Below, one piece after another: positions 1-64,000 of a DNA stretch of 64,000 nt. The translations under genes and the position numbers were made by a program. Position 1 is the stretch's first letter. Every line of letters begins with the position of its first letter. Source of the stretch: a virus; the IMG/VR virus record IMGVR_UViG_3300042294_003292, positions 1 through 64,000 of that record. One strand, given 5' to 3'. The notes below the pieces were generated by a model. That model had not been told where the DNA came from. It was given only the letters and a program-made list of their open reading frames with translations, and did not search any database.

Positions 1-237
1 CTGCTTAATTTTTGAAAAAATATCAGAATCAAGGCCCTCGTCTAGAATCTCCTGATCGCCATCTTGTGGCAAAACAGAAGAATAAGACTCATAGAATGAT
101 ATAGGCATCCATGTAATTTTGCCAGTTTCAGCAACCTTGTCTAAAATCTTTATAATTTTTTGAGACTCTTCTGGGGTTAGAAAATTCTCATAAAGGACTA
201 TATCATTAGTAATCCTATTTTTATTGGCCAAGTTCAT
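1..237 (-). CDS. 2OG-Fe(II) oxygenase, N-terminal part (runs off window)
   Basis: Hand translation MNLANKNRITNDIVLYENFLTPEESQKII..., AAGGAG RBS upstream; N-terminus resembles neighbouring P4H-like oxygenases; catalytic motifs lie outside the window. Confidence 0.6.
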   Translation of the reverse strand, partial: MNLANKNRITNDIVLYENFLTPEESQKIIKILDKVAETGKITWMPISFYESYSSVLPQDGDQEILDEGLDSDIFSKIKQ

Positions 238-287
238 GTTTAAGCACTCCTTTTAAATATATTATAGCAGATGGTGGAAAAGCCTAA

Positions 288-1016
288 TTAATCAATGAAA
301 TTTAAGAGAGCCCATCTAGACTTCCATTCTTTTTCCCACTCTACCTGCCAAGAATCAGACCATTTTTTCATGCTATCTGCTCTCCACAACTCTCGTTCTT
401 CTGAGTATTTTGACTCAGCAAAATCCCAAAAAGATATGATTGTGTGCCGATATCCAGAAACAATTTCATTTACGCCGTGGAGATTTTCCTTTCCTCCTGG
501 AAAAAGAAGCATGGATCCAGCCCTTGGCTTAATGCTCAGGTCATGTTCTGGAAAATATATCTCTCCACCAGAATATTGGTCATTTAGATAGATAATTGCT
601 GCATACTTATTAATTTCATAATGACTATCCGACCCATCCTCATTGGTGTTATCAGAATGTACCGAGCCAGATCCGCCTTTGCCAAATCTTTGTGCATGGA
701 TTGTGTTTAAAGAGATTTCCTTTAGAAAAACAGAAGATGTCATCTGCTTGATATCTTTGACTAGCCTACCTATAAAATCTGATGGTAGGCCAAATAGTTC
801 AAAACTTAAATCTGGCTTTGGAGACTTGCCAAGTCGATACTCATATGAGGCAAAATGATTCCATCTTTCCGAGTTAGCATCTATATAATTAATTAAGCTG
901 TTGCAAGTATCTTTATCTAAAAAGTCTAAGACTTCTATAACCTTGTTTTGGTCAACTCCAGCAGTCCCATTTATGTTTGGAACATCTATATAGGTAATAT
1001 AGCTTGTTCCATGCAT
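288..1016 (-). CDS. Prolyl 4-hydroxylase-like 2OG-Fe(II) oxygenase
   Basis: HSD...IIYLNDQYSGGE...HGV...R motifs; start moved to ATG 1016, just after upstream stop. Confidence 0.85.
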   Translation of the reverse strand: MHGTSYITYIDVPNINGTAGVDQNKVIEVLDFLDKDTCNSLINYIDANSERWNHFASYEYRLGKSPKPDLSFELFGLPSDFIGRLVKDIKQMTSSVFLKEISLNTIHAQRFGKGGSGSVHSDNTNEDGSDSHYEINKYAAIIYLNDQYSGGEIYFPEHDLSIKPRAGSMLLFPGGKENLHGVNEIVSGYRHTIISFWDFAESKYSEERELWRADSMKKWSDSWQVEWEKEWKSRWALLNFID

Positions 1017-1017
1017 T

Positions 1018-1692
1018 TTACTCAGATTCTTTTTCTTTATGAGAAAGAATGGTCCAAAAGAACGGTACAGTATATCTAATTCCAGAGATAATCTCTGATA
1101 CTCCATGAATATAATTCATATCTCCAGGGAAAAAGTATGCGGCACCCCTCTTAGGCTTGAACCTAATATCTTGGTTTGGAAAATACAGCTCTCCGCCCTC
1201 GTAATCATCGTTAATGTAGAAAAGACCTGCAATGTCGTAATACGGGAAGTCATTTGGCTTACCTGCGTCTGGTCCCGTGTGAAGCTCTTTATCTGCGTGT
1301 GGCATCTGTAGTTGGCCTGGAAGCCATCTGACCATTGCTGGGCTAGTAGGAAGAGCGTCTACGCCAAAGAACTTATCTACCTCTATTTTTAATCTTGCGA
1401 CCATTCCTTCAATAATCACAGGAATTTCTGGATTTGTTTTTTGAATAGTCGGATAGGTTGCTACACGATTGTCCCAATATCCAGCATCATAAATGACAGT
1501 TCCGTTTTCGTTATAATGGGTTTCTGTCTGATCCCAGTTTTCGTTGCTTCTGATGAAGTCATTTAGAGCTGTCAGCTCCTCATCAGTCATAAAGTCTTCC
1601 AGGGTAACAATGTTTTCTGGGGATGACCCAAAAAATCCTGATGGGGTAATTGAAACCCGATCAACAATATGATTGTTAGTTAAGTTTTCCAT
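1018..1692 (-). CDS. Prolyl 4-hydroxylase-like 2OG-Fe(II) oxygenase
   Basis: HAD...FYINDDYEGGELYF...HGV...RY. Confidence 0.9.
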   Translation of the reverse strand: MENLTNNHIVDRVSITPSGFFGSSPENIVTLEDFMTDEELTALNDFIRSNENWDQTETHYNENGTVIYDAGYWDNRVATYPTIQKTNPEIPVIIEGMVARLKIEVDKFFGVDALPTSPAMVRWLPGQLQMPHADKELHTGPDAGKPNDFPYYDIAGLFYINDDYEGGELYFPNQDIRFKPKRGAAYFFPGDMNYIHGVSEIISGIRYTVPFFWTILSHKEKESE

Positions 1693-1706
1693 TATAAGTC
1701 TCCTTG

Positions 1707-2432
1707 TTATTCATACTTTCGTCTTTCCCAGACCTCTTTCAAGTATACACCACCGCTAGGAACTCGATATTTCTTTGAGTTTTCCATGTTCTTTTTCATT
1801 ATAGAAAGGCCAGAGTCAAACTCGTATTCAGACTCCCAATCTTCTCTCTTAAATGGTATCATCTGAGAATATGGCGTTCCCGCTGGAATTACGCCAGTCC
1901 ACCCTTCTTGTATAAAGAATGGGAAGGTTCCTGGCAGATTCACCTTGTCGTTGTCTACAATTCCACTTGTTGTCATAAACGGTAAGTCATACCTACCGAA
2001 TGGCTGAGAATATAGTACGCTATAGCCTTTTGGTGTAGCTACAGCCCAATCTGGGTACCAGGCAAAATGCTTCTTGTAATATCCCTTTGGATGCTCAAAC
2101 TGAGGCATTGGATCTCTAAACTGAATAAAGTCAGAGTATTTAGGATCTAAAACCTTGGCTGAAATCTCATTCTTGCTGTCAAGGAAGAACTCAATGTCGC
2201 ATGGAGTTCTGTATACATAGCCAGTAATAAAAATGTCATATATTGCTGGACAAGCCTTCCAGGTTGGAACCTTTCCGCCATCCGCCCCAATAAAACTTGT
2301 TCCATCTGGGCCCTTGTAGAACCTATCCGCAGACGTGTACCATTCTGGCAGACTCTTAGATACTGGCTCTGGCGTTGATGGATCTTTTCCAGATAGCCAT
2401 CCCCTGTTTGCTAAAAATTTAATTTTTGGCAT
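1707..2432 (-). CDS. DUF6065-like / beta-clip hypothetical protein
   Basis: CPAIYD..TGY..TPCD and IPAGTPYSQMIPFKR motifs; similar to adjacent gene. Confidence 0.5.
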   Translation of the reverse strand: MPKIKFLANRGWLSGKDPSTPEPVSKSLPEWYTSADRFYKGPDGTSFIGADGGKVPTWKACPAIYDIFITGYVYRTPCDIEFFLDSKNEISAKVLDPKYSDFIQFRDPMPQFEHPKGYYKKHFAWYPDWAVATPKGYSVLYSQPFGRYDLPFMTTSGIVDNDKVNLPGTFPFFIQEGWTGVIPAGTPYSQMIPFKREDWESEYEFDSGLSIMKKNMENSKKYRVPSGGVYLKEVWERRKYE

Positions 2433-3138
2433 TATTTATAACTTTCATAAGAATCTTTTTAGCTTCGTGATTTCCTGCAGAATTTCCATTGTGATCAACG
2501 GCATCTCTGTAAAAGTGTGTCCACTCTCCCTTAGAGTTTTTCTCTTGGCTGGCTGTACCACGGTCTCTCATGTTTTCTTGCCATTTAAGATCTTCATAAT
2601 CTGGCCTTCCATTCCGAACCTCTAGCTCGTGTGACTGAATGTCGGTGAGAGATATTGGCAAAATAGAGGCAATCGGAGTATTTGCTGGTATCGTTATTTC
2701 AATATTTGGTTCTGTTATCATCCAAGCAATCGGGAGATCTCCTAGTAAAACAGATGTGCTTATAAGCGTAGTCATACACTGAGCTCCTCTAATAAACTGA
2801 TTAGGAACTGGCATAGTTAAAAGAGTTAGGTTTTCGTTATTTTCTTTTACAAAGGTCAGGTCAGTATAAAAACTGATGGTCCTGTTACCACGATTTGGAT
2901 GTGCCCACTGAGACCCAGACAAAACCTTTACGTGATCCCCTGTAGAATCATTAATCCCGTCCCAAATAAACGTGATATCTTCTGGATAGGAAATTCCCCA
3001 GCCAAGTCTATTTGATAAGGAGATTGGAAAGCACTGATATGCGTGTCTATCAAAAGTAATATCCATCCAGTCACGGTGTAGTGGTAGCTGATCTATGTTT
3101 CCGTGGTGGCCACCAGTGTAGGCTGTGACTTTTGGCAT
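2419..3138 (-). CDS. DUF6065-family protein
   Basis: RDWMD...AYQCFPISLSNRLGW N-terminal signature, IPANTPIASILP. Confidence 0.6.
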   Translation of the reverse strand: MPKVTAYTGGHHGNIDQLPLHRDWMDITFDRHAYQCFPISLSNRLGWGISYPEDITFIWDGINDSTGDHVKVLSGSQWAHPNRGNRTISFYTDLTFVKENNENLTLLTMPVPNQFIRGAQCMTTLISTSVLLGDLPIAWMITEPNIEITIPANTPIASILPISLTDIQSHELEVRNGRPDYEDLKWQENMRDRGTASQEKNSKGEWTHFYRDAVDHNGNSAGNHEAKKILMKVINNAKN

Positions 3139-3842
3139 CAGGAACCTGTCTCTTGGTAGAACTTTGGATTATGATACTTATCTGAATAATCCAGCATTGT
3201 TACAATAGAGTGCTTTATTCCAGATTCTACTGGCAATGACTTGTGAGGATACATATAGTTGGATGGGAAGATAAAAAGATCTCCAGCTCTTGGCTTTACC
3301 TTTAGACCCTGTAGCCTAAACTCTAACTCCCCGCCAGTGTAGTTGTCATTTGGGTACGCAACTAAAGAGACAACACAGTTATAGGAATATCCATTGTCAG
3401 AATGCTCTTGAAAGTGCTGTCCTGGACCATACTTTACGAAGTTCATTGCTTCCCAGTAACGAAGCTCTCCAACATTAAACCGTCTTGAGTAATCTTTTAC
3501 TGCTGCGATTTCTTTGTCATAAACATCTTGCCACAACTGCTGGAGCTTTTGAGATGCTGGAGACGGATCATGCATAATATCTGTTTTCTTATACTTGAAA
3601 TCCCAACAGTCACGGTATTCTGGCATCTTAGTGCCATACCCCACCATTGCTTCCATATAGTTATAATAGTTTGTCTTATCGTCTAGAACTTCTTCAAGCC
3701 TATTTATGATATTCATGTCTGTAGGAAGCACATCGTGGTAAACAAATATACCAGGTGACAGCTCCTCTACAGATGACCAGGTTTGTTCGTTAATCGTGTA
3801 GTACTCGTTAATTCTTTTAGCAATGTCTTCGACGTTTTCCAT
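3138..3842 (-). CDS. Prolyl 4-hydroxylase-like 2OG-Fe(II) oxygenase
   Basis: HSD...AYPNDNYTGGEL...FPSNYMYPH...K. Confidence 0.9.
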   Translation of the reverse strand: MENVEDIAKRINEYYTINEQTWSSVEELSPGIFVYHDVLPTDMNIINRLEEVLDDKTNYYNYMEAMVGYGTKMPEYRDCWDFKYKKTDIMHDPSPASQKLQQLWQDVYDKEIAAVKDYSRRFNVGELRYWEAMNFVKYGPGQHFQEHSDNGYSYNCVVSLVAYPNDNYTGGELEFRLQGLKVKPRAGDLFIFPSNYMYPHKSLPVESGIKHSIVTMLDYSDKYHNPKFYQETGS

Positions 3843-3852
3843 TTTCCACCAA

Positions 3853-4611
3853 TCAGTAAGTTATCTTATTAGGATCTTCTTGTCTATACGGGTGATATCT
3901 TAGACCACCACGATCGTTATAGTCTGTCATAACTACAACGGAATACTTTGTGCCACTTTTCATTGGCAATGAGGCATGTTCATAAATATATGTAGATGGG
4001 AATACCGCAATATCTCCTGGCTTCGGTTTAATTGTTAAATCAAATCTTGGAAAGTACAGCTCCCCACCTTCATAGTCATCATTTAGGTATGCTACAACTG
4101 AGACAGTTGTTACATATGCTGGGCCATGATCTGCGTGTATGTTAAAGTGTTTTCCTGCACCCTCATATTTAACAAAGTTAAAGGCCTCGTAATAAGATAT
4201 TCCTACGCCCCAGTATTCACCATAGTCTTGAACGTTTGGGTGAATTGCCTGAAAAGCTTTTTCATGCATATCATAAAGTTCTGAGTTTTCTGGATTTCTT
4301 GGGCCATACGCAGTTGTATTAATCTTAAAGTCTACGCAATCCCTTGCATCAGAAAGAACTGCATCTGACTCTGTCACCATGGCTCCGTGCCACTTATAGA
4401 CGCTGCTTGTGCTATTTGTAAGCTTTGATTCTAGAGTTTCTATAATGCTTTTACAGTCATTTAAAGAAATGGCGTTATTGTAAATGTTTATTCCAAGTGC
4501 TGGATTTGACACTGATACCCCACGGACAGTAGTCCTGTCTGGCATTCTGTTTGAATATGTTTCAGATCTATCTTTGGTAAGCCAAGGATTTACTAGTTTT
4601 TGCTGTTCCAT
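3853..4611 (-). CDS. Prolyl 4-hydroxylase-like 2OG-Fe(II) oxygenase
   Basis: HAD...AYLNDDYEGGEL...FPSTYIYEH...K; TGATATAAT shortly upstream of ATG (leaderless). Confidence 0.9.
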   Translation of the reverse strand: MEQQKLVNPWLTKDRSETYSNRMPDRTTVRGVSVSNPALGINIYNNAISLNDCKSIIETLESKLTNSTSSVYKWHGAMVTESDAVLSDARDCVDFKINTTAYGPRNPENSELYDMHEKAFQAIHPNVQDYGEYWGVGISYYEAFNFVKYEGAGKHFNIHADHGPAYVTTVSVVAYLNDDYEGGELYFPRFDLTIKPKPGDIAVFPSTYIYEHASLPMKSGTKYSVVVMTDYNDRGGLRYHPYRQEDPNKITY

Positions 4612-4636
4612 ATAGCAATTATATCATAGCCATCAA

Positions 4637-4680
4637 AATAGAAAAACTGCAAGCCAGTTTTGACTTGCAGCCTTCTATTT
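4637..4680 (-). terminator. Imperfect hairpin after the PPFF gene
   Basis: AAATAGAA..CTGCAAG / CTTGCAG..TTCTATTT inverted repeat. Confidence 0.45.
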
Positions 4681-4690
4681 CTACTCTAGA

Positions 4691-5578
4691 TTAGCAGCGA
4701 GGTGGACATCCGCCAACAAATCTTGGGAAGAATGGGAAGAACGGTGGGAAGAATGGGCCAAATCTAGGGAAGAATGGTGGGAAGAACGGTGGGAAGAATG
4801 GGAAGAACGGTGGGAAGAATGGTGGGAAGAACGGGAAGAACGGGAAGAATGGTGGGAAGAACGGTGGGAAGAATGGGAAGAACGGTGGGAAGAATGGTGG
4901 GAAGAACGGTGGGAAGAACGGAGGGAAGAACGGGAAGAATGGGAAGAACGGTGGGAAAAATGGCGGGAAGAATGGTGGGGTAGTTGTAACTTGACCAGAA
5001 TAATCAGAAAACTCTCCGTCTCCGTTAGCATTTGTTGCACGAACACGGTAAGACTGAGAGGTTGAACCTTCCTGCTGAACAGTAACAGAAGTGCTTGTAG
5101 TAGAGCCACTCTTGTTGTCATTACTTTCCCAGAAATAGGAAGTAATTGCCTTTCCTCCGTTATTTGGCTCTGTCCAGCTAACGCTATCCTGGTCTACCTG
5201 TGCAGTAGCGGTTGGTGCTGATGGCTTTGCTGGAACGGTAGTAGCAGTAACGCTAACAGAAGAAGATGCTGGAGAAGTTCCAGCAGCATTGGTGGCAGTA
5301 ACACTAATTGAATAAGAAATATTAGAAGAAAGGCCTGTAACTGTAATTGGGGAAGAAGAACCTGTAGCAGTTCTTGTGGTCTGACCAGAGGCTGTGGCGG
5401 TAACTGTGTAAGAAGTTGCAGCAGGAGATTCTACTGGAAGCTCAAAAGAAACAGAGGCGGCACCGTCGTTAAACGGTCTGTTTGTTCCTACGTCAGTTGC
5501 AGAAACATTGATAGGAGCTTTTGGCTCTAAAAAGTCATTCTGTTGTGACGATCTTCCGCCAGCTTCTTTCTTTGCCAT
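4691..5578 (-). CDS. Fibronectin type III-repeat protein with (PPFF)n-GCPPRC C-terminal tail
   Basis: Two FN3-like units (VTGLSSNISYSISVTATNAAG; YRVRATNANG) then about 85 aa of PPFF/PFF repeats. Confidence 0.8.
   Translation of the reverse strand: MAKKEAGGRSSQQNDFLEPKAPINVSATDVGTNRPFNDGAASVSFELPVESPAATSYTVTATASGQTTRTATGSSSPITVTGLSSNISYSISVTATNAAGTSPASSSVSVTATTVPAKPSAPTATAQVDQDSVSWTEPNNGGKAITSYFWESNDNKSGSTTSTSVTVQQEGSTSQSYRVRATNANGDGEFSDYSGQVTTTPPFFPPFFPPFFPFFPFFPPFFPPFFPPFFPPFFPFFPPFFPPFFPFFPFFPPFFPPFFPFFPPFFPPFFPRFGPFFPPFFPFFPRFVGGCPPRC
4720..4980. repeat. Tandem 9/12-bp repeats encoding PFF/PPFF
   Basis: GGGAAGAAYGGT / GGGAAGAAY units on + strand. Confidence 0.95.
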
Positions 5579-5674
5579 GTAGACTCTCCTTCTTTAAAGA
5601 CTCTTTAATTATAATGTATTTTTTAAAATCCCATATTTAGGTGTTTGCCATTAAATATAGGATCTTAATTGTTT

Positions 5675-8158
5675 TTAGGCCTTTAGGTCTCCATAAACAA
5701 TCCAGCTGTTCTCTGAACGCTTTAGAATCGTTGCAGATGACCACTGTGTTCTAAGCTTAAGGCCTGGTGTTGAGTTTACAGTAACACCGTTAGCACCAGC
5801 AATTGTAACCTCACCTGTACCAGTTCCAAGAATGTCCATAGACGCACCTACTGGCCAAGCCAGGGCAGCGTTTGTTGGAATCGTAAATGTGGTTGCTGAA
5901 GATGAATTCATCTCTACAATTCCATCTCTTAGGTCTAGGTCATCTAGAGTATAGCTTGAAGTTTTCTCTACAAACTCGGTAAGTGATGGAACACCTGCCT
6001 TAGTCTGAGTACCATCTGCAAAGACAACGCCTACTGCTTTTAGGTTGTTAACTTCAAGGTCATCTAAGCTACCCTCAGAAAAGTCTACTGTTGTTGCTGG
6101 CTCAGTAGTTACACCTTTAAATAGCTTCCAGCGGTTATCAGATACGTCACGAACGATACCTGCGTGTTTTGCAGAACCATCATTGTAGCCAACTACAAGA
6201 CCGAGGTCTACTGTATTTGCTGCATTCTCGTGAGCAAGCTGAACTAGGTTATCTTCAATTGTGATGCTTGTTGCAGATGCCGAGAAGTTTGTACCATTTA
6301 CAGTTAAGTCTCCATCTACTATGATATTTCCGCTAAAAGTAGCTCCCGAAAGATCTGCCTTTAAGTCCAAAGCTGCCTGAGTTGCAGTTGATACTGGCTT
6401 ATCAATGTCGGCTGTGTTGTCAACATTTCCTAGGCCAACCATTCCTGGGGTTAGACCAGTAGGCGTTCCAGTAAAGGTTGGGCTATTTAGAGTAGGGGCA
6501 TTGCTAGGTGCCTTTTCATCTAGCTGGTCTTGAACATTTGAAGTTACAGTGGCCAGATATCCTAGCTCTGTAGAAGATAGGTTTCCAATAGAGGTGTCTG
6601 ATGGAAGAACAACAGTGCCCGAAAAGCTTGGGCTGTTTATTGGGGCATATGTTGTAGATGCAATTCCAGAGTCTAGCTTTGCGTCAATTTGTCCCTGAAT
6701 TGATGAAGTAACTCCAGTCAAGTATCCAATTTCAGTTCCTGTTGTACTTCCAAGAGTCGAGACAATTGTATCTATGTCTGAGCCGTGACCAGTAACAGTA
6801 GTGCTTAGATTGTTAAGGGCAGTCTCATTATCGGACACTGTAGTTGTAAGGTTGGAGATATTGGTAACTGCAGCATCTAGCTCTGATTCAAGAGTTGAAA
6901 TATTATTAGTTGCAGTTGTTAATGTTCCCTGAACAGTGCTCAAGTCATCAGTAAGATTTGAAATATCAGACGTGTTTGATGAAACAGCTGTGGTCAGTGA
7001 TCCAAGATCGGTCTCTATAGATGAGATTTGAGTATTAGTATTTGTCTCAACTGTCTGTAGTGATGATGCCAAACCTTGTACGGTAACCTCAAGATTGTCA
7101 ATGTTTTCCTGGGTATTGGCAATATTTTCCTGGGTATCTGTTGTTAGTGTACCTATCTCATTGTCTACATAAGACTTGGTTGCCAGAACGCCTGTATCAG
7201 CAGCAAAAGTATTGCCATTAAGGGTTATTCCTAGTCCAGCAATGTATGTCCCTGCACCAGAGAACTGGGTAAACTCAATAGGGTCAGTTCCGATAGCTCC
7301 AACGGTGGCGGTCTGAACCCATCCAGTACTTCCATTAACGGTTCCGCCAGACACAAACACAAAGTCGCCAGCATCGATTTCTGCAGGTGAGTTGTAGTCT
7401 GGTGCTCTATTGGTTGAATAGTTTGTTCCGCCCATGGACTGAAGAACAAAGATACCATTTTGTGAGGGATCTGTTTGATCCTTTACAAGAATTCTCATGC
7501 CATCAAAGGTTGTAACACCATCAATGCTTGGAATATTAGATCCAGAAGAAATGAGAATATTTCCAGTTGTAGCGGCAGCTACAGACTCGTGAATGTGAAG
7601 GTTGGAAGCTACACCATCAACATATTCTTTAGTGGCAGCCTCAAGAGCTTGAGTTGGGTTTGCATTAAGAATAACAGAGCCAGTAAATACTGCTCCGTCT
7701 CCACGTGCGTAGTCTCCTAGCTGAGTATCAGTATAGTCTTTGGACTCTGTTACTGCATCCTCAACGCTTTGCTGAATATTTGTAAAAAAGTTAGGGTCGT
7801 CGCCAATGGCGTCTGCTAGCTCTGAAAGAGTGTTTAGATCTTCTGGAGCAAGGCCAATTACATCCTGAACAGCCTGGTCAACATATGCAAGCTGGCTAGC
7901 TGGTACCTGACCGTTGCCATCAAGAGTTGCAACACCATTAGCTGCTGCCCTCTGGGTTAGCGGAATGTAGTCATCGATAGATCCGCCAAGGGTTGTTTCG
8001 TTTTGGAAGTAGTCTAGCTGGCTCCAAGTTGCAACGCCATCACCAATCTTAAATGAATTTGTATCGATTTCAAAACCGATTTCACCAGGTCCTAGTACTG
8101 GATTAGCATCCGTCCACTGTTCTGCGGTACCACGACGCTGCTGCATTCTAATAGCCAT
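5675..8158 (-). CDS. Tail fibre-like virion protein (Mtd_N-like N-terminus, coiled coil)
   Basis: RRGTAEQW...GEIGFEIDTNSFKIGDG N-terminus, heptad region, C-terminal WIVYGDLKA domain. Confidence 0.75.
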   Translation of the reverse strand: MAIRMQQRRGTAEQWTDANPVLGPGEIGFEIDTNSFKIGDGVATWSQLDYFQNETTLGGSIDDYIPLTQRAAANGVATLDGNGQVPASQLAYVDQAVQDVIGLAPEDLNTLSELADAIGDDPNFFTNIQQSVEDAVTESKDYTDTQLGDYARGDGAVFTGSVILNANPTQALEAATKEYVDGVASNLHIHESVAAATTGNILISSGSNIPSIDGVTTFDGMRILVKDQTDPSQNGIFVLQSMGGTNYSTNRAPDYNSPAEIDAGDFVFVSGGTVNGSTGWVQTATVGAIGTDPIEFTQFSGAGTYIAGLGITLNGNTFAADTGVLATKSYVDNEIGTLTTDTQENIANTQENIDNLEVTVQGLASSLQTVETNTNTQISSIETDLGSLTTAVSSNTSDISNLTDDLSTVQGTLTTATNNISTLESELDAAVTNISNLTTTVSDNETALNNLSTTVTGHGSDIDTIVSTLGSTTGTEIGYLTGVTSSIQGQIDAKLDSGIASTTYAPINSPSFSGTVVLPSDTSIGNLSSTELGYLATVTSNVQDQLDEKAPSNAPTLNSPTFTGTPTGLTPGMVGLGNVDNTADIDKPVSTATQAALDLKADLSGATFSGNIIVDGDLTVNGTNFSASATSITIEDNLVQLAHENAANTVDLGLVVGYNDGSAKHAGIVRDVSDNRWKLFKGVTTEPATTVDFSEGSLDDLEVNNLKAVGVVFADGTQTKAGVPSLTEFVEKTSSYTLDDLDLRDGIVEMNSSSATTFTIPTNAALAWPVGASMDILGTGTGEVTIAGANGVTVNSTPGLKLRTQWSSATILKRSENSWIVYGDLKA

Positions 8159-8202
8159 AAAGAACTCCTCGTTTAAGCTTATGTTAAATTATACATACAA
8201 TT

Positions 8203-8658
8203 TTAATTAAAATTGTCTACTGCTATGCCACCATTATAAGTATCTGCCCAGTCAATAGTGTTTGGTGATCCACCATCGGCTGCGGTTCCTTGAGGCTGGT
8301 TAAATGTACCAGCATCAACAAATCTAGTTACGATCAATCCATTTCCATCAATAGATGTGTCATGAATGTGATCTGGGATATTGAGGGTATCGTCGATTGT
8401 TGCAATTGTTCTCCAAGTGCCCTCATAAAAAATATTTACTCTTTCAACAATAGTGTCAAACCATAGCAATCCATTTGAAGGATTTTCTGGTGGCATAGAG
8501 CCAGATTGCATATTGCCAGAAATAGAGTCTACGTACTCTTTTGTAGCTAAATGTCCAGGCAGAGTAGGGCTGGCCGCAGAAACACGTCCACCAAATAAAC
8601 CGTCACCAGCTACTTGAATTCCGTGTTTGACTTTAAAGTCTTTATTTACTGCGGTCAT
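8203..8658 (-). CDS. Putative virion structural protein
   Basis: KDFKVKHG N-terminus shared with upstream gene; HLATKEYVD and GLLWFDT fibre motifs. Confidence 0.55.
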   Translation of the reverse strand: MTAVNKDFKVKHGIQVAGDGLFGGRVSAASPTLPGHLATKEYVDSISGNMQSGSMPPENPSNGLLWFDTIVERVNIFYEGTWRTIATIDDTLNIPDHIHDTSIDGNGLIVTRFVDAGTFNQPQGTAADGGSPNTIDWADTYNGGIAVDNFN

Positions 8659-8683
8659 CCTACTACTCCCTGTTTTTTAATAG

Positions 8684-10942
8684 TTATACCAGTAATGTTC
8701 CCATTACCTTGATTGTTGAGCCGTTATTTGTTGGGGTAACAAGAAGCCTTACGTTACCGTTGCTTACATCAGCAGTAATTGCTGACGCAGAGCCATTAGT
8801 TCCAACAACAGCGTACTCTGTAATCGCAATGTTGTCTGAAGAGTCAAGGGTCAAGAGAACCTCTGATACCTCAGTGTGTGATCCGTGTGCAACCTTTACT
8901 AGGAACTTTGCTGATCTGTAGTCTGCAGCTGCAAAGCTGTAGGCAACAACGCTTTGGGCGGCATCTCCAGAAGAAGCTGCTGCAACCTGAGTGGCAATTG
9001 AATTGATATCAATTTCATCAAAGTTTGGAACTACTGCTTCAAGAGCTGCTACTGCACGAGCGTCAGTAAAGTATAGGTTTGCATTTGGACCAGTGCCTTC
9101 AGCAAGATCATTGGTTGTAGAATCAGCTACTCCATTTTCTGCAACAAAGTCAATTTTGTTTGATCCACTGTTGTAGGATACAGAGATGTTTGTCTGAGTT
9201 CCACCGTTGATTACGTCTGCAATAGCCGAAACTGCTCGTTCTGGAGTAAAGTACTTGTTTGTAAGTCCTTCCACAAGATCGTCAGTATTAGAATCTGCAA
9301 CACCATTTTCTGCAGTAATGGTTAGACCATCTTCATTTCCAGTAATGGTAATGTTTGTCTTATTGGCATTTACCAAAAGATCTGCAGCAGATCCTTTTGC
9401 ACGAGCATCTGTGAAGTATTCGTTAGTAAGGCCTTCTTCGATGTCATCAGTGTTTAGAGCAGAAATTTCCTGATCTGTGTAGAGCTTTGCATCAGCTTCT
9501 GCATTATCTGCATAGCCCTGGTAGGCGGTTGTAATCGCATTTTCACGCTGATCTGTGTATGCCTTTGCATCAACTTCTGCATCGGCTGCATACCCCTGAG
9601 CAGCAGCGTCTAGGTCTGAGATTTCTCCGTCAACATAAGACTTAGTTGCTGTAACGGTGTCGTCAATTGCAAACGAGTTTCCATTTAGGACTAGACCAGT
9701 ACCTGCAACATACTCACCAGCACCAGAGAACTGGTCGAAGTTAATTGTGGATGTGCCTAGAGTAGTCACAGTATTTGTCTGAACCCATCCAGTACTTGCG
9801 TAAGTGTTACCTCCAGTTACGAAGGTAAAGTCACCACCCTGAATTTCTGCAGCAGAGTTGTAATCATCTGCACGTACCCAAGCACCAGGCTTGGCTAGAT
9901 AGATACCATTCTGAGTAGCATTTGACTGATCCTTAACAAGAACACGCTCATCTTCGTTCAGACCTACGCCATCAATTGTTAGCAAGCCACCTGTTGCAAG
10001 ATCTACGTTTGCAGTTGTTGCAGCAACAGCAGATGCGTGAACGTGTAGTCCCTCTGCAACTGCGTCTACGTACTGCTTTGTAGCTGCACCAAGTGCCTGG
10101 GTAGGGTCTCCAGGAAGAATAACATCACCAGTGAAGGTTGCTCCAGCAAGTGGTGCATATAGAGCTGCTGCAGCTGAAGCTGCTGAGCTAATTGCATCTG
10201 ACTCTGCCTGGTCTGCATAAGCCTTTAGAGAAGTGTCTAGTGCAGTAATTTCGTCATCTGTGTAGGAGTTGGCGGAACCAAGAGTTGCGGTATCTCCAGC
10301 GTCTACATAGTTCTTAGTTGTAGCATCTGTACCAGCAGTAGGTGTTCCAAGATCTTCAATCTTGTTACCGTTCATGTCTAGAGCTACTGAAAGGTTGGTT
10401 CCAGCTCCCAGTGTCTTGTTTGTAAGTGTCTGAGAATCGCTAGTGCCAACAACAGCTCCAGTTACACCGTGTACCCCAGTTGTAGCAGAGTTGTGTGTTC
10501 CAAGCTCAGTGTCGGTATAGGCTTCCGCAGCATCAATTGCTTCGCCCTTAGCGGTAGCAACCTCTGCATCAGTAGCAAAATCGCCATCGATTACAGCTTG
10601 AATCTGAACATTTGATGTACCATCAAACAATACTTCACCAGTAACATCACCAGTTAGCTCAATGGTACGAGCAGTTTCAAGTGCTGTTGCTGTATCTGCA
10701 TTACCAGTAACGTCACCAGCTAGATCTGCTGTAATTGTTCCAGCAGCAAAGTTACCAGAGGCATCACGCTTTACAACTGTGCTTGGTGTGTTATCTGGTG
10801 TAGCGGTACCGCCAATGAGATCAATAATGTAATCTTGATCATCTTCCTTTTTAGTCAAAACATCGTAGCCACCAACGGTTGCATTAGCACCTTCGACTAC
10901 TAGTCCAGACTTAATCTTAAAGTCTTTTACGACTGTTGCCAT
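8684..10942 (-). CDS. Tail fibre-like virion protein
   Basis: ATKxYVD repeats, three T(D/N)D(L/I)xEG..N.YFT..RA repeats, domain shared with 5675..8158 (LVKDQ...QNGI...TGWVQT...QFSGAG). Confidence 0.7.
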   Translation of the reverse strand: MATVVKDFKIKSGLVVEGANATVGGYDVLTKKEDDQDYIIDLIGGTATPDNTPSTVVKRDASGNFAAGTITADLAGDVTGNADTATALETARTIELTGDVTGEVLFDGTSNVQIQAVIDGDFATDAEVATAKGEAIDAAEAYTDTELGTHNSATTGVHGVTGAVVGTSDSQTLTNKTLGAGTNLSVALDMNGNKIEDLGTPTAGTDATTKNYVDAGDTATLGSANSYTDDEITALDTSLKAYADQAESDAISSAASAAAALYAPLAGATFTGDVILPGDPTQALGAATKQYVDAVAEGLHVHASAVAATTANVDLATGGLLTIDGVGLNEDERVLVKDQSNATQNGIYLAKPGAWVRADDYNSAAEIQGGDFTFVTGGNTYASTGWVQTNTVTTLGTSTINFDQFSGAGEYVAGTGLVLNGNSFAIDDTVTATKSYVDGEISDLDAAAQGYAADAEVDAKAYTDQRENAITTAYQGYADNAEADAKLYTDQEISALNTDDIEEGLTNEYFTDARAKGSAADLLVNANKTNITITGNEDGLTITAENGVADSNTDDLVEGLTNKYFTPERAVSAIADVINGGTQTNISVSYNSGSNKIDFVAENGVADSTTNDLAEGTGPNANLYFTDARAVAALEAVVPNFDEIDINSIATQVAAASSGDAAQSVVAYSFAAADYRSAKFLVKVAHGSHTEVSEVLLTLDSSDNIAITEYAVVGTNGSASAITADVSNGNVRLLVTPTNNGSTIKVMGTLLV

Positions 10943-10961
10943 TTTATATATCTCCTTTTAG

Positions 10962-11408
10962 TTATGCCTTAAGTCCCATACGAGCGAATCGTACAGTGAC
11001 TGGCTTAATAGCTGAATCTGGGGTAACAGTTAGTGCAACTGTATTTCCAGCTCTAGAGACAGTAATGGTGCCCATATTCCCATCGTTGTCTATTGTTCCA
11101 TATTCGTTAACAGAGACATTCTGTCCGTCAACCAATAAAGTAAGTTCTGTGGCGTAGAAGAGGTTGTCCCCCTGTGTGGTCTTTGATATAGAAACAATGT
11201 ACTTGACCATTCTCCACTGAGTTGCATCAAAAGTATCGATGATTGTTGGATTTTCAATACCAAAAATCTCATTCTCATTGTTTCCAAATGTTCCTAGGTC
11301 AGTAGCCTGACCAGCAACGGTGTCAATTAGATCTTCGTAGTCTGCCTGGCTAGGCCTGTCTCCAGTTTCGTATCTGGATTTTACATAGGGGATAGTTACT
11401 CTTGCCAT
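10962..11408 (-). CDS. Putative structural protein
   Basis: C-terminal domain similar to C-terminus of 8684..10942 (EYGTIDNDG vs EYAVVGTNG). Confidence 0.55.
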   Translation of the reverse strand: MARVTIPYVKSRYETGDRPSQADYEDLIDTVAGQATDLGTFGNNENEIFGIENPTIIDTFDATQWRMVKYIVSISKTTQGDNLFYATELTLLVDGQNVSVNEYGTIDNDGNMGTITVSRAGNTVALTVTPDSAIKPVTVRFARMGLKA

Positions 11409-11438
11409 GATTATTATTATAAATAGCTTTTTTAAAAA

Positions 11439-11663
11439 TCAGAGAATATAGTTGCTATAACCGATAATTTGTACGCCAATTCCTGGAACATTGTTATTTG
11501 AAAATCCAGGAATCTGAATTGATGTAAATCTTACTCGAAATGGTAACTCATCTAAAATCTTTACTCGTCCAGAACCATAAGATATCTTAGATCTAAAACT
11601 TCCAACCTCGTAGATCTTTCTAACCTTTTCTGGTTCAACAATCTTTATGGTTGCTTTTGCCAC
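11439..11663 (-). CDS. Hypothetical protein
   Basis: ORF coupled to upstream stop. Confidence 0.5.
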   Translation of the reverse strand: MAKATIKIVEPEKVRKIYEVGSFRSKISYGSGRVKILDELPFRVRFTSIQIPGFSNNNVPGIGVQIIGYSNYIL

Positions 11664-12073
11664 TAGTCAGTTACATCCTCTAGCACAATAACGCTACCCT
11701 GGGCAACTGTCCAGACTTTTGCGTCTTGTGGCAACGATAGCTGAATGTCAAAAATGTCGCCTGTTTCTAAAACCTGAGACTGATCAGCTGTAATTGATAC
11801 TGTAAATTCTCCTGGGCCGTCGTCTGGGGTAACGCTTGGAGTAAGATTCATTATTAGTGTAGCGTCATCAGAGATATCTCCTAATGACAATGAAGTATTA
11901 GGTCTCTTAATTTTCATATCAATTGACCAGTCTTGGATAACTAATGGCTGCTTAGCATCATCAACAGCAAATACCCGAAATGCAGCAGTATCCCCTCTTA
12001 CAAAGGTCCAAGATACGAATGGTGGCTTGTTTCCGACATCGACAAACCTAGAAGAACTTCTTGATACGGCCAT
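11663..12073 (-). CDS. Baseplate upper protein (BppU_N)-like domain protein
   Basis: RGDT..F...FDIQL..P...TVAQG..V..DVT pattern; paralogous to 17153 and 18346 genes. Confidence 0.5.
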   Translation of the reverse strand: MAVSRSSSRFVDVGNKPPFVSWTFVRGDTAAFRVFAVDDAKQPLVIQDWSIDMKIKRPNTSLSLGDISDDATLIMNLTPSVTPDDGPGEFTVSITADQSQVLETGDIFDIQLSLPQDAKVWTVAQGSVIVLEDVTD

Positions 12074-12101
12074 AAATAAATTATAACATAATTAAATAAT
12101 C

Positions 12102-12131
12102 TTGACAGTTTTACCCAAATAGTGGTATACT
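12102..12131 (+). promoter_or_regulatory. Housekeeping-sigma promoter for NlpC/SLT pair
   Basis: TTGACA-N18-TATACT. Confidence 0.6.
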
Positions 12132-12180
12132 TTTAGAACGAGACCCTTAAACAAGGTCTTTTTCCTTTAGGAGGTGCAAT

Positions 12181-12801
12181 TTGAATAAAAAAATTGCAAT
12201 AGTAGGATCAGTATTAGTTTTGCTTGGTTGCTCCTCAGCAACTACTGCAGAAGAGCGTGTTGTCTCGTCTGCAATTTTTTATGAATCAAAGGCTGCGCCA
12301 AATAGCCTAAATGCCCTCTTGGGCAAAGAAGACAGAGTTACCCTGTTAGAAAAAGCTGTCAAAGAACGAATAGAAAAAAGAGAGGCCCAGAAGGCCAAGA
12401 ATAGAGCAATTATTGAAAATCGGGTAGCTATTAGTAAAAGAACCAAAGAGCTTTCTAACTATGTTGGAAAAACTTGGTATGTTTTTTCTGGGTCTACCCC
12501 TGGTGGCTGGGACTGCTCTGGACTGGTTAAATGGTTCTACAAGGGTCTTGGAATTGAGCTTGAGCACTCAGCAACTAAACAAGCCAAATCTGGAATTCGT
12601 GTTAAAGAACCAGCAATAGGAGATATAGTTGCCTTTAAGCACTTTAGTTCCAAAAAATATTTCCATGTTGGAATCTATATTGGTGATGGAAAAATTATCC
12701 ACTCTAGAGAACCTGGAACGGTAACAGCAATATCAGAAATTACTGATAGCTGGTTTGATAGAAGTCATGTTCATTTTGTAAGAATTGTTGAGACGCAGTG
12801 A
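12181..12801 (+). CDS. NlpC/P60 peptidoglycan hydrolase, likely lipoprotein
   Basis: DCSGLV, HVGIYIGDGKIIH, LLGC lipobox-like signal, GGAGG RBS. Confidence 0.9.
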   Translation: MNKKIAIVGSVLVLLGCSSATTAEERVVSSAIFYESKAAPNSLNALLGKEDRVTLLEKAVKERIEKREAQKAKNRAIIENRVAISKRTKELSNYVGKTWYVFSGSTPGGWDCSGLVKWFYKGLGIELEHSATKQAKSGIRVKEPAIGDIVAFKHFSSKKYFHVGIYIGDGKIIHSREPGTVTAISEITDSWFDRSHVHFVRIVETQ

Positions 12802-13298
12802 AAATAATATTGCTAGGATTAGTGGCTGGAATTGCCATATCGGCATCTATGTCATTAGGGGAGCCTCACCTATCTACCGACTCACAATCGCTAAAGGTTT
12901 CTAATAACAACAACGTATCATTTGAGCGTGGTAGTTACGAAATTGTAAAGGCTAAAATTGACAGAAGCAGTCAGCTATCAAAAAAAGAACTTGAAAAAAT
13001 TCTTAGAATAGCTGGTTTTGATGACAGCAATATAGATATGGCTATTGCAATTGTTTATTATGAATCTACTTTTAGACCGATGGCACTAAACAGGTCTAGT
13101 AACTGCTATGGGCTATTTCAAATTAACATGAGCGGTTCACTTGGAGAAAGCCGTAGGAAAAAGTATGGCCTATCTTCAAACGAAGATCTTTTCAATCCAG
13201 TAATTAATGCATCTATTGCATACAAAATGTCTAATGGTGGCAAAAACTGGTCTGCATGGACAACAAGAGATCTTGCAGAGTCAAAAGTAAATAGCTAA
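12798..13298 (+). CDS. Secreted lytic transglycosylase (SLT-like)
   Basis: AIVYYES...YGLFQIN...WSAW, signal peptide. Confidence 0.8.
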   Translation: MKIILLGLVAGIAISASMSLGEPHLSTDSQSLKVSNNNNVSFERGSYEIVKAKIDRSSQLSKKELEKILRIAGFDDSNIDMAIAIVYYESTFRPMALNRSSNCYGLFQINMSGSLGESRRKKYGLSSNEDLFNPVINASIAYKMSNGGKNWSAWTTRDLAESKVNS

Positions 13299-13543
13299 AC
13301 TTCTTCTTTTTCCCACTTGTGTAGTGGACACTCTGCGTGAGCAATAGTTGTTTTTGCCCTCATGAAGCATCCGCACTTCTTACAAGTTTTTGTTGTTTGA
13401 ATTAACTCTGGGCAGATTTTACAAATATCATATCTTGCCTGAGCAATCTCCTTAGAGACATATTTGGTCTTTGGATTAACTAGGTCCCATGGCCTAGTCT
13501 CTCCCAGGTTTTCTTTCCACTGCTCCCACGGCGTTTTAGTCAT
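13295..13543 (-). CDS. Small Cys-rich (metal-binding) protein
   Basis: R..ICxxCP...CxxCGCFM..K......CP..KW; paralog at 20139. Confidence 0.7.
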   Translation of the reverse strand: MTKTPWEQWKENLGETRPWDLVNPKTKYVSKEIAQARYDICKICPELIQTTKTCKKCGCFMRAKTTIAHAECPLHKWEKEEV

Positions 13544-13775
13544 CTAGTTCGTACCCTGGCCCCTCATCGTGCTGGTGCGGATTAATTGCTGGCTTATATA
13601 AGACACCATCAATTATTCTCCAGGAAGGAGAAATGTCTTCAAACTGAGTTACCTCTATAATCTCAGGAGAAGAACGCATTCCAGCAATAACTGGCTCAAA
13701 AGTTGGTTCTTCTGGAATTCTCATTGTGTGAAAGATTTCACCATTTACGGCAAATGCAAAGATTTTATCTGTCAT
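13536..13775 (-). CDS. Hypothetical protein
   Basis: ATG 13775 preceded by TGATATAAT (leaderless). Confidence 0.6.
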   Translation of the reverse strand: MTDKIFAFAVNGEIFHTMRIPEEPTFEPVIAGMRSSPEIIEVTQFEDISPSWRIIDGVLYKPAINPHQHDEGPGYELDD

Positions 13776-13804
13776 AAAATAAATTATATCATTCCTGCCA
13801 ACAT

Positions 13805-14824
13805 TTAGCAACGTGGTGGACAGCCTGTTGAGAATCTAGGGAAGAATGGGAAGAATGGGAAGAATGGTGGGAAGAATGGACCGAATCTAGGAAAAAACGG
13901 TGGGAAAAATGGTGGGAAGAAGGGAGGGAAAAACGGTGGGAAAAATGGTGGGGTAGGGGCTGGACTAGAGCATCCCCTTGTCTGAATTCTTGAAGTTGAA
14001 GAACAGTCTGATGAATATGTCGTCATAGACCTATCCTGATAACCGCCAACACAAGAACTCCATGGCCCATAAACCGTTTCACCGCAACATCTAGAATCTG
14101 TTTCTTTGTATGTAGTGCAATCAGATCTGGTGCATGTCCTAGTTCCAGATTGCTGTCCTCCAGAGCAATCTGACCAAGTATACGAACCGCATCCTGTTGT
14201 GCAACAAGATCTTGTTGTTGTTTCTGTAACAACACTGCAATCGCTTCTTGTACACTGCCTTGTTCCTGTTTGAGTACCGCCAGAGCAGGCTGACCAAGTA
14301 TATGAACCACAATTAGCAGTGCACGTTGGGGCTGGTGCTACATAACCACATTGTGCAGAAAGGGCAACGCTTTGAGTTGTAGTAGTTGGGGAACATGCCT
14401 GAATTTGTGTAGAGCTTGAGCCATCGCTATACTGATATGTTACAGTTCTTTCTCTTGAGTATGTCTCTGTAATAATTAAAGTAGTTCCGCTACAAAACGT
14501 TGATGTTGTAAATTGTCCAGTATTAGCGCAAGACCCGTCTATTGTATTTATTAAAATTACTGATGGCTGTGGTGGGGATATATAAGATAAGAAAATGAAA
14601 CTTATCTCTGTCTCATAACTTATTAATGTTCCAGCATCTACAGATTGGGCAACAACTTTGTTGTCAAGGGCGCTATTGGTTGTTGAAGTTGTTGATGTTT
14701 CGCCAACAAATACGAGGTTTGAAGATGCTAATGCGCTCTTAGCTTCCTCCCTGGTAAGCCCATAAAGGTCTGGCATAACAACCATACCTTTTGATGAACC
14801 AAGTTTAGATAGAAGTCCTAGCAT
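13805..14824 (-). CDS. PASTA + Cys-rich TSP1-like repeats + (PPFF)n-GCPPRC tail protein
   Basis: MPDLYGLTREEA...VVAQSVDAGT (PASTA-like); three WSxCxGGxQ..R repeats; PPFF tail. Confidence 0.75.
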   Translation of the reverse strand: MLGLLSKLGSSKGMVVMPDLYGLTREEAKSALASSNLVFVGETSTTSTTNSALDNKVVAQSVDAGTLISYETEISFIFLSYISPPQPSVILINTIDGSCANTGQFTTSTFCSGTTLIITETYSRERTVTYQYSDGSSSTQIQACSPTTTTQSVALSAQCGYVAPAPTCTANCGSYTWSACSGGTQTGTRQCTRSDCSVVTETTTRSCCTTGCGSYTWSDCSGGQQSGTRTCTRSDCTTYKETDSRCCGETVYGPWSSCVGGYQDRSMTTYSSDCSSTSRIQTRGCSSPAPTPPFFPPFFPPFFPPFFPPFFPRFGPFFPPFFPFFPFFPRFSTGCPPRC

Positions 14825-14833
14825 CTCCTACCC

Positions 14834-15469
14834 CTATGCAGTCAAATCTCCAATTAGATACCAGGTGTTCTCTGCCTTTTTGATTAGCACAGCCTGAGAA
14901 AATCTTGATGAAATTTTTCTGTTTCCAAGCTTACTTAGAATAATGACCGTTTGAGCATTTGATGGGGCAAAGGAAGTTTGTCCAGTTCCAGCTTGAATAA
15001 ATCCAAACTGAGTTCCTACTGGAATGGGATCTTGTGCGTTTGTTGGTATCGTAACTGTATTATTTGTTGAAATATTGATTTCTATTGTTCTTCCAGCGTC
15101 TGATGAGGACAGTGTAAAGTTTGATGTTTTTTCTAGCAGGCTTGCGTTGTCACCATAAAGCCTCCAGGATCCATTAAAGTAATACTGAAGCTGGTTTAGG
15201 GCATTTCCAGATGCGTTGTTTCTTAAAAAAGAGATTGCTCCATTTTGAGGAGAAGGAATAAGGGAATCTCTTTGTGCGGGGTTATCAAAATTATTTACCC
15301 CTAACCTAGAAATTAGTCCACCAGATACAGAAAGGGAATTTGCAAAAGTGTGGCTGCCGCTCCAGTTAAAATCTTGGGCTGTGTCTACAGAACCAGCTAT
15401 TGGGAACCAGGTATCTGTTTCTTCGTTATAGATATAACCAAGCTTTCCAACTGAACTAATGTTAGACAT
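14834..15469 (-). CDS. Putative tail-associated protein
   Basis: C-terminal domain (TIPTNA...PVG...GTG...WYLIGDLTA) homologous to C-terminus of 5675..8158. Confidence 0.65.
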   Translation of the reverse strand: MSNISSVGKLGYIYNEETDTWFPIAGSVDTAQDFNWSGSHTFANSLSVSGGLISRLGVNNFDNPAQRDSLIPSPQNGAISFLRNNASGNALNQLQYYFNGSWRLYGDNASLLEKTSNFTLSSSDAGRTIEINISTNNTVTIPTNAQDPIPVGTQFGFIQAGTGQTSFAPSNAQTVIILSKLGNRKISSRFSQAVLIKKAENTWYLIGDLTA

Positions 15470-16347
15470 TACGCAATCTCCTTTGCTACTGCCTGAATAG
15501 TGTAACTAGCCGACTGCCCGTCAAAAGTTATCGTCTCTGATGACAAATTTTCAAGAACATAGGTTAGCAAAGATCCTTCTGGTACGGTTACGCTATCAAT
15601 GTAGTGTATCTGTGGCACAGAAGCTCCATCGAAGTAAAATGATCCGAGAAGTGTTGGTGATTGCCCTGAGTTAATAAATCTTCTTAGGCCAATATTTCCC
15701 TGAGCTGACTGAAGAGCTTTTCCAAAAACAAAAGAAACCTCTACTTTTGAATTATCCTTTGTCGTAGTAATTGCTGGAGCTAGAGGAACAAGCGCTCCTG
15801 AATTTTGATACCCAAAAATTGGAGCTATACCTAGGCCAGTCGCTGTTGCTGAGTCAAGTCCAACAATGCTGATTGATTGACCAGTAAGATCTACTACGTT
15901 AACTGCTCCTGCGGATGAAGAAGATCCAGAGGCCACTGTTTTCCAGGTCTCGTCCGCTTCGTCATAAACTTTAATTGCTTTTGTTACGCTATTTACCCAT
16001 AAAAGGCCATTCTCTTGAGCTGATGGCTGAGATTCTTGATAATATGCTACAAAAAAGTTTTCATATATTGGTGCATTTGAGGTTGCATCTACCCAAATAG
16101 CACCGTCTGCCTTGCTTGAAGGCTCATTTGGAGAATAGACAGAGCCAATTCCTAGTTGCTCTAGCGCTGTAAGCCTTACATTTGCTGCCTGCAGATGCCC
16201 AGCAACAGATGCTGGAGCTAGCTGTGAGATATTGGTTGGAACGGTTTTTGTCCCATAGTGAAAAATCTTCAAGGCATCCTGAATATTTGCATTTTCAGTA
16301 AGACTTGGTATCTGAGTCGAAAATATCGATCCTATTGATTCTGGCAT
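15469..16347 (-). CDS. Putative tail-associated protein
   Basis: EP....GAIWVD and QP....GLLWVN fibre repeats. Confidence 0.55.
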   Translation of the reverse strand: MPESIGSIFSTQIPSLTENANIQDALKIFHYGTKTVPTNISQLAPASVAGHLQAANVRLTALEQLGIGSVYSPNEPSSKADGAIWVDATSNAPIYENFFVAYYQESQPSAQENGLLWVNSVTKAIKVYDEADETWKTVASGSSSSAGAVNVVDLTGQSISIVGLDSATATGLGIAPIFGYQNSGALVPLAPAITTTKDNSKVEVSFVFGKALQSAQGNIGLRRFINSGQSPTLLGSFYFDGASVPQIHYIDSVTVPEGSLLTYVLENLSSETITFDGQSASYTIQAVAKEIA

Positions 16348-16396
16348 AGTTATGTAGTCTCCACGACTATTGTATCATAATACTATTAAAACATTG

Positions 16397-17149
16397 TTAT
16401 TGGGAATCTTGCTCTGAAGTGTTTCCAATATTTGCAGTTACCGCAATATTCAAAGATCTAATGCCAGTAAGGGGCTGCCAAGAAACTACGGGTAGCGTTG
16501 TTTCTGGGTCAATTATAACAGTTGACTCTAATGCGCTAATAAGTACTGGAAGAAATACCGTACCCTGAACTTCGTTAGCAAGAATTGGTCCAAGAGTTAC
16601 AGAGCTAGATATTGGATTATTTACGATACCGAGACCTGATGGGTTGTTTATTGGATCAAAAAGCTCTGGGTCGTTTTTTGCAAGAATACTATACTGAACG
16701 TTAAAATTAGCAGAATCTAGGATTCCTAATTCATCTATAGAGAAGAAGTCGTTCAATGGGAAAATTAGTCCTGGCAGCTTCTGCTCATTTACTGTTCTAA
16801 CTGCTTGGCCATTCAAAAACTCAACGTCAATATTGGCAATTGCTGTATTTGGAATTAGCCTTAAAATTCTTTCCCAGGTTGCAACACCATTTACATTTTG
16901 GTACTGATACAAAAATAGATATTCATTATCTGATGGCTTTAGATTAATATAGAAATCAAAAATTTGTGGTGTTGACTGTGCTGGAAGCGATGCAGAAAGA
17001 ATGGTGACATTATCATCAGTTGGCTTTCCATCACCAGTAAAGATATAGGTTCCTCTTGAGCCAGGTGGGCCGAAGTCTAGAGACAGGTTTAGTTCTGATG
17101 GCCCTCCTAGAACTGACAACTGGTCATTAGAAAATACAACATCTACCAT
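16397..17149 (-). CDS. Putative structural protein
   Basis: GPPGSRG...G.GKP motif; tail-cluster context. Confidence 0.5.
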   Translation of the reverse strand: MVDVVFSNDQLSVLGGPSELNLSLDFGPPGSRGTYIFTGDGKPTDDNVTILSASLPAQSTPQIFDFYINLKPSDNEYLFLYQYQNVNGVATWERILRLIPNTAIANIDVEFLNGQAVRTVNEQKLPGLIFPLNDFFSIDELGILDSANFNVQYSILAKNDPELFDPINNPSGLGIVNNPISSSVTLGPILANEVQGTVFLPVLISALESTVIIDPETTLPVVSWQPLTGIRSLNIAVTANIGNTSEQDSQ

Positions 17150-17152
17150 GTT

Positions 17153-17524
17153 TTATGCCCCAGTTACTTGATCTGTTATTGATAGGTTTCCAGTAAGGAG
17201 TGTAAAGACTTTGTTGTATGGCGAATCTGTTTTGTTGATTTCAACGTCATAGACATACTCTCTTGTTGCATCTAGTGCATCGCCATCGTCTGGTCTTATC
17301 GCACAAGTAATATGCGTTCTGTCTAGAGAGATTTCGGCATAAGCCTCTACCTTGGTTGGTCGACCATCAATACCTCTCTCAGTAGAGATAGTAAATTTAA
17401 CACCATTAATTCTGTCATAGCCTTCTAGGCTAAAGCTTTGCCCATTGGTTAGCTTCGGGTAGATCTTAAACTCGTACGTGTCACCACGGTAGTAGTTAAT
17501 ATTAAAATTAGCTGGAAATGCCAT
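17153..17524 (-). CDS. BppU_N-like domain protein
   Basis: YRGDTYEF...YVYDVEI...TLLTG...DQVT. Confidence 0.55.
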   Translation of the reverse strand: MAFPANFNINYYRGDTYEFKIYPKLTNGQSFSLEGYDRINGVKFTISTERGIDGRPTKVEAYAEISLDRTHITCAIRPDDGDALDATREYVYDVEINKTDSPYNKVFTLLTGNLSITDQVTGA

Positions 17525-17541
17525 AGGATTATTATAGCATG

Positions 17542-18249
17542 CTACATTACATAAACAGTAAAACTTTTAATCTTTAATAGGCAGTCATAATCTGACCGAA
17601 TTTCAGTAAAGATTCCGTTTTGTCTTTCGATCATTTTTTCAATGATCATGGCATGTTCTGTTGAGACGCTATATGTGTGGGGATACTTAAAGCTTGCCAA
17701 AAAGGTCGACTGCTCCTGCTCATCCATAGTTGATCTGCACCAAAGCTCTGTATTTGGGACAAGGCTCTCGACCTCAAATTCATATACAACCCTGACAATA
17801 GAGCCTATATTTAGGCCTTTTAGGTTTATTAGCTTAGAATTCTTGTTGTATAGCGTTCCGCTGCCATCTGGCAGATAGTCTTCTATAAATCTGTCGACAT
17901 CAACAGAAACCTTGACCCACCCCTCATCACCCTGGTCTGCCCCTAAACGATAAGTCTTTTTGCCAGAGTCGTAATATTTTGCAAATCCTGGGTTTTGGTT
18001 GTTTTTAAGGATAAATGGACTGCCATCTTTTCCATCTTTGCCATTCAGGCCTGGCTTTCCATCTTCGCCTTTTGGACCTCTTTCACCCTTGGGACCAACT
18101 TCTCCCTTTGGCCCCTGCTCTCCTCTTGGTCCCGCTGGTCCAGGAATAGATATAAAGTTTTCTTGCCTTGGAGCTGAGGTATTTTGAACTAGCTCAGCAT
18201 ATCTATTCTTAGACTCTACTGGAAATGACATATTTTTAGATAGTGCCAA
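17542..18249 (-). CDS. Collagen-like (GXY) protein
   Basis: GPAGPRGEQGPKGEVGPKGERGPKGEDGKPGLNGKDGKDG. Confidence 0.8.
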   Translation of the reverse strand: MALSKNMSFPVESKNRYAELVQNTSAPRQENFISIPGPAGPRGEQGPKGEVGPKGERGPKGEDGKPGLNGKDGKDGSPFILKNNQNPGFAKYYDSGKKTYRLGADQGDEGWVKVSVDVDRFIEDYLPDGSGTLYNKNSKLINLKGLNIGSIVRVVYEFEVESLVPNTELWCRSTMDEQEQSTFLASFKYPHTYSVSTEHAMIIEKMIERQNGIFTEIRSDYDCLLKIKSFTVYVM

Positions 18250-18259
18250 TTACAGCTCC

Positions 18260-18346
18260 TTATTTTTTAACTGGAAAAGACTTTCCGCCAACCTTAATTA
18301 CTGAGGGTAGATCTTTAGGGGTATTACTTACTCTTACAACTGGCAT
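18260..18346 (-). CDS. 28-aa small protein
   Basis: MPVVRVSNTPKDLPSVIKVGGKSFPVKK fills the gap between coupled genes. Confidence 0.5.
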   Translation of the reverse strand: MPVVRVSNTPKDLPSVIKVGGKSFPVKK

Positions 18347-18729
18347 TATAAGGACCCCGTAGTTACATCACTTAGAACTTTGATAGTTCCGATAAGTGGT
18401 GTCCAGATGGAGTTGTCCTCTAGTGTCACCTGCAAGTCAAATGGGAGCTCTGCTACAGTTTTAGTGAATCCAGATCCCCAAAATGCTGTTACTTCTGAAG
18501 AAACAATAATATTTACATATCCAGCATGGACATCGACTTCCAGTTCATCCAGGAAGTCTCCTCTGATGTCATAGGCGGTTGCAGCAAAAGACCAAGAAGA
18601 AGTGTCAAACTTAGTGACTTCGTCATCTTCTAGGAACTCTACTCTAATAGAGGCACTATCTCCTCTTACGACCTGCCAGGTAATATTGGCTGGGTCAGCA
18701 CCAAAAATTTCAGGGACACAAAGACTCAT
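18346..18729 (-). CDS. BppU_N-like domain protein
   Basis: VVRGDS...FDLQV...TPLIG.I.V..DVT. Confidence 0.55.
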   Translation of the reverse strand: MSLCVPEIFGADPANITWQVVRGDSASIRVEFLEDDEVTKFDTSSWSFAATAYDIRGDFLDELEVDVHAGYVNIIVSSEVTAFWGSGFTKTVAELPFDLQVTLEDNSIWTPLIGTIKVLSDVTTGSL

Positions 18730-18758
18730 AATACTATTATTATACCCCCATATAAAAG

Positions 18759-18806
18759 AACTAGCATCCAGGATGGTGGGTATGAAGAACAGCCTGAATG
18801 CTAGTT
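18759..18806 (-). ncRNA. Candidate small hairpin RNA
   Basis: TATAAT 18813-18818 then 14-bp stem (G-U works only on minus strand), 20-nt C/U-rich loop, then CTTTT. Confidence 0.4.
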
Positions 18807-18919
18807 AGTTAAATTATAACATATAGATAACATTGGCATAAAAAACACTATATATAGTAGTTACCAAATTGTTATGAAATCTTTATAAAAACGTAATAGA
18901 AAATATCGTTTGTTTCTGT

Positions 18920-19000
18920 TATAATCTTATATATATAATATATATAAATATATATAATATATAAATATTAAGTATATATTAATAATTAATATATAATAAT
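18920..19000. other. About 80-bp almost pure A/T tract
   Basis: Only 1 C and 1 G in the stretch; (TA)n runs. Confidence 0.85.
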
Positions 19001-19007
19001 CGGTTTT

Positions 19008-19343
19008 CTACTTTTTGTCAAAATGATTTAGAAGTGCTTCAAAAAGCTTATCAATTTTTTCTTCTAATCTATAACTATCTTTTTTTAGATCCGTTACTTC
19101 TTGGTTAATTTTTTTAATGTCTTTTCTTAGATCTTCGTGGTCTTTTTCCATTCTGCTAACCTGGTCCTTTATGCTTGAACCTCCATTAGGCCTTAGTTCC
19201 TTGGCCACACTTGTGATCTCGTCTTTAATGTAGACAGTAAATTTCTTGTGAACCTGGTAGGCTATTGAGGACGCCAGCGTAATCAGGGTTAGGATACCGA
19301 CAGTTAGGGGTACGTAGTTTTCTAGCCATTCAACAAGGGTCAT
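19008..19343 (-). CDS. Single-TM coiled-coil protein (holin/lysis-associated-like)
   Basis: N-terminal TM, ELRPNGGSSIKDQV motif, coiled coil; leaderless ATG 19343. Confidence 0.6.
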   Translation of the reverse strand: MTLVEWLENYVPLTVGILTLITLASSIAYQVHKKFTVYIKDEITSVAKELRPNGGSSIKDQVSRMEKDHEDLRKDIKKINQEVTDLKKDSYRLEEKIDKLFEALLNHFDKK

Positions 19344-19406
19344 ATCTATAATTATATTGTTTTTTTTAACATTTTTGCTCATGTTATAATTTATTTAGGA
19401 GGGTTC

Positions 19407-20045
19407 ATGTCAGTTCAAATATTCGATAACTACATTTCAGGCGAACAAGCAAAAATAATAATTGATGGCTTGTCCCCTTACCTGGTAAAGAGTGATCGTA
19501 TCGGGATGTCTGAAGCTCAGTACGAAGATCCGACAAAAGCTCTCTTTAATATTTATGACGGTAAGCCAATTATCGACAACGAAGAGTCGCTAGACGCTGC
19601 AACTCTTTTTACGGAAATAGTAAATGATGTCGCAAAAGAGATCAGCAAATTTTATAATGTAGAGGCTGTGGTTGCAAGTTCGATTTTTGCAGAGGTTGCC
19701 GAAGGTGGGTTCAACGGACTTCATTGCGATAGCGTGATGCTGGATGGAACTCCGTGGGACGATAATAATGAAGCGCTGGATAATCTTGAGTTCTCGGCAC
19801 TAGTATATTTGAATACTTCGGGAGTAGATTACGAAGGCGGTCAAATCGAATTTCCAAATCAAAAGATCAGGGTAACGCCAGAAGCTGGGAAGATGGTTTT
19901 CTTTCGGGGCGATATTGATCACCCACATGAAGTCTTCGAAGTAACCGCAGGTAAAAGATATACGCTGGTTTTGTTTTATGGCAGGGCCAGTGAAGTCAAG
20001 CAATATCAGCGATTTTTGTCGGAGCGAGATTTCGGCGGTATATAG
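19407..20045 (+). CDS. P4H-like 2OG-Fe(II) oxygenase
   Basis: HCD...VYLN...YEGG...HEV...KRY. Confidence 0.9.
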   Translation: MSVQIFDNYISGEQAKIIIDGLSPYLVKSDRIGMSEAQYEDPTKALFNIYDGKPIIDNEESLDAATLFTEIVNDVAKEISKFYNVEAVVASSIFAEVAEGGFNGLHCDSVMLDGTPWDDNNEALDNLEFSALVYLNTSGVDYEGGQIEFPNQKIRVTPEAGKMVFFRGDIDHPHEVFEVTAGKRYTLVLFYGRASEVKQYQRFLSERDFGGI

Positions 20046-20138
20046 AGATACCATAACCACTATACAGTAAAACCCTGTAATATGGTTACTTGCACTAAAA
20101 AGCCTGACATGCTATAATATTTAAACAAGGTGGGTTAT

Positions 20139-20339
20139 ATGTCTGATGATGTACGATTTATAGACCTTTTCGATCCTAATCAGCCTAGGAGCGATAAAGA
20201 GCTTATCGAGTACAGGCTCAGTATCTGTAATCAATGTCCCTGGTTTAATAAGCGCCTAGTTAAGTGCAAACAATGTGGGTGCTTCATGAAACTAAAAAGT
20301 ACGCTAAAACAAGCTAAATGTCCAATAGATAGGTGGTAA
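20139..20339 (+). CDS. Small Cys-rich protein
   Basis: ICNQCP...CKQCGCFMKLK...CPIDRW; paralog of 13295..13543. Confidence 0.7.
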   Translation: MSDDVRFIDLFDPNQPRSDKELIEYRLSICNQCPWFNKRLVKCKQCGCFMKLKSTLKQAKCPIDRW

Positions 20340-20527
20340 AAGTGACTAGAGAAGAAGTTGTACAGAAGATGGTTGAAATCGCAGAAGCGTTTAACCTACA
20401 GGCTATTCAGGGTGCTGGTCTACCAGAGACTCAGATTGAGGAAATGGTTGCACAGGTTAGGCCACAGTTGTATACAATCCAAGGCGAGATTTATGATACC
20501 CTCGTCGAAGATGGAGTTATTCAGTAA
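20333..20527 (+). CDS. Hypothetical protein
   Basis: ORF overlapping upstream stop. Confidence 0.5.
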   Translation: MVKVTREEVVQKMVEIAEAFNLQAIQGAGLPETQIEEMVAQVRPQLYTIQGEIYDTLVEDGVIQ

Positions 20528-20627
20528 TTCTTATTAAGATGGATTCTGTGGAGTCTTGCAAGGACACTTGTCATTACAGCCACATGCCATCTTGTGCTTA
20601 ATAATCAACATGATATTATTATAATCT

Positions 20628-21383
20628 ATGATAGTAAAAGATCTTTCTAAGGATATTCTATATATCGAAAATGTCTTTGAACGTGCCCAGGACTTTGTCG
20701 ATGCTATAGAGAGATTCGATTCAGATACCCAAGTTCATCCTGTTATTCCAGCTTGGAGAGATTGGTATGACGGTGTTCCGTACCAGGATGAAGATGGTGT
20801 ATGGCAGGTTAACTATCATGATGCCCCCAAAGGAAAGCAAAAGCTATTTGATTGGAACATATCAGCTACTAACAATTATAGGGTGTGGCCACTTCCAGAA
20901 GATGATCTTGGAGACTATGCCCACAAGATAGCAAATCCAGTTATTCATTTAATTCACGAACCATATCTAAAGGTCCTAGATATTTGGTATGAGAAGACTG
21001 GACACAAGAAGCTAGATTATGTCTCTAAAAACTATACCCTGAAAAAATATAATACTGGTGGCTCTATAGGCACTCATATTGATAAGAATGATCAAGATCC
21101 AGGAAGCACCATGGACTATACCGTTCTTTTTTATCTAACAGATAACTATGAAGGTGGAGAGATAGAGTTTACAGAAGCAAATATAACTCTAAAGCCTGCA
21201 GCTGGAAGTGCTTTGATATTTAAAACCACAGAGCCCCATATGGCATATGAAGTAAGAGAAGGAGATAAATACTTTATCTTCATGTATATTCACACAGAGT
21301 TTGGACATTCCACCAGTTTGTATGAAGACTTTGTTGCCCTCAATAATTCTATTTCAGAATATAGGAAAAACCTAAATTCATAA
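20628..21383 (+). CDS. P4H-like 2OG-Fe(II) oxygenase
   Basis: HID...FYLTDNYEGGEI...HMA...K. Confidence 0.85.
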   Translation: MIVKDLSKDILYIENVFERAQDFVDAIERFDSDTQVHPVIPAWRDWYDGVPYQDEDGVWQVNYHDAPKGKQKLFDWNISATNNYRVWPLPEDDLGDYAHKIANPVIHLIHEPYLKVLDIWYEKTGHKKLDYVSKNYTLKKYNTGGSIGTHIDKNDQDPGSTMDYTVLFYLTDNYEGGEIEFTEANITLKPAAGSALIFKTTEPHMAYEVREGDKYFIFMYIHTEFGHSTSLYEDFVALNNSISEYRKNLNS

Positions 21384-21565
21384 AAATCTGAATATTTTTT
21401 AAATATGTACGATACACGATCACGCTAAAAAACACCAAATTACTAGAGCGCACACCACACCCCGTACGACCCATGTTATAAAAATGTTATAAGACACTAC
21501 GGCGTGTCTCCCCTAAAATGTCGTAGGGTGGTGCTAATGTATAAGTAGTTAGAAAGGATAAATAA

Positions 21566-21805
21566 ATGAACATAATGGAAATTAGAAAGAACGGAATTGG
21601 TTCTAACTTTTCTGTAATCAACCCAGAGGACGGATACCGCAAGGACAACCGCCTATGGTTCGGAACTTGTAGCGAGTGTGGTGAGAGCGTCACCAACTCA
21701 AGCCTAAAGGGTTCTTGGGTTCACTCTATTCACTCTCTAACAGAATACGCCCCTGGTAAGTTTGTGAACTCTTATCGTGATTCTGAGGTGTGTCCTAACG
21801 CATAA
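21566..21805 (+). CDS. Hypothetical early protein (CxxC)
   Basis: Own promoter, AGAAAGGA RBS. Confidence 0.7.
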   Translation: MNIMEIRKNGIGSNFSVINPEDGYRKDNRLWFGTCSECGESVTNSSLKGSWVHSIHSLTEYAPGKFVNSYRDSEVCPNA

Positions 21806-21849
21806 ATGTCGTAGGGTTATGCTAGTATCTAAATAGAAAGGATAAATAA

Positions 21850-22050
21850 ATGAGATACCAAAACAAATACTACCAGCCAGTAGATAGCCTAACACGCTAC
21901 GCTAAGGTAAACCTGCTAAACCTTCAGGCAGTAGAAGAACAAATAGACTTGCTAATCTCAATTAGTGATGACCCTAGTTGGGAAACTATCAAAGAGGTAG
22001 AAGGTCTAATCAAAGTAGCAAAATCACTTGGAACTAAGAGGAGTTGGTAA
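21850..22050 (+). CDS. Hypothetical early protein
   Basis: Own promoter, AGAAAGGA RBS. Confidence 0.7.
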   Translation: MRYQNKYYQPVDSLTRYAKVNLLNLQAVEEQIDLLISISDDPSWETIKEVEGLIKVAKSLGTKRSW

Positions 22051-22363
22051 TTGTGATAACCCTAACCTTTGAAACTTGGGAAGAGTTTGATAACGCTATT
22101 GGTTCTATTGTAGCTTTGGAGACTGCTATCGCTACCCCCAGCGAATAGCAAAAGTTTTCTAAAACACGGCGTGTCGTATTGACAATGTCGCCCATCTGGG
22201 CTCGGGCCCCCCAATATCTAGTAGTCCTAATTAAGTTAAGACACTAGATCTAGATCTCCCAGAATTATAACAAAATGATAACAAGTATCACGACACACCC
22301 CTAAATGTCCCCAAAATGTCGTAGGGTCGTGATAGGTTTTTAGTAGTTAGAAAGAAGGAATAA

Positions 22364-22549
22364 ATGAGTAGAAGAATGTGGCGTAAAACTGAATGTAAAG
22401 GCTGTGGCTATGTCCAAGAAACAAGCACTAGCTACTACCTAGACCGCAAGCAGTGGGACGCAAACCACCTGCCCTATCACTACAGCGTGTTGCCCAAGAA
22501 AATGTCTGAGGGTTATGCTAAGTTAGAACTATCAACGAAAGGAAACTAA
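22364..22549 (+). CDS. Hypothetical early protein (CxxC)
   Basis: Own promoter, AAGGA RBS. Confidence 0.65.
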   Translation: MSRRMWRKTECKGCGYVQETSTSYYLDRKQWDANHLPYHYSVLPKKMSEGYAKLELSTKGN

Positions 22550-22553
22550 ATAA

Positions 22554-22733
22554 ATGACTGAACAGATTTGCGTATTTTGTATGAACCTAGTCAATGACTA
22601 TGTTTGTTTTGAGTGTGATGACTACAAGGGTCTAATGCCACTAAAAGAGGCAGAGGCTTACTTGGGTGAGGATTTCCCAGAGGAATACCGCCAACCAATG
22701 TCTATCTATGGACAAAACCTAATCTGGCAATAA
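22554..22733 (+). CDS. Small Cys-rich early protein
   Basis: MTEQICVFC...CFEC; GAAAGGA RBS. Confidence 0.6.
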   Translation: MTEQICVFCMNLVNDYVCFECDDYKGLMPLKEAEAYLGEDFPEEYRQPMSIYGQNLIWQ

Positions 22734-22778
22734 TGTCAGACCCCTATGCTAGATTTGTAAAAACGAAAGGATAAATAA

Positions 22779-22949
22779 ATGGCTTACAACAGAGAATCAC
22801 ACGAACTACTAGACTCAGCACTAGAGGTTCTAAAGACTAAGGCTCAATACCCTTATGCCAGAATGGTTGGATACCTAATGCCTAATGTGCCACTAGAAGA
22901 TGCTAAGCGTATCGCAGAACTAATCCTAGAGTGGGAGGGCGACAAGTGA
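22779..22949 (+). CDS. Hypothetical early protein
   Basis: CGAAAGGATAAATAA-ATG. Confidence 0.6.
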   Translation: MAYNRESHELLDSALEVLKTKAQYPYARMVGYLMPNVPLEDAKRIAELILEWEGDK

Positions 22950-23321
22950 GTCTGTCAGTAGAAGAACTAGAAACCCTAATTTTCCAAATTGACCTAATGC
23001 TCTCAGAAGATAAAATGTCTGAAGGTGTTGGTAGTCTTTTTACAACTAGAGAGGATAACTAAATGATTTTCTATAACGGATTCAATCTAATGGTTGATTT
23101 GATTTTGGTTGCTGTTGTGTATGTAATTGCTCACGGCATTGGATACCGCAAAGCCAAAGACTTTTTTCAGCCCCCGTTCTAACGGCGTGTCGCCTTGACA
23201 AAGTGTCAGGGTGGCGGCCGAGCCCTGGATCAGATCGGGCCCCAATTTGTTTACGAATATTTTTACGACACTCCCAGAAAATCTCCCAATAAATGTCAGA
23301 GGGTAGATGTATAATAAAGCT

Positions 23322-23486
23322 ATGAAACTAGGAAAAGCTAATGAATCAAGACGCAAGGCGGAAAGTAAAGAACTATTCCGCAACTTACTAAAAGCTCCTC
23401 ACCTAGTTTCTACACCAGAAAAATACAAGGGAAGTCGTCAGTCTAACAATACTAAGGCTATTAGAGAAAGTAAGGCAGATGAGTAA
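23322..23486 (+). CDS. Small basic early protein
   Basis: Leaderless ATG after TATAAT; MKLGKANESRRKAESK... Confidence 0.5.
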   Translation: MKLGKANESRRKAESKELFRNLLKAPHLVSTPEKYKGSRQSNNTKAIRESKADE

Positions 23487-23609
23487 TTATAACTGTTGGG
23501 ACTGTAATAAGCTAACTAGACACTTATTCGAATACAGAACAATAAATGTCTGTGCCTCATGTTATGCTATTAGAGTTGGACACCCCTCAGCAAGAAAGTT
23601 GGTAAAGTA

Positions 23610-23912
23610 ATGGGAAGCTTACAAGCAAGCGAATTCGCTCAAATGGATGTTGATATTGAAACTGCCTTGGCGTGGCACTTGAAGGGTAATCACTATCCAC
23701 CAATTCCTAGCTCAATGATACAACCATGTATAGAGGCTATTGACGCTTATTGGGAAGAGGACTACAACAGACTAATCCAATTGCCAATTGATGGCGTAGA
23801 CCGTAATGGAGAGCCGTTCCAAATTAGATGGCGTGATGGCTCAGACAAGGCTCCCGCTTGGGCCCTAGTTGAACACGCTCACCTTGACGCTTGGCTACCT
23901 GAAATAGAATAA
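23610..23912 (+). CDS. Hypothetical phage protein
   Basis: HLKGNHYPPIP...HLDAWL pattern. Confidence 0.7.
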   Translation: MGSLQASEFAQMDVDIETALAWHLKGNHYPPIPSSMIQPCIEAIDAYWEEDYNRLIQLPIDGVDRNGEPFQIRWRDGSDKAPAWALVEHAHLDAWLPEIE

Positions 23913-23954
23913 ATGTCAGACGTAGTCTGTATAATTATCTAAGAAAGGACCCCT

Positions 23955-24674
23955 ATGCCCCTAATACGTTCAAAAGATAGAAAGGTTACAAATGCGGTAT
24001 CTCCGAATGGTAAGTCGCCCACTATTGCTAACACCTTTGGGCTTCCGTCTGGTAAAGCGTTTTCCTGCCCTGGAGCAACTAGTGTATGCGAGAAAATCTG
24101 CTATGCGGGTAAACTAGAGAAAATCTATAAAGGCGTCAAGGACGTCCTTCTAACCAATTGGGACCTGCTACGTAATGCAGACCAATTGGAAATGGAAGCG
24201 CTATTGTTCCAAATGATAGATGAGTTTGATAAAGACTGTAACAAGCGCAATGCAGAAAAGCTGTTTCGAATTCACTGGGACGGTGACTTCTTCAATGAGA
24301 CTTATACTCACGCTTGGAAGAATGTAATCCTTGCATTCCCTTCCATTCAATTCTGGGTATACACCCGTTCAGACTTTGCGGTACCTATCCTTAGCGATGT
24401 TTCTAACTTATCACTGTACTTCTCAACTGATGATGATAACTGGCAGCTGGCTAGTGAGTTGAAGAAAGCCAATGGCGTTAAGCTTGCATACCTTGCTCAA
24501 AATTTTGCAATGGGTAAAGAGCGGATGTTGTCTATCACGCCTAAGTCTGCAATTCCTTGCCCTGAGAATGCGAAGAAACTTCCGCTAATCAGTGACAAGG
24601 GTTCCGCCTGCGTTACTTGCGGACAGTGTGTTTTTGCACGTAATGACATTTTGTTTAGCGCTAGTAAAAAGTAA
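23955..24674 (+). CDS. GP88-like Cys-rich (putative Fe-S) phage protein
   Basis: SCPGATSVCEKICYA, FRIHWDGDF, FWVYTRS, CPE...CVTCGQC. Confidence 0.7.
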   Translation: MPLIRSKDRKVTNAVSPNGKSPTIANTFGLPSGKAFSCPGATSVCEKICYAGKLEKIYKGVKDVLLTNWDLLRNADQLEMEALLFQMIDEFDKDCNKRNAEKLFRIHWDGDFFNETYTHAWKNVILAFPSIQFWVYTRSDFAVPILSDVSNLSLYFSTDDDNWQLASELKKANGVKLAYLAQNFAMGKERMLSITPKSAIPCPENAKKLPLISDKGSACVTCGQCVFARNDILFSASKK

Positions 24675-24828
24675 GGGGATGAGGTAAAATATATCATGGA
24701 CACTTTCTACATTCTATTGATTTTATTTCTCATGGCCCTGCTACTAGTTTCTAATAATAGAAAATAGAATCATGCTATAGGGGCATGTTAACCTAGGGAT
24801 CTTGTTATATCCTTTCTTAGGTCCCTGG

Positions 24829-24855
24829 CGTCCTGGCCACGACGATAAACTGGCC
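24829..24855 (+). ncRNA. 27-nt H-type pseudoknot motif, copy 1
   Basis: CGTC-CT-GGCCA-C-GACG-ATAAAC-TGGCC. Confidence 0.7.
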
Positions 24856-24964
24856 ACATTTCGGCCCGAGCCGCTTTATAACAAAATGGTAACAAGTTTA
24901 CGACACGTCTCAAAAATGTCCTAGGTATGATGTATAGTAATACTACCTAAAAAGAAAGTAGAGT

Positions 24965-25528
24965 ATGGGAACTAGAGGAATCACAGAAGTAGTTTACAAT
25001 GGTGAAATTGTTGTTAGCCAGTATGGTCAATGGGACCACTACCCAAGCGGTCAGGGTATCACAGCGTTCAAGTTTCTACGCAGTCAAGAAAACATTGACA
25101 ACCTAAAGAAAAATCTTGCCCTAGTCTATGTTCCAAGTGATGACGAATACAAAGCTATTGTAAGCAAGTATTCTGATGAGCGTGGAATGATGACTATGGA
25201 ACAGGGTGATGAGTTCAACAAGATGTATCCAAGTCTAACCAGAGATACTGGTGCTGGTATCCTTGAGATTATTGCTAACGCAACTGAATCAGTCCCACTA
25301 TTTTTGGACCTAGAGTTCAAAGATGACAGACTATTCTGTGAAGGTGTTTATACAATCAACTTAGATGACAACACTTTCACAACTAGATACAATCGCTACG
25401 AAAATGACAATGATGAAGATGTTTATACTTTATCTTTTGAGCAGATTCTTTACACGGGTGAAGATGACTATCTTGAAAGAGCAAAGTGTGGAGTCTATCA
25501 GTATCAAAAGTCTGAGGCTTTAGCCTAA
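24965..25528 (+). CDS. Hypothetical phage protein
   Basis: MGTRG...QYGQWDHYPSGQG; own promoter and RBS. Confidence 0.75.
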   Translation: MGTRGITEVVYNGEIVVSQYGQWDHYPSGQGITAFKFLRSQENIDNLKKNLALVYVPSDDEYKAIVSKYSDERGMMTMEQGDEFNKMYPSLTRDTGAGILEIIANATESVPLFLDLEFKDDRLFCEGVYTINLDDNTFTTRYNRYENDNDEDVYTLSFEQILYTGEDDYLERAKCGVYQYQKSEALA

Positions 25529-25535
25529 CAAGATA

Positions 25536-25562
25536 CCCTGCCAGCTTGACAAACTGGCGGGG
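25536..25562 (+). terminator. Hairpin after 24965 gene
   Basis: CCCTGCCAG-CTTGACAAA-CTGGCGGGG. Confidence 0.45.
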
Positions 25563-25749
25563 ATCTGCTCGGCCCCAAAACTAGGCGTTTGTCAAGTTTA
25601 CGATTATAACAATTTTTCCCCTGAATTGTTATAAATAACTTGGGCGTGGCTCTTGATAATGTCGGAGGTATGCCCTATAATTTAGGAGTAGCAAAAACGA
25701 CTACTAAATAGAAAAATCCTAGTGGAAAGACTAGGTGAAAGGAAGCAAA

Positions 25750-25905
25750 ATGGCAAATGTAATTGCCCCCGTTGTTGGCTCACAATACACTACTCAGAAA
25801 TCAGGCGTTTCTGGGATTGTTCAGGAAGTTGTCGCAAACAAGACTGGAACTTTCCGTGTCCGTCTTGATGTAAATGGGCAGCCTCGCTGGACTACTATCA
25901 AGTAA
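25750..25905 (+). CDS. Small hypothetical protein
   Basis: GAAAGGA RBS; MANVIAPVVGSQY...RWTTIK. Confidence 0.6.
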   Translation: MANVIAPVVGSQYTTQKSGVSGIVQEVVANKTGTFRVRLDVNGQPRWTTIK

Positions 25906-25916
25906 TAAATTAGTTT

Positions 25917-25953
25917 GAGGGGGTAGAGTTATTTATCCTTTCGCTACCCCCTC
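25917..25953 (+). ncRNA. Hairpin with anti-RBS loop
   Basis: GAGGGGGTAG/CTACCCCCTC stem; loop TTATTTATCCTTTCG is the exact complement of 22764-22778. Confidence 0.55.
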
Positions 25954-26013
25954 TCCTAAAATGTCTGACCCTGCCCCTATAATGTAATTACCCCAAATAG
26001 AAAGTAGAAACAA

Positions 26014-26460
26014 ATGGCTAGAACCCTGTCCGTAAAAGTTCCAACAAGCAAACTAATCGCAGACATTGAGCAGTCTATCGCTAAGATTGACGCAGACATT
26101 GAGGCGTATTCTGGATTGCGTAAGAAGTATGAAGCAGACATCAAGCAGTATGAGAAAGACCTTATTGCTTATGCTGTAAAGGCACTACAAGACCCAAACA
26201 ATGTTGGCACAGACCACAACTCTCTAATTCGTGTATCAACCAACAACTACCGCAACTCTGTATCTGTTGATTTTGATACTGAGGGTCTTGGTTTCCCAAA
26301 GAAGCCAGAAGAGCCAGCAAGACCAAATGAGAAGACCTACTTTGGTAGGGACTACACCACACGCAAGGAAATCCTAGAGAAGAACCTGCGTATTCTAAAG
26401 ATGACCTCTCAAGAGGAAGTATCAGCAAGTTCTTACTCTGCTGTGATTGACCTAATCTAA
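26014..26460 (+). CDS. Hypothetical coiled-coil protein
   Basis: Own promoter, AGAAAGTAG RBS. Confidence 0.75.
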   Translation: MARTLSVKVPTSKLIADIEQSIAKIDADIEAYSGLRKKYEADIKQYEKDLIAYAVKALQDPNNVGTDHNSLIRVSTNNYRNSVSVDFDTEGLGFPKKPEEPARPNEKTYFGRDYTTRKEILEKNLRILKMTSQEEVSASSYSAVIDLI

Positions 26461-26469
26461 TTAGGGAAA

Positions 26470-26496
26470 CGACCTGAGCAAGTCGCTAAACTGCTC
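26470..26496 (+). ncRNA. 27-nt H-type pseudoknot motif, copy 2
   Basis: CGAC-CT-GAGCA-A-GTCG-CTAAAC-TGCTC. Confidence 0.7.
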
Positions 26497-26700
26497 TCCC
26501 CTTGGCACAAATACTGCGTGATCTGATCACCCAAAGCTGAAGCCAGGGGGATCTTCCCGTTTTTGGCTCGGGCCGCCGTTACCAAATTGTTATTTTAAGA
26601 AGTCTAATTATTTTGCCCCAGATTCTTGACAATGTCAGAGGGTGGCTGTAAAATAGTCTCAACAAACAAATAACTAATAACCCTAATAGAAAGTAGAAAA

Positions 26701-27702
26701 ATGGCACATTTGCTAGAACAGTCCGCAACAGGCGAAACCGCTTTTGCTTCTTTTCGTGAGCCAGCTTGGCACCAGCTAGGCACAGTTTTCAATGAGGAAG
26801 TCTCAACTAACAAGATGTTGAAACTCGCACACCTTGACAACTGGAATGTTCGCTTGGAAGATGTAGCAATTCCAAATGGTTTTGAGAGTGACAAGAATTA
26901 TTTCTTCGTGACTAGAACTAACCCATTCAACAAGCAACAGAATGATGTTCTTGGCGTTGTTGGTGAAAGATACAATGTTCTTCAGAATGAAGACTTGTTT
27001 GATTTTGGTGATGCCCTGCTGGACGGCGGTCGCTGGGAGACTGCTGGTTCTATCAAGAACGGCAGACAGGTTTTCGGTTCTCTTGCTCTTGAGCGTGAAA
27101 CAGTTCTTGACCCTAACGGCGTTTCAGATGTTGTGAAGTCTTATTTGCTAATCAACACTAGCCACGACGGCTCAGTTGCTATTCAGGCTTCTATCACACC
27201 TGTTCGTGTTGTATGTGCTAACACTCTAAACCTTGCTCTTGGTAAAGGCAACAGAGGTGTCAAGCAGTCTTTCAAGATTCGCCACACCCAAACCGCTTCA
27301 GGCAAAGTTGCTCAGGCTCGTGAGGCTCTTGGTCTTGCTAATAAGTATCTTGATGAGTTTGACAAGCTTGCTCAGTCTATGATTGAAAAAGAATTGACTA
27401 AGGCTCAGTTTGACAAGATTGTTGAGCTGGCTTACCCAAAGCCAGACAAAGATACCAAAGGTGCTGTCAAGAAGTGGGAAAACAAAACAGACATTCTTCA
27501 GAGTATCTATGTTGGTTCAACTAACGGAATGATTGCTGGAACTGCTTGGGGTGCTTTCAATGCTCTAACTGAGAGACTAGACTGGTATCGCACTGCTAGA
27601 GGTGGCTCTAACGAATCTATTCTAGCAGCTGCTTCTGGTTTTGACCCTGTGACTACCGCAGAAAAAAACAGACTGCTTCAGTTGGTCTTGGCTAACAGCT
27701 AA
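26701..27702 (+). CDS. DUF932 / TIGR03299 phage-plasmid protein
   Basis: REPAWHQLG, ETAGSIKNGRQVF, NTSHDGS, TPVRVVCANTL, IRHT, GTAWGAFNA. Confidence 0.85.
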   Translation: MAHLLEQSATGETAFASFREPAWHQLGTVFNEEVSTNKMLKLAHLDNWNVRLEDVAIPNGFESDKNYFFVTRTNPFNKQQNDVLGVVGERYNVLQNEDLFDFGDALLDGGRWETAGSIKNGRQVFGSLALERETVLDPNGVSDVVKSYLLINTSHDGSVAIQASITPVRVVCANTLNLALGKGNRGVKQSFKIRHTQTASGKVAQAREALGLANKYLDEFDKLAQSMIEKELTKAQFDKIVELAYPKPDKDTKGAVKKWENKTDILQSIYVGSTNGMIAGTAWGAFNALTERLDWYRTARGGSNESILAAASGFDPVTTAEKNRLLQLVLANS

Positions 27703-27708
27703 CCAAAA

Positions 27709-27734
27709 GTCCTGGGCATGACCAAAAACTGCCC
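27709..27734 (+). ncRNA. H-type pseudoknot motif, copy 3
   Basis: GTC-CT-GGGCA-T-GAC-CAAAAAC-TGCCC. Confidence 0.65.
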
Positions 27735-27895
27735 TCCATTCACACTTGACAAGATCGCAATTTTCGGGCCGAGCGCCTAAAGTAAAATTAGTTAATAAAA
27801 AATACCAATTACGAAGTGGTAAATAATTTCCCAGAAATCTTGATAATGTCAGAGGCAACCACTATAATGTAACTACCCTAAAAGAAAGTAGACAA

Positions 27896-30800
27896 ATGCC
27901 CAAATACTATGTAAAGATGCGTATTGACTTTGCTGGAGAAATTGAAGCAGAATCTAAAGAGGCAGCAGAAGACCTAGCTTGGACTAGCTGGGGTGATTCA
28001 ATGGACAATGAAATAACCTATGATGGTGTTTATGACATTGACGTTGAGGAAATTGAGGATGACGAGGAAGACGAGGAATAAATGTCCTACCCTAGTGTTA
28101 TAGTGGATACTATGAATGCCCCTGTTGAATGCCCCAATCACAATGGTTCTTTTGACTGTAATCCTTTTTGTCGTTTGTGTGAGGGAAACCAGGAAACAAC
28201 TCTAGACGAAATGCTATACCAAGCAGATTCAGTATCGTTTGATGGTTGTCACAAAATCTATCTAAACATGGACGCCAAGCAGACTGAGAAGATGGTTGGC
28301 TATGGTTATGACAAGACTATTAGTGATACACCTGCTGCCATGAAAGACCTAGTCTTTTCTTGGTATGAAGATTCTTGTAGTCTCAGATTCATTGACGCTG
28401 TATTTACTGATGACGACGAGACTGACAAGTTTATTACTGTTATTGGACAATTCTTTGGAGAGGACGAAGACGAATGAAAGAGTGGACTCAGTTCATAAAC
28501 AAGACTGACAAGAATGAGTTTGAGACTTTGCTAGCAGACATAATGTCAGAGGCTCTTGCTAAAATAGACTCTATCCCTGATGAAGAATTAGAAAGGCTAG
28601 TTGACTGTGAGTAGTCCTATGAAAAAGTATGTAGTTACTTATACCGCTGAGTATGTGGTAGAAGCTCTTGACGAAGAAGAAGCTATTGACCAAGCGATAG
28701 AGATACACTTTGAATTACCTGACGGAAGCTGGGAGGCAACTCTTGAAAACTAATGAAGAAATCATTGAGTATCTTACTAAAGACATTCAAGAGCTAATGC
28801 CTGAGAGAGAGTCTCTTGACATCAACGATTCCTATGGCGACTACCTTGATGGCATCATTGGTAGAAGCCAGTCTGTCCTAAGAATGATGGGTGTTCCAGA
28901 AGTTCTTATCCCGCAGAATGGAGACTGCTAATGTATAGCAAGATTTGGACTGTTGAGAAAGATGGAGAACACGTTCCGATTGTCTTTGTTACAAAGAAAG
29001 ACGCTGTGGAGTGGATAGCAGAAAAAGAGAATCCAGATAAGTACACATACTACAAGGAGACAGATAAGTAATGGCTGTATCAGAGATGGAACAGATTGGC
29101 TATGAGCAGGGTATGGTTGATACCCTTGCTTATGTAGAAAGAACAATAACAAAAGCTATGGACAATCCTGCGATGGACATCTTGACACCACGACAGGTAC
29201 TGGGTATACTATTGGCATCTATCAGAATACAAGAAGAGGACGAATAAATGGCTTGGGTAACTAACGATGGTGAATACAATGGCTCTTCCCTTGTGTTGGA
29301 GTTTGACTTCAATGCCCTCAACGAACAGCAGTGGTCTAACCTAGAGGACATGTCTTCTATGGACAGGCTTGACTATGTTGAGGCTATCCTTGCTGGAGAT
29401 GACGACAAAGTTCGTCACATTGAGCTTGATAACTTTACAGAGGAGTGGGGTCTGGAGTAATCCAGGCCTTACGGCCTCGGGCCATCTTAATATAAACTGT
29501 TTAACCCCAAAAAACCTTTACGATCCTTTGAAAAATTTTCCCAGATCTATTGACAATGTCGTAGGGTTAGTGTATAGTAATAGCTAGTAGGAAGGAAACC
29601 CAATGAGACAATCTGTCATGGTAAATAAAATTGATACTGATAAGCTAACCAAGCTGTTGTATTGGAAGGCTGTTGAGGTTGGATCTGATTCAAGACCTGA
29701 AGGTGAATCAATGGTTGTTGTCAATACCCCAAAAGGTTTAGCTACCGTATGCCATGAAGGCGTTGGATGGTGGAAGAATGACGACAACAAGTACCTTGTA
29801 GGTGGCTACATTGGATACAGCAACCCTACGTACTACATCACAGAAGATGAATTACTATCCTGTTTGTCAGATGAGATGGTAGATCTAGCAAGTTTTATAA
29901 ATACCTTTGGGGATAGGCTAGAGAACAACTACAGCTTATGGTACCACCAGGTAAAGGACACCCCACAAAATGTCAGTGGGTTGGCGTATAATCATTAAGA
30001 AAGGAAAGTAGATGCCCCTCTATAAAATACAACGAGAGTACACCAACTGGGAAGAGATTACAGTTGAGGCTGATTCAGAAGACCAGGCACTGGAGCTGGC
30101 TGAGGATGAAGATACATGGGAGTATGCATATGATGTTAACTCATATAATTACACAGGCGAGACATGGATTGAGGAACAGTAATGGCAAAGCACGTACACT
30201 ACTATAGCTATGGCGCTTGCACCTGGTGTGGCAAGAAGGTCAACAAAGGCCTTGGCGTGGATCTATACCGTGGAAAAAAAGTTTAAGAACCCTCTTGACA
30301 AAACCCCAGAAATTTGAGACAATAGTTTTACCCTAGAGAAAGTATAACCCCAATGCACGTAATACAATACATTGCAACAAAAGCAGATGACACCAGCCAT
30401 GCATTCAACTCTGTCAAAAACTATCTTGAGGAACAGCTAGGTAGCGGAGACAACTACAACACTTGGTATGACTGGTTCATAACAGGCGGAGGACGTTGGG
30501 CCTCTGGAGAAGACAATCAGTATAACGATAACTATCAGGGTGATGTAGTTCATCAGTCTGACCCTAAGTTTGAGGAATACCTAGATACCGCTCACAAATA
30601 CAGGCAGCAGGAGCTATCAGAGTATGAGGCTCAGGCACGTAAGATAAATCTAACAGAACTATTAGACAGCCTTCAAGACTTTGAGTTTGACCACTTCAAG
30701 GCTGGTATGGAGCTATACCCTATTAAGAAGCTGTATGACCTATGCATGGGTGTATGGGACTATCAGTCTTACTTCTTTGACATTGATAACGATAGCACCA

Positions 30801-31649
30801 GCAGAAAATATATGCGTGAAAGTATTGACAAAGGAGCAGATAGCTGGTATCTTGTTCCTGTGGACTTCCATTTTTAGAAAGTAGGAGCAATGGAAATGAC
30901 AAAAGTAGAACCGCAGTACACAGAGTATCAGGGCTGGAATGAGTGGGCTGATAAGTACAAGCCAATCAAAAACCATCTTGTTTCTGACCCAGACCAGCAG
31001 ATGTTTGAGACCTATGGCGAAGAGCTGGAGTATGTTCAGTCTGTTGAGCCTAACCGTATCTGGACCTACCTACAGGGAGACATGTCTGACCTTATTTGCG
31101 CAGGCTATCACTTTGTAAACAGGATTGGTTACTACATCACTGAGGTACCTTGGACCAACGAAGATGACTATGTCCTTCTATCAGTAGAAGAAGAGTGTAA
31201 GTGTTACAGCGAAGACGAAGATGTCATGGCAACCCGCAACGATGAGTATGGGGACCCAAGCTGTGTAGAGTGCGAAGGGTATGGATATGTCACAAACTAT
31301 GTATAGAAACAAGAACAGAAACAAGACTCTTATTGACTATGACCTTAACATCTACATGCCTGAAGAGTACGACGACATATCAGATGAGTACTACTTTGAC
31401 CCAAGTAACTGGAAGATTCATGTCTACATTGTTAACGACCGTGGCCACGAGGAATGGGATGAGCCGTTGCATCTGACAGCTGAAGAGATTAGGCACCTAG
31501 GCCTAAACAGGGAATCGTACTTCAAAGACGAACAAGACGTCTGGTACGGCCTGGAGGGATTTAGGTTAGACTATTGGGATAGGATGTCCGATAGGCTGAA
31601 GGAATATTTCGATCGCCTGCCTAAGTACGTAGAGGACGTAGGTCCATAA
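27896..31649 (+). CDS. Run of small, mostly acidic hypothetical genes (27896-28081, 28112-28477, ~28740-28931, 29248-29460, 29603-29998, 30353-30877, 30890-31306, ~31299-31649 and shorter ORFs)
   Basis: Co-oriented, tightly packed ORFs with RBSs; no recognisable domains. Confidence 0.6.
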
Positions 31650-31661
31650 TTAAATAAGGAT

Positions 31662-31767
31662 TGATGCGTTGAGCTGAGCTCCGCATCATGTGAGATACGA
31701 CAGTTAGGGGTAGCTAGCGTATCTCAAGGGGTGTCAAGACTTTTCCTACTTTCAGTCTTGACACCCC
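31662..31767 (+). ncRNA. Three consecutive hairpins, last with anti-RBS loop
   Basis: TGATGCG..CGCATCA; TGAGATACG..CGTATCTCA; GGGGTGTCAAGACT/AGTCTTGACACCCC with loop TTTCCTACTTTC. Confidence 0.5.
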
Positions 31768-31812
31768 CACCAATTTGTGGGATAATACACATAGGAGAAT
31801 AACCAGATTGAG

Positions 31813-32002
31813 AATGAGTGATGAGGAAAAGGTCGCAGTAAAAATCACTGGACTTCTCTCTGACCATAGGCTAAACTTAGATAGGGTTGGCTTGTATGTG
31901 GCAAGAGAAGAACCAAGTAGCAATTACAGACGACTGATGATTGTGGCGGAAGCCGCTGATGAAGAATGGGAGAGTAGGTATGGCAGACACGACAGAGTAT
32001 AG
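31813..32002 (+). CDS. Hypothetical protein (start approximate)
   Basis: MSDEEKVAVKI...; downstream of TTGACA-N17-GATAAT. Confidence 0.5.
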
Positions 32003-32261
32003 AACACAGATAGAAGTCCTAGCAGAACTTTGGATGGACTATCGTGATGACGAAGCATTTGCCGAATTGTTTGAGTATGCTGATTTGGGCTTTCCCCTTT
32101 CCTATGCTCTGGACAACGGAGTTGTGGATTCAACTGTTCACGCAGAGAAACTTATCGAAAGCACATTTGATTTGCTACTCAAACTTCTTGCCGTTGAGGA
32201 CACAGGGTTTGAGAGCCTGAACGATTTGCTTGACACAGCTGAGCAGAAGAATCAAAAGTAA
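31980..32261 (+). CDS. Hypothetical protein, paralog of 37759..38034
   Basis: LAELWMDYR...EYADLGFP...VEDTGF. Confidence 0.7.
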   Translation: MADTTEYRTQIEVLAELWMDYRDDEAFAELFEYADLGFPLSYALDNGVVDSTVHAEKLIESTFDLLLKLLAVEDTGFESLNDLLDTAEQKNQK

Positions 32262-32516
32262 TCTAGTCTAACTTCCTGATCCTGGTTATCAGGGGGGTAG
32301 GCCCGAGTACCTTTATCAAAATGTTATAAAACCACTATTGACAAACCTTATTACGATGGTATATAATATTTCCCTGAAATTTGATCGATGCCTATCCAAA
32401 CCTCAAACCTTATTTAAATAAACATATTACGATCAGATCAAAAAAATCGCTGAAATATTTGGCTATAAGGGTTTGGGTATTTTTAGAAGTCTTACCAAAC
32501 ATGATATACTTTATAC

Positions 32517-32711
32517 ATGAGTCCAAGAAACTATCTAAGAGTCTTTCATCCAGAAGAAGCCAGGAAGATTGATCAGGGATATTCTGATGCTGGTATTATA
32601 GTCGTTAATGTATTTACTAGAGCTATAAGGTTTATGTTTCCTTTCTTTGTGCCTCGGGCTGAAGAGTCTATCAAGACTGATAATGATAATGCCGAAGGCA
32701 TCAAAGAATAA
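32517..32711 (+). CDS. Hypothetical protein (coordinates approximate)
   Basis: TGATATACT shortly before ATG. Confidence 0.45.
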   Translation: MSPRNYLRVFHPEEARKIDQGYSDAGIIVVNVFTRAIRFMFPFFVPRAEESIKTDNDNAEGIKE

Positions 32712-32883
32712 CCCCCTTCCCCCCTATATAAATAACATTACGAAGAACAATTATTTTTCCCTGAAATATAAAACCTTTTAAATCTTTTTGGCCAGATTTC
32801 ATTTAAAATGGTTTAGTTTTTTATATTTTTATGGCCATATTTTGTATAAAAAATGCTTGACATTTGACGGATATTATGATATA

Positions 32884-32910
32884 GGGGTTTGGGGGTATAG
32901 GGGTTTGGGG
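32884..32910 (+). repeat. G-quadruplex-type tract
   Basis: GGGG-TTT-GGGGG-TATA-GGGG-TTT-GGGG. Confidence 0.7.
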
Positions 32911-33265
32911 TTTGAAATGATTACGAGTTTAAGTTAATATGTGCTCCATTCTCCACTATCCTCCATATCACTCCACTTTAACTCTATTAAACTTAATAAA
33001 CAGTAAGATCTTTTAGTCTAAAACCATGTCCAAAACATACTCTAAATAGCCCTAGAATGGATTCTGACGGGGTATTCAAACCTTCGTAAGACGGATATGG
33101 GGTTATCTTCGATTACGTCTTTTCTTGGTTTCATCTAGCTCAAATAGCACCAAAACCACAGCTGCCAATAGGAAAGATCCCACCAAAGAACATACTAACA
33201 AATACGTATTATCCATACGTATAAGTATAACTTATTATGTATTTATATAGGGGGTGGAGGTTTGC

Positions 33266-33853
33266 TTATTCGATACCGTCGGAGATTCCAGCATCTCTTA
33301 TCTTACGTACTTCATCAAAGATAGGGTCATCCTGGCTATACCGCATGTGCGAATAGTCTACCTCACCTGTGGCATCTGGAAACCTAAAGAAGATCATTGT
33401 GACGAACTCTCCTTCTTTAAAGGTTTTATGTGGTCTCCAGTGTGGATACTCGTTGGGGTTAAATATGATAGCCTCATTGTCTTCCATCTCGAAGACTTCC
33501 TTGTCTACCCCAAGACCCCATGTCGTATTGGACTTGTATTGGTAGTCAATGATTAGGTCATTGGTATCACCATCATAATGTGGTGGCAGGTTAGGCTGAC
33601 CATACTTAGCCTCATAGTCCACAAACATGCCAGACATTGGTTGTAGTGGTCTTCCCACTAGAAGCTCAACTCTCATCTTGATAGACTCTAGCATTGAGTT
33701 CGGAAGAAATACCGCATACATTATCCTACCTAGAGTTGGGTCTTCCTTTTTCTCTGACCTGGATGTCCACTCTTCTTCGTCAGTTAGCAAGTAGTGGATA
33801 GTCTCTAGCTCTTCTGGGAGGAGGAAGTCTTTGACCCTGTATACGTTTTCCAT
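33266..33853 (-). CDS. 2OG-Fe(II) oxygenase-like protein
   Basis: VKDFLLPEE, LPPHYD, PHWR. Confidence 0.7.
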   Translation of the reverse strand: MENVYRVKDFLLPEELETIHYLLTDEEEWTSRSEKKEDPTLGRIMYAVFLPNSMLESIKMRVELLVGRPLQPMSGMFVDYEAKYGQPNLPPHYDGDTNDLIIDYQYKSNTTWGLGVDKEVFEMEDNEAIIFNPNEYPHWRPHKTFKEGEFVTMIFFRFPDATGEVDYSHMRYSQDDPIFDEVRKIRDAGISDGIE

Positions 33854-33861
33854 GAAGTCTA

Positions 33862-34074
33862 TTATACCAGGATGTCCTTCAGGTGGGAAAAGATGGTCTC
33901 CTGATAGAGGGGTGTCCTTGTCCTATGAGACTGCTCTTCTAGACTATTTATTTCATTAAGAATACGCTGTCTCTCGTCCCTCTTTACCTTCTCTAGAAAG
34001 TCATTAATTGCCTTTGCATCTGACTTAGACATAGCTGAATTTAGGACTAGCATTCCGTGTTCGTAGTTGATCAT
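33862..34074 (-). CDS. Hypothetical protein
   Basis: ORF with ERQRI motif shared by neighbours. Confidence 0.5.
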   Translation of the reverse strand: MINYEHGMLVLNSAMSKSDAKAINDFLEKVKRDERQRILNEINSLEEQSHRTRTPLYQETIFSHLKDILV

Positions 34075-34300
34075 TTCGTTACCTTATAAAGTAGCCACCA
34101 AGCAAATAGGATTCCAAAGGCTACATAGTATGCCCAGGCAGCCCCTAGGATATCTCTCATAAATTGGTCCATTGTTTTCCTTAAGTGAAAGTTATTGTTC
34201 TTTTAATGAAAGTATACAGGGAATGGTAGAGAATGTCAAGACGGAGTCTTGTTGTGATCTCTTATTTACCGCCGAGCTTTTTGCGCCCGAACTTTAATTG

Positions 34301-34374
34301 TAGGATGACTGGGACTTGAACCCAGGACCGACGGATTATGAGTCCGTTGCTCTAACCCGCTGAGCTACCATCCC
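34301..34374 (-). tRNA. tRNA with CAT anticodon (Ile2-like or Met)
   Basis: GGGATGG acceptor, TAGCTCAG D-arm, ACGGA-CTCATAA-TCCGT anticodon arm, GTTCAAGTC T-loop; no CCA. Confidence 0.85.
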
Positions 34375-35637
34375 AGGGCTTTATGACAATATCTAAATCA
34401 GGATACTCTTCTATAATCCTTTTACGAGCATGTCCAATATCGTGCCCTGCCTGTTCGTGCTTGTCTAGGTGTGCCAGCGCATTGCGTGGTGTGCTAAAGC
34501 TAGCGAAAAAGTCGTCGGCCTCTATAGATAACCCAAGGCCACTTAGCCAACATCCACAGCACTCAATAAATCCATCTACATGCTCAAACATATAGATGTC
34601 TGATGTACTAAATCTTTCAAAGCTCATTTAATCTTCTCCCCTAATTAGTACAATTATATCGCAAATTCGGCAGGCCATTCCTTCGTAGTGGGTCTTACCA
34701 TTGTGCCCCGTTTCTACATGCAAAATTTCAATAATTCTATCTTGCTCATATTTTGCTCCCTGGGCCCAGGTATCAGACTGAAGCCTGTATAGCTGCTCTG
34801 GAGTCAGCTTGGCAGGATCCAGCATATCCCTCACTTCTTATAGCCTCTCCAAAACGAATAAACATATCTGCCCAAATAAATATTTATTCCCTTATACTTT
34901 GGGTGAACATCAATAACAAATCCGAAGAACTTATTTGGCTCATACTTGTGTGGACCGTGTTTGCGATAGTTAATCCATTTCTTCTTTAGCCTGTCTTGCA
35001 AGTCTTTGTCTGTGTAGCCTTCTGCGTGTAGGCTTGCCATCTTAGCCATTCTGCTCTCCCTCTGAATGCCAGAACTCTATGCCCATGTAAAGGTTTAGTA
35101 TCTCAAATGTGAATGATCTATCATATAAGTTAATGTTTGCACCAATGCCCCAGTGATCTGTTCTACCAGCATAGAAACATATACTATTAAATAGCACAAT
35201 GCTTCCTGATAGGCCCCAGCTACTCTTTTCAATCTTAATCCACTTACTCATCTGTCTCTCCTTTGATTAGTTCAATGGCATATGCATAACTAGGTGCAGA
35301 GCAGTCTTCTGGATAACAGCCCAGCTCACAGTCTCTATGTTCGGCAAGAGGCTCTAACAATTTAATGATACGCTCACGCTCATAATCTCTGCCAGCGTTC
35401 CAATACTTCTTGTCACTAATAGTGTAATCAGTTAGCCCCATGCTCTACCCAGTCTCCCTTATAGGTAAAGTTTACTCCCATGCCAGGCAGGTAGACGCAA
35501 ATCTCGTCTGGCTCTAGGTATTTGGTTTGCTTATCAGATGTGATAAGGAACATCCACGTTCCCTCCGATATAGGCGTTTCTACATCTATATCACTCATAA
35601 GATTAATATATGTATCACGTTTAGCTGTTACAAACAC
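34352..35637 (-). CDS. Six small hypothetical genes (34352-34627, 34628-34834, 34831-35049, 35042-35251, 35244-35441, 35428-35637)
   Basis: Overlapping stop/start coupling; TTGACA-N17-TAAAAT promoter near 35664-35692. Confidence 0.6.
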
Positions 35638-35720
35638 AGGGCTCCTTTTATACTTACTTAGATATTTTACAACATTGGCAGATAAATGTCAATACCGCAG
35701 GAATCTGGTAAAATTGATAC

Positions 35721-36115
35721 ATGGACCTGTCTCACTTGACGCCACAAGAAAAGGTGGCATATATCACCTCTAGAATTAAAGACCCATGCCCAGATGGCCA
35801 GCATGTTTACGAAGACCTGGTAAAGGTTTTGGGCAAGTCAACAATTCTTGATCAAATCTGCACTGTTTGTTTTAATTTTCAGGGATGGATATACAACTGG
35901 GAAAAACAAGACTGATGGTATAATAAAAAACTATGTCAAGAACACAACACGAATTTGAGGAGCTTGAGTCTCCAGTTACCCTAACCGTACACACTAAGTC
36001 TCCAAATAAGTGGCTACTTATAGACAGAGAGACTGGTGTTGCATATCAGGGGTCAGAGCATGGTAGATGGGATAAGCTGATTCCCAAAGTTAAAGAAGAA
36101 AAACCACAGATATAA
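35721..36115 (+). CDS. Two small hypothetical genes (35721-35915, 35933-36115)
   Basis: Each ATG preceded by TGGTA(A/T)AAT -10. Confidence 0.5.
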
Positions 36116-36383
36116 TAATCTTATGGCCCCTATTCTTTGTGTCTCCTGTGGACAACCAGCCACAGAGCCTAGTAGAATTTCAAATGGAATAATTCCAAGG
36201 TTTCCAATAAGGTGTCTTAGCTGTTCAAAAAAGACTTAATCGTTATTTAGTAATTGATTGTCAAGCTCTACTTCCAGAAACCTTATATCCATTTCAATAG
36301 TCTCTATAGCCTCAGCATTCATAGCCAAGCCCATCTCTAGCCTATCTAGGGCTCTTTTGATCACCTCCAGCTCTTGGAAGATA

Positions 36384-36578
36384 TCATTCATAAATAATCC
36401 TGTTTAGCTCTTCTTTGCTAATGTAGACGTTATTATAGCCTGGAGATAGCTCCTGTAGCTTAGACCATATTTCGTCTTGCTTCTTTTTCTGTCCCGCCTT
36501 AAAAGCATCAGCAACAAACTTCATATCTTCTGGAGAGCTTGCACTAGAAAGCTGAACGCTATACTCAAACATACCCAT
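36384..36578 (-). CDS. Hypothetical protein
   Basis: ORF in minus-strand run. Confidence 0.5.
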   Translation of the reverse strand: MGMFEYSVQLSSASSPEDMKFVADAFKAGQKKKQDEIWSKLQELSPGYNNVYISKEELNRIIYE

Positions 36579-36589
36579 GGCTTCTTAGA

Positions 36590-36931
36590 CTAAAAGTCTT
36601 CCTCTTCTAACCACTCAACTATGTCTGGGTTATCACGAAGAACCATAAGGATAGCATTTTCATAAACCCCAATGAAGTAGTGCTCCCATTCTTCAAAGTC
36701 AGCTTCTGGCTTTGGCATTACGTTTTCAAAGACCATTCTCATTGCATGCAGAATTTCGTGCAACAGCGTGACCTGTTGCTTGCTACGGCTAAGTGCACTA
36801 GAAACAACAATAAGATTCCCCATATCCAAAGTATAGCCATTTGTTCCATCATTCAACATTCCGTCATTTTTTGGATCACGGAAGTCAATCTTAAATATCT
36901 GACTTCCCACTTTTACTTTTGTAGGTTTCAT
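36590..36931 (-). CDS. HExxH metallopeptidase-like protein
   Basis: TLLHEILHA. Confidence 0.6.
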   Translation of the reverse strand: MKPTKVKVGSQIFKIDFRDPKNDGMLNDGTNGYTLDMGNLIVVSSALSRSKQQVTLLHEILHAMRMVFENVMPKPEADFEEWEHYFIGVYENAILMVLRDNPDIVEWLEEEDF

Positions 36932-37115
36932 TCTTAGAGCTCCTCAACCTCAGATGTTTCTCTAATGCTAATTGCACGTTGAACACCTGCAATGTACCCC
37001 TGCTGCCAAGAGGTGACGGCACTTTCGGTTGTTTCTCTTCCGACGCTTGCCATCCATTTTTGTAAATCTAAAGCGGCAAACTTAACTACTTCTGATTCAA
37101 TATCCACTTAATCTC

Positions 37116-37610
37116 CTATGCTACTAATGGCTCTTTGTTTACATGCGTTACCCAAAAATAGCTACAGGTTTCGCAGCATGGCTTGTTATCCTTGCTCATG
37201 GTTGCGATCTTGAACGAGTAGTAATATTCTGGGTCCTTCCTGTAAAGGTTTGCCCTATGCGTTGTTATGATTCTATCACTAAATTCTGGGTTCTGCAACC
37301 ACTCTGGAAACTGGCTTCCCCACAGGGATTTCTTTGATGACCTAAGAACTGCCAGGTTCTCCTCGTTCTTATCGGTTTTAATCCCACGTCTTTTGGCCTC
37401 AGCAACCATAGCCTTGGCGTAGGTAAAAAGAACATGCTCAGAACCACGCCACATTCGAACTGCTGGATGATTTCTCCAGCCAGCCTTGGGATCGTCACTA
37501 GAAAGAACTTTTAGTATCTGGTAAGTTTCTAGTATCTGTTTGTTTAACCTTCGAGAGTCTAGCGTCTTTGCTATGTCATTAAAGTTTTTTGAAGTAAGAA
37601 AGGTTTGCAA
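37116..37610 (-). CDS. MSMEG_6728-like pyrimidine-dimer DNA glycosylase / endonuclease V family
   Basis: MQTFL...LDSRRLNKQILE...HPAVRMWRG...HRANLYRKDP. Confidence 0.8.
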   Translation of the reverse strand: MQTFLTSKNFNDIAKTLDSRRLNKQILETYQILKVLSSDDPKAGWRNHPAVRMWRGSEHVLFTYAKAMVAEAKRRGIKTDKNEENLAVLRSSKKSLWGSQFPEWLQNPEFSDRIITTHRANLYRKDPEYYYSFKIATMSKDNKPCCETCSYFWVTHVNKEPLVA

Positions 37611-37758
37611 AATTATCCTCTAACATTTATCCTATATTTTATGTCTTAATTATAGCTCATGGCCAGCTGCATGTCAACAACATATTTTATTTATGATCAA
37701 TAAGTTAGTTATTGATTATTGACAGATAGCATTATTTTTGATATAATTGTAGCAAGGA

Positions 37759-38034
37759 GTGCCATTGCCAGAAACGCCGTTTAACATTAAAGCTGAGATT
37801 TTAGCCGATCTTTGGATGAACCATAGAGAGGCTGACATTTTTTTAGACTTTGTAGAATATAACGACCTGGGGCTTCCAGTTGCCTACCTCGTGGCTAACG
37901 GGGTTGTAGAAAGAAATAAGATTATTAATGAGTTTGTTGAAGAAACATTTTCTCTTTTATTGTCTATTCTAAACGTTGAAGACACGGGGTTTAACTCTTT
38001 GTCAGATTTAATATCGCCAGACATCTATGATTAA
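37759..38034 (+). CDS. Hypothetical protein, paralog of 31980..32261
   Basis: LADLWMNHR...EYNDLGLP...VEDTGF. Confidence 0.7.
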   Translation: MPLPETPFNIKAEILADLWMNHREADIFLDFVEYNDLGLPVAYLVANGVVERNKIINEFVEETFSLLLSILNVEDTGFNSLSDLISPDIYD

Positions 38035-38062
38035 TTGTTATAGTTTGGTATAATTGTTTTAA

Positions 38063-38103
38063 CCCAGCTGGCTTGGGAACGGGAAATGAATGGGTCAGCT
38101 GGG
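38063..38103 (+). ncRNA. Candidate hairpin RNA
   Basis: TATAAT 38049-38054, then CCCAGCTGGCTT/GGGTCAGCTGGG stem with purine-rich loop. Confidence 0.35.
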
Positions 38104-38134
38104 CTTATACTTATAATAAAATTAGGAGAATCCC

Positions 38135-38356
38135 ATGACAATAGTATATGTAAAGCCCTCTTGTGTGCAGTGTGATGCAACAAAAAGACTTATGGACCGC
38201 CTAGGTGTTAAATATGACACTGTAGACATCACAAAAGATGATACGGCACTAGAAAAGATTTTAAGCATGGGATTCAAGGCAGCTCCCGTTGTCATAACAG
38301 ACACAGATGCCTGGTCTGGCTTTAATCCAGACAAGGTTAGCCAGCTGGCAGCATAG
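38135..38356 (+). CDS. nrdH: NrdH-redoxin
   Basis: KPSCVQCDAT...APVV...WSGFNPD. Confidence 0.9.
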   Translation: MTIVYVKPSCVQCDATKRLMDRLGVKYDTVDITKDDTALEKILSMGFKAAPVVITDTDAWSGFNPDKVSQLAA

Positions 38357-38380
38357 CTTCCTGGCGTGTATAATATATCT

Positions 38381-39049
38381 ATGAGACATGAGCTTCAGAA
38401 TCTAACTAAGCAAAGATTTCTTGATCTTGGCTACTCTGTAGATGAAATAGATACTGAGATATTCTTAGTCAAAGACTTTTTGACAGATGAAGAAGTTAAG
38501 ACATTTTTAGACATAGCAAATTCTGCCAGCGAAGAGGATTGGTCAGTCTATTACATGGAGGGCCTTAAATCTTTTGCTAAAACAAAATTTGGACATGATG
38601 ATTTGGACGAGCTTGTTGAAAGCGGTAAGCTTGAGATTACCCACAGATGGAAAGATAAAAACCTTTACGTGTCTGACCAAAGCCTGATATCTCCAATTAA
38701 TGAGCGAGCATCGAAGATTGTAGAAATCATTCCTGAATTAACATTTAATGGGATTGATGCCATTCAAAGGCAGTATGAGGGTGCAGAGCTCATTGTACAC
38801 GTTGACAATCATACGGACCCATCCCTTGTATATGCTGCAATCATGTATTTAAATGATGATTATACCGATGGAGAACTAATCTTTCCTGATCGTGGCATTG
38901 AAGTAAAGCCTAAAGCAAAAACTTTAGCCATATTTCCAACCCATGAGGAATACCTGCATGGGACCAATGCTCCAGGACCAGGCCCAGTACGCTATGTTTT
39001 ACCATGCTTTATTGGCATTAGAGGCTTTTACGAGACACATAGATACTAA
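38381..39049 (+). CDS. P4H-like 2OG-Fe(II) oxygenase
   Basis: HVD...MYLNDDYTDGEL...HGT...RY. Confidence 0.85.
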   Translation: MRHELQNLTKQRFLDLGYSVDEIDTEIFLVKDFLTDEEVKTFLDIANSASEEDWSVYYMEGLKSFAKTKFGHDDLDELVESGKLEITHRWKDKNLYVSDQSLISPINERASKIVEIIPELTFNGIDAIQRQYEGAELIVHVDNHTDPSLVYAAIMYLNDDYTDGELIFPDRGIEVKPKAKTLAIFPTHEEYLHGTNAPGPGPVRYVLPCFIGIRGFYETHRY

Positions 39050-39070
39050 ACTATGTTAAAATAGAGTGTT

Positions 39071-39670
39071 ATGAGTATAAATGCATGGGGCAGAATTAGC
39101 CCTAGAAGACGTCAAAAGATGCAAGAGCTTGCAGATAGAAATGACCCTACCAAAATCACTAAAGAAAAGATTGAGGATCAAAAGAGACAGCGCTATGAGC
39201 TTCAAGAATCAAAACGTGCCCCAAAGATTCAGGTAGATCAAAAACTAATTCTTTGGGCATGGCTAATCGGTATTGCTGCTGCCTTTATCTCATCTGCAAT
39301 AGTATCGTTTAACGGCATTACGTCTGTTGCGACATTTGTTGGACTGTCACAGGCATGGATGGCAGGGCTATTCTTCTTTTTCATTGAGCTTATGTATCTA
39401 TTGTTCTTGATTGCATACCTAGTCCTAGCATCACGAATTGATGAAGATGGTAACCCAGAAAAAACTGGCGGTGCTCTTATAGGAATGATTGCTTTTGGTG
39501 GCATTGCAGTTCTTGCTAATGCTTTTCATACCTTTGATTTTTGGCAGTGGGATTGGGTAGAGCCTAGGATGTGGGCAGGTATTACTCTAAGCGTTGCTGC
39601 TCCTATTGCAATTATTAGCGCATCAAAGATGGCTTCCAGGGTTGTATTCGCTAAGGCAATTAAGCTATAA
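39071..39670 (+). CDS. Multi-pass membrane protein
   Basis: About 4 hydrophobic segments. Confidence 0.7.
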   Translation: MSINAWGRISPRRRQKMQELADRNDPTKITKEKIEDQKRQRYELQESKRAPKIQVDQKLILWAWLIGIAAAFISSAIVSFNGITSVATFVGLSQAWMAGLFFFFIELMYLLFLIAYLVLASRIDEDGNPEKTGGALIGMIAFGGIAVLANAFHTFDFWQWDWVEPRMWAGITLSVAAPIAIISASKMASRVVFAKAIKL

Positions 39671-39691
39671 CAGCTGATATAATAGTCCTGT

Positions 39692-39973
39692 ATGGTAAAG
39701 TCTGCCAAACAGCGTAAAGAATTGCATAAGGTTTTAGAGGAATTGCACCTCTATAAAGAGAAACACGGCTGCGCAGATTGTAGAAATCACTTTCCGCATT
39801 ATGTCTTAGAATTTGATCACAGGCCTGAAGAAACAAAAATAGATGTTGTCTACAGAGTATTAAGAACTTATGGGCCAGAAGCGGCCTGGTCAGAAGTCAA
39901 GAAATGTGACGTTGTTTGTGCAAACTGTCACAAGATTAGGACCTACCAGAGAGAGCAAGAGAATGAGTCTTGA
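39692..39973 (+). CDS. HNH endonuclease
   Basis: CADC...LEFDH...CDVVCANCHKIRT. Confidence 0.85.
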   Translation: MVKSAKQRKELHKVLEELHLYKEKHGCADCRNHFPHYVLEFDHRPEETKIDVVYRVLRTYGPEAAWSEVKKCDVVCANCHKIRTYQREQENES

Positions 39974-40112
39974 AGATGAGATTAAAAATATATTATTTGA
40001 GATTGGCAAAGATATAAAGGTTCACAAGCTAATTGATGGCAATCTTATTATAGAAATAGATTACGAAAAATACTCAAACGAGATATTGGAACTATTTAAA
40101 AAATATCGTTAA
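39963..40112 (+). CDS. Small hypothetical protein
   Basis: MSLEDEIK..., overlaps HNH stop. Confidence 0.5.
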   Translation: MSLEDEIKNILFEIGKDIKVHKLIDGNLIIEIDYEKYSNEILELFKKYR

Positions 40113-41061
40113 GAGGTTTAGACTTTGTATAGTCTTTTCCGAAGTCAGCAAAGATATACTTGTCTTTCATTCTTTGGACTATCTTTCTTGACCAAGAATA
40201 CCCAGCATCTCCGCCCCAGGCAAGCCACATAATGTACCCATTAGACGGATTGGCTGTGTTACCCCAGTCCTTGCCTTTCTTGTCTACTTCGTGACGAGAA
40301 AAGTAAGAATACATACGCTTTACAGTGCTTAGCGATAGTGTCTCTCCATTAGCCAGTTGTCTAGCTCGTGTCCATCCAACTGCAGTTCCTGCGCCTTTGG
40401 CCTTGCCATCTTCTTTGAACTTGATAGCACGACGAGCAGCAGAACGAGCCCCAGCAGGAGGAGAGTAGCCTTCAGCTTTATCCATATATTCATCATCTTC
40501 ATAATCTTCCATACTAATATTTGGCATGTTAATTCTTTGTATATCAGACATTAGCGCTCCGATAGAATATGGGGTATAGTAGTATACTCCATCTTCTTCC
40601 TCTAGCATTCTAATGGCTACGGCTGGATTTTCTGGAGTAGACTCTACAGCGTAAGGATTTCCTGGCTGACCGTATGTTCCGCCCTCAACCATGATATGCT
40701 CAACCTGGCCAACGACTGGTCCCTCGGTTGTCATTGCAATAACAAAATCTCCCTCAGTAATTGGAGACTCTGCTTTAGAAACTGGAACACAGTTTGGAAC
40801 CATTCTTCCACCCTTGCCTGGCTTCATGCCTCTTTGAGTATAGCCTTCCCAGCATGGATCCGCCTTAGATACTGGCCACTCTTGTGGGTCTTCGATGCCA
40901 ACGCCCTTGTCTCCAATGTTGCCTTCTGATTGATTAATAGCATAAATTTGATTAGCTGCTTCTTCAGCTGTTTTGTGGCAACCCATTACGGTTCCATCAT
41001 CTTTTACCGCAGGGTAGCCTGAGCAACCGTACGATCCCTTTTCTCCAACGTGATATGGCAT
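40096..41061 (-). CDS. Multi-domain hypothetical protein (possibly head-associated)
   Basis: PCWEGY..GMK..VPNCVP and GTAVGWTRARQLA..KRMYSYFSRHE..WLAWGG domains typical of large-phage head-region proteins. Confidence 0.55.
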   Translation of the reverse strand: MPYHVGEKGSYGCSGYPAVKDDGTVMGCHKTAEEAANQIYAINQSEGNIGDKGVGIEDPQEWPVSKADPCWEGYTQRGMKPGKGGRMVPNCVPVSKAESPITEGDFVIAMTTEGPVVGQVEHIMVEGGTYGQPGNPYAVESTPENPAVAIRMLEEEDGVYYYTPYSIGALMSDIQRINMPNISMEDYEDDEYMDKAEGYSPPAGARSAARRAIKFKEDGKAKGAGTAVGWTRARQLANGETLSLSTVKRMYSYFSRHEVDKKGKDWGNTANPSNGYIMWLAWGGDAGYSWSRKIVQRMKDKYIFADFGKDYTKSKPLNDIF

Positions 41062-41076
41062 GACTATATTGTACCA

Positions 41077-42606
41077 CTATTCGGCTATATATGTACCAGA
41101 AATGTGGAAGTTGTCTGCTACGTTAAGGGTGACTGGTGTGCTGTGGGTGAAGAGCTCGTCTTGACCATTTGATCCAGTGTAATTTAGGAATAGCCTGTTT
41201 GTTCCTGCCTGGACATGGCCACCTACCGAATACTGATTGTTTGCAGATATATCGTGCAGGCACCCATCATTAAGCTGGTAAGCGTACTTAGCATTAAATG
41301 GCAAGTCAACGTAGTATTGTCCAGTTCCAAAGTTAGTAATATTATCCATATCTACCTGAATCTCAAAGTGAACTAGTGGGCCAGTCTTAACATAATTTCC
41401 AGTGAAAAGTGGGGCTCCGTTAAAGGTTGGCTGTGTTCCAGCAGTACCGCCATTAACTGTAAATGACACTTCTACTGGTGCTGAATTAGAGATATCTCCA
41501 ATAGTTGCAATTTGGTTGTTTGGATTAGATGAGTCATGTAAGTACTCTCCGTTACTTTCTCCACCACTAATAACAAGATTTTGATCTGCCTGAACTTCTA
41601 AATTACCGTCATCATTTATAATACCTGTGACACGTAGATAACCTGTTTCTGTAGGTCCATTTAGGTAACCTGTTTTGTTGAAGTTCCAGAAATGAGTTCC
41701 GTTATCTCTAGTGAATGTATAGTTGGCATTTTGTATAAAACCAATACTTGGGGTAGTTTCATAAGAAGTAGTTCCATTTGGTTCATCTCTAATTACGCTA
41801 GTAATTATATGCTTCTGACCATTGATGATTGTAAAGTCATTAATGTCTGGCTCAGCCATTGCAGTCGCTACTACATAGATCTGATCTCCCTGGCCAATAT
41901 TCTGGTATGTCCAAACGTAATCTTCTTGCTTTGACTGAACAACAGTGGTTCCGTCTGTGTCAGAAACACGAACTCCTGCACGCTCTCCGCCAAGGATTAA
42001 GTCTGCATTTGAATAATCTTGTACTCCACCTGCACGAATGTGAATGTGGTTTGGTCCAGTTGGGTCAATAATTATATACTGATCTCCACCATTCCAAATT
42101 AAATCGTCATCTGGAACAAGTTTAAGTGTGTCATTTCCAGATCCGTCACCAGAACTATTTAGTGGATTTTCAATATACCCTGCACCAGGAAGTTGGAACT
42201 TTCCTTCTGAATCCATTCTCCAGTAATAAGCTGTTTCAGACTCAGCATTTTCGTGTCCTGCTGAGAATCTAATATCGTCTGCTGCCTCAAGATGAATATC
42301 ATCTCCTGCTCCAAGAGTTTGAATGTAAAGGTCATCTCCAGCAGTTAGGTATAGATCGCTATCTGCTCCTGCTTCAATTTTCATACTCTTATCGCCTGGA
42401 AGAGTTATTGAGCTATTCCAGTCATTATCTGTAAAAATAAAGTCTGCAATGTTTGCAGTTCCGCCACCACCAAGAGAATCTAACCACTCTTGCTCTGTAC
42501 CAACAAAACCATTGGCTACTGCAATTTCGTATGCGGAATCACCAGCTGGACCAGTTGGTCCTGGAATTCCAGAGCCTCCGCCTGCCCCGCCAGAAAATCT
42601 AGCCAT
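41077..42606 (-). CDS. Putative fibre/virion protein
   Basis: GPTGPAGDSAYEIAVANGFVGTEQEWLDSL motif; C-terminal beta domain. Confidence 0.6.
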   Translation of the reverse strand: MARFSGGAGGGSGIPGPTGPAGDSAYEIAVANGFVGTEQEWLDSLGGGGTANIADFIFTDNDWNSSITLPGDKSMKIEAGADSDLYLTAGDDLYIQTLGAGDDIHLEAADDIRFSAGHENAESETAYYWRMDSEGKFQLPGAGYIENPLNSSGDGSGNDTLKLVPDDDLIWNGGDQYIIIDPTGPNHIHIRAGGVQDYSNADLILGGERAGVRVSDTDGTTVVQSKQEDYVWTYQNIGQGDQIYVVATAMAEPDINDFTIINGQKHIITSVIRDEPNGTTSYETTPSIGFIQNANYTFTRDNGTHFWNFNKTGYLNGPTETGYLRVTGIINDDGNLEVQADQNLVISGGESNGEYLHDSSNPNNQIATIGDISNSAPVEVSFTVNGGTAGTQPTFNGAPLFTGNYVKTGPLVHFEIQVDMDNITNFGTGQYYVDLPFNAKYAYQLNDGCLHDISANNQYSVGGHVQAGTNRLFLNYTGSNGQDELFTHSTPVTLNVADNFHISGTYIAE

Positions 42607-42890
42607 TAGTTGCCACTCTCTAAGTTAGTCTTTAGCACTGCAACATACGATTGTTCTGCGTCAGTAGTTGCATATAACGCATCTGTTCCTGGCAGCTCAA
42701 AAGAAATAGCTGAGCCAGGATTCAGTCGGTATCCGAAATTTTCAGAATTTAAAGTATCTTCACCACCGATGTAAACATAGGCAGCAGAGTCAACATTCTG
42801 AATAGTAATGTCCATTCCAGAATGAATTCCGTTAGGTGTGAGTCTTGTGGCTGTCCCACTGGACAGGCTAATGGTTGCGTGTATAGTCAT
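42606..42890 (-). CDS. Hypothetical protein
   Basis: IQN....VYIG...GYRL.PG pattern; leaderless. Confidence 0.6.
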   Translation of the reverse strand: MTIHATISLSSGTATRLTPNGIHSGMDITIQNVDSAAYVYIGGEDTLNSENFGYRLNPGSAISFELPGTDALYATTDAEQSYVAVLKTNLESGN

Positions 42891-42917
42891 AGTAAGATTA
42901 TACTACTAATATTAAAA

Positions 42918-42999
42918 CCCCTATACAGAACCTACATCTGGCCGCTTTGTAAAATGGTAACTACTCATCCTAAGTTTGCGTCCTTGTCCTGTATAGGGG
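42918..42999 (-). ncRNA. Candidate small RNA (long closing stem)
   Basis: TATAAT 43008-43013; CCCCTATACAGGAC/GTTCTGTATAGGGG stem then TTTT. Confidence 0.4.
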
Positions 43000-43016
43000 A
43001 CGTTTATATTATAGTA

Positions 43017-43658
43017 TTATTTCTTAAAGCCTGGAACAGGGTTTACAAGTTTCTTCTTCTTCCCTGGCTTTTTCTTTGCTGTTAGATGATCAACATCTAG
43101 ACTTGGAGCAGCCTCACTTGGAGCACCATCGTCTGGAGTTATCTCAGCTGCAGATGCCTTAAGCTTTTCAAAGGCCATTACAGCCTCTACGAAAGCAATT
43201 GGACTAACAAATCCTTTGCCATTTAGGTCCCACCTATGAACTCTTCCCTCAACAATTTCAAAGTGCAAATGTCTTCCAGCTGAGGCACCAGTGTTCCCCA
43301 TGATTCCAAGAATTGTTCCAGCTTCAACCTTTTGACCAGTCTTAACCTTTAAAGAACCCTCTGCCATGTGGCCATATCTTGTTACATACCACTTGCCGTC
43401 AATCTTAGAACGAAGATCAACGTAGTATCCGACACCGCCAAGAGAGCCATCTGAGTTTTTTAACTTTGAGGTTCCAGCATACACAACTGTTCCGTCGTGC
43501 CACGCTTCGCAGTATATCTTAGGATTTGATCCCCAGATGTCATCGCCGTTATGATGTTTTTTCGTTTTTTCGATGGGATGTATCCTCCATCCGAAGGGGC
43601 TTGTGATTTTCCAAGCTTTGCCCTTTTTGCCATCTATGGGGTACTGTGTTTTTGCCAT
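43017..43658 (-). CDS. M23 peptidase
   Basis: HNGDD, YGHM, GNTGASAGRHLHFE. Confidence 0.9.
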   Translation of the reverse strand: MAKTQYPIDGKKGKAWKITSPFGWRIHPIEKTKKHHNGDDIWGSNPKIYCEAWHDGTVVYAGTSKLKNSDGSLGGVGYYVDLRSKIDGKWYVTRYGHMAEGSLKVKTGQKVEAGTILGIMGNTGASAGRHLHFEIVEGRVHRWDLNGKGFVSPIAFVEAVMAFEKLKASAAEITPDDGAPSEAAPSLDVDHLTAKKKPGKKKKLVNPVPGFKK

Positions 43659-43727
43659 TTTTTCTCCTTACACGAGTAAAATTATGTTCCTTTTATGGAA
43701 CGTAGTCTCATTATAGCAGAAAAAAGT

Positions 43728-43753
43728 GGGCCTTTTTGCTCATGCCCAGGAGC
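43728..43753 (-). ncRNA. H-type pseudoknot motif, copy 4
   Basis: GCTC-CT-GGGCA-T-GAGC-AAAAAG-GCCC just after Hsp20 stop. Confidence 0.6.
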
Positions 43754-43759
43754 TTGTTG

Positions 43760-44158
43760 CTAACTGATTTCTATTTTCTTTGGCTTCTTTTCTTCTGGAA
43801 CACGCTTGTACAAATCAATGTACAAGATTCCATCAATCATAGATGCCCTGTCTACCTCAAAGTATTCTGGCAGACTAAATGATCGTGAGAACTTGCGTCC
43901 CGCAATGCCCTTGTGAACATAGTTGGCACCCTCGTCCTCCTGACGCTCACCCTTAACTGTTAGCACGTCCTTCTCTACCGAGATATCAATGCCTTTCTGG
44001 TTAAATCCAGCAACGGCAAACTCTAAGACGTAGTGTTCGTCTGAGATTTTGTTGACGTTGTATGGTGGGTAAGTTGCCTTTGATGGCTGTCCTGTGTAGA
44101 ATACCTTCTCAAATTCCTGAGCAAGGTTTCCAATAAATGGGTCATTAAAAATAACCAT
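43760..44158 (-). CDS. Hsp20 small heat-shock protein
   Basis: YPPYNV, AVAGF, HKGIAGRKFSRSF, DGIL. Confidence 0.92.
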   Translation of the reverse strand: MVIFNDPFIGNLAQEFEKVFYTGQPSKATYPPYNVNKISDEHYVLEFAVAGFNQKGIDISVEKDVLTVKGERQEDEGANYVHKGIAGRKFSRSFSLPEYFEVDRASMIDGILYIDLYKRVPEEKKPKKIEIS

Positions 44159-44250
44159 ATGTATCATCTCCTTATATTAAGCGAGTTAATTGCCCCCAAA
44201 TGGCAGGCATGTTAATTATATCACAACTCAGGGAAAAGCAATAGCCCGAA

Positions 44251-44418
44251 TTACCAAAGGCTTAGGCCCTTTTCCAGGACATCAAAGTGAAAGGAACAAA
44301 CAGACAGCTCCCTGTCTGTAGATTCAAATATGACTGTTGCATCATTTTCGCAGCGAGAGATTGCACATAATCCATTGAGGCAGTCCAAATTGTCTGCATT
44401 GTTCTTTAGTCCTAGCAT
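44251..44418 (-). CDS. Small Cys/His protein
   Basis: MLGLKNNAD...CAISRC...CSFH; TGCTATAAT leaderless start. Confidence 0.5.
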   Translation of the reverse strand: MLGLKNNADNLDCLNGLCAISRCENDATVIFESTDRELSVCSFHFDVLEKGLSLW

Positions 44419-44436
44419 TCTAATATTATAGCATGA

Positions 44437-45052
44437 CTAGTCTTGTGTCTTATTTGGAAGAAGTTCCTTTATCTTTTTATATGCTTTGATTGCTTCTTCG
44501 TCTGCGACTTTTGAAAAAACAGGATCTGCCTTAGCAATAAAGTCAGAGATGTCTTGCTGTGCAGACTCAATGTATTCAAATGCAGCATCTCTTGACTCAG
44601 ACAAAAACCTTATGAATCCATCAGAGCGAGTAAGCTCATTCTCTTTGACAGACTTTTCTAGGTTGTCAATTACCGCCATCTTGTCAATTTCTAGCTGAAC
44701 CATTGCCATCAGGCTTTTCTTGTACTTATGCCTAATTCTAAAGTTGTCTACAACTAAAACAGAAATAATAATCGCAATAACTATTAGTGCCAGGACATCA
44801 AATAGGTTAGGCATCTGGTTTACCGCCTTCTCTAACCAAAAGAACTATTGCGCCGTTTTGCTCAAGAGCCTTCTTTACTCTGACCATGTAGTCTATTGCA
44901 AGTCTCTTGTCCCTGTCTGCTAAACTAAAAAACTCTTTTTCTGGAGCAACGACTGTTAGGAAGTTGTCGTTGTCAACTATCTTGACACCAAAGCCCTTTG
45001 GGCTATAGTGATCTAGGGACCTGACTGCTCTCCTCATCTCGTCCGTATACAT
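44437..45052 (-). CDS. Two hypothetical genes (44437-44814 with TM; 44807-45052)
   Basis: Coupled ORFs. Confidence 0.6.
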
Positions 45053-45056
45053 CTAA

Positions 45057-45347
45057 TTACTTCCCCTTATCCATTGTAAGAACTTCCCAGGTTTTTGCCC
45101 AGTCCTTCTTATTTCTATGACGATTAAATTCTTTTGATATTTTTCCAGCTTCTAGGTATACACCACCCCAAACACCCCACTCTTTCTGTGAGATGCCCAC
45201 AGCAAAACACTGCCTTGCTACTGGGCACCCAGAACAAAGCTGGTCTATAGCTGGACGTAAGAGTTCGTCTTCTTCGTATGTATCAAAAAATAAATTAGTA
45301 TCATAATCACGACAAGAGGAATCATCTTTCCACTTGCCACTATCCAT
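45057..45347 (-). CDS. whiB: WhiB-family transcriptional regulator
   Basis: C...FF...CSGCPVARQC...GVWGG. Confidence 0.9.
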   Translation of the reverse strand: MDSGKWKDDSSCRDYDTNLFFDTYEEDELLRPAIDQLCSGCPVARQCFAVGISQKEWGVWGGVYLEAGKISKEFNRHRNKKDWAKTWEVLTMDKGK

Positions 45348-46975
45348 TTTTGTTTAGGAATCCCTCTGGTACAGACCATCCCTTTTCAGAAACTGGGTAT
45401 CTTTTTTGAACATACCACTTTCCAGATACTAAAACTCCATCACGCTTCTTCCAAGCAGAGTAGTCTGGAATTCTTAGAATTACATCCCATCCATCCCAGG
45501 ACAACCTCTTGTTGCCTCGAACGATTGATTCCATCTTTTCAAGAGACTTTACTAACATGATCTTTCCTATGTTTTTATTATTTTTATTTAGCATTGCACA
45601 TTCCGCTTGCTAAATTATAGATACCTATAAACATCGTTTTTGATATCTTTTGCAGATAAGAAGTTAACGATTTCTGGGATTGATTCTTTAGCGTTGCAAA
45701 AATATGCAAATTGATCAACCACTGGATGATTTGTCTTAAACCATTTAAGAGGGACACGCACTAGCTTTGTCTTTATTCCTCTTGACTTAAAGTTTGAAAC
45801 ATTCAAATATTCTTCTGCCATCTGCGTTACACGATACGGTCCTGCAGAAAATATTACAAACTCTCTATTTTCTGAGTCCCTCATTGAGTACAATGCTCTG
45901 GCCATTCCAGATAGGAATATGTTATAGTCATTGAAGTTTTTACTTCCATGAATTCCCAAGATCATTTCTGTTCTGCCCTTCGTTTAGCTTGTCTACAATA
46001 AACATCATGTCTTTTAATTCTACCTTATCCATAGACATAATGTCAAGTGTTTTTGTGGATTTTTCGTCTACGATTCCGTTGACCAATTCTGCTGAGTATA
46101 TAGAGTTATCCTTTATCCAGTAGGCCTTGCCTTTAAAGAATAGAACCTTTTGGTGTCTGCTATCAAAGAACTTGGTAGACTGAGTCGTTAGCTCTTTTCT
46201 GCCCATGCCCTCTTCGATAGAGAATAGAGAGGTCCCCAGGAGGCTAAATATGTGACTTTGTCTATAGCGAACTCTCATAATTGGCTCATTGACAGTCTTA
46301 GAAAAGATCTTTGCCAATACAAATAAGCTTGCAGTTGCGACTATTGCTCCAATTAAGTATTCCACCTAGTCACCTCTCAGCCATTGTTTTCACGAAATGC
46401 ACGAACTATTTCTTGTAAAGTGTTTCTGTGGTCAGCATCTAGCTTAGCCACCTCTACTGGATCAAAGGCTTTCTTTAGCAGGTGAACCAGGGGATTTTCT
46501 TCAAATATATTAATGTCCAAAAACCCTAGCTCCCAAAGCTTCATAACCTCTTTGTAGAATAAGTCATTAAACCTATCATACATTTTAGGGTCCTGAGACC
46601 TCAGCTTATCTGTGATAGAGTAAAGCATTTCTCCAGTTACGGGGTCTATGCCAGCAAACTCTACCGCACCAGACAGAATTAAATCTTGTAGATACTCGTC
46701 ATCACTGGTGCTCATATGCAAACCTGCCTAAACTAGTCTTCTATTAGTCGATTATTTGAGCTTAGCTTTTCACGTTCATCAATTATTTGATACGCAAACT
46801 TCATCATCTTGTCGTAGCCAACGGCATTATCAACAATAAGATTGTAGTGATGTGCACAGAACAAAAGCTCTCCAGAGACTCCAATTGCTTTTACATAAGC
46901 TTGGGCACCACAATTTCCAGTGTCACACCTATCATTAGCTGTTAACTCTACTTCTTGTATAGTTTCAGTCTTCAT
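45340..46975 (-). CDS. Five hypothetical genes (45340-~45560, 45615-45965, 45940-46365, 46377-46721, 46733-46975)
   Basis: Coupled ORFs; last has DRCD..CGAQA...FCAHH zinc-binding pattern. Confidence 0.6.
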
Positions 46976-46976
46976 G

Positions 46977-47159
46977 CTACTTTCCTTTATCTGTTGAATA
47001 AAAACCACTGCCACTAAAAGTGACACCAACAGATGAATAAATTCTAACTAGTTTTTTATTACAGTTATCGCAAAAATAATCTGGCTCTGGTTCTGTAATA
47101 CCCCGCACTTTTACATGCGGGGTATCGCAGTCTCCACAGCGATATTCATATACCGCCAT
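46977..47159 (-). CDS. FmdB-family zinc-ribbon protein
   Basis: YEYRCGDC...CDNC...FSGSGFYSTD. Confidence 0.85.
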   Translation of the reverse strand: MAVYEYRCGDCDTPHVKVRGITEPEPDYFCDNCNKKLVRIYSSVGVTFSGSGFYSTDKGK

Positions 47160-47165
47160 AATTAG

Positions 47166-47492
47166 TTACTTCTTTGGGGAAGCCTTTTTAGTTGAAGCTG
47201 TGGCCTTCTTAGCGGCTGGCTTCTTGATATCCGAAGACGCAACCTTGCCAGTTCCAGCAGACTTCTGAACGGCCTCTACGACATCTACGATGGCCTTTCC
47301 AAGGTCCTTGTTCTTAGACGGAGTTACGTTAGCAAAAGCCAGGGAAGATCCTCCCACTGCTAGTACAGCAGCTGCAATTGTTAGAACCTGCTGTGCAACA
47401 TCGTCGCTGATTGCTCCGATAATAACTAGCACAGGAACTCCTGCAGCAACAAGTCCATAAATTGACTTTCGAACTTCTGGTGTTAGATTCAT
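47166..47492 (-). CDS. Holin-like protein
   Basis: Two TMs, basic tail, next to endolysin. Confidence 0.6.
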   Translation of the reverse strand: MNLTPEVRKSIYGLVAAGVPVLVIIGAISDDVAQQVLTIAAAVLAVGGSSLAFANVTPSKNKDLGKAIVDVVEAVQKSAGTGKVASSDIKKPAAKKATASTKKASPKK

Positions 47493-47595
47493 AATTAATT
47501 ATTCCTTTGTTTTAATTAAAATAGTTATTGATTCCATACCCTTAAGTAGAGAATCAATGCAATAATTGTACCACTACAGCAATAGAATGTCAAGA

Positions 47596-48420
47596 CTATG
47601 GGAGCTTAATTACTTGACCAACAAGTATTAGATTTGGGTTTTTGATGCCATTAATCTTTACAAGGGCTTCCACAGTTGTTTTATACTTGCGAGCAATGCC
47701 AGTAAGAGTTTCTCCATGAACAACACTATGAGTTTTTGTTGACTTCTTTGCTGCTGGCTTGGTGGCAGGCTTCTTGGTTGCTGGCTGTACCGACGCCTTG
47801 GGGGCAGACTTTGGCTTGTCAGATAGAGAAGCTGGTGGGTCAACTTTTACAGATGCCCCAGGTGTTACTGGAGAGGATGCCTTGTTTGAACTAGTTGATG
47901 CAACATCTGCGTATGCTGCTGCACCATTTAAGGCAATAACTGCATTCATAAACTCAATAGGCTCAACAAAGCCCTTGCCGTTGTCTGTCCAACCATGGGA
48001 CTGGCCCTTCCAGATTTCCCAGTGCAAGTGTACTCCAGTACTCATGCCACTGGTCCCCATTACGCCCAGAACGTCTCCTGGCTTTACCTTATCTCCCTGC
48101 TTAACCTCAAAAGATCCTTTTTCTAGGTGAGCATATAGAGAGCTATAGAATTCTCCATTAATGTTGTGGGTAATCTTTACGTAGTAGCCGAACCCGCCTG
48201 GCTCCCCGTTATCTTTCTTAGTTTTTGATGGCCCAGCGTACGTAACAGTTCCAGCGTAGGGTGCGTAAATTCTGTTATCCTTTTTATTAGTATAGATAAT
48301 GTCTGTGCCGTTGTGATGCTTTTTAGTCTTATGAACTGGGTGTATTCTCCAGCCCATGTAGCTTGTCACTTTCCAGTCTTTGCCTGGCTTTCCAGAAAGC
48401 GGTAGTCTTGGTGTAGTCAT
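47596..48420 (-). CDS. Endolysin: M23 peptidase + LysM
   Basis: HNGTD, YAHL, GTSGMSTGVHLHWE; C-terminal VVHGETLTGIA...NPNLILVGQ. Confidence 0.9.
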   Translation of the reverse strand: MTTPRLPLSGKPGKDWKVTSYMGWRIHPVHKTKKHHNGTDIIYTNKKDNRIYAPYAGTVTYAGPSKTKKDNGEPGGFGYYVKITHNINGEFYSSLYAHLEKGSFEVKQGDKVKPGDVLGVMGTSGMSTGVHLHWEIWKGQSHGWTDNGKGFVEPIEFMNAVIALNGAAAYADVASTSSNKASSPVTPGASVKVDPPASLSDKPKSAPKASVQPATKKPATKPAAKKSTKTHSVVHGETLTGIARKYKTTVEALVKINGIKNPNLILVGQVIKLP

Positions 48421-48487
48421 AATATATCTCCTCAAAATAATTATATCATTAATAATAAAAATCCTGTCGAATGATATAATTGTAGAT

Positions 48488-49186
48488 ATGTCTCTTAACT
48501 TAGCGAACATACCCAGAATAGTGCCTGGAACATATGGCAGGGTAAAGATATCCTTCTCTCACACAGATAGATCGTACCGTTTGTATTATGATAATGTTCA
48601 GTGGATGGGGGTTTTTGCAGATTTCTCCGATGCCTTTGATAACCTATACTCTCAGTATGAAATTGCCCATGGCCGTGTTCTGATTACTGGGCTTGGCTTT
48701 GGTATCTTGCTCAAAGCCCTAGACGCAAAACAAGAAGTAGAATCAATTACTGTTATCGAAAAAGAGCAGGATATTATTGATGCTTTTTTAAAGAATAACA
48801 GGGTAAGCGACAAAGTTAAGATTATTAAAGATGACGCTACAACATATGCCCCAGAAGAAGAGTATGATTGTCTGCTGCCAGATCATTATGAAAAACAGAC
48901 CTGGGAGTGGAAGGTAAACGACATGAACGCTATTTCAAAAAGAATAAAGCACAAGCACTTCTGGCCATGGTCTATAGAGTTGTTGTTTTTTAAAAAGGTC
49001 TACCCTAAAAATGAACACACAAAAGACATTGCCCTAATGCTCTCAGAAAATCCGTCAGAAGTTTATAAAAAATGGCAAGACTTTATTAAGGATTATTTTG
49101 AGGGAAATGAGTATCTTTTAAGTATTGAGCAGGAAAAAATAGTTCAATATCTATACTTATACAAAAAGCACTATCCTTACAGATAG
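48488..49186 (+). CDS. Class I SAM-dependent methyltransferase / spermidine-synthase-like
   Basis: GRVLITGLGFG, ITVIE, DDA; leaderless ATG after TGATATAAT. Confidence 0.65.
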   Translation: MSLNLANIPRIVPGTYGRVKISFSHTDRSYRLYYDNVQWMGVFADFSDAFDNLYSQYEIAHGRVLITGLGFGILLKALDAKQEVESITVIEKEQDIIDAFLKNNRVSDKVKIIKDDATTYAPEEEYDCLLPDHYEKQTWEWKVNDMNAISKRIKHKHFWPWSIELLFFKKVYPKNEHTKDIALMLSENPSEVYKKWQDFIKDYFEGNEYLLSIEQEKIVQYLYLYKKHYPYR

Positions 49187-49189
49187 TGA

Positions 49190-49507
49190 TTACTGCTGCT
49201 CTTCGCCGTCTTCGATAGCAAGTTCTTCTGGAGCCTCTTCAACGACAGATGCTTCTGTTTGGCTACCATTGTTTTGACCAATCAGAATTCCTGCTAGTGT
49301 TCCAGTAATAAACGTTGCAATGCTTCCCAATACATTGAAGAACATCTTGTCGTTCTCAGACTGAGCTCCAATTGGCTGAGTCACAAAAATTAAAGCGTAC
49401 AAGATTCCTATTGCAGTCATTAACAGAATAGATCCAAGGATCAGTCCGAGACTAAACTTAAGTCTAGCCTCTAGTTCTGATGAAGTATATCTGCGACCTC
49501 TAGCCAT
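49190..49507 (-). CDS. Two-TM membrane protein
   Basis: Hydrophobic segments. Confidence 0.65.
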   Translation of the reverse strand: MARGRRYTSSELEARLKFSLGLILGSILLMTAIGILYALIFVTQPIGAQSENDKMFFNVLGSIATFITGTLAGILIGQNNGSQTEASVVEEAPEELAIEDGEEQQ

Positions 49508-49802
49508 TTACATTTTCCTCTACTGTTTCAGACTCTTCTTCTACGACTACCTCTTCGGAGCTAGTAGATTCGTCTACGGTTTGATCTTCTTCTATTGTAT
49601 CAGATTCTGGAGCAAATGGATCGTAGCCAAGAAGGTCTTTTAGGCATGTACCAGAGGCCTCACAAACTGGAGGCTTGCACTCTACTTTTTCCCAGTTTTC
49701 TGGATCCTGGCAGGGGTACCGATAATGACCGTCATAGCCGCATCCAGAGAGGGTAATTGTTAGAAATGCAGCAGAAATAAGTCCCAATACTTTCTTTTTC
49801 AT
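49500..49802 (-). CDS. Cys-rich lipoprotein
   Basis: LSGC lipobox; YRYPCQDP...CKPPVC...C. Confidence 0.7.
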   Translation of the reverse strand: MKKKVLGLISAAFLTITLSGCGYDGHYRYPCQDPENWEKVECKPPVCEASGTCLKDLLGYDPFAPESDTIEEDQTVDESTSSEEVVVEEESETVEENVNG

Positions 49803-50012
49803 ATCTATATTATATCTCTCTTTATTACTCGCTCTTGTTTCTGATTGGATAGGTCACAACCCAGATACCTAGGGTAATCAGGATAAGCATACCAGTTAGG
49901 TCTTTAGCGCTTCCCTCCAAAACCAGCCAGGCAACAACCATTCCAAGCAAAGTCCAAGACTGGTCTACTATGTCTTTAAAAAGACCCTGTAAGAACTTCT
50001 TCATTTTTCCTC

Positions 50013-50411
50013 CTACTTTTTACGTTTTGATTTTAGTAAATCAAAATCCTTAACCTTGGTTTCTCCAAGGTAGCTCCAGGCATATCCTTCATCAATCATT
50101 ATTTCATTGATTGATTTGTTTGATCCGTCTAGAAATACCCATCCCAAGACTCTTCCATATTTTTCTGAAGAGTCTGGCTTTTCTGTTTTAATAACAACAT
50201 CTTTTGCTGAAGAAATTGCCTTTTTTAAAAACTCTTTTGACTCAAGACCTAGGGCTTTTTCTTCTTTATCCTTTGTTCTTGACTCTGGAGTATCTATTCC
50301 AGCAAGTCTGACTCTTTGAGAATAAGAAATATTAAACCCAAGATCTATGTCTACATCGATTGTATCCCCATCGACTATGCCAGCAACCCTCTTTACTCTA
50401 TATTCATACAT
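50013..50411 (-). CDS. Thermonuclease (SNase) family nuclease
   Basis: DGDT, RLAGIDTPE, KYGRVLG. Confidence 0.9.
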   Translation of the reverse strand: MYEYRVKRVAGIVDGDTIDVDIDLGFNISYSQRVRLAGIDTPESRTKDKEEKALGLESKEFLKKAISSAKDVVIKTEKPDSSEKYGRVLGWVFLDGSNKSINEIMIDEGYAWSYLGETKVKDFDLLKSKRKK

Positions 50412-50412
50412 A

Positions 50413-52245
50413 TTATGATCCGTTCCTTATGTTTATTGTAGTTGCAATTCCACTTATAGAGATTGCAGACAGTGCTGCCTGGACTGCAACAATTGCTGTA
50501 ACCACTACCTTCTCCGAAGTTTCTCTAACTTGCGGACTCATGTCTGCTCCAGCATTACCCAAAAAGTTTACAAGCTCTACAGCCCCCTCAAGGGCATCTC
50601 CTAGGAGAGGCACAGCTGCAAGGGACTCGTCTAATACAATGTCATCTTGCTGAGCTGCAACCATTAAGGCTTCTAGGGCCTGCTCATATTCTTCAGAACC
50701 CTGCTCTGCTGTCTCAAAGACCGCTAGGGCTGCCTCAACTAGCGCTTCTGCTTGTTCAGCAGTCAGCTCTGTTGGCACGATCTCTTCCAAGTTTACCGAC
50801 ATAAGCTCTTCTGGCGAAATGTCTACTGGTAAATCTTCGGCAGATGTGATAGACTCTTCTTCAGAAGGAGATGGTTCAGGTGAAGGTTCAGGATCAACTG
50901 GCTCAGGAGATGGCTCAGGCAAAGGCCCTGGTTCAACAGGCTCTGGAGAGGGCTCTACAGGTTCTGTGGTTGGCTCTTCTGGTTGCACTGGTTCCACTGG
51001 CTCTGGTGTGGTCGTTTCTTCTGGCACTGGTTCCAGGGACGGTTCTGGCTCTGGGACTACTGGTATGGTTGGCGGTACGACAGGTTCAACGGGCGGTACG
51101 ACAGGAAGAACTGGGGTAGGTTCAGGCGTTGGCTCAGGAGTAGGAGCTGGAGTAACTGGAATATCCTCGTAAACTACAAGAAGAATAAGAACTTTTGGGG
51201 TTCCAGGTGCTGGATCGTTTCCAAATACAATATTTGATACCTCAACTGTTGCAGAGGTTGATCCGCCAATTAGGTCAAATAAAATTGATGAAACGTCTTG
51301 GCCACGAGTTCCGTCATCAGGGTCTCCGTAATATCCCGAAACGCTTGCAACTCTTTGTCCTTGTGGGGCAACTACTGAAAAGCTAGAGTTTTCCTGAACT
51401 ACTGTGGCACCTTCTGGAACAACTGGAGCACTTACAGATGGGGTAGGAGTTGGTGTTGGAGACTCTGTGGGCGTAGGAGTTGGTTCTGGGGATACTGTAG
51501 GGGATTCTGTGGGTGTTGGAGTTGGCTCTGGGGATACTGTAGGGGATTCTGTGGGTGTTGGAGTTGGCTCTGGAACAAAGGGCGATTCAGTAGTTGGCTC
51601 TGGTGCTAGCTCTGGAGTCTCTTCTGTTTCCTGAATTCCATATGTTTCAAAGTCTACAACAGTTCCATCGTTTAGACGCACACCAGTTCTTGGATTATTC
51701 TGTGGATATTCTGGGCCACTTAAAGTGTAAGCCATGGCTACCGTACCGTCTGAAAGAATGGCAGCTGTAATGACGATATTAGTTGGCTCTGGCGTATTTT
51801 GTAGCCAGATAGGTCTGGCAGAAATATCTACCTGGAACCCTCCATCAGAAGATCTAATGATTAAGTGCTCATCGCTTCTCCATTGTGGGTATACCACCCA
51901 GTCAAAAGAGTATAGTGAAATCGAAGGTGTGCTTGGGTAGGTCCAATAAGTACCGTCTGGCCTGCCAAAGGTGATTACTGAATTTGTTGTGGCATAGATG
52001 CTGTTATAGCTTACTCCATCAAATGTAACATTGACGGACAGTGGGACCTGATAAGAGACATCGTCTCCACCACAGGTGTTGATTTCTACAACCACTGGCT
52101 CAGATGAAGAGGCCTGTTGTGCAGCTGCTACAGCAGCTACCTGACCTGGGTTTACGCAATTTGCATTTGCAATATCGGATATGCCAAACACTGGAAAGAA
52201 TGCCAGGGTAAGGGCAGCGATAATTCTTCCTACTTTATTTTTAAT
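50413..52245 (-). CDS. Secreted/membrane-anchored Pro-Glu-Thr-rich surface protein
   Basis: [14 protein letters not shown] repeats, [11 protein letters not shown] lectin-like motif, C-terminal hydrophobic segment; frame stays open to an ATT at 52245 giving a full signal peptide. Confidence 0.65.
51481..51573. repeat. 42-bp tandem repeat ([14 protein letters not shown])
   Basis: Two near-identical copies plus partial ones. Confidence 0.85.
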
Positions 52246-52308
52246 CTTATATCACTCCAGATTAAATTAGTTAAAATACTTTCTTATCAATTATAAGACA
52301 TTTTTACA

Positions 52309-52881
52309 TTAACTAATAATCTGAGCGTTAAACTGTAGTCCGCCTCTGACTGAGTCCTGGGTCTCTATTCTGTGCCATAGGCCCTGTGGGAAAAACAAAA
52401 GGTCTCCAGGCTCTGGGTAAAACTCTTCTAGGTAAGATGCAGATTCCGAATCTTTAGAATTTGACAGAACCCACTTTGCTTTTCCCTCACACTGCAGGGC
52501 AAAGGCATGCCAAGAATCTACGTGAAAGTCAACAATGTGTGGGCCTATACATATCTTTGGCCCCACTAGCATTATGTTAATATTAGTTTTTTCTCTAATG
52601 CTATTTAACATTTCCTCTATTTTAGGAAAGTGAATTGATGCTTTTGTATTATCTAAGTGTGATGATAGATAAAGATTGTCTGATAAGAGAACATTTCCAT
52701 AAGCTTTTTCTTTAGAGCTTAAGTCTTTAGCATCGCTTTCCTGAGACTCCTGGTGCAAGCAGTTTAATAGATCACTCCAGGTTGGGGTATCGTTTTTGCT
52801 AAGAAAACCTTTAAACAGAAAACCTGTTTTGTCTAGTATTGCCTGATCTACCTTTTGCTTAAAGTCTTCATAATTTATCAT
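52309..52881 (-). CDS. JmjC/cupin-type oxygenase
   Basis: FHVD...QCEGKAKW...PGDLLFFPQGLWH. Confidence 0.8.
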   Translation of the reverse strand: MINYEDFKQKVDQAILDKTGFLFKGFLSKNDTPTWSDLLNCLHQESQESDAKDLSSKEKAYGNVLLSDNLYLSSHLDNTKASIHFPKIEEMLNSIREKTNINIMLVGPKICIGPHIVDFHVDSWHAFALQCEGKAKWVLSNSKDSESASYLEEFYPEPGDLLFFPQGLWHRIETQDSVRGGLQFNAQIIS

Positions 52882-52902
52882 AGAATCATTTTATCATAAT
52901 GA

Positions 52903-52978
52903 TGGCAGTCCGTACGGGACTTGAACCCGTGTTCTTCTGCGTGAAAGGCAGACGAGATAACCACTACTCCAACGGACC
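52903..52978 (-). tRNA. tRNA-Glu (TTC) with CCA
   Basis: GGTCCGT..TCTGC-CTTTCAC-GCAGA..GTTCAAGTC..ACGGACT-G-CCA. Confidence 0.92.
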
Positions 52979-52981
52979 CTG

Positions 52982-53053
<72 letters not shown>

Positions 53054-53057
53054 ATGA

Positions 53058-53084
53058 GGGCAGTTTTATATCTTGCCCAGGATA
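53058..53084 (-). ncRNA. H-type pseudoknot motif, copy 5
   Basis: TATC-CT-GGGCA-A-GATA-TAAAAC-TGCCC between katG stop and tRNA-Thr. Confidence 0.7.
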
Positions 53085-53089
53085 GTCTG

Positions 53090-55243
53090 TTAGAACAAGT
53101 CGGAATTCATCAGCTTTGTCCAAACTTTAGAAAAGTCTTTCTTTAGCTTTTCTAGTCCATCGCTTGAGGCGTATACTTCGCAGTAAGCCCTTAGTACAGA
53201 GTTTGAAGCAAATACCATATCTGATCTTGTAGCGGTCCACTTAAGGTCCCTTGTCTTACGGTCGAAGCCGTTGTATAGGCTATCCTCAGATGCCTTCCAC
53301 TCAGTATTCATATCTAGGACATTAATAAAGAAGTCGTTAGACAGAGTTCCTGGATTGTCTGTTAGGACGCCCCTACCGTTAGACGGGATTCCCAAAGATC
53401 GTAGTCCTCCATAAAGAGCTGTCATCTCTGGAGGAGTAAGACCTAGCAAGGTTGCCTTTTCAATTAATGACTTGTCTAATGAATCAGCAAACTCTTTATG
53501 AGACCAGTTAACGAATGCATCTGCAACTGGATATAGATAGTTGAATGACTCTATATCTGTCAGCTCCTGCGTGGCGTCTCCACGACCACCAGTAAATACA
53601 ACACGAGTATCAGAGGCCTTTTCTAGTGCATATGTTCCAGCTAAAACAATCAGGTCTGCCAATGACATCTGGTTTCCCATTTCATTACGAACCTCTTGAA
53701 CCGCATCTAGAGTTGCAAGAACAGAAGAGTTTACTGGCCATGATCGTTGAGGCAAGAATGCAATCCTTGCACCATTTGCACCGCCCCTCTTGTCAGTGTT
53801 TCTGTAAGTAGAGGCGGAGGCATAGGCAAGCCTAATTAAGTCCACATTGCTAACGTCTAGGCCATCGATAAGCTTTTTTGCTTTTTCAATGGCGGTCTCG
53901 TCTGGGACTGGTGCACTCTGCACAGGATCTTGCCACAGAAGAACTTCTGCTGGGACCTCTGAGCCGTGGTACCTGGATCTTGGTCCCATATCTCTGTGGG
54001 TTAGCTTAAACCATGCACGTGCAAATGCATCTGTAAAGTACTCAAAGTCTTCCAAGAACTTTCTACAAATCTTGTCATACTCCTCGTCACCAAACCTTAG
54101 CGCAAGGTCAGTAGTAAGCATTCTTGGAACAACCTTTACATCTTCAAGGTGTGCATGAGGAGCTGCATCTTGTGCCTCAAAGTTAGATGGAACCCACTGC
54201 TTAGCTCCTGCTGGAGATTCTTCTGGTACCCAATCATACTTATAGATTAGCCTTAGATAGTCGTTATCCCACTGAGTAGGATTTGGCGTCCAGGTAACCT
54301 CTAGACCAGAAGAGATGGTGTCTTCTGAGTGTCCCTTGCCCTGGGAGTTTTTCCAGCCTAATCCAACTGCAGCAAGATCGTCAACAGCTTCTGGCTCTGG
54401 TCCAACCTGCGAGGCAGGTCCCGCTCCATGAGTCTTTCCAAATGCGTGTCCTCCAGCAATAAGAGCTACAGTTTCTTCATCATTCATAGCCATTCGTCCG
54501 AATGTCTCACGAATATCTGCAGCAGCCAGCTTAAAGTCTGGATTGCCATCTGGTCCTTCTGGATTTACATAAATCAGCCCCATCTGCACTGCAGCAAGAG
54601 GATCCTCTAGTGTGCTTGCTTCTCTTGACTCGTCATACCGCTTGCTTGCTAGCCACTCAGTCTCGTCACCCCAATAGGTGTTGTCTGGCTCCCAGACATC
54701 TTCACGACCTCCTGCAAATCCAAAGGTAGGGAAGCCCATGTCTTCAAGAGCAACGTTCCCTGCTAGAATCATTAGATCAGCCCAGCTGAGTTTGCGACCG
54801 TACTTCTGCTTGACTGGCCACAAAAGTCTACGGGCCTTATCTAGGTTAATGTTGTCTGGCCAGGAGTTTAGTGGGGCAAAGCGATGTAGTCCCTGTCCGC
54901 CACCTCCACGGCCATCTGAAACACGATATGTTCCAGCAGAGTGCCAAGCCATTCTAATGAACAGTGGGCCATAGTGTCCGTAGTCTGCAGGCCACCACTC
55001 TTGCGATGTCCTCATGACTTGAACAATATCCTTCTTTACATCTGCCAAGTCTAGTGTCTTAAACTCTTCAACATAGTTAAAGTCATCATCCATAGGATTG
55101 CTCTTAGGATTATTGTGAAGCAGTGGCTCTAATGAAATTTGATTAGGCCACCAGTCTTTATTTGTTGTGCCTCTTGAACTTGAAGCTTTTGTTTTTGATC
55201 CATGCTGACCGTGGTCAACTGGACACTCATTAATATCTGCCAT
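53090..55243 (-). CDS. katG: Catalase-peroxidase
   Basis: [50 protein letters not shown]. Confidence 0.97.
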
Positions 55244-55258
55244 ATTATCTCTTTCTAA

Positions 55259-55456
55259 TTACTTAATCTTTACAAATCTGGCCCAGATACGCTCATGAAT
55301 GAAATATGCCAGAGCCTCCCAAGCAATGTAAACAAGTGCTCCTAGACTAGCATACTCCCACTTGCCTGTGATTATAAAGATTACTCCTGCTATGATAACC
55401 AGGTGCACGAACTCCCAGCTCAGTGTCTTGATTAAACTTCTCTTTGTGCTTTCCAT
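55259..55456 (-). CDS. DUF2061-like small membrane protein
   Basis: RSLIKTLSW...YFIHERIW. Confidence 0.75.
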   Translation of the reverse strand: MESTKRSLIKTLSWEFVHLVIIAGVIFIITGKWEYASLGALVYIAWEALAYFIHERIWARFVKIK

Positions 55457-55484
55457 GTTTCCTTCCTATTGGCTTTTCTGCCAG

Positions 55485-55558
55485 CGACTCCAACCAGACT
55501 TGAACTGGCGACCCCTACCGTGACAGGGTAGTGCTCTAACCAACTGAGCTATGGAGCC
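55485..55558 (-). tRNA. tRNA-Asp (GTC)
   Basis: GGCTCCA..CTACC-CTGTCAC-GGTAG..TGGAGTC-G. Confidence 0.92.
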
Positions 55559-55611
55559 TAATGCCCATTTTTATCTCATACCCGTGAGAGTGGTATGGGC
55601 CACACCATTAG

Positions 55612-55683
55612 CTCCCCCTCGTGGATTCGAACCACGAACCTTAGAGTTAACAGCTCTCTGCTCTGCCATTGAGCTAAGGGGGA
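55612..55683 (-). tRNA. tRNA-Asn (GTT)
   Basis: TCCCCCT..AGAG-CTGTTAA-CTCT..GTTCGAATC..AGGGGGA-G. Confidence 0.92.
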
Positions 55684-55688
55684 ATTTG

Positions 55689-55931
55689 CTATAAGCTAAA
55701 TCCACTATTCGTTGCTCTCCAGATTGATGGAGAGTGATTTTCTTCTACTGCAGCTTTTACCTCAGTGTCTTCATAAAGTCTGATGATATGAACACAAGGG
55801 TCTCCATCTTCAAACTCGGTATATTCTTGATCACTTAGAGGTAGACCATCATGTGTATAGCAAACAGCTGGTCCACAAAATCCATTTGTGATTCCTTCCT
55901 GAAGCCATTCTGAAAAGTCAATCTTGCTCAT
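55689..55931 (-). CDS. Hypothetical protein
   Basis: CGPAVCYTHDG...DPCVH. Confidence 0.65.
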   Translation of the reverse strand: MSKIDFSEWLQEGITNGFCGPAVCYTHDGLPLSDQEYTEFEDGDPCVHIIRLYEDTEVKAAVEENHSPSIWRATNSGFSL

Positions 55932-55946
55932 AGCTGTTCCTTTTGT

Positions 55947-56756
55947 TTACTTGTTGGTAGCAGCAGCAATTACTGTTGCCACAGAGGTTGTAAAGCCTAC
56001 CATGAAAGGGTTGCTGTCTGTTAGAGTTACGGCAAAAGAGTCGTGAAGACCTTGCAAAGCAGTTCTAGACGACTTTAGCTTTGCGCTAGAGTAAACTGGC
56101 CCAGACAAAAGGATGTCAGACAGCTTAGCGCTTCCTACATACTGACTAGATCCAACAGCAACTGCATCAGAGATACATGCTGGGTAGTCAACATTATTTC
56201 CGCTTGCATAGTTTCCAGAGGATGCATAGAACTTAACTCCAGCATTCTTTAAACCAGCAATGGCGTTTACAATGTTCGTGTGAGCAACGTTAACGTTTAC
56301 TCCTGGAGAAGATGGTAGGCACCTTGCACCATTTCCAGCATTATAAGAGAAAGATACAGCCTTGATGTTGTACTGTGCAGCATTTGCTACTACCCAGTTA
56401 AGGGCTGTCAGCAACTGGTTTCCAGTAATTACACCAGTCTTAGTTGACCCAGCCTCAAGAAGAAGCAGGTGTGCTGATGGATTGTTTGCCCTAGCGATAT
56501 CTGCCATAGCTGTTCCGTGGTTAAATGCTTTAAACTGTGAAGCATTTCTAGGAGTTACAGACATGTTACAAATTGTCTGAGAGGTTACGCAAACCTCTGT
56601 AACCTTTCCATCAATCAGATGAGACTCAAAGTTTACATCGATGATCGCTACGGATGGTTGGTTGTTTGCTTGTGCTGGCGCAACGCTAAATACAGCTAGC
56701 AGTGCAACGGCAGCAATTATAATTTTTTTCATTGTTTCATACCCTATCGTTTTCAT
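55947..56756 (-). CDS. Secreted subtilisin-like (S8) protein
   Basis: Signal peptide, VAIID, NHGT, ASSGN, YPAC; Ser motif divergent (GFTTSVAT). Confidence 0.7.
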   Translation of the reverse strand: MKTIGYETMKKIIIAAVALLAVFSVAPAQANNQPSVAIIDVNFESHLIDGKVTEVCVTSQTICNMSVTPRNASQFKAFNHGTAMADIARANNPSAHLLLLEAGSTKTGVITGNQLLTALNWVVANAAQYNIKAVSFSYNAGNGARCLPSSPGVNVNVAHTNIVNAIAGLKNAGVKFYASSGNYASGNNVDYPACISDAVAVGSSQYVGSAKLSDILLSGPVYSSAKLKSSRTALQGLHDSFAVTLTDSNPFMVGFTTSVATVIAAATNK

Positions 56757-56817
56757 AGTAATAATATACCAAATAACTGCAAAAAAAGCAAGAACTATTT
56801 ATTTAAAATAAAACAAA

Positions 56818-57198
56818 TTAAGACTGATCTAGGATCTTAAAGCCATTTTGTCTATCTAAATACTGCCACTGCATATCTACTATGCCAAAGGTTTCAGACA
56901 AGTAGTCTAGAACGTCTATGTGGCTTAAGTCTCCACAGGTATACAGGTCAAACTGAATAACCATAGGGTCAAGCTTTTCCCAAATATGAAAAGCAATATG
57001 AGATGTCTCTACTGATACCGTTGCAGTTATGCCCTCGTTTCCAGGCATATCTACATACTTTGAAATTGGCCCAGCTGCTATCTTCATGTCGATTCTATCG
57101 ACTAGCCGTCTTAGCCAATCTTTTGCATCTTCTTCTGTCCTAATTGGGTTTGTGATTTCTGCTCTTACCATTAGGTGCAGGTGTTTGATTTCTTTCAT
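56818..57198 (-). CDS. speD: S-adenosylmethionine decarboxylase proenzyme
   Basis: ETSHIAFHIW...FDLYTCG. Confidence 0.8.
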   Translation of the reverse strand: MKEIKHLHLMVRAEITNPIRTEEDAKDWLRRLVDRIDMKIAAGPISKYVDMPGNEGITATVSVETSHIAFHIWEKLDPMVIQFDLYTCGDLSHIDVLDYLSETFGIVDMQWQYLDRQNGFKILDQS

Positions 57199-57210
57199 GT
57201 ACTTCCTATC

Positions 57211-60278
<3,068 letters not shown>

Positions 60279-60286
<8 letters not shown>

Positions 60287-60680
60287 ATAGTATCTCCAAC
60301 CTCTTTTTTATTTTTTCAACGTCATATTCAGTCCCAAAGATTTCGACCTTTGCAACTATCGGTACGCCAGTTTTACTTGAAATCATTTCTGCAGCTTTGC
60401 AAAAATGTTCCCCAAAGTTTGTGTTTCCAGTTCCTATTACTCCACGTAGTAGGTCTCTGTTTTGTTCGATATTTAAAAAATGTCGAACCTGTCGTGGGAT
60501 TGCAGATTTATCACTGCCCCCACCATAAGTAGGTACAACAAGTATGTACTCGCTATGAACAACGGTAGGAGAGCCAGGGTCCCAATCAATAGGAATGCGG
60601 GTAGCAGCTCCACTTATTTTTTCTACCAATCTTTTAGTATTTCCAGAATAGTTAGAAAAATATACAATGTTGATGGACAT
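60279..60680 (-). CDS. nrdI: NrdI flavodoxin
   Basis: [24 protein letters not shown]. Confidence 0.95.
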
Positions 60681-60711
60681 CTATTCTAACTCCTGTTTTA
60701 AACTTGGTGAG

Positions 60712-60749
60712 GCAAAGGGGAGGGCATTTTAATACCTCTCCCCTTTACC
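60712..60749 (-). terminator. Hairpin between surface-protein gene and nrdI
   Basis: AAAGGGGAGGG / CCTCTCCCCTTT inverted repeat. Confidence 0.55.
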
Positions 60750-60760
60750 AATATCTTTAC

Positions 60761-61687
60761 TTACTTTGAGCTAATTAGCTTTACCTTTGCACGTGGGAAC
60801 TTCTTGTTCCACTGCTTTGCAAGACCATTGTACTTCTTGCGATTATCTACAGCCTTTGCCTCAGCAGCAGCAAGCTTTGCCTCAAGGTCAGCCACCTTGG
60901 CATCTAGCGCTGCTACCTGGCCAGCAAGGTCTGCAACGGCAACTGTAGAAATAATCTCAGTTACTGGCTTTGCAAGACCTGCGACAGCAGATGCAGTAAT
61001 GGTGTTTGCAATAACTGTTGAACCTGCAGTTGCAGGAGCAGTTAGGGTTGCTTCATAGCGCTTGTCAGTTGCATCATATGAGAACGATCCAAGCGTACCA
61101 CGAATTACCGTAGAGGAAATTGTTGCATTTGTTACAGCATTTCCAAATACGTCTGTTACTGTTGCAGTAACTTCAACTGCAGCCCCAAGGTTTGCAACAT
61201 TTGGCGCAGCTACCGCTAGGTTATATGCAGCACCAGCGTTACCCTTAACGTAGTAAACGGTAGTAGCATTGTCTGCAGTTACCGATACTGATCCAGTTAG
61301 AGTAGTAGTGGTGTATACATAAACGTCAGCAGTGGTTCCAGTCCCAGTCGGGATTGTTGCCGAAGCTGTTCCCGCATCTGCCTTAACAGTAGCGGAGCCA
61401 GATGTAATTGAAGTAACTACCTTGGCATTCGTAGCAGATACTACAACATTGCTTCCAGCAGTTAGGCCAGACAAAGCGATGCGCAAAACATCAGCAGAGT
61501 CTACGCTGTTGTCAGCTGGCACTGGGAGAGCAATAGCAGTTGCAGAGGAAGTACCAGTTGTAGCAGGAGCAGAACCAGCAACAGTTAGTGCTGTGGTTGC
61601 TGCATTAGCAGGAACAGCCAAAATAGCTGTAGCTGCAAGCGCTACTGCAGATGCAATAGCAATAAATGGCTTCTTTAGTGAAGTCAT
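60761..61687 (-). CDS. Secreted Ala/Thr-rich Ig-like surface protein
   Basis: Signal peptide (..PANA), VTATVTDVFGNAV Ig motif, C-terminal coiled coil and basic tail. Confidence 0.65.
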   Translation of the reverse strand: MTSLKKPFIAIASAVALAATAILAVPANAATTALTVAGSAPATTGTSSATAIALPVPADNSVDSADVLRIALSGLTAGSNVVVSATNAKVVTSITSGSATVKADAGTASATIPTGTGTTADVYVYTTTTLTGSVSVTADNATTVYYVKGNAGAAYNLAVAAPNVANLGAAVEVTATVTDVFGNAVTNATISSTVIRGTLGSFSYDATDKRYEATLTAPATAGSTVIANTITASAVAGLAKPVTEIISTVAVADLAGQVAALDAKVADLEAKLAAAEAKAVDNRKKYNGLAKQWNKKFPRAKVKLISSK

Positions 61688-61705
61688 GGTTGTGTTTCTC
61701 CTTAT

Positions 61706-63481
61706 CTATATTAAGTCAAACTGACTCAAATAATCTTCTAGATCTTTATTAGAAGGTTTATATTGTATCACGTTAGACCTATCCTTGTCAATGCTGTCTT
61801 TAGGCCTTTCCTTAAAGGTGTGAATCTCAACCTCTTCGTTAATGTTACGTGGCGTATGAGATATGGCTCCAAATATGGCACCGCAGACGGCATCTGCCAA
61901 GTCTTTTGATTTTTTGCGTGGGTGGTCTACCTTATTATTATTCATAATCTTAAGCTCAATAAGCTCTTCGTAAAGAAGATCAATCATTGGCATTGCCAAC
62001 CTTTCCTCATAAATTAGCATGGCCATGTCTTCATAATGCTTTTTACCAACAGAAACAGTATCAGTTCTCATTCCTACTGATTTTAACTCATTCTGAATAT
62101 CAAAGGATTGCCAGCGGTCAAATGAGACCATCCCAATATTAAATCCAATTCTTCTAAGGTTTTGTATCCATTGCTTAACTTCTGATAAATTAACTGGACC
62201 CTCTGCCCTTGGCTCCCACCAGGCTACGGCATCGACAACTACGACTGGAGCAATCTGCTGATAGTCTTTAATAATTTGAATGTTGACCCACTTATCTACG
62301 TGAGCGATTGCAACAGCACACTTGTCATGTTTCTGCGCAAGGTCAGCATGAACATAATAGATTTTGTCTGGGTCTGGCACGAAGGTGTCTTCAAACCTTC
62401 TGATAAAGTCTAGTGGGTTTCTAATGTTCATAGCAGATCGTACCTTTTCTACCTGCTTAAAGAATCTATCAGAAGAGAATGTTGGAACGCATGCAAAGCG
62501 TTGCATAGCATCACCCATATCTGTAAAGAATGCTAGCTTAAAATCATCAATCTTACGAGTAGGGTTGACCTCCCAGGTTGGTCTTTTTAGGGCAAAAACA
62601 TTTGGATACTTATATGAAGAAATCTGATCCTCGTCCCACTCAATAGTCATAGAGTTTCCGTCAGAGTCTGTAGGCAAATCTGGATTTAATATAAAAGTGT
62701 GGGTCTTTGTAACAACTTCTTTTTCTGCAATTACAGCATCATACCTTGCAGAGATAAAGTCTCCAGGGTATCTTGGGAACGATAGAAGCGCTACCTTTCC
62801 AAGGTCTGGGAAACGAGAGTCTACTGATGCACGGAAGGCTTTATAGATGTTATCCGCTGTTTTACCCTGATCATTGCCAGTTCCAATTTCAGTAGCAAAT
62901 CCAGAGATCTCGTCAAGTACTGCAAGAATAAGGTTAAGACCTTCATGTGACTCTCTCTCTGAGTGACCTGAGTATACTGTAATGGATTTATCAAACTCAA
63001 TGGATTCTGCTTTTGCATAAAACTTTCCCGCAAACCAGGAAGATTTCTCAATCTTTGTCTTAAAGCCTTTAAAGAATACATTCTTCGCCTGTTGTGCGTT
63101 GATCGCAACGTTAATGATATCAATGGCATCACCACTAGGCTTACCAAAATACCGTGCAGGATCTTTAAGGCAAAGAAGCTTGTACACAATATAGGCACAA
63201 GCAACCGTGGATGTGAAGTCTTTTCCTGAACCCTTGCCCAGCTGGAGAATAACCTCATTCTTTGTATACTTTTTGTAGTATCTTCTTCCATCTTCATCTC
63301 CCATTAGCTCAATCAAATCTTCTAACTTATAGATTTGACTCATTGCCTCTACAATGTCGTACTGAATTGGCGACAGTGGGGGCTGATTTAAAAAGTTTTC
63401 ACCCTCGACAAAAGTCTTGGCGTCTACAGGACGCTCTTCAAAATTATCAGACTTAAGGGCTTCTAAAAAATCATCAAACAT
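61706..63481 (-). CDS. Terminase large subunit
   Basis: LGKGSGKD Walker A, LAVLDE Walker B, HADLAQ nuclease motif, FDRWQS, KDLADA. Confidence 0.9.
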   Translation of the reverse strand: MFDDFLEALKSDNFEERPVDAKTFVEGENFLNQPPLSPIQYDIVEAMSQIYKLEDLIELMGDEDGRRYYKKYTKNEVILQLGKGSGKDFTSTVACAYIVYKLLCLKDPARYFGKPSGDAIDIINVAINAQQAKNVFFKGFKTKIEKSSWFAGKFYAKAESIEFDKSITVYSGHSERESHEGLNLILAVLDEISGFATEIGTGNDQGKTADNIYKAFRASVDSRFPDLGKVALLSFPRYPGDFISARYDAVIAEKEVVTKTHTFILNPDLPTDSDGNSMTIEWDEDQISSYKYPNVFALKRPTWEVNPTRKIDDFKLAFFTDMGDAMQRFACVPTFSSDRFFKQVEKVRSAMNIRNPLDFIRRFEDTFVPDPDKIYYVHADLAQKHDKCAVAIAHVDKWVNIQIIKDYQQIAPVVVVDAVAWWEPRAEGPVNLSEVKQWIQNLRRIGFNIGMVSFDRWQSFDIQNELKSVGMRTDTVSVGKKHYEDMAMLIYEERLAMPMIDLLYEELIELKIMNNNKVDHPRKKSKDLADAVCGAIFGAISHTPRNINEEVEIHTFKERPKDSIDKDRSNVIQYKPSNKDLEDYLSQFDLI

Positions 63482-64000
63482 CGTTATGGACCACGGTGAT
63501 AACTTCTTGCTGCTTAGACACCGTAGAAAGCCTTCTCATAATCTCGTCTCGCACCTCTGGGTGCTCTGCAGCAATATCTCTTAGGATGCCCACTAGAATT
63601 TCCTGCTTTCTTTCGATTTCCAGCATTTCTTCTGCAAGCTCTTTGTTTTCTAGCAGTCCCGCTTTTTGAAGCATATCAATTCTTTTTGACTCAATGTCTA
63701 GCACTAGCTTAATTCCAGCGGTCTTTGATGGGAGATTTGCGGTTGTAGTAGCCTCATCAATAACCTCATAAGCCTTTTGAATTAATTTATTATAATGAGC
63801 ATCTGCACCAACTAGTGCCTCTTTTGCCCGTGCACGAATCAACGCATTGTCAGCAGCCATTGCTCTCCACTCATTAATGTGGTTCACAACTTTTTGCCTA
63901 GGCAAATTTAATTCTTTAGAAATCTGAGTTGGCTCATTACCTGCCAGGTACTTCTCGACAACCTTGTTTACTTCATCAAGGTGTGCAATAGTCAAGTCTT
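63474..64000 (-). CDS. Putative terminase small subunit (5' end may lie outside window)
   Basis: N-terminal HTH-like region, helical, coupled to terL. Confidence 0.55.
   Translation of the reverse strand, partial: DLTIAHLDEVNKVVEKYLAGNEPTQISKELNLPRQKVVNHINEWRAMAADNALIRARAKEALVGADAHYNKLIQKAYEVIDEATTTANLPSKTAGIKLVLDIESKRIDMLQKAGLLENKELAEEMLEIERKQEILVGILRDIAAEHPEVRDEIMRRLSTVSKQQEVITVVHNDV

Follow-up and report, generated by a model that had tools for sequence, protein, structure and literature searches.

Conserved hairpins behind early phage genes carry loops complementary to the module's own ribosome-binding sites, suggesting an RNA brake on early translation

The early module of this phage raises the question of what is done by the hairpins behind several of its genes, whose large open loops are complementary to ribosome-binding sites (RBSs) of the same module. 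The window analyzed here is a stretch of 64,000 nucleotides, positions 1 to 64,000 of IMG/VR record IMGVR_UViG_3300042294_003292, and the clade that carries these hairpins consists of uncultivated freshwater phages, probably phages that infect Actinobacteria. An earlier note, made by reading the sequence, had described three such hairpins, here called a, b, and c; all three are present and fold as described. Every feature given below by its coordinates lies on the plus strand.

Hairpin a (25917..25953) has a perfect 10-bp stem with 7 G-C pairs and a 17-nt loop, AGUUAUUUAUCCUUUCG, which belongs to the first of two anti-RBS classes. It folds at dG -20.5 kcal/mol in a 56-nt context (z = -4.85; 0 of 200 shuffles as good), starts 12 nt past the stop of the small gene at 25750-25905, and is abutted by the next promoter. 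Hairpin c (31728..31767), the last structure of the GAAAG-type module, combines a 14-bp stem (8 G-C) with a 12-nt class 2 loop, UUUCCUACUUUC, and folds at -26.2 kcal/mol (z = -5.48). It starts 79 nt past a stop and is the last of three hairpins that form an array (31662-31767) after the gene at 31281-31649 has ended, the other two hairpins lying just before it at 31662..31726; the array in its 156-nt context folds at dG -60.6 kcal/mol (z = -6.52), and its middle hairpin also occurs in the related loci L001, L009, L012, and L015. A promoter-like site at 31758..31786 has its TTGACA in the 3' arm of hairpin c, followed by a 17-nt spacer and a TG-extended GATAAT, and the gene after it has a canonical AGGAG RBS.

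Hairpin b (24793..24828; 10-bp stem with 2 G.U pairs, 16-nt class 1 loop UGUUAUAUCCUUUCUU) is the weakest of the three, at -15.8 kcal/mol, and taken alone its folding is not statistically remarkable (z = -1.98; 7 of 200 shuffles as good). As the earlier note held, its G-U pairs work only on the plus strand, the minus-strand sequence taking a different fold of -12.5 kcal/mol. It lies in the 3' untranslated region of a GP88-family gene (23955-24674), starting 119 nt past the stop, and a 23-codon ORF ends 27 nt before it. Directly after it, at 24834..24856, stands a second conserved hairpin motif, TGGCCA-N11(..AAAC)-TGGCCA, with further copies at 26475 and 27713; related loci hold 2-5 copies each on the sense strand, and on the other strand none in 23 of 25 loci and one each in two. 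The stems of a, b, and c are G+C-rich (10-14 bp, 5-8 G-C pairs), and when the 47 long perfect inverted repeats of the 72-kb genome are ranked by G+C content, a and c are the top two. We infer that the three hairpins share transcripts with the preceding genes, and that members of the family lie in the 3' untranslated regions with which early transcription units end.

The loops are complementary to start regions in the module. The reverse complement of loop a, CGAAAGGATAAATAA, occurs at only one other place in the genome, the RBS at 22764..22778 directly before ATG 22779, where all 15 nt match and the predicted duplex reaches -18.6 kcal/mol. A 14-nt version precedes two further start codons: the class 1 RBS AGAAAGGATAAATAA stands at 21551..21565 before ATG 21566, where it is complementary to loop a over 14 nt and to loop b over 10, and again at 21835..21849 before ATG 21850, with a predicted loop a duplex of -17.1 kcal/mol at either site. 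Allowing one mismatch, loop a has four matches in the window, these three RBSs and the loop itself, where 0.00 are expected from 100 shuffles. Loop b complements AGAAAGGATA (21551, 21835) and AAGAAAGGA (23941, 29997), all just before ATGs; the copy at 23941..23949 is the RBS of the GP88-family gene, is complementary to 9 nt of the loop, and belongs to the transcription unit of hairpin b. The sites complementary to loop c are GAAAGTAGGA at 30877 and the GAAAGTAG RBSs of four other starts. Its best partner is the RBS GAAAGTAGGAGC at 30877..30888, before ATG 30890 and in the unit of hairpin c (10 nt, -14.5 kcal/mol); the others are the class 2 RBSs GAAAGTAG (24954..24961, before ATG 24965), GAAAGTAGAAAC (26000..26011, before ATG 26014), and GAAAGTAGACAA (27884..27895, before ATG 27896), together with GAAAGTAGAAAA of the DUF932 gene (26689..26700, before ATG 26701), which equals the loop c complement at 11 of 12 positions. 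With up to two mismatches loop c finds 16 matches against 8.63 +/- 2.62 expected, a number reached in 0 of 100 shuffles. The complementarities proposed for the three loops in the earlier note are thus all present.

These sites belong to a dialect of the module. GAAAGGA and GAAAGTAG RBSs characterize it, GAAAG being found at 16 of 22 module starts compared with 10 of 105 elsewhere, whereas GGAG or GAGG occurs at 4 of 22 module starts and 40 of 105 others. The module RBSs AGAAAGGAUAA and AGAAAGUAGGAAA are distinct in sequence from the AAGGAG/GGAGG sites in the rest of the genome, and each has a matching loop class (class 1, UUAUCCUUUCU; class 2, UUUCCUACUUUC), as had been claimed. The homologous module of Streptomyces phage Jay2Jay uses GGAGG RBSs and has only short-loop hairpins with plain tetraloops; in the Streptomyces relatives the block homologous to the module sits in the terminal repeat. 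Predicted loop/RBS duplexes are stronger at the 22 module starts than at 78 other starts (loop a means, -10.2 versus -7.1 kcal/mol), and the comparison with shuffled loops that the earlier note had proposed came out in favor of the real ones, the observed mean duplex energy being reached by 0 of 300 shuffled versions of loop a, 5 of 300 of b, and 13 of 300 of c. Of 144 sites that exactly complement a loop over 9 nt or more, 128 have their end no more than a few bases from an ATG. The complementarity also extends beyond the part of the RBS shared with the 16S tail, with UUA opposite UAA in class 1, and with A opposite the U of GAAAGUAGG and UUU opposite AAA in class 2.

The hairpins are conserved in a set of 25 related IMG/VR loci (L001-L025), which with the window make 26 sources. 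We found 42 hairpins with anti-RBS loops in 24 of the 26 (the window and 23 of 25 loci), all 42 in gene sense and none inside a called ORF, with loops of 10-21 nt in the relatives. CTTTC is the top loop 5-mer in strong sense-strand hairpins (27 of 127) and is absent from those of the other strand (0 of 102). Stem pairs comprise 355 Watson-Crick, 41 G.U, and 13 A.C, and the plus strand is the more stable for 30 of 34 distinct hairpins. Origin of the RNA from the minus strand alone would speak against the anti-RBS idea; the evidence is the opposite, given the G.U pairs that work on the plus strand only and their excess over A.C. Identical loops are found on unrelated stems in the window and relatives. 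The loop of hairpin b is the same in L002-L004, where the stem arms are swapped, and L001 carries a stem variant; class 1 hairpins follow a homologous small gene, as hairpin a does, in L001, L008, L014-L016, and L018, and a class 2 loop follows it in L023. In the c-type family 93.6% of cells are paired, compared with 78.0% in shuffles (0 of 500 as high) and 41-57% when the partner is slid as a control, and 13 of 15 stem pairs show double changes on both sides. A pattern scan of IMG/VR gave 64 motif hits, 25 with 10-17-bp stems (18 distinct sequences) and 39 with stems of at most 6 bp; the 12-nt class 2 loop core does not vary across 18 further distinct versions of the c-type stem, and only its CCUACUUUC part is kept in L022 and L023. 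These patterns support a conserved, selected RNA element that works on the plus strand, in the sense of the mRNA. The promoter-like arrangement seen at hairpin c recurs at all c-type hairpins in IMG/VR, the -35 hexamer lying 3-5 nt past the loop, so part of this conservation could be DNA-level.

Conservation of the loops is one half of what had been predicted for the relatives; the other half, that loops would track RBS changes, does not hold locus by locus, the best complementarity averaging 9.86 nt with RBSs of the same locus and 9.36 nt with those of other loci. In the close relative L001 loop a is unchanged and its best partner spans only 11 nt, not 15, because the RBS spacers there differ. 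L009, L010, and L025 retain the c-type loop, yet AGAAAGTAGG occurs only once in each of their whole records, as it does in that of L007; none of the sites read in the L009, L010, and L007 records is at an RBS, and one lineage retains the loop without a perfect partner site. The best c-loop partners in L009 are predicted at about -12 kcal/mol, one of them being GAAAGAAGGAA with a central mismatch.

We suggest that the conserved hairpins behind early genes act as an RNA-only brake on early-gene translation, their loops pairing with early RBSs from the 3' ends of early transcripts; this reading, the one we prefer, has in our judgment somewhat less than an even chance of being right. The stem would probably form or protect an RNA 3' end, and the large open loop would present a pyrimidine sequence complementary to the module RBSs. 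The loop looks like a feature added to a 3'-end hairpin, given the short-loop hairpins of Jay2Jay and, at the c position, of L005-L007 and L011. As hairpin-bearing ends accumulate, the loops may pair with early RBSs, for the most part on other transcripts (in trans) but in some units on their own mRNA too, competing with the 16S rRNA tail and lowering initiation, and the duplex could perhaps serve as a substrate for a double-stranded RNase. Early expression would thereby limit itself or be shut off on a schedule, with the late genes spared. A timing mechanism must be assumed, because each hairpin would be made together with the very genes it is proposed to repress.

One competing account is that the hairpins only form RNA 3' ends, as terminators, insulators between tightly spaced promoters, or blocks to 3' exonucleases, and that the loop has no pairing role and is kept by descent or recombination between modules. 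Their placement directly behind stop codons and before promoters suits this, as do the plain tetraloops of Jay2Jay. Relatives with short-loop or TGNNNA..AAAC..TNNNCA hairpins at the same positions (short-loop at the c position in L005-L007 and L011) indicate that a loop-independent role exists. Intrinsic terminators, however, have short loops of about 3-8 nt followed by a T-run; loop lengths here are 17, 16, and 12 nt, a terminator would be weakened by the 10-21 nt loops of the family, the bases after the stems are TCCTAAAATG, CGTCCTGGCC, and CACCAATTTG, with no T-run, and none of the 13 sites of a terminator scan is hairpin a, b, or c. A class 2 core that stays the same on 18 further stems and a class 1 loop that survives an arm swap are also unlike neutral loops, and we consider this account unlikely. 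Pairing could alternatively act only in cis, each loop contacting the RBS of its own mRNA and tuning the translation or decay of the unit, as in the icaR and hbs 5'/3'-UTR contacts. The same-unit partners of loop b (9 nt, 23941) and loop c (30877, its best) in the window fit, as do those in L001 (b, 10 nt), L005 (11 nt), and L015 (c, 13 nt). We nevertheless hold action in cis alone to be decidedly unlikely: the best partners of loop a lie 3-4 kb upstream behind several promoters, its own unit offering only 7 nt, and in most relatives the best partner is beyond 1.6 kb upstream.

Three further accounts were considered. The Gram-positive 16S tail ends in a pyrimidine run containing CCUCC and then UUUCU, and the loops could be decoys for a protein or nuclease that reads this tail or pyrimidine-rich single strands, with RBS complementarity a side effect. 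Class 1 loops and the tail share UCCUUUCU, in the L023 loop, CCACCUACUUUC, about one position is unlike the tail region, and conservation is higher for the c-type loop than for the RBSs proposed as its partners. Yet the loops leave the tail exactly where the phage RBSs leave a perfect Shine-Dalgarno (SD) sequence (UUA/UAA; A opposite the U of GAAAGUAGG), a match predicted by pairing and not by mimicry, and no candidate binding protein was identified, which makes mimicry improbable in our view. The loops might instead be directed at the host and silence those of its mRNAs that carry GAAAGGA-type SDs, not genes of the phage, a possibility already raised in the earlier note; any extended SD of the AGAAAGGA type would offer class 1 loops 8 nt for pairing, and the effect on phage late genes would be smaller (-7.1 versus -10.2 kcal/mol on average). 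A consensus SD, however, is a poorer fit to the loops than the phage-specific extensions are, and host shut-off seems more improbable still. Least probable of all, and very much so, is an element working at the DNA level, either upstream of a promoter or as a protein site in double-stranded or cruciform DNA. In c-type hairpins the 3' arm does contain a -35 hexamer, 3-5 nt beyond the loop and with an extended -10 after it, and hairpin a abuts the next promoter; but variable arms around a conserved spacer are the reverse of what a palindromic operator would show, G.U pairs are many, and the b/d-type and L023 hairpins do not adjoin a -35.

Against known RNA families, Rfam 15 covariance models run over 20000-34500 with E up to 1 returned only a tRNA and a chance hit on it. 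A close parallel to the proposed mechanism is Staphylococcus aureus RNAIII, which, like RsaE-type sRNAs, is described as pairing C-rich hairpin loops with SD regions, and whose translation arrest can couple to RNase III cleavage (PMC2837412). Like RNAIII as described there, the phage element combines an exposed pyrimidine loop with a stable hairpin and RBS complementarity to several mRNAs, and would have many targets for several loops of one class (PMC2837412). As in RNAIII/RsaE-type RNAs, the loop is conserved, the stem covaries, and the element lies on the transcribed strand; by sequence and predicted duplexes, the single-stranded pyrimidine loops are complementary to the SD regions of several mRNAs. 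The phage loops differ from the UCCC motifs described for RNAIII in being U/C-rich and 10-21 nt long, and unlike that dedicated sRNA they end protein-coding early transcripts, are known here from sequence alone, and have the phage's own module as putative targets.

The icaR mRNA offers a second parallel: its 3'-UTR anti-SD motif UCCCCUG is described as pairing with the SD, blocking initiation, and feeding RNase III, with action in cis or trans left open by the authors (PMC3868564), and a 5'/3'-UTR contact is described for B. subtilis hbs (PMC5737220). As in icaR, the anti-SD sequence here lies downstream of a stop codon in a putative 3'-UTR, and the phage loops may likewise act in cis or in trans. 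Whereas icaR, as described, is one host gene with one motif, the phage hairpins form a family with at least two loop classes, many phage genomes, and covarying stems, and the SD of the same unit is the best partner only for b, c, and a few relatives, not for a or most relatives. Among phages, Bacillus phage SPO1 has a host-takeover module in which numerous small early genes each come with a strong promoter and a strong RBS of their own. The module described here is a block of the same kind; to our knowledge, no anti-RBS hairpins have been reported for that of SPO1. In phage T4 the effectors of early shut-off are proteins, a nuclease and a repressor. RegB and RegA there shut off early genes post-transcriptionally (PMC3014915). 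As in T4, early genes would be turned down at their RBSs, with RBS sequence separating early from late messages; unlike the T4 proteins, the proposed effector would be an RNA encoded within the early module itself.

A private Shine-Dalgarno dialect, AGAAAGGAUAA / AGAAAGUAGGAAA, characterizes the early plus-strand gene block (hereafter the module). With genes called crudely, 16 of the 22 starts in this block (21.5-31.4 kb, plus strand) are preceded by GAAAG against 10 of 105 other ORFs; GGAG or GAGG precedes 4/22 module starts and 40/105 of the others. The ribosome-binding site (RBS) forms at issue are GAAAGGAUAA and GAAAGUAGG, as opposed to AAGGAGG, and the first gene past the last hairpin considered here carries a canonical AGGAG site. 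Three plus-strand hairpins with pyrimidine loops, a (25917-25953), b (24793-24828) and c (31728-31767), were claimed to fold, and they do so in context at -20.5, -15.8 and -26.2 kcal/mol, respectively; a and c fold far beyond shuffled sequence, and b is marginal (z = -1.98, with 7 of 200 shuffles equally stable). Long loops and the lack of a T-run after the stem set them apart from intrinsic terminators, and no Rfam family matches any of them.

The loop partners proposed for a and c in the earlier note also hold. Loop a is the exact 15-mer complement of the sequence before ATG 22779 and matches as a 14-mer before ATGs 21566 and 21850; allowing up to one mismatch, its complement has four matches where 0.00 are expected. 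The partners of loop c are GAAAGTAGGA at 30877 and GAAAGTAG sites before four other ATGs. Calculated duplexes between loops and starts are stronger at the 22 module starts than at 78 other starts, and a shuffled-loop control favoured the real loops, whose mean duplex energy was reached by 0/300 shuffles for a, 5/300 for b and 13/300 for c. Of 144 sites exactly complementary over 9 nt or more to a loop from the same source, 128 end no more than a few bases from an ATG. The complementarity reaches past what an RBS owes to the 16S tail: in class-1 loops (hairpins a and b), UUA faces the UAA that comes after GAAAGGA; in class-2 loops (hairpin c), A faces the U of GAAAGUAGG and UUU faces the AAA after it. 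Two loop classes thus stand opposite two RBS classes.

Searching IMG/VR with the 148-aa protein adjoining hairpin a yielded 25 related loci (L001-L025, 48-86% identity). The window and 23 of these loci have hairpins whose loops contain CCTTTC or TACTTTC, 42 hairpins in total (34 distinct), all 42 on the gene-sense strand and none within a called ORF; the two loci where none was found, L019 and L024, are both short on the downstream side. CTTTC is the top loop 5-mer among strong sense-strand hairpins (27/127), against 0/102 on the other strand. The loop types in the relatives and the window are ..UUAUCCUUUCU.., UGUUAUAUCCUUUCUU, CUUACUUCCUUUCU, UUCUUAUUCCUUUCUUU and UUUCCUACUUUC, on unrelated stems; the loop of hairpin b recurs in L002-L004 with the two arms exchanged, and four loci (L005-L007 and L011) have a short-loop hairpin at the position of c instead. 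The homologous module of the Streptomyces phage Jay2Jay has GGAGG sites and tetraloop hairpins only, and anti-RBS loops were not found in it.

The stems themselves covary and favour the plus-strand RNA, which is the more stable in 30 of the 34 distinct hairpins (355 Watson-Crick, 41 G.U and 13 A.C pairs). An IMG/VR pattern scan for GGGG-N8-14-TTTCCTACTTTC returned 63 stretches with 64 motif hits whose stem lengths are cleanly bimodal: 25/64 have stems of 10-17 bp (18 distinct sequences) and 39/64 have 6 bp or fewer. As the stems of the c-type hairpins (the family of hairpin c, with the -35 of the next promoter in the 3' arm) are not in one register with respect to the loop, these hairpins were aligned with a covariance model made from eight members and not by MAFFT consensus folding. 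In the resulting alignment, which is fitted to and leans towards the given structure and also contains these palindromic hairpins as reverse strands, pairing holds in 93.6% of cells, where shuffles give 78.0% (0/500 as high) and slid controls 41-57%; 13/15 pairs are altered on both sides. A separate count confined to the 24 distinct sense rows gave 298/313 paired cells and double changes in 12/15 pairs. A second IMG/VR scan, for CCTTTCT-N7-16-CGTCCTGG, returned at least 119 stretches; among the matches listed were at least 12 further true members (at least 7 distinct); of the remaining matches listed, at least 100 have no stem and the others look like chance. Comparison across dozens of independent metagenomic genomes shows the loop conserved and the stems covarying.

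The stop of a 51-aa gene (25750-25905, plus strand) lies 12 nt before the start of hairpin a; the gene is kept in 25/25 loci, always upstream of a conserved hairpin. The small protein (48-51 aa, 18 invariant columns among 17 aligned sequences) is predicted to fold as a four-stranded small beta-barrel (pLDDT 82.9); Pfam has no family for it, the PDB yields nothing at E below 0.05, and Atlas gives only a weak R67-DHFR/SH3-like lead. A role as RNA chaperone was considered and is at most conceivable. In the relatives, the position of hairpin a is taken by an anti-RBS hairpin of class 1 or, in L023, of class 2, by one whose loop is unrelated (L019), or by the motif TGNNNA-N7-12(..AAAC)-TNNNCA. This second motif is strand-specific, with a 6-bp covarying stem (TGNNNA/TNNNCA) and a 10-15-nt loop ending in AAAC; its copies in the window are at 24834-24856, 26475-26497 and 27713-27735 (plus strand) and in the 53079 region (minus strand). 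Each of L001-L025 has 2-5 sense-strand copies, and on the other strand there are none in 23/25 loci and one each in two. The copies are placed where early transcription units end, in many cases right behind an anti-RBS hairpin, as with hairpin b and its relatives. The motif might act as the true terminator, mark a site of processing or bind a protein. Since other hairpins stand at the same positions in relatives, and tetraloops in Jay2Jay, we read the anti-RBS hairpin as a 3'-end hairpin of general role on which a functional loop was probably gained in this clade. The hairpins just before b (24771-24787) and before c (31691-31726) have loops with UAGGGG (UAUAGGGG; ..GUUAGGGGUAGCUAG), and their counterparts in relatives have similar AAGGGGU or GAGGGGU loops; a UAGGGG loop could conceivably contact the CCU-containing loop beside it, though only weakly.

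Several other features mark the module and its surroundings. The sequence AATGTC-NN-AGGG(T) is promoter-associated, with 16 of its 19 plus-strand copies within 21517-29555 and two copies on the minus strand; it sits between the -35 and -10 of nearly every module promoter (e.g. TTGACAATGTCAGAGGGTGGCTGTAAAAT at 26626) and could serve as a regulator site or as a promoter signature peculiar to the module. Six intergenic regions of the module (22199, 24863, 25567, 26565, 27766 and 29473) contain the G+C-rich near-palindrome GGCYCGRGCC, in either orientation, upstream of an A+T-rich stretch and promoter; Jay2Jay has CCGGGCCC...GGGCCCGG hairpins in comparable places. Outside the module, by crude gene calls, TATAAT lies at most 24 nt upstream of the ATG in 12/105 ORFs (10962-11408, 11663-12073, 13536-13775, 17153-17524, 18346-18729, 35933-36115, 49500-49802 and others). 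Several of these hexamers end 6-9 nt before the ATG with no Shine-Dalgarno sequence, which suggests leaderless or very short-leader messages, a kind common in Actinobacteria. Between divergent gene blocks, 18927-18995 is dense in pure A/T palindromes (TATATATA repeats) and may be an origin or DNA-unwinding element.

The window spans the first 64 kb of one virus record of 72,326 bp, with a G+C content of about 41% and five tRNA genes. Its terminase and DUF932 protein share ~55% identity with large Streptomyces phages (Stanwilliamsviridae, e.g. Jay2Jay), and a further gene is a member of the mycobacteriophage family GP88. The phage DNA is present in 21 runs, every one a lake or freshwater metagenome and none an RNA run. 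Neither near-identical DNA nor a near relative was found in the annotated phage collection, where a distant-similarity search matched solely the DUF932 gene, in Streptomyces phages. Taken together, these points make a freshwater actinobacterium the likely host. Isolates exist of phages that infect 'Ca. Nanopelagicales' (PMC10202952). In contigs from four DNA runs, none of the listed differences from the window falls in the hairpins (515 further differences exist). A contig of run X8 passes from 25983 through 11 other letters straight to 27881, omitting the 148-aa gene and the DUF932 gene; as both ends of this junction lie within repeated promoter and 5'-leader sequence, the repeats seem to act as recombination points between gene cassettes.

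Co-variation of loops and RBSs among relatives, which the earlier note made a check on its proposal, proved weak: mean best complementarity is 9.86 nt to own-locus RBSs (n=42) against 9.36 nt to those of other loci (n=478). With so little covariation locus by locus, tracking of a phage's own RBSs by its loops is maintained only at the class level. In L001 loop a is unchanged, yet its best partner there is 11 nt. A search for AGAAAGTAGG through the whole records of five relatives gave one match each in four (L009, L010, L025 and L007), and none of the three sites inspected (in L009, L010 and L007) coincides with an RBS; the c-type loop is kept in L009, L010 and L025 though the match is single in each whole record. 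The best loop partners in L009 reach about -12 kcal/mol, one of them being GAAAGAAGGAA, with one central mismatch.

We tentatively favour, with a little less than even confidence, the reading that the loops pair with module RBSs, chiefly in trans and perhaps in cis as well, and would limit early translation while sparing genes with GGAGG-type sites. It is unlikely that the hairpins are purely structural 3'-end elements; other hairpins do take their place in relatives, and the loop is kept across unrelated stems. Pairing in cis only is improbable: loops b and c of the window, and loops in a few relatives, have their best partner in their own transcription unit, but this is not general, and same-transcript targeting was rejected as a rule because it is inconsistent across loci. 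Mimicry of the 16S tail, making the loops decoys, would suit their resemblance to it, but we hold it decidedly improbable, as the complementarity reaches past what the RBS owes to that tail. The silencing of host mRNAs is very improbable; the loops suit the extensions peculiar to the phage's RBSs better than they suit a consensus Shine-Dalgarno sequence. An element acting at the DNA level is barely credible as the whole explanation given the preference for plus-strand RNA, although every c-type hairpin has a TTGNCN -35 hexamer 3-5 nt past the loop, followed by an extended -10, so that part of the c-type conservation may lie in the DNA. Hairpin promoters of the N4 type, which have 3-nt loops, were ruled out by the 10-21-nt loops and G.U-rich stems seen here. 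The weak tracking, L001, the loops kept in L009, L010 and L025, the non-general same-unit partners and the embedded -35 all speak against a simple regulon model.

Taking the favoured pairing further, this clade of freshwater actinophages might possess an RNA-only translational timer built from the private dialect and matching hairpin loops, a scheme that we put forward as doubtful in its entirety. An early, host-takeover-like module would be written in the private dialect, and the hairpins ending the same transcripts would present loops resembling the 16S tail but fitting the phage sites better. Accumulating RNA ends would then outcompete ribosomes on early messages only, and translation would shift to middle and late genes with GGAGG-type sites without a protein repressor.

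If confirmed, the hairpin family would show that phages can reach class-specific translational control with no more than two short elements, an RBS dialect of a module's own and 3'-end hairpins whose loops match it; as parts, the two would form a compact and portable pair for controlling translation orthogonally in Gram-positive bacteria. The phage example would also join a small set of bacterial 3'-UTR anti-Shine-Dalgarno elements. To our knowledge, phages are mostly known to shut off their early genes by proteins (T4 RegA and RegB) or transcriptional switches; RegA and RegB would be functional analogues of the present hairpins, but protein-based. Anti-RBS loops on phage early-gene hairpins were not found in the openly accessible papers searched. 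The closest precedents for loops pairing with RBSs include the C-rich loops of RNAIII (PMC2837412) and the anti-Shine-Dalgarno motif of the icaR 3'-UTR, for which the authors leave cis and trans action open (PMC3868564), as both are likewise conceivable for the phage family. The principle is known, and what appears to be new, as read from sequence, is a covarying hairpin family in phages whose two loop classes correspond to an RBS dialect specific to the module.
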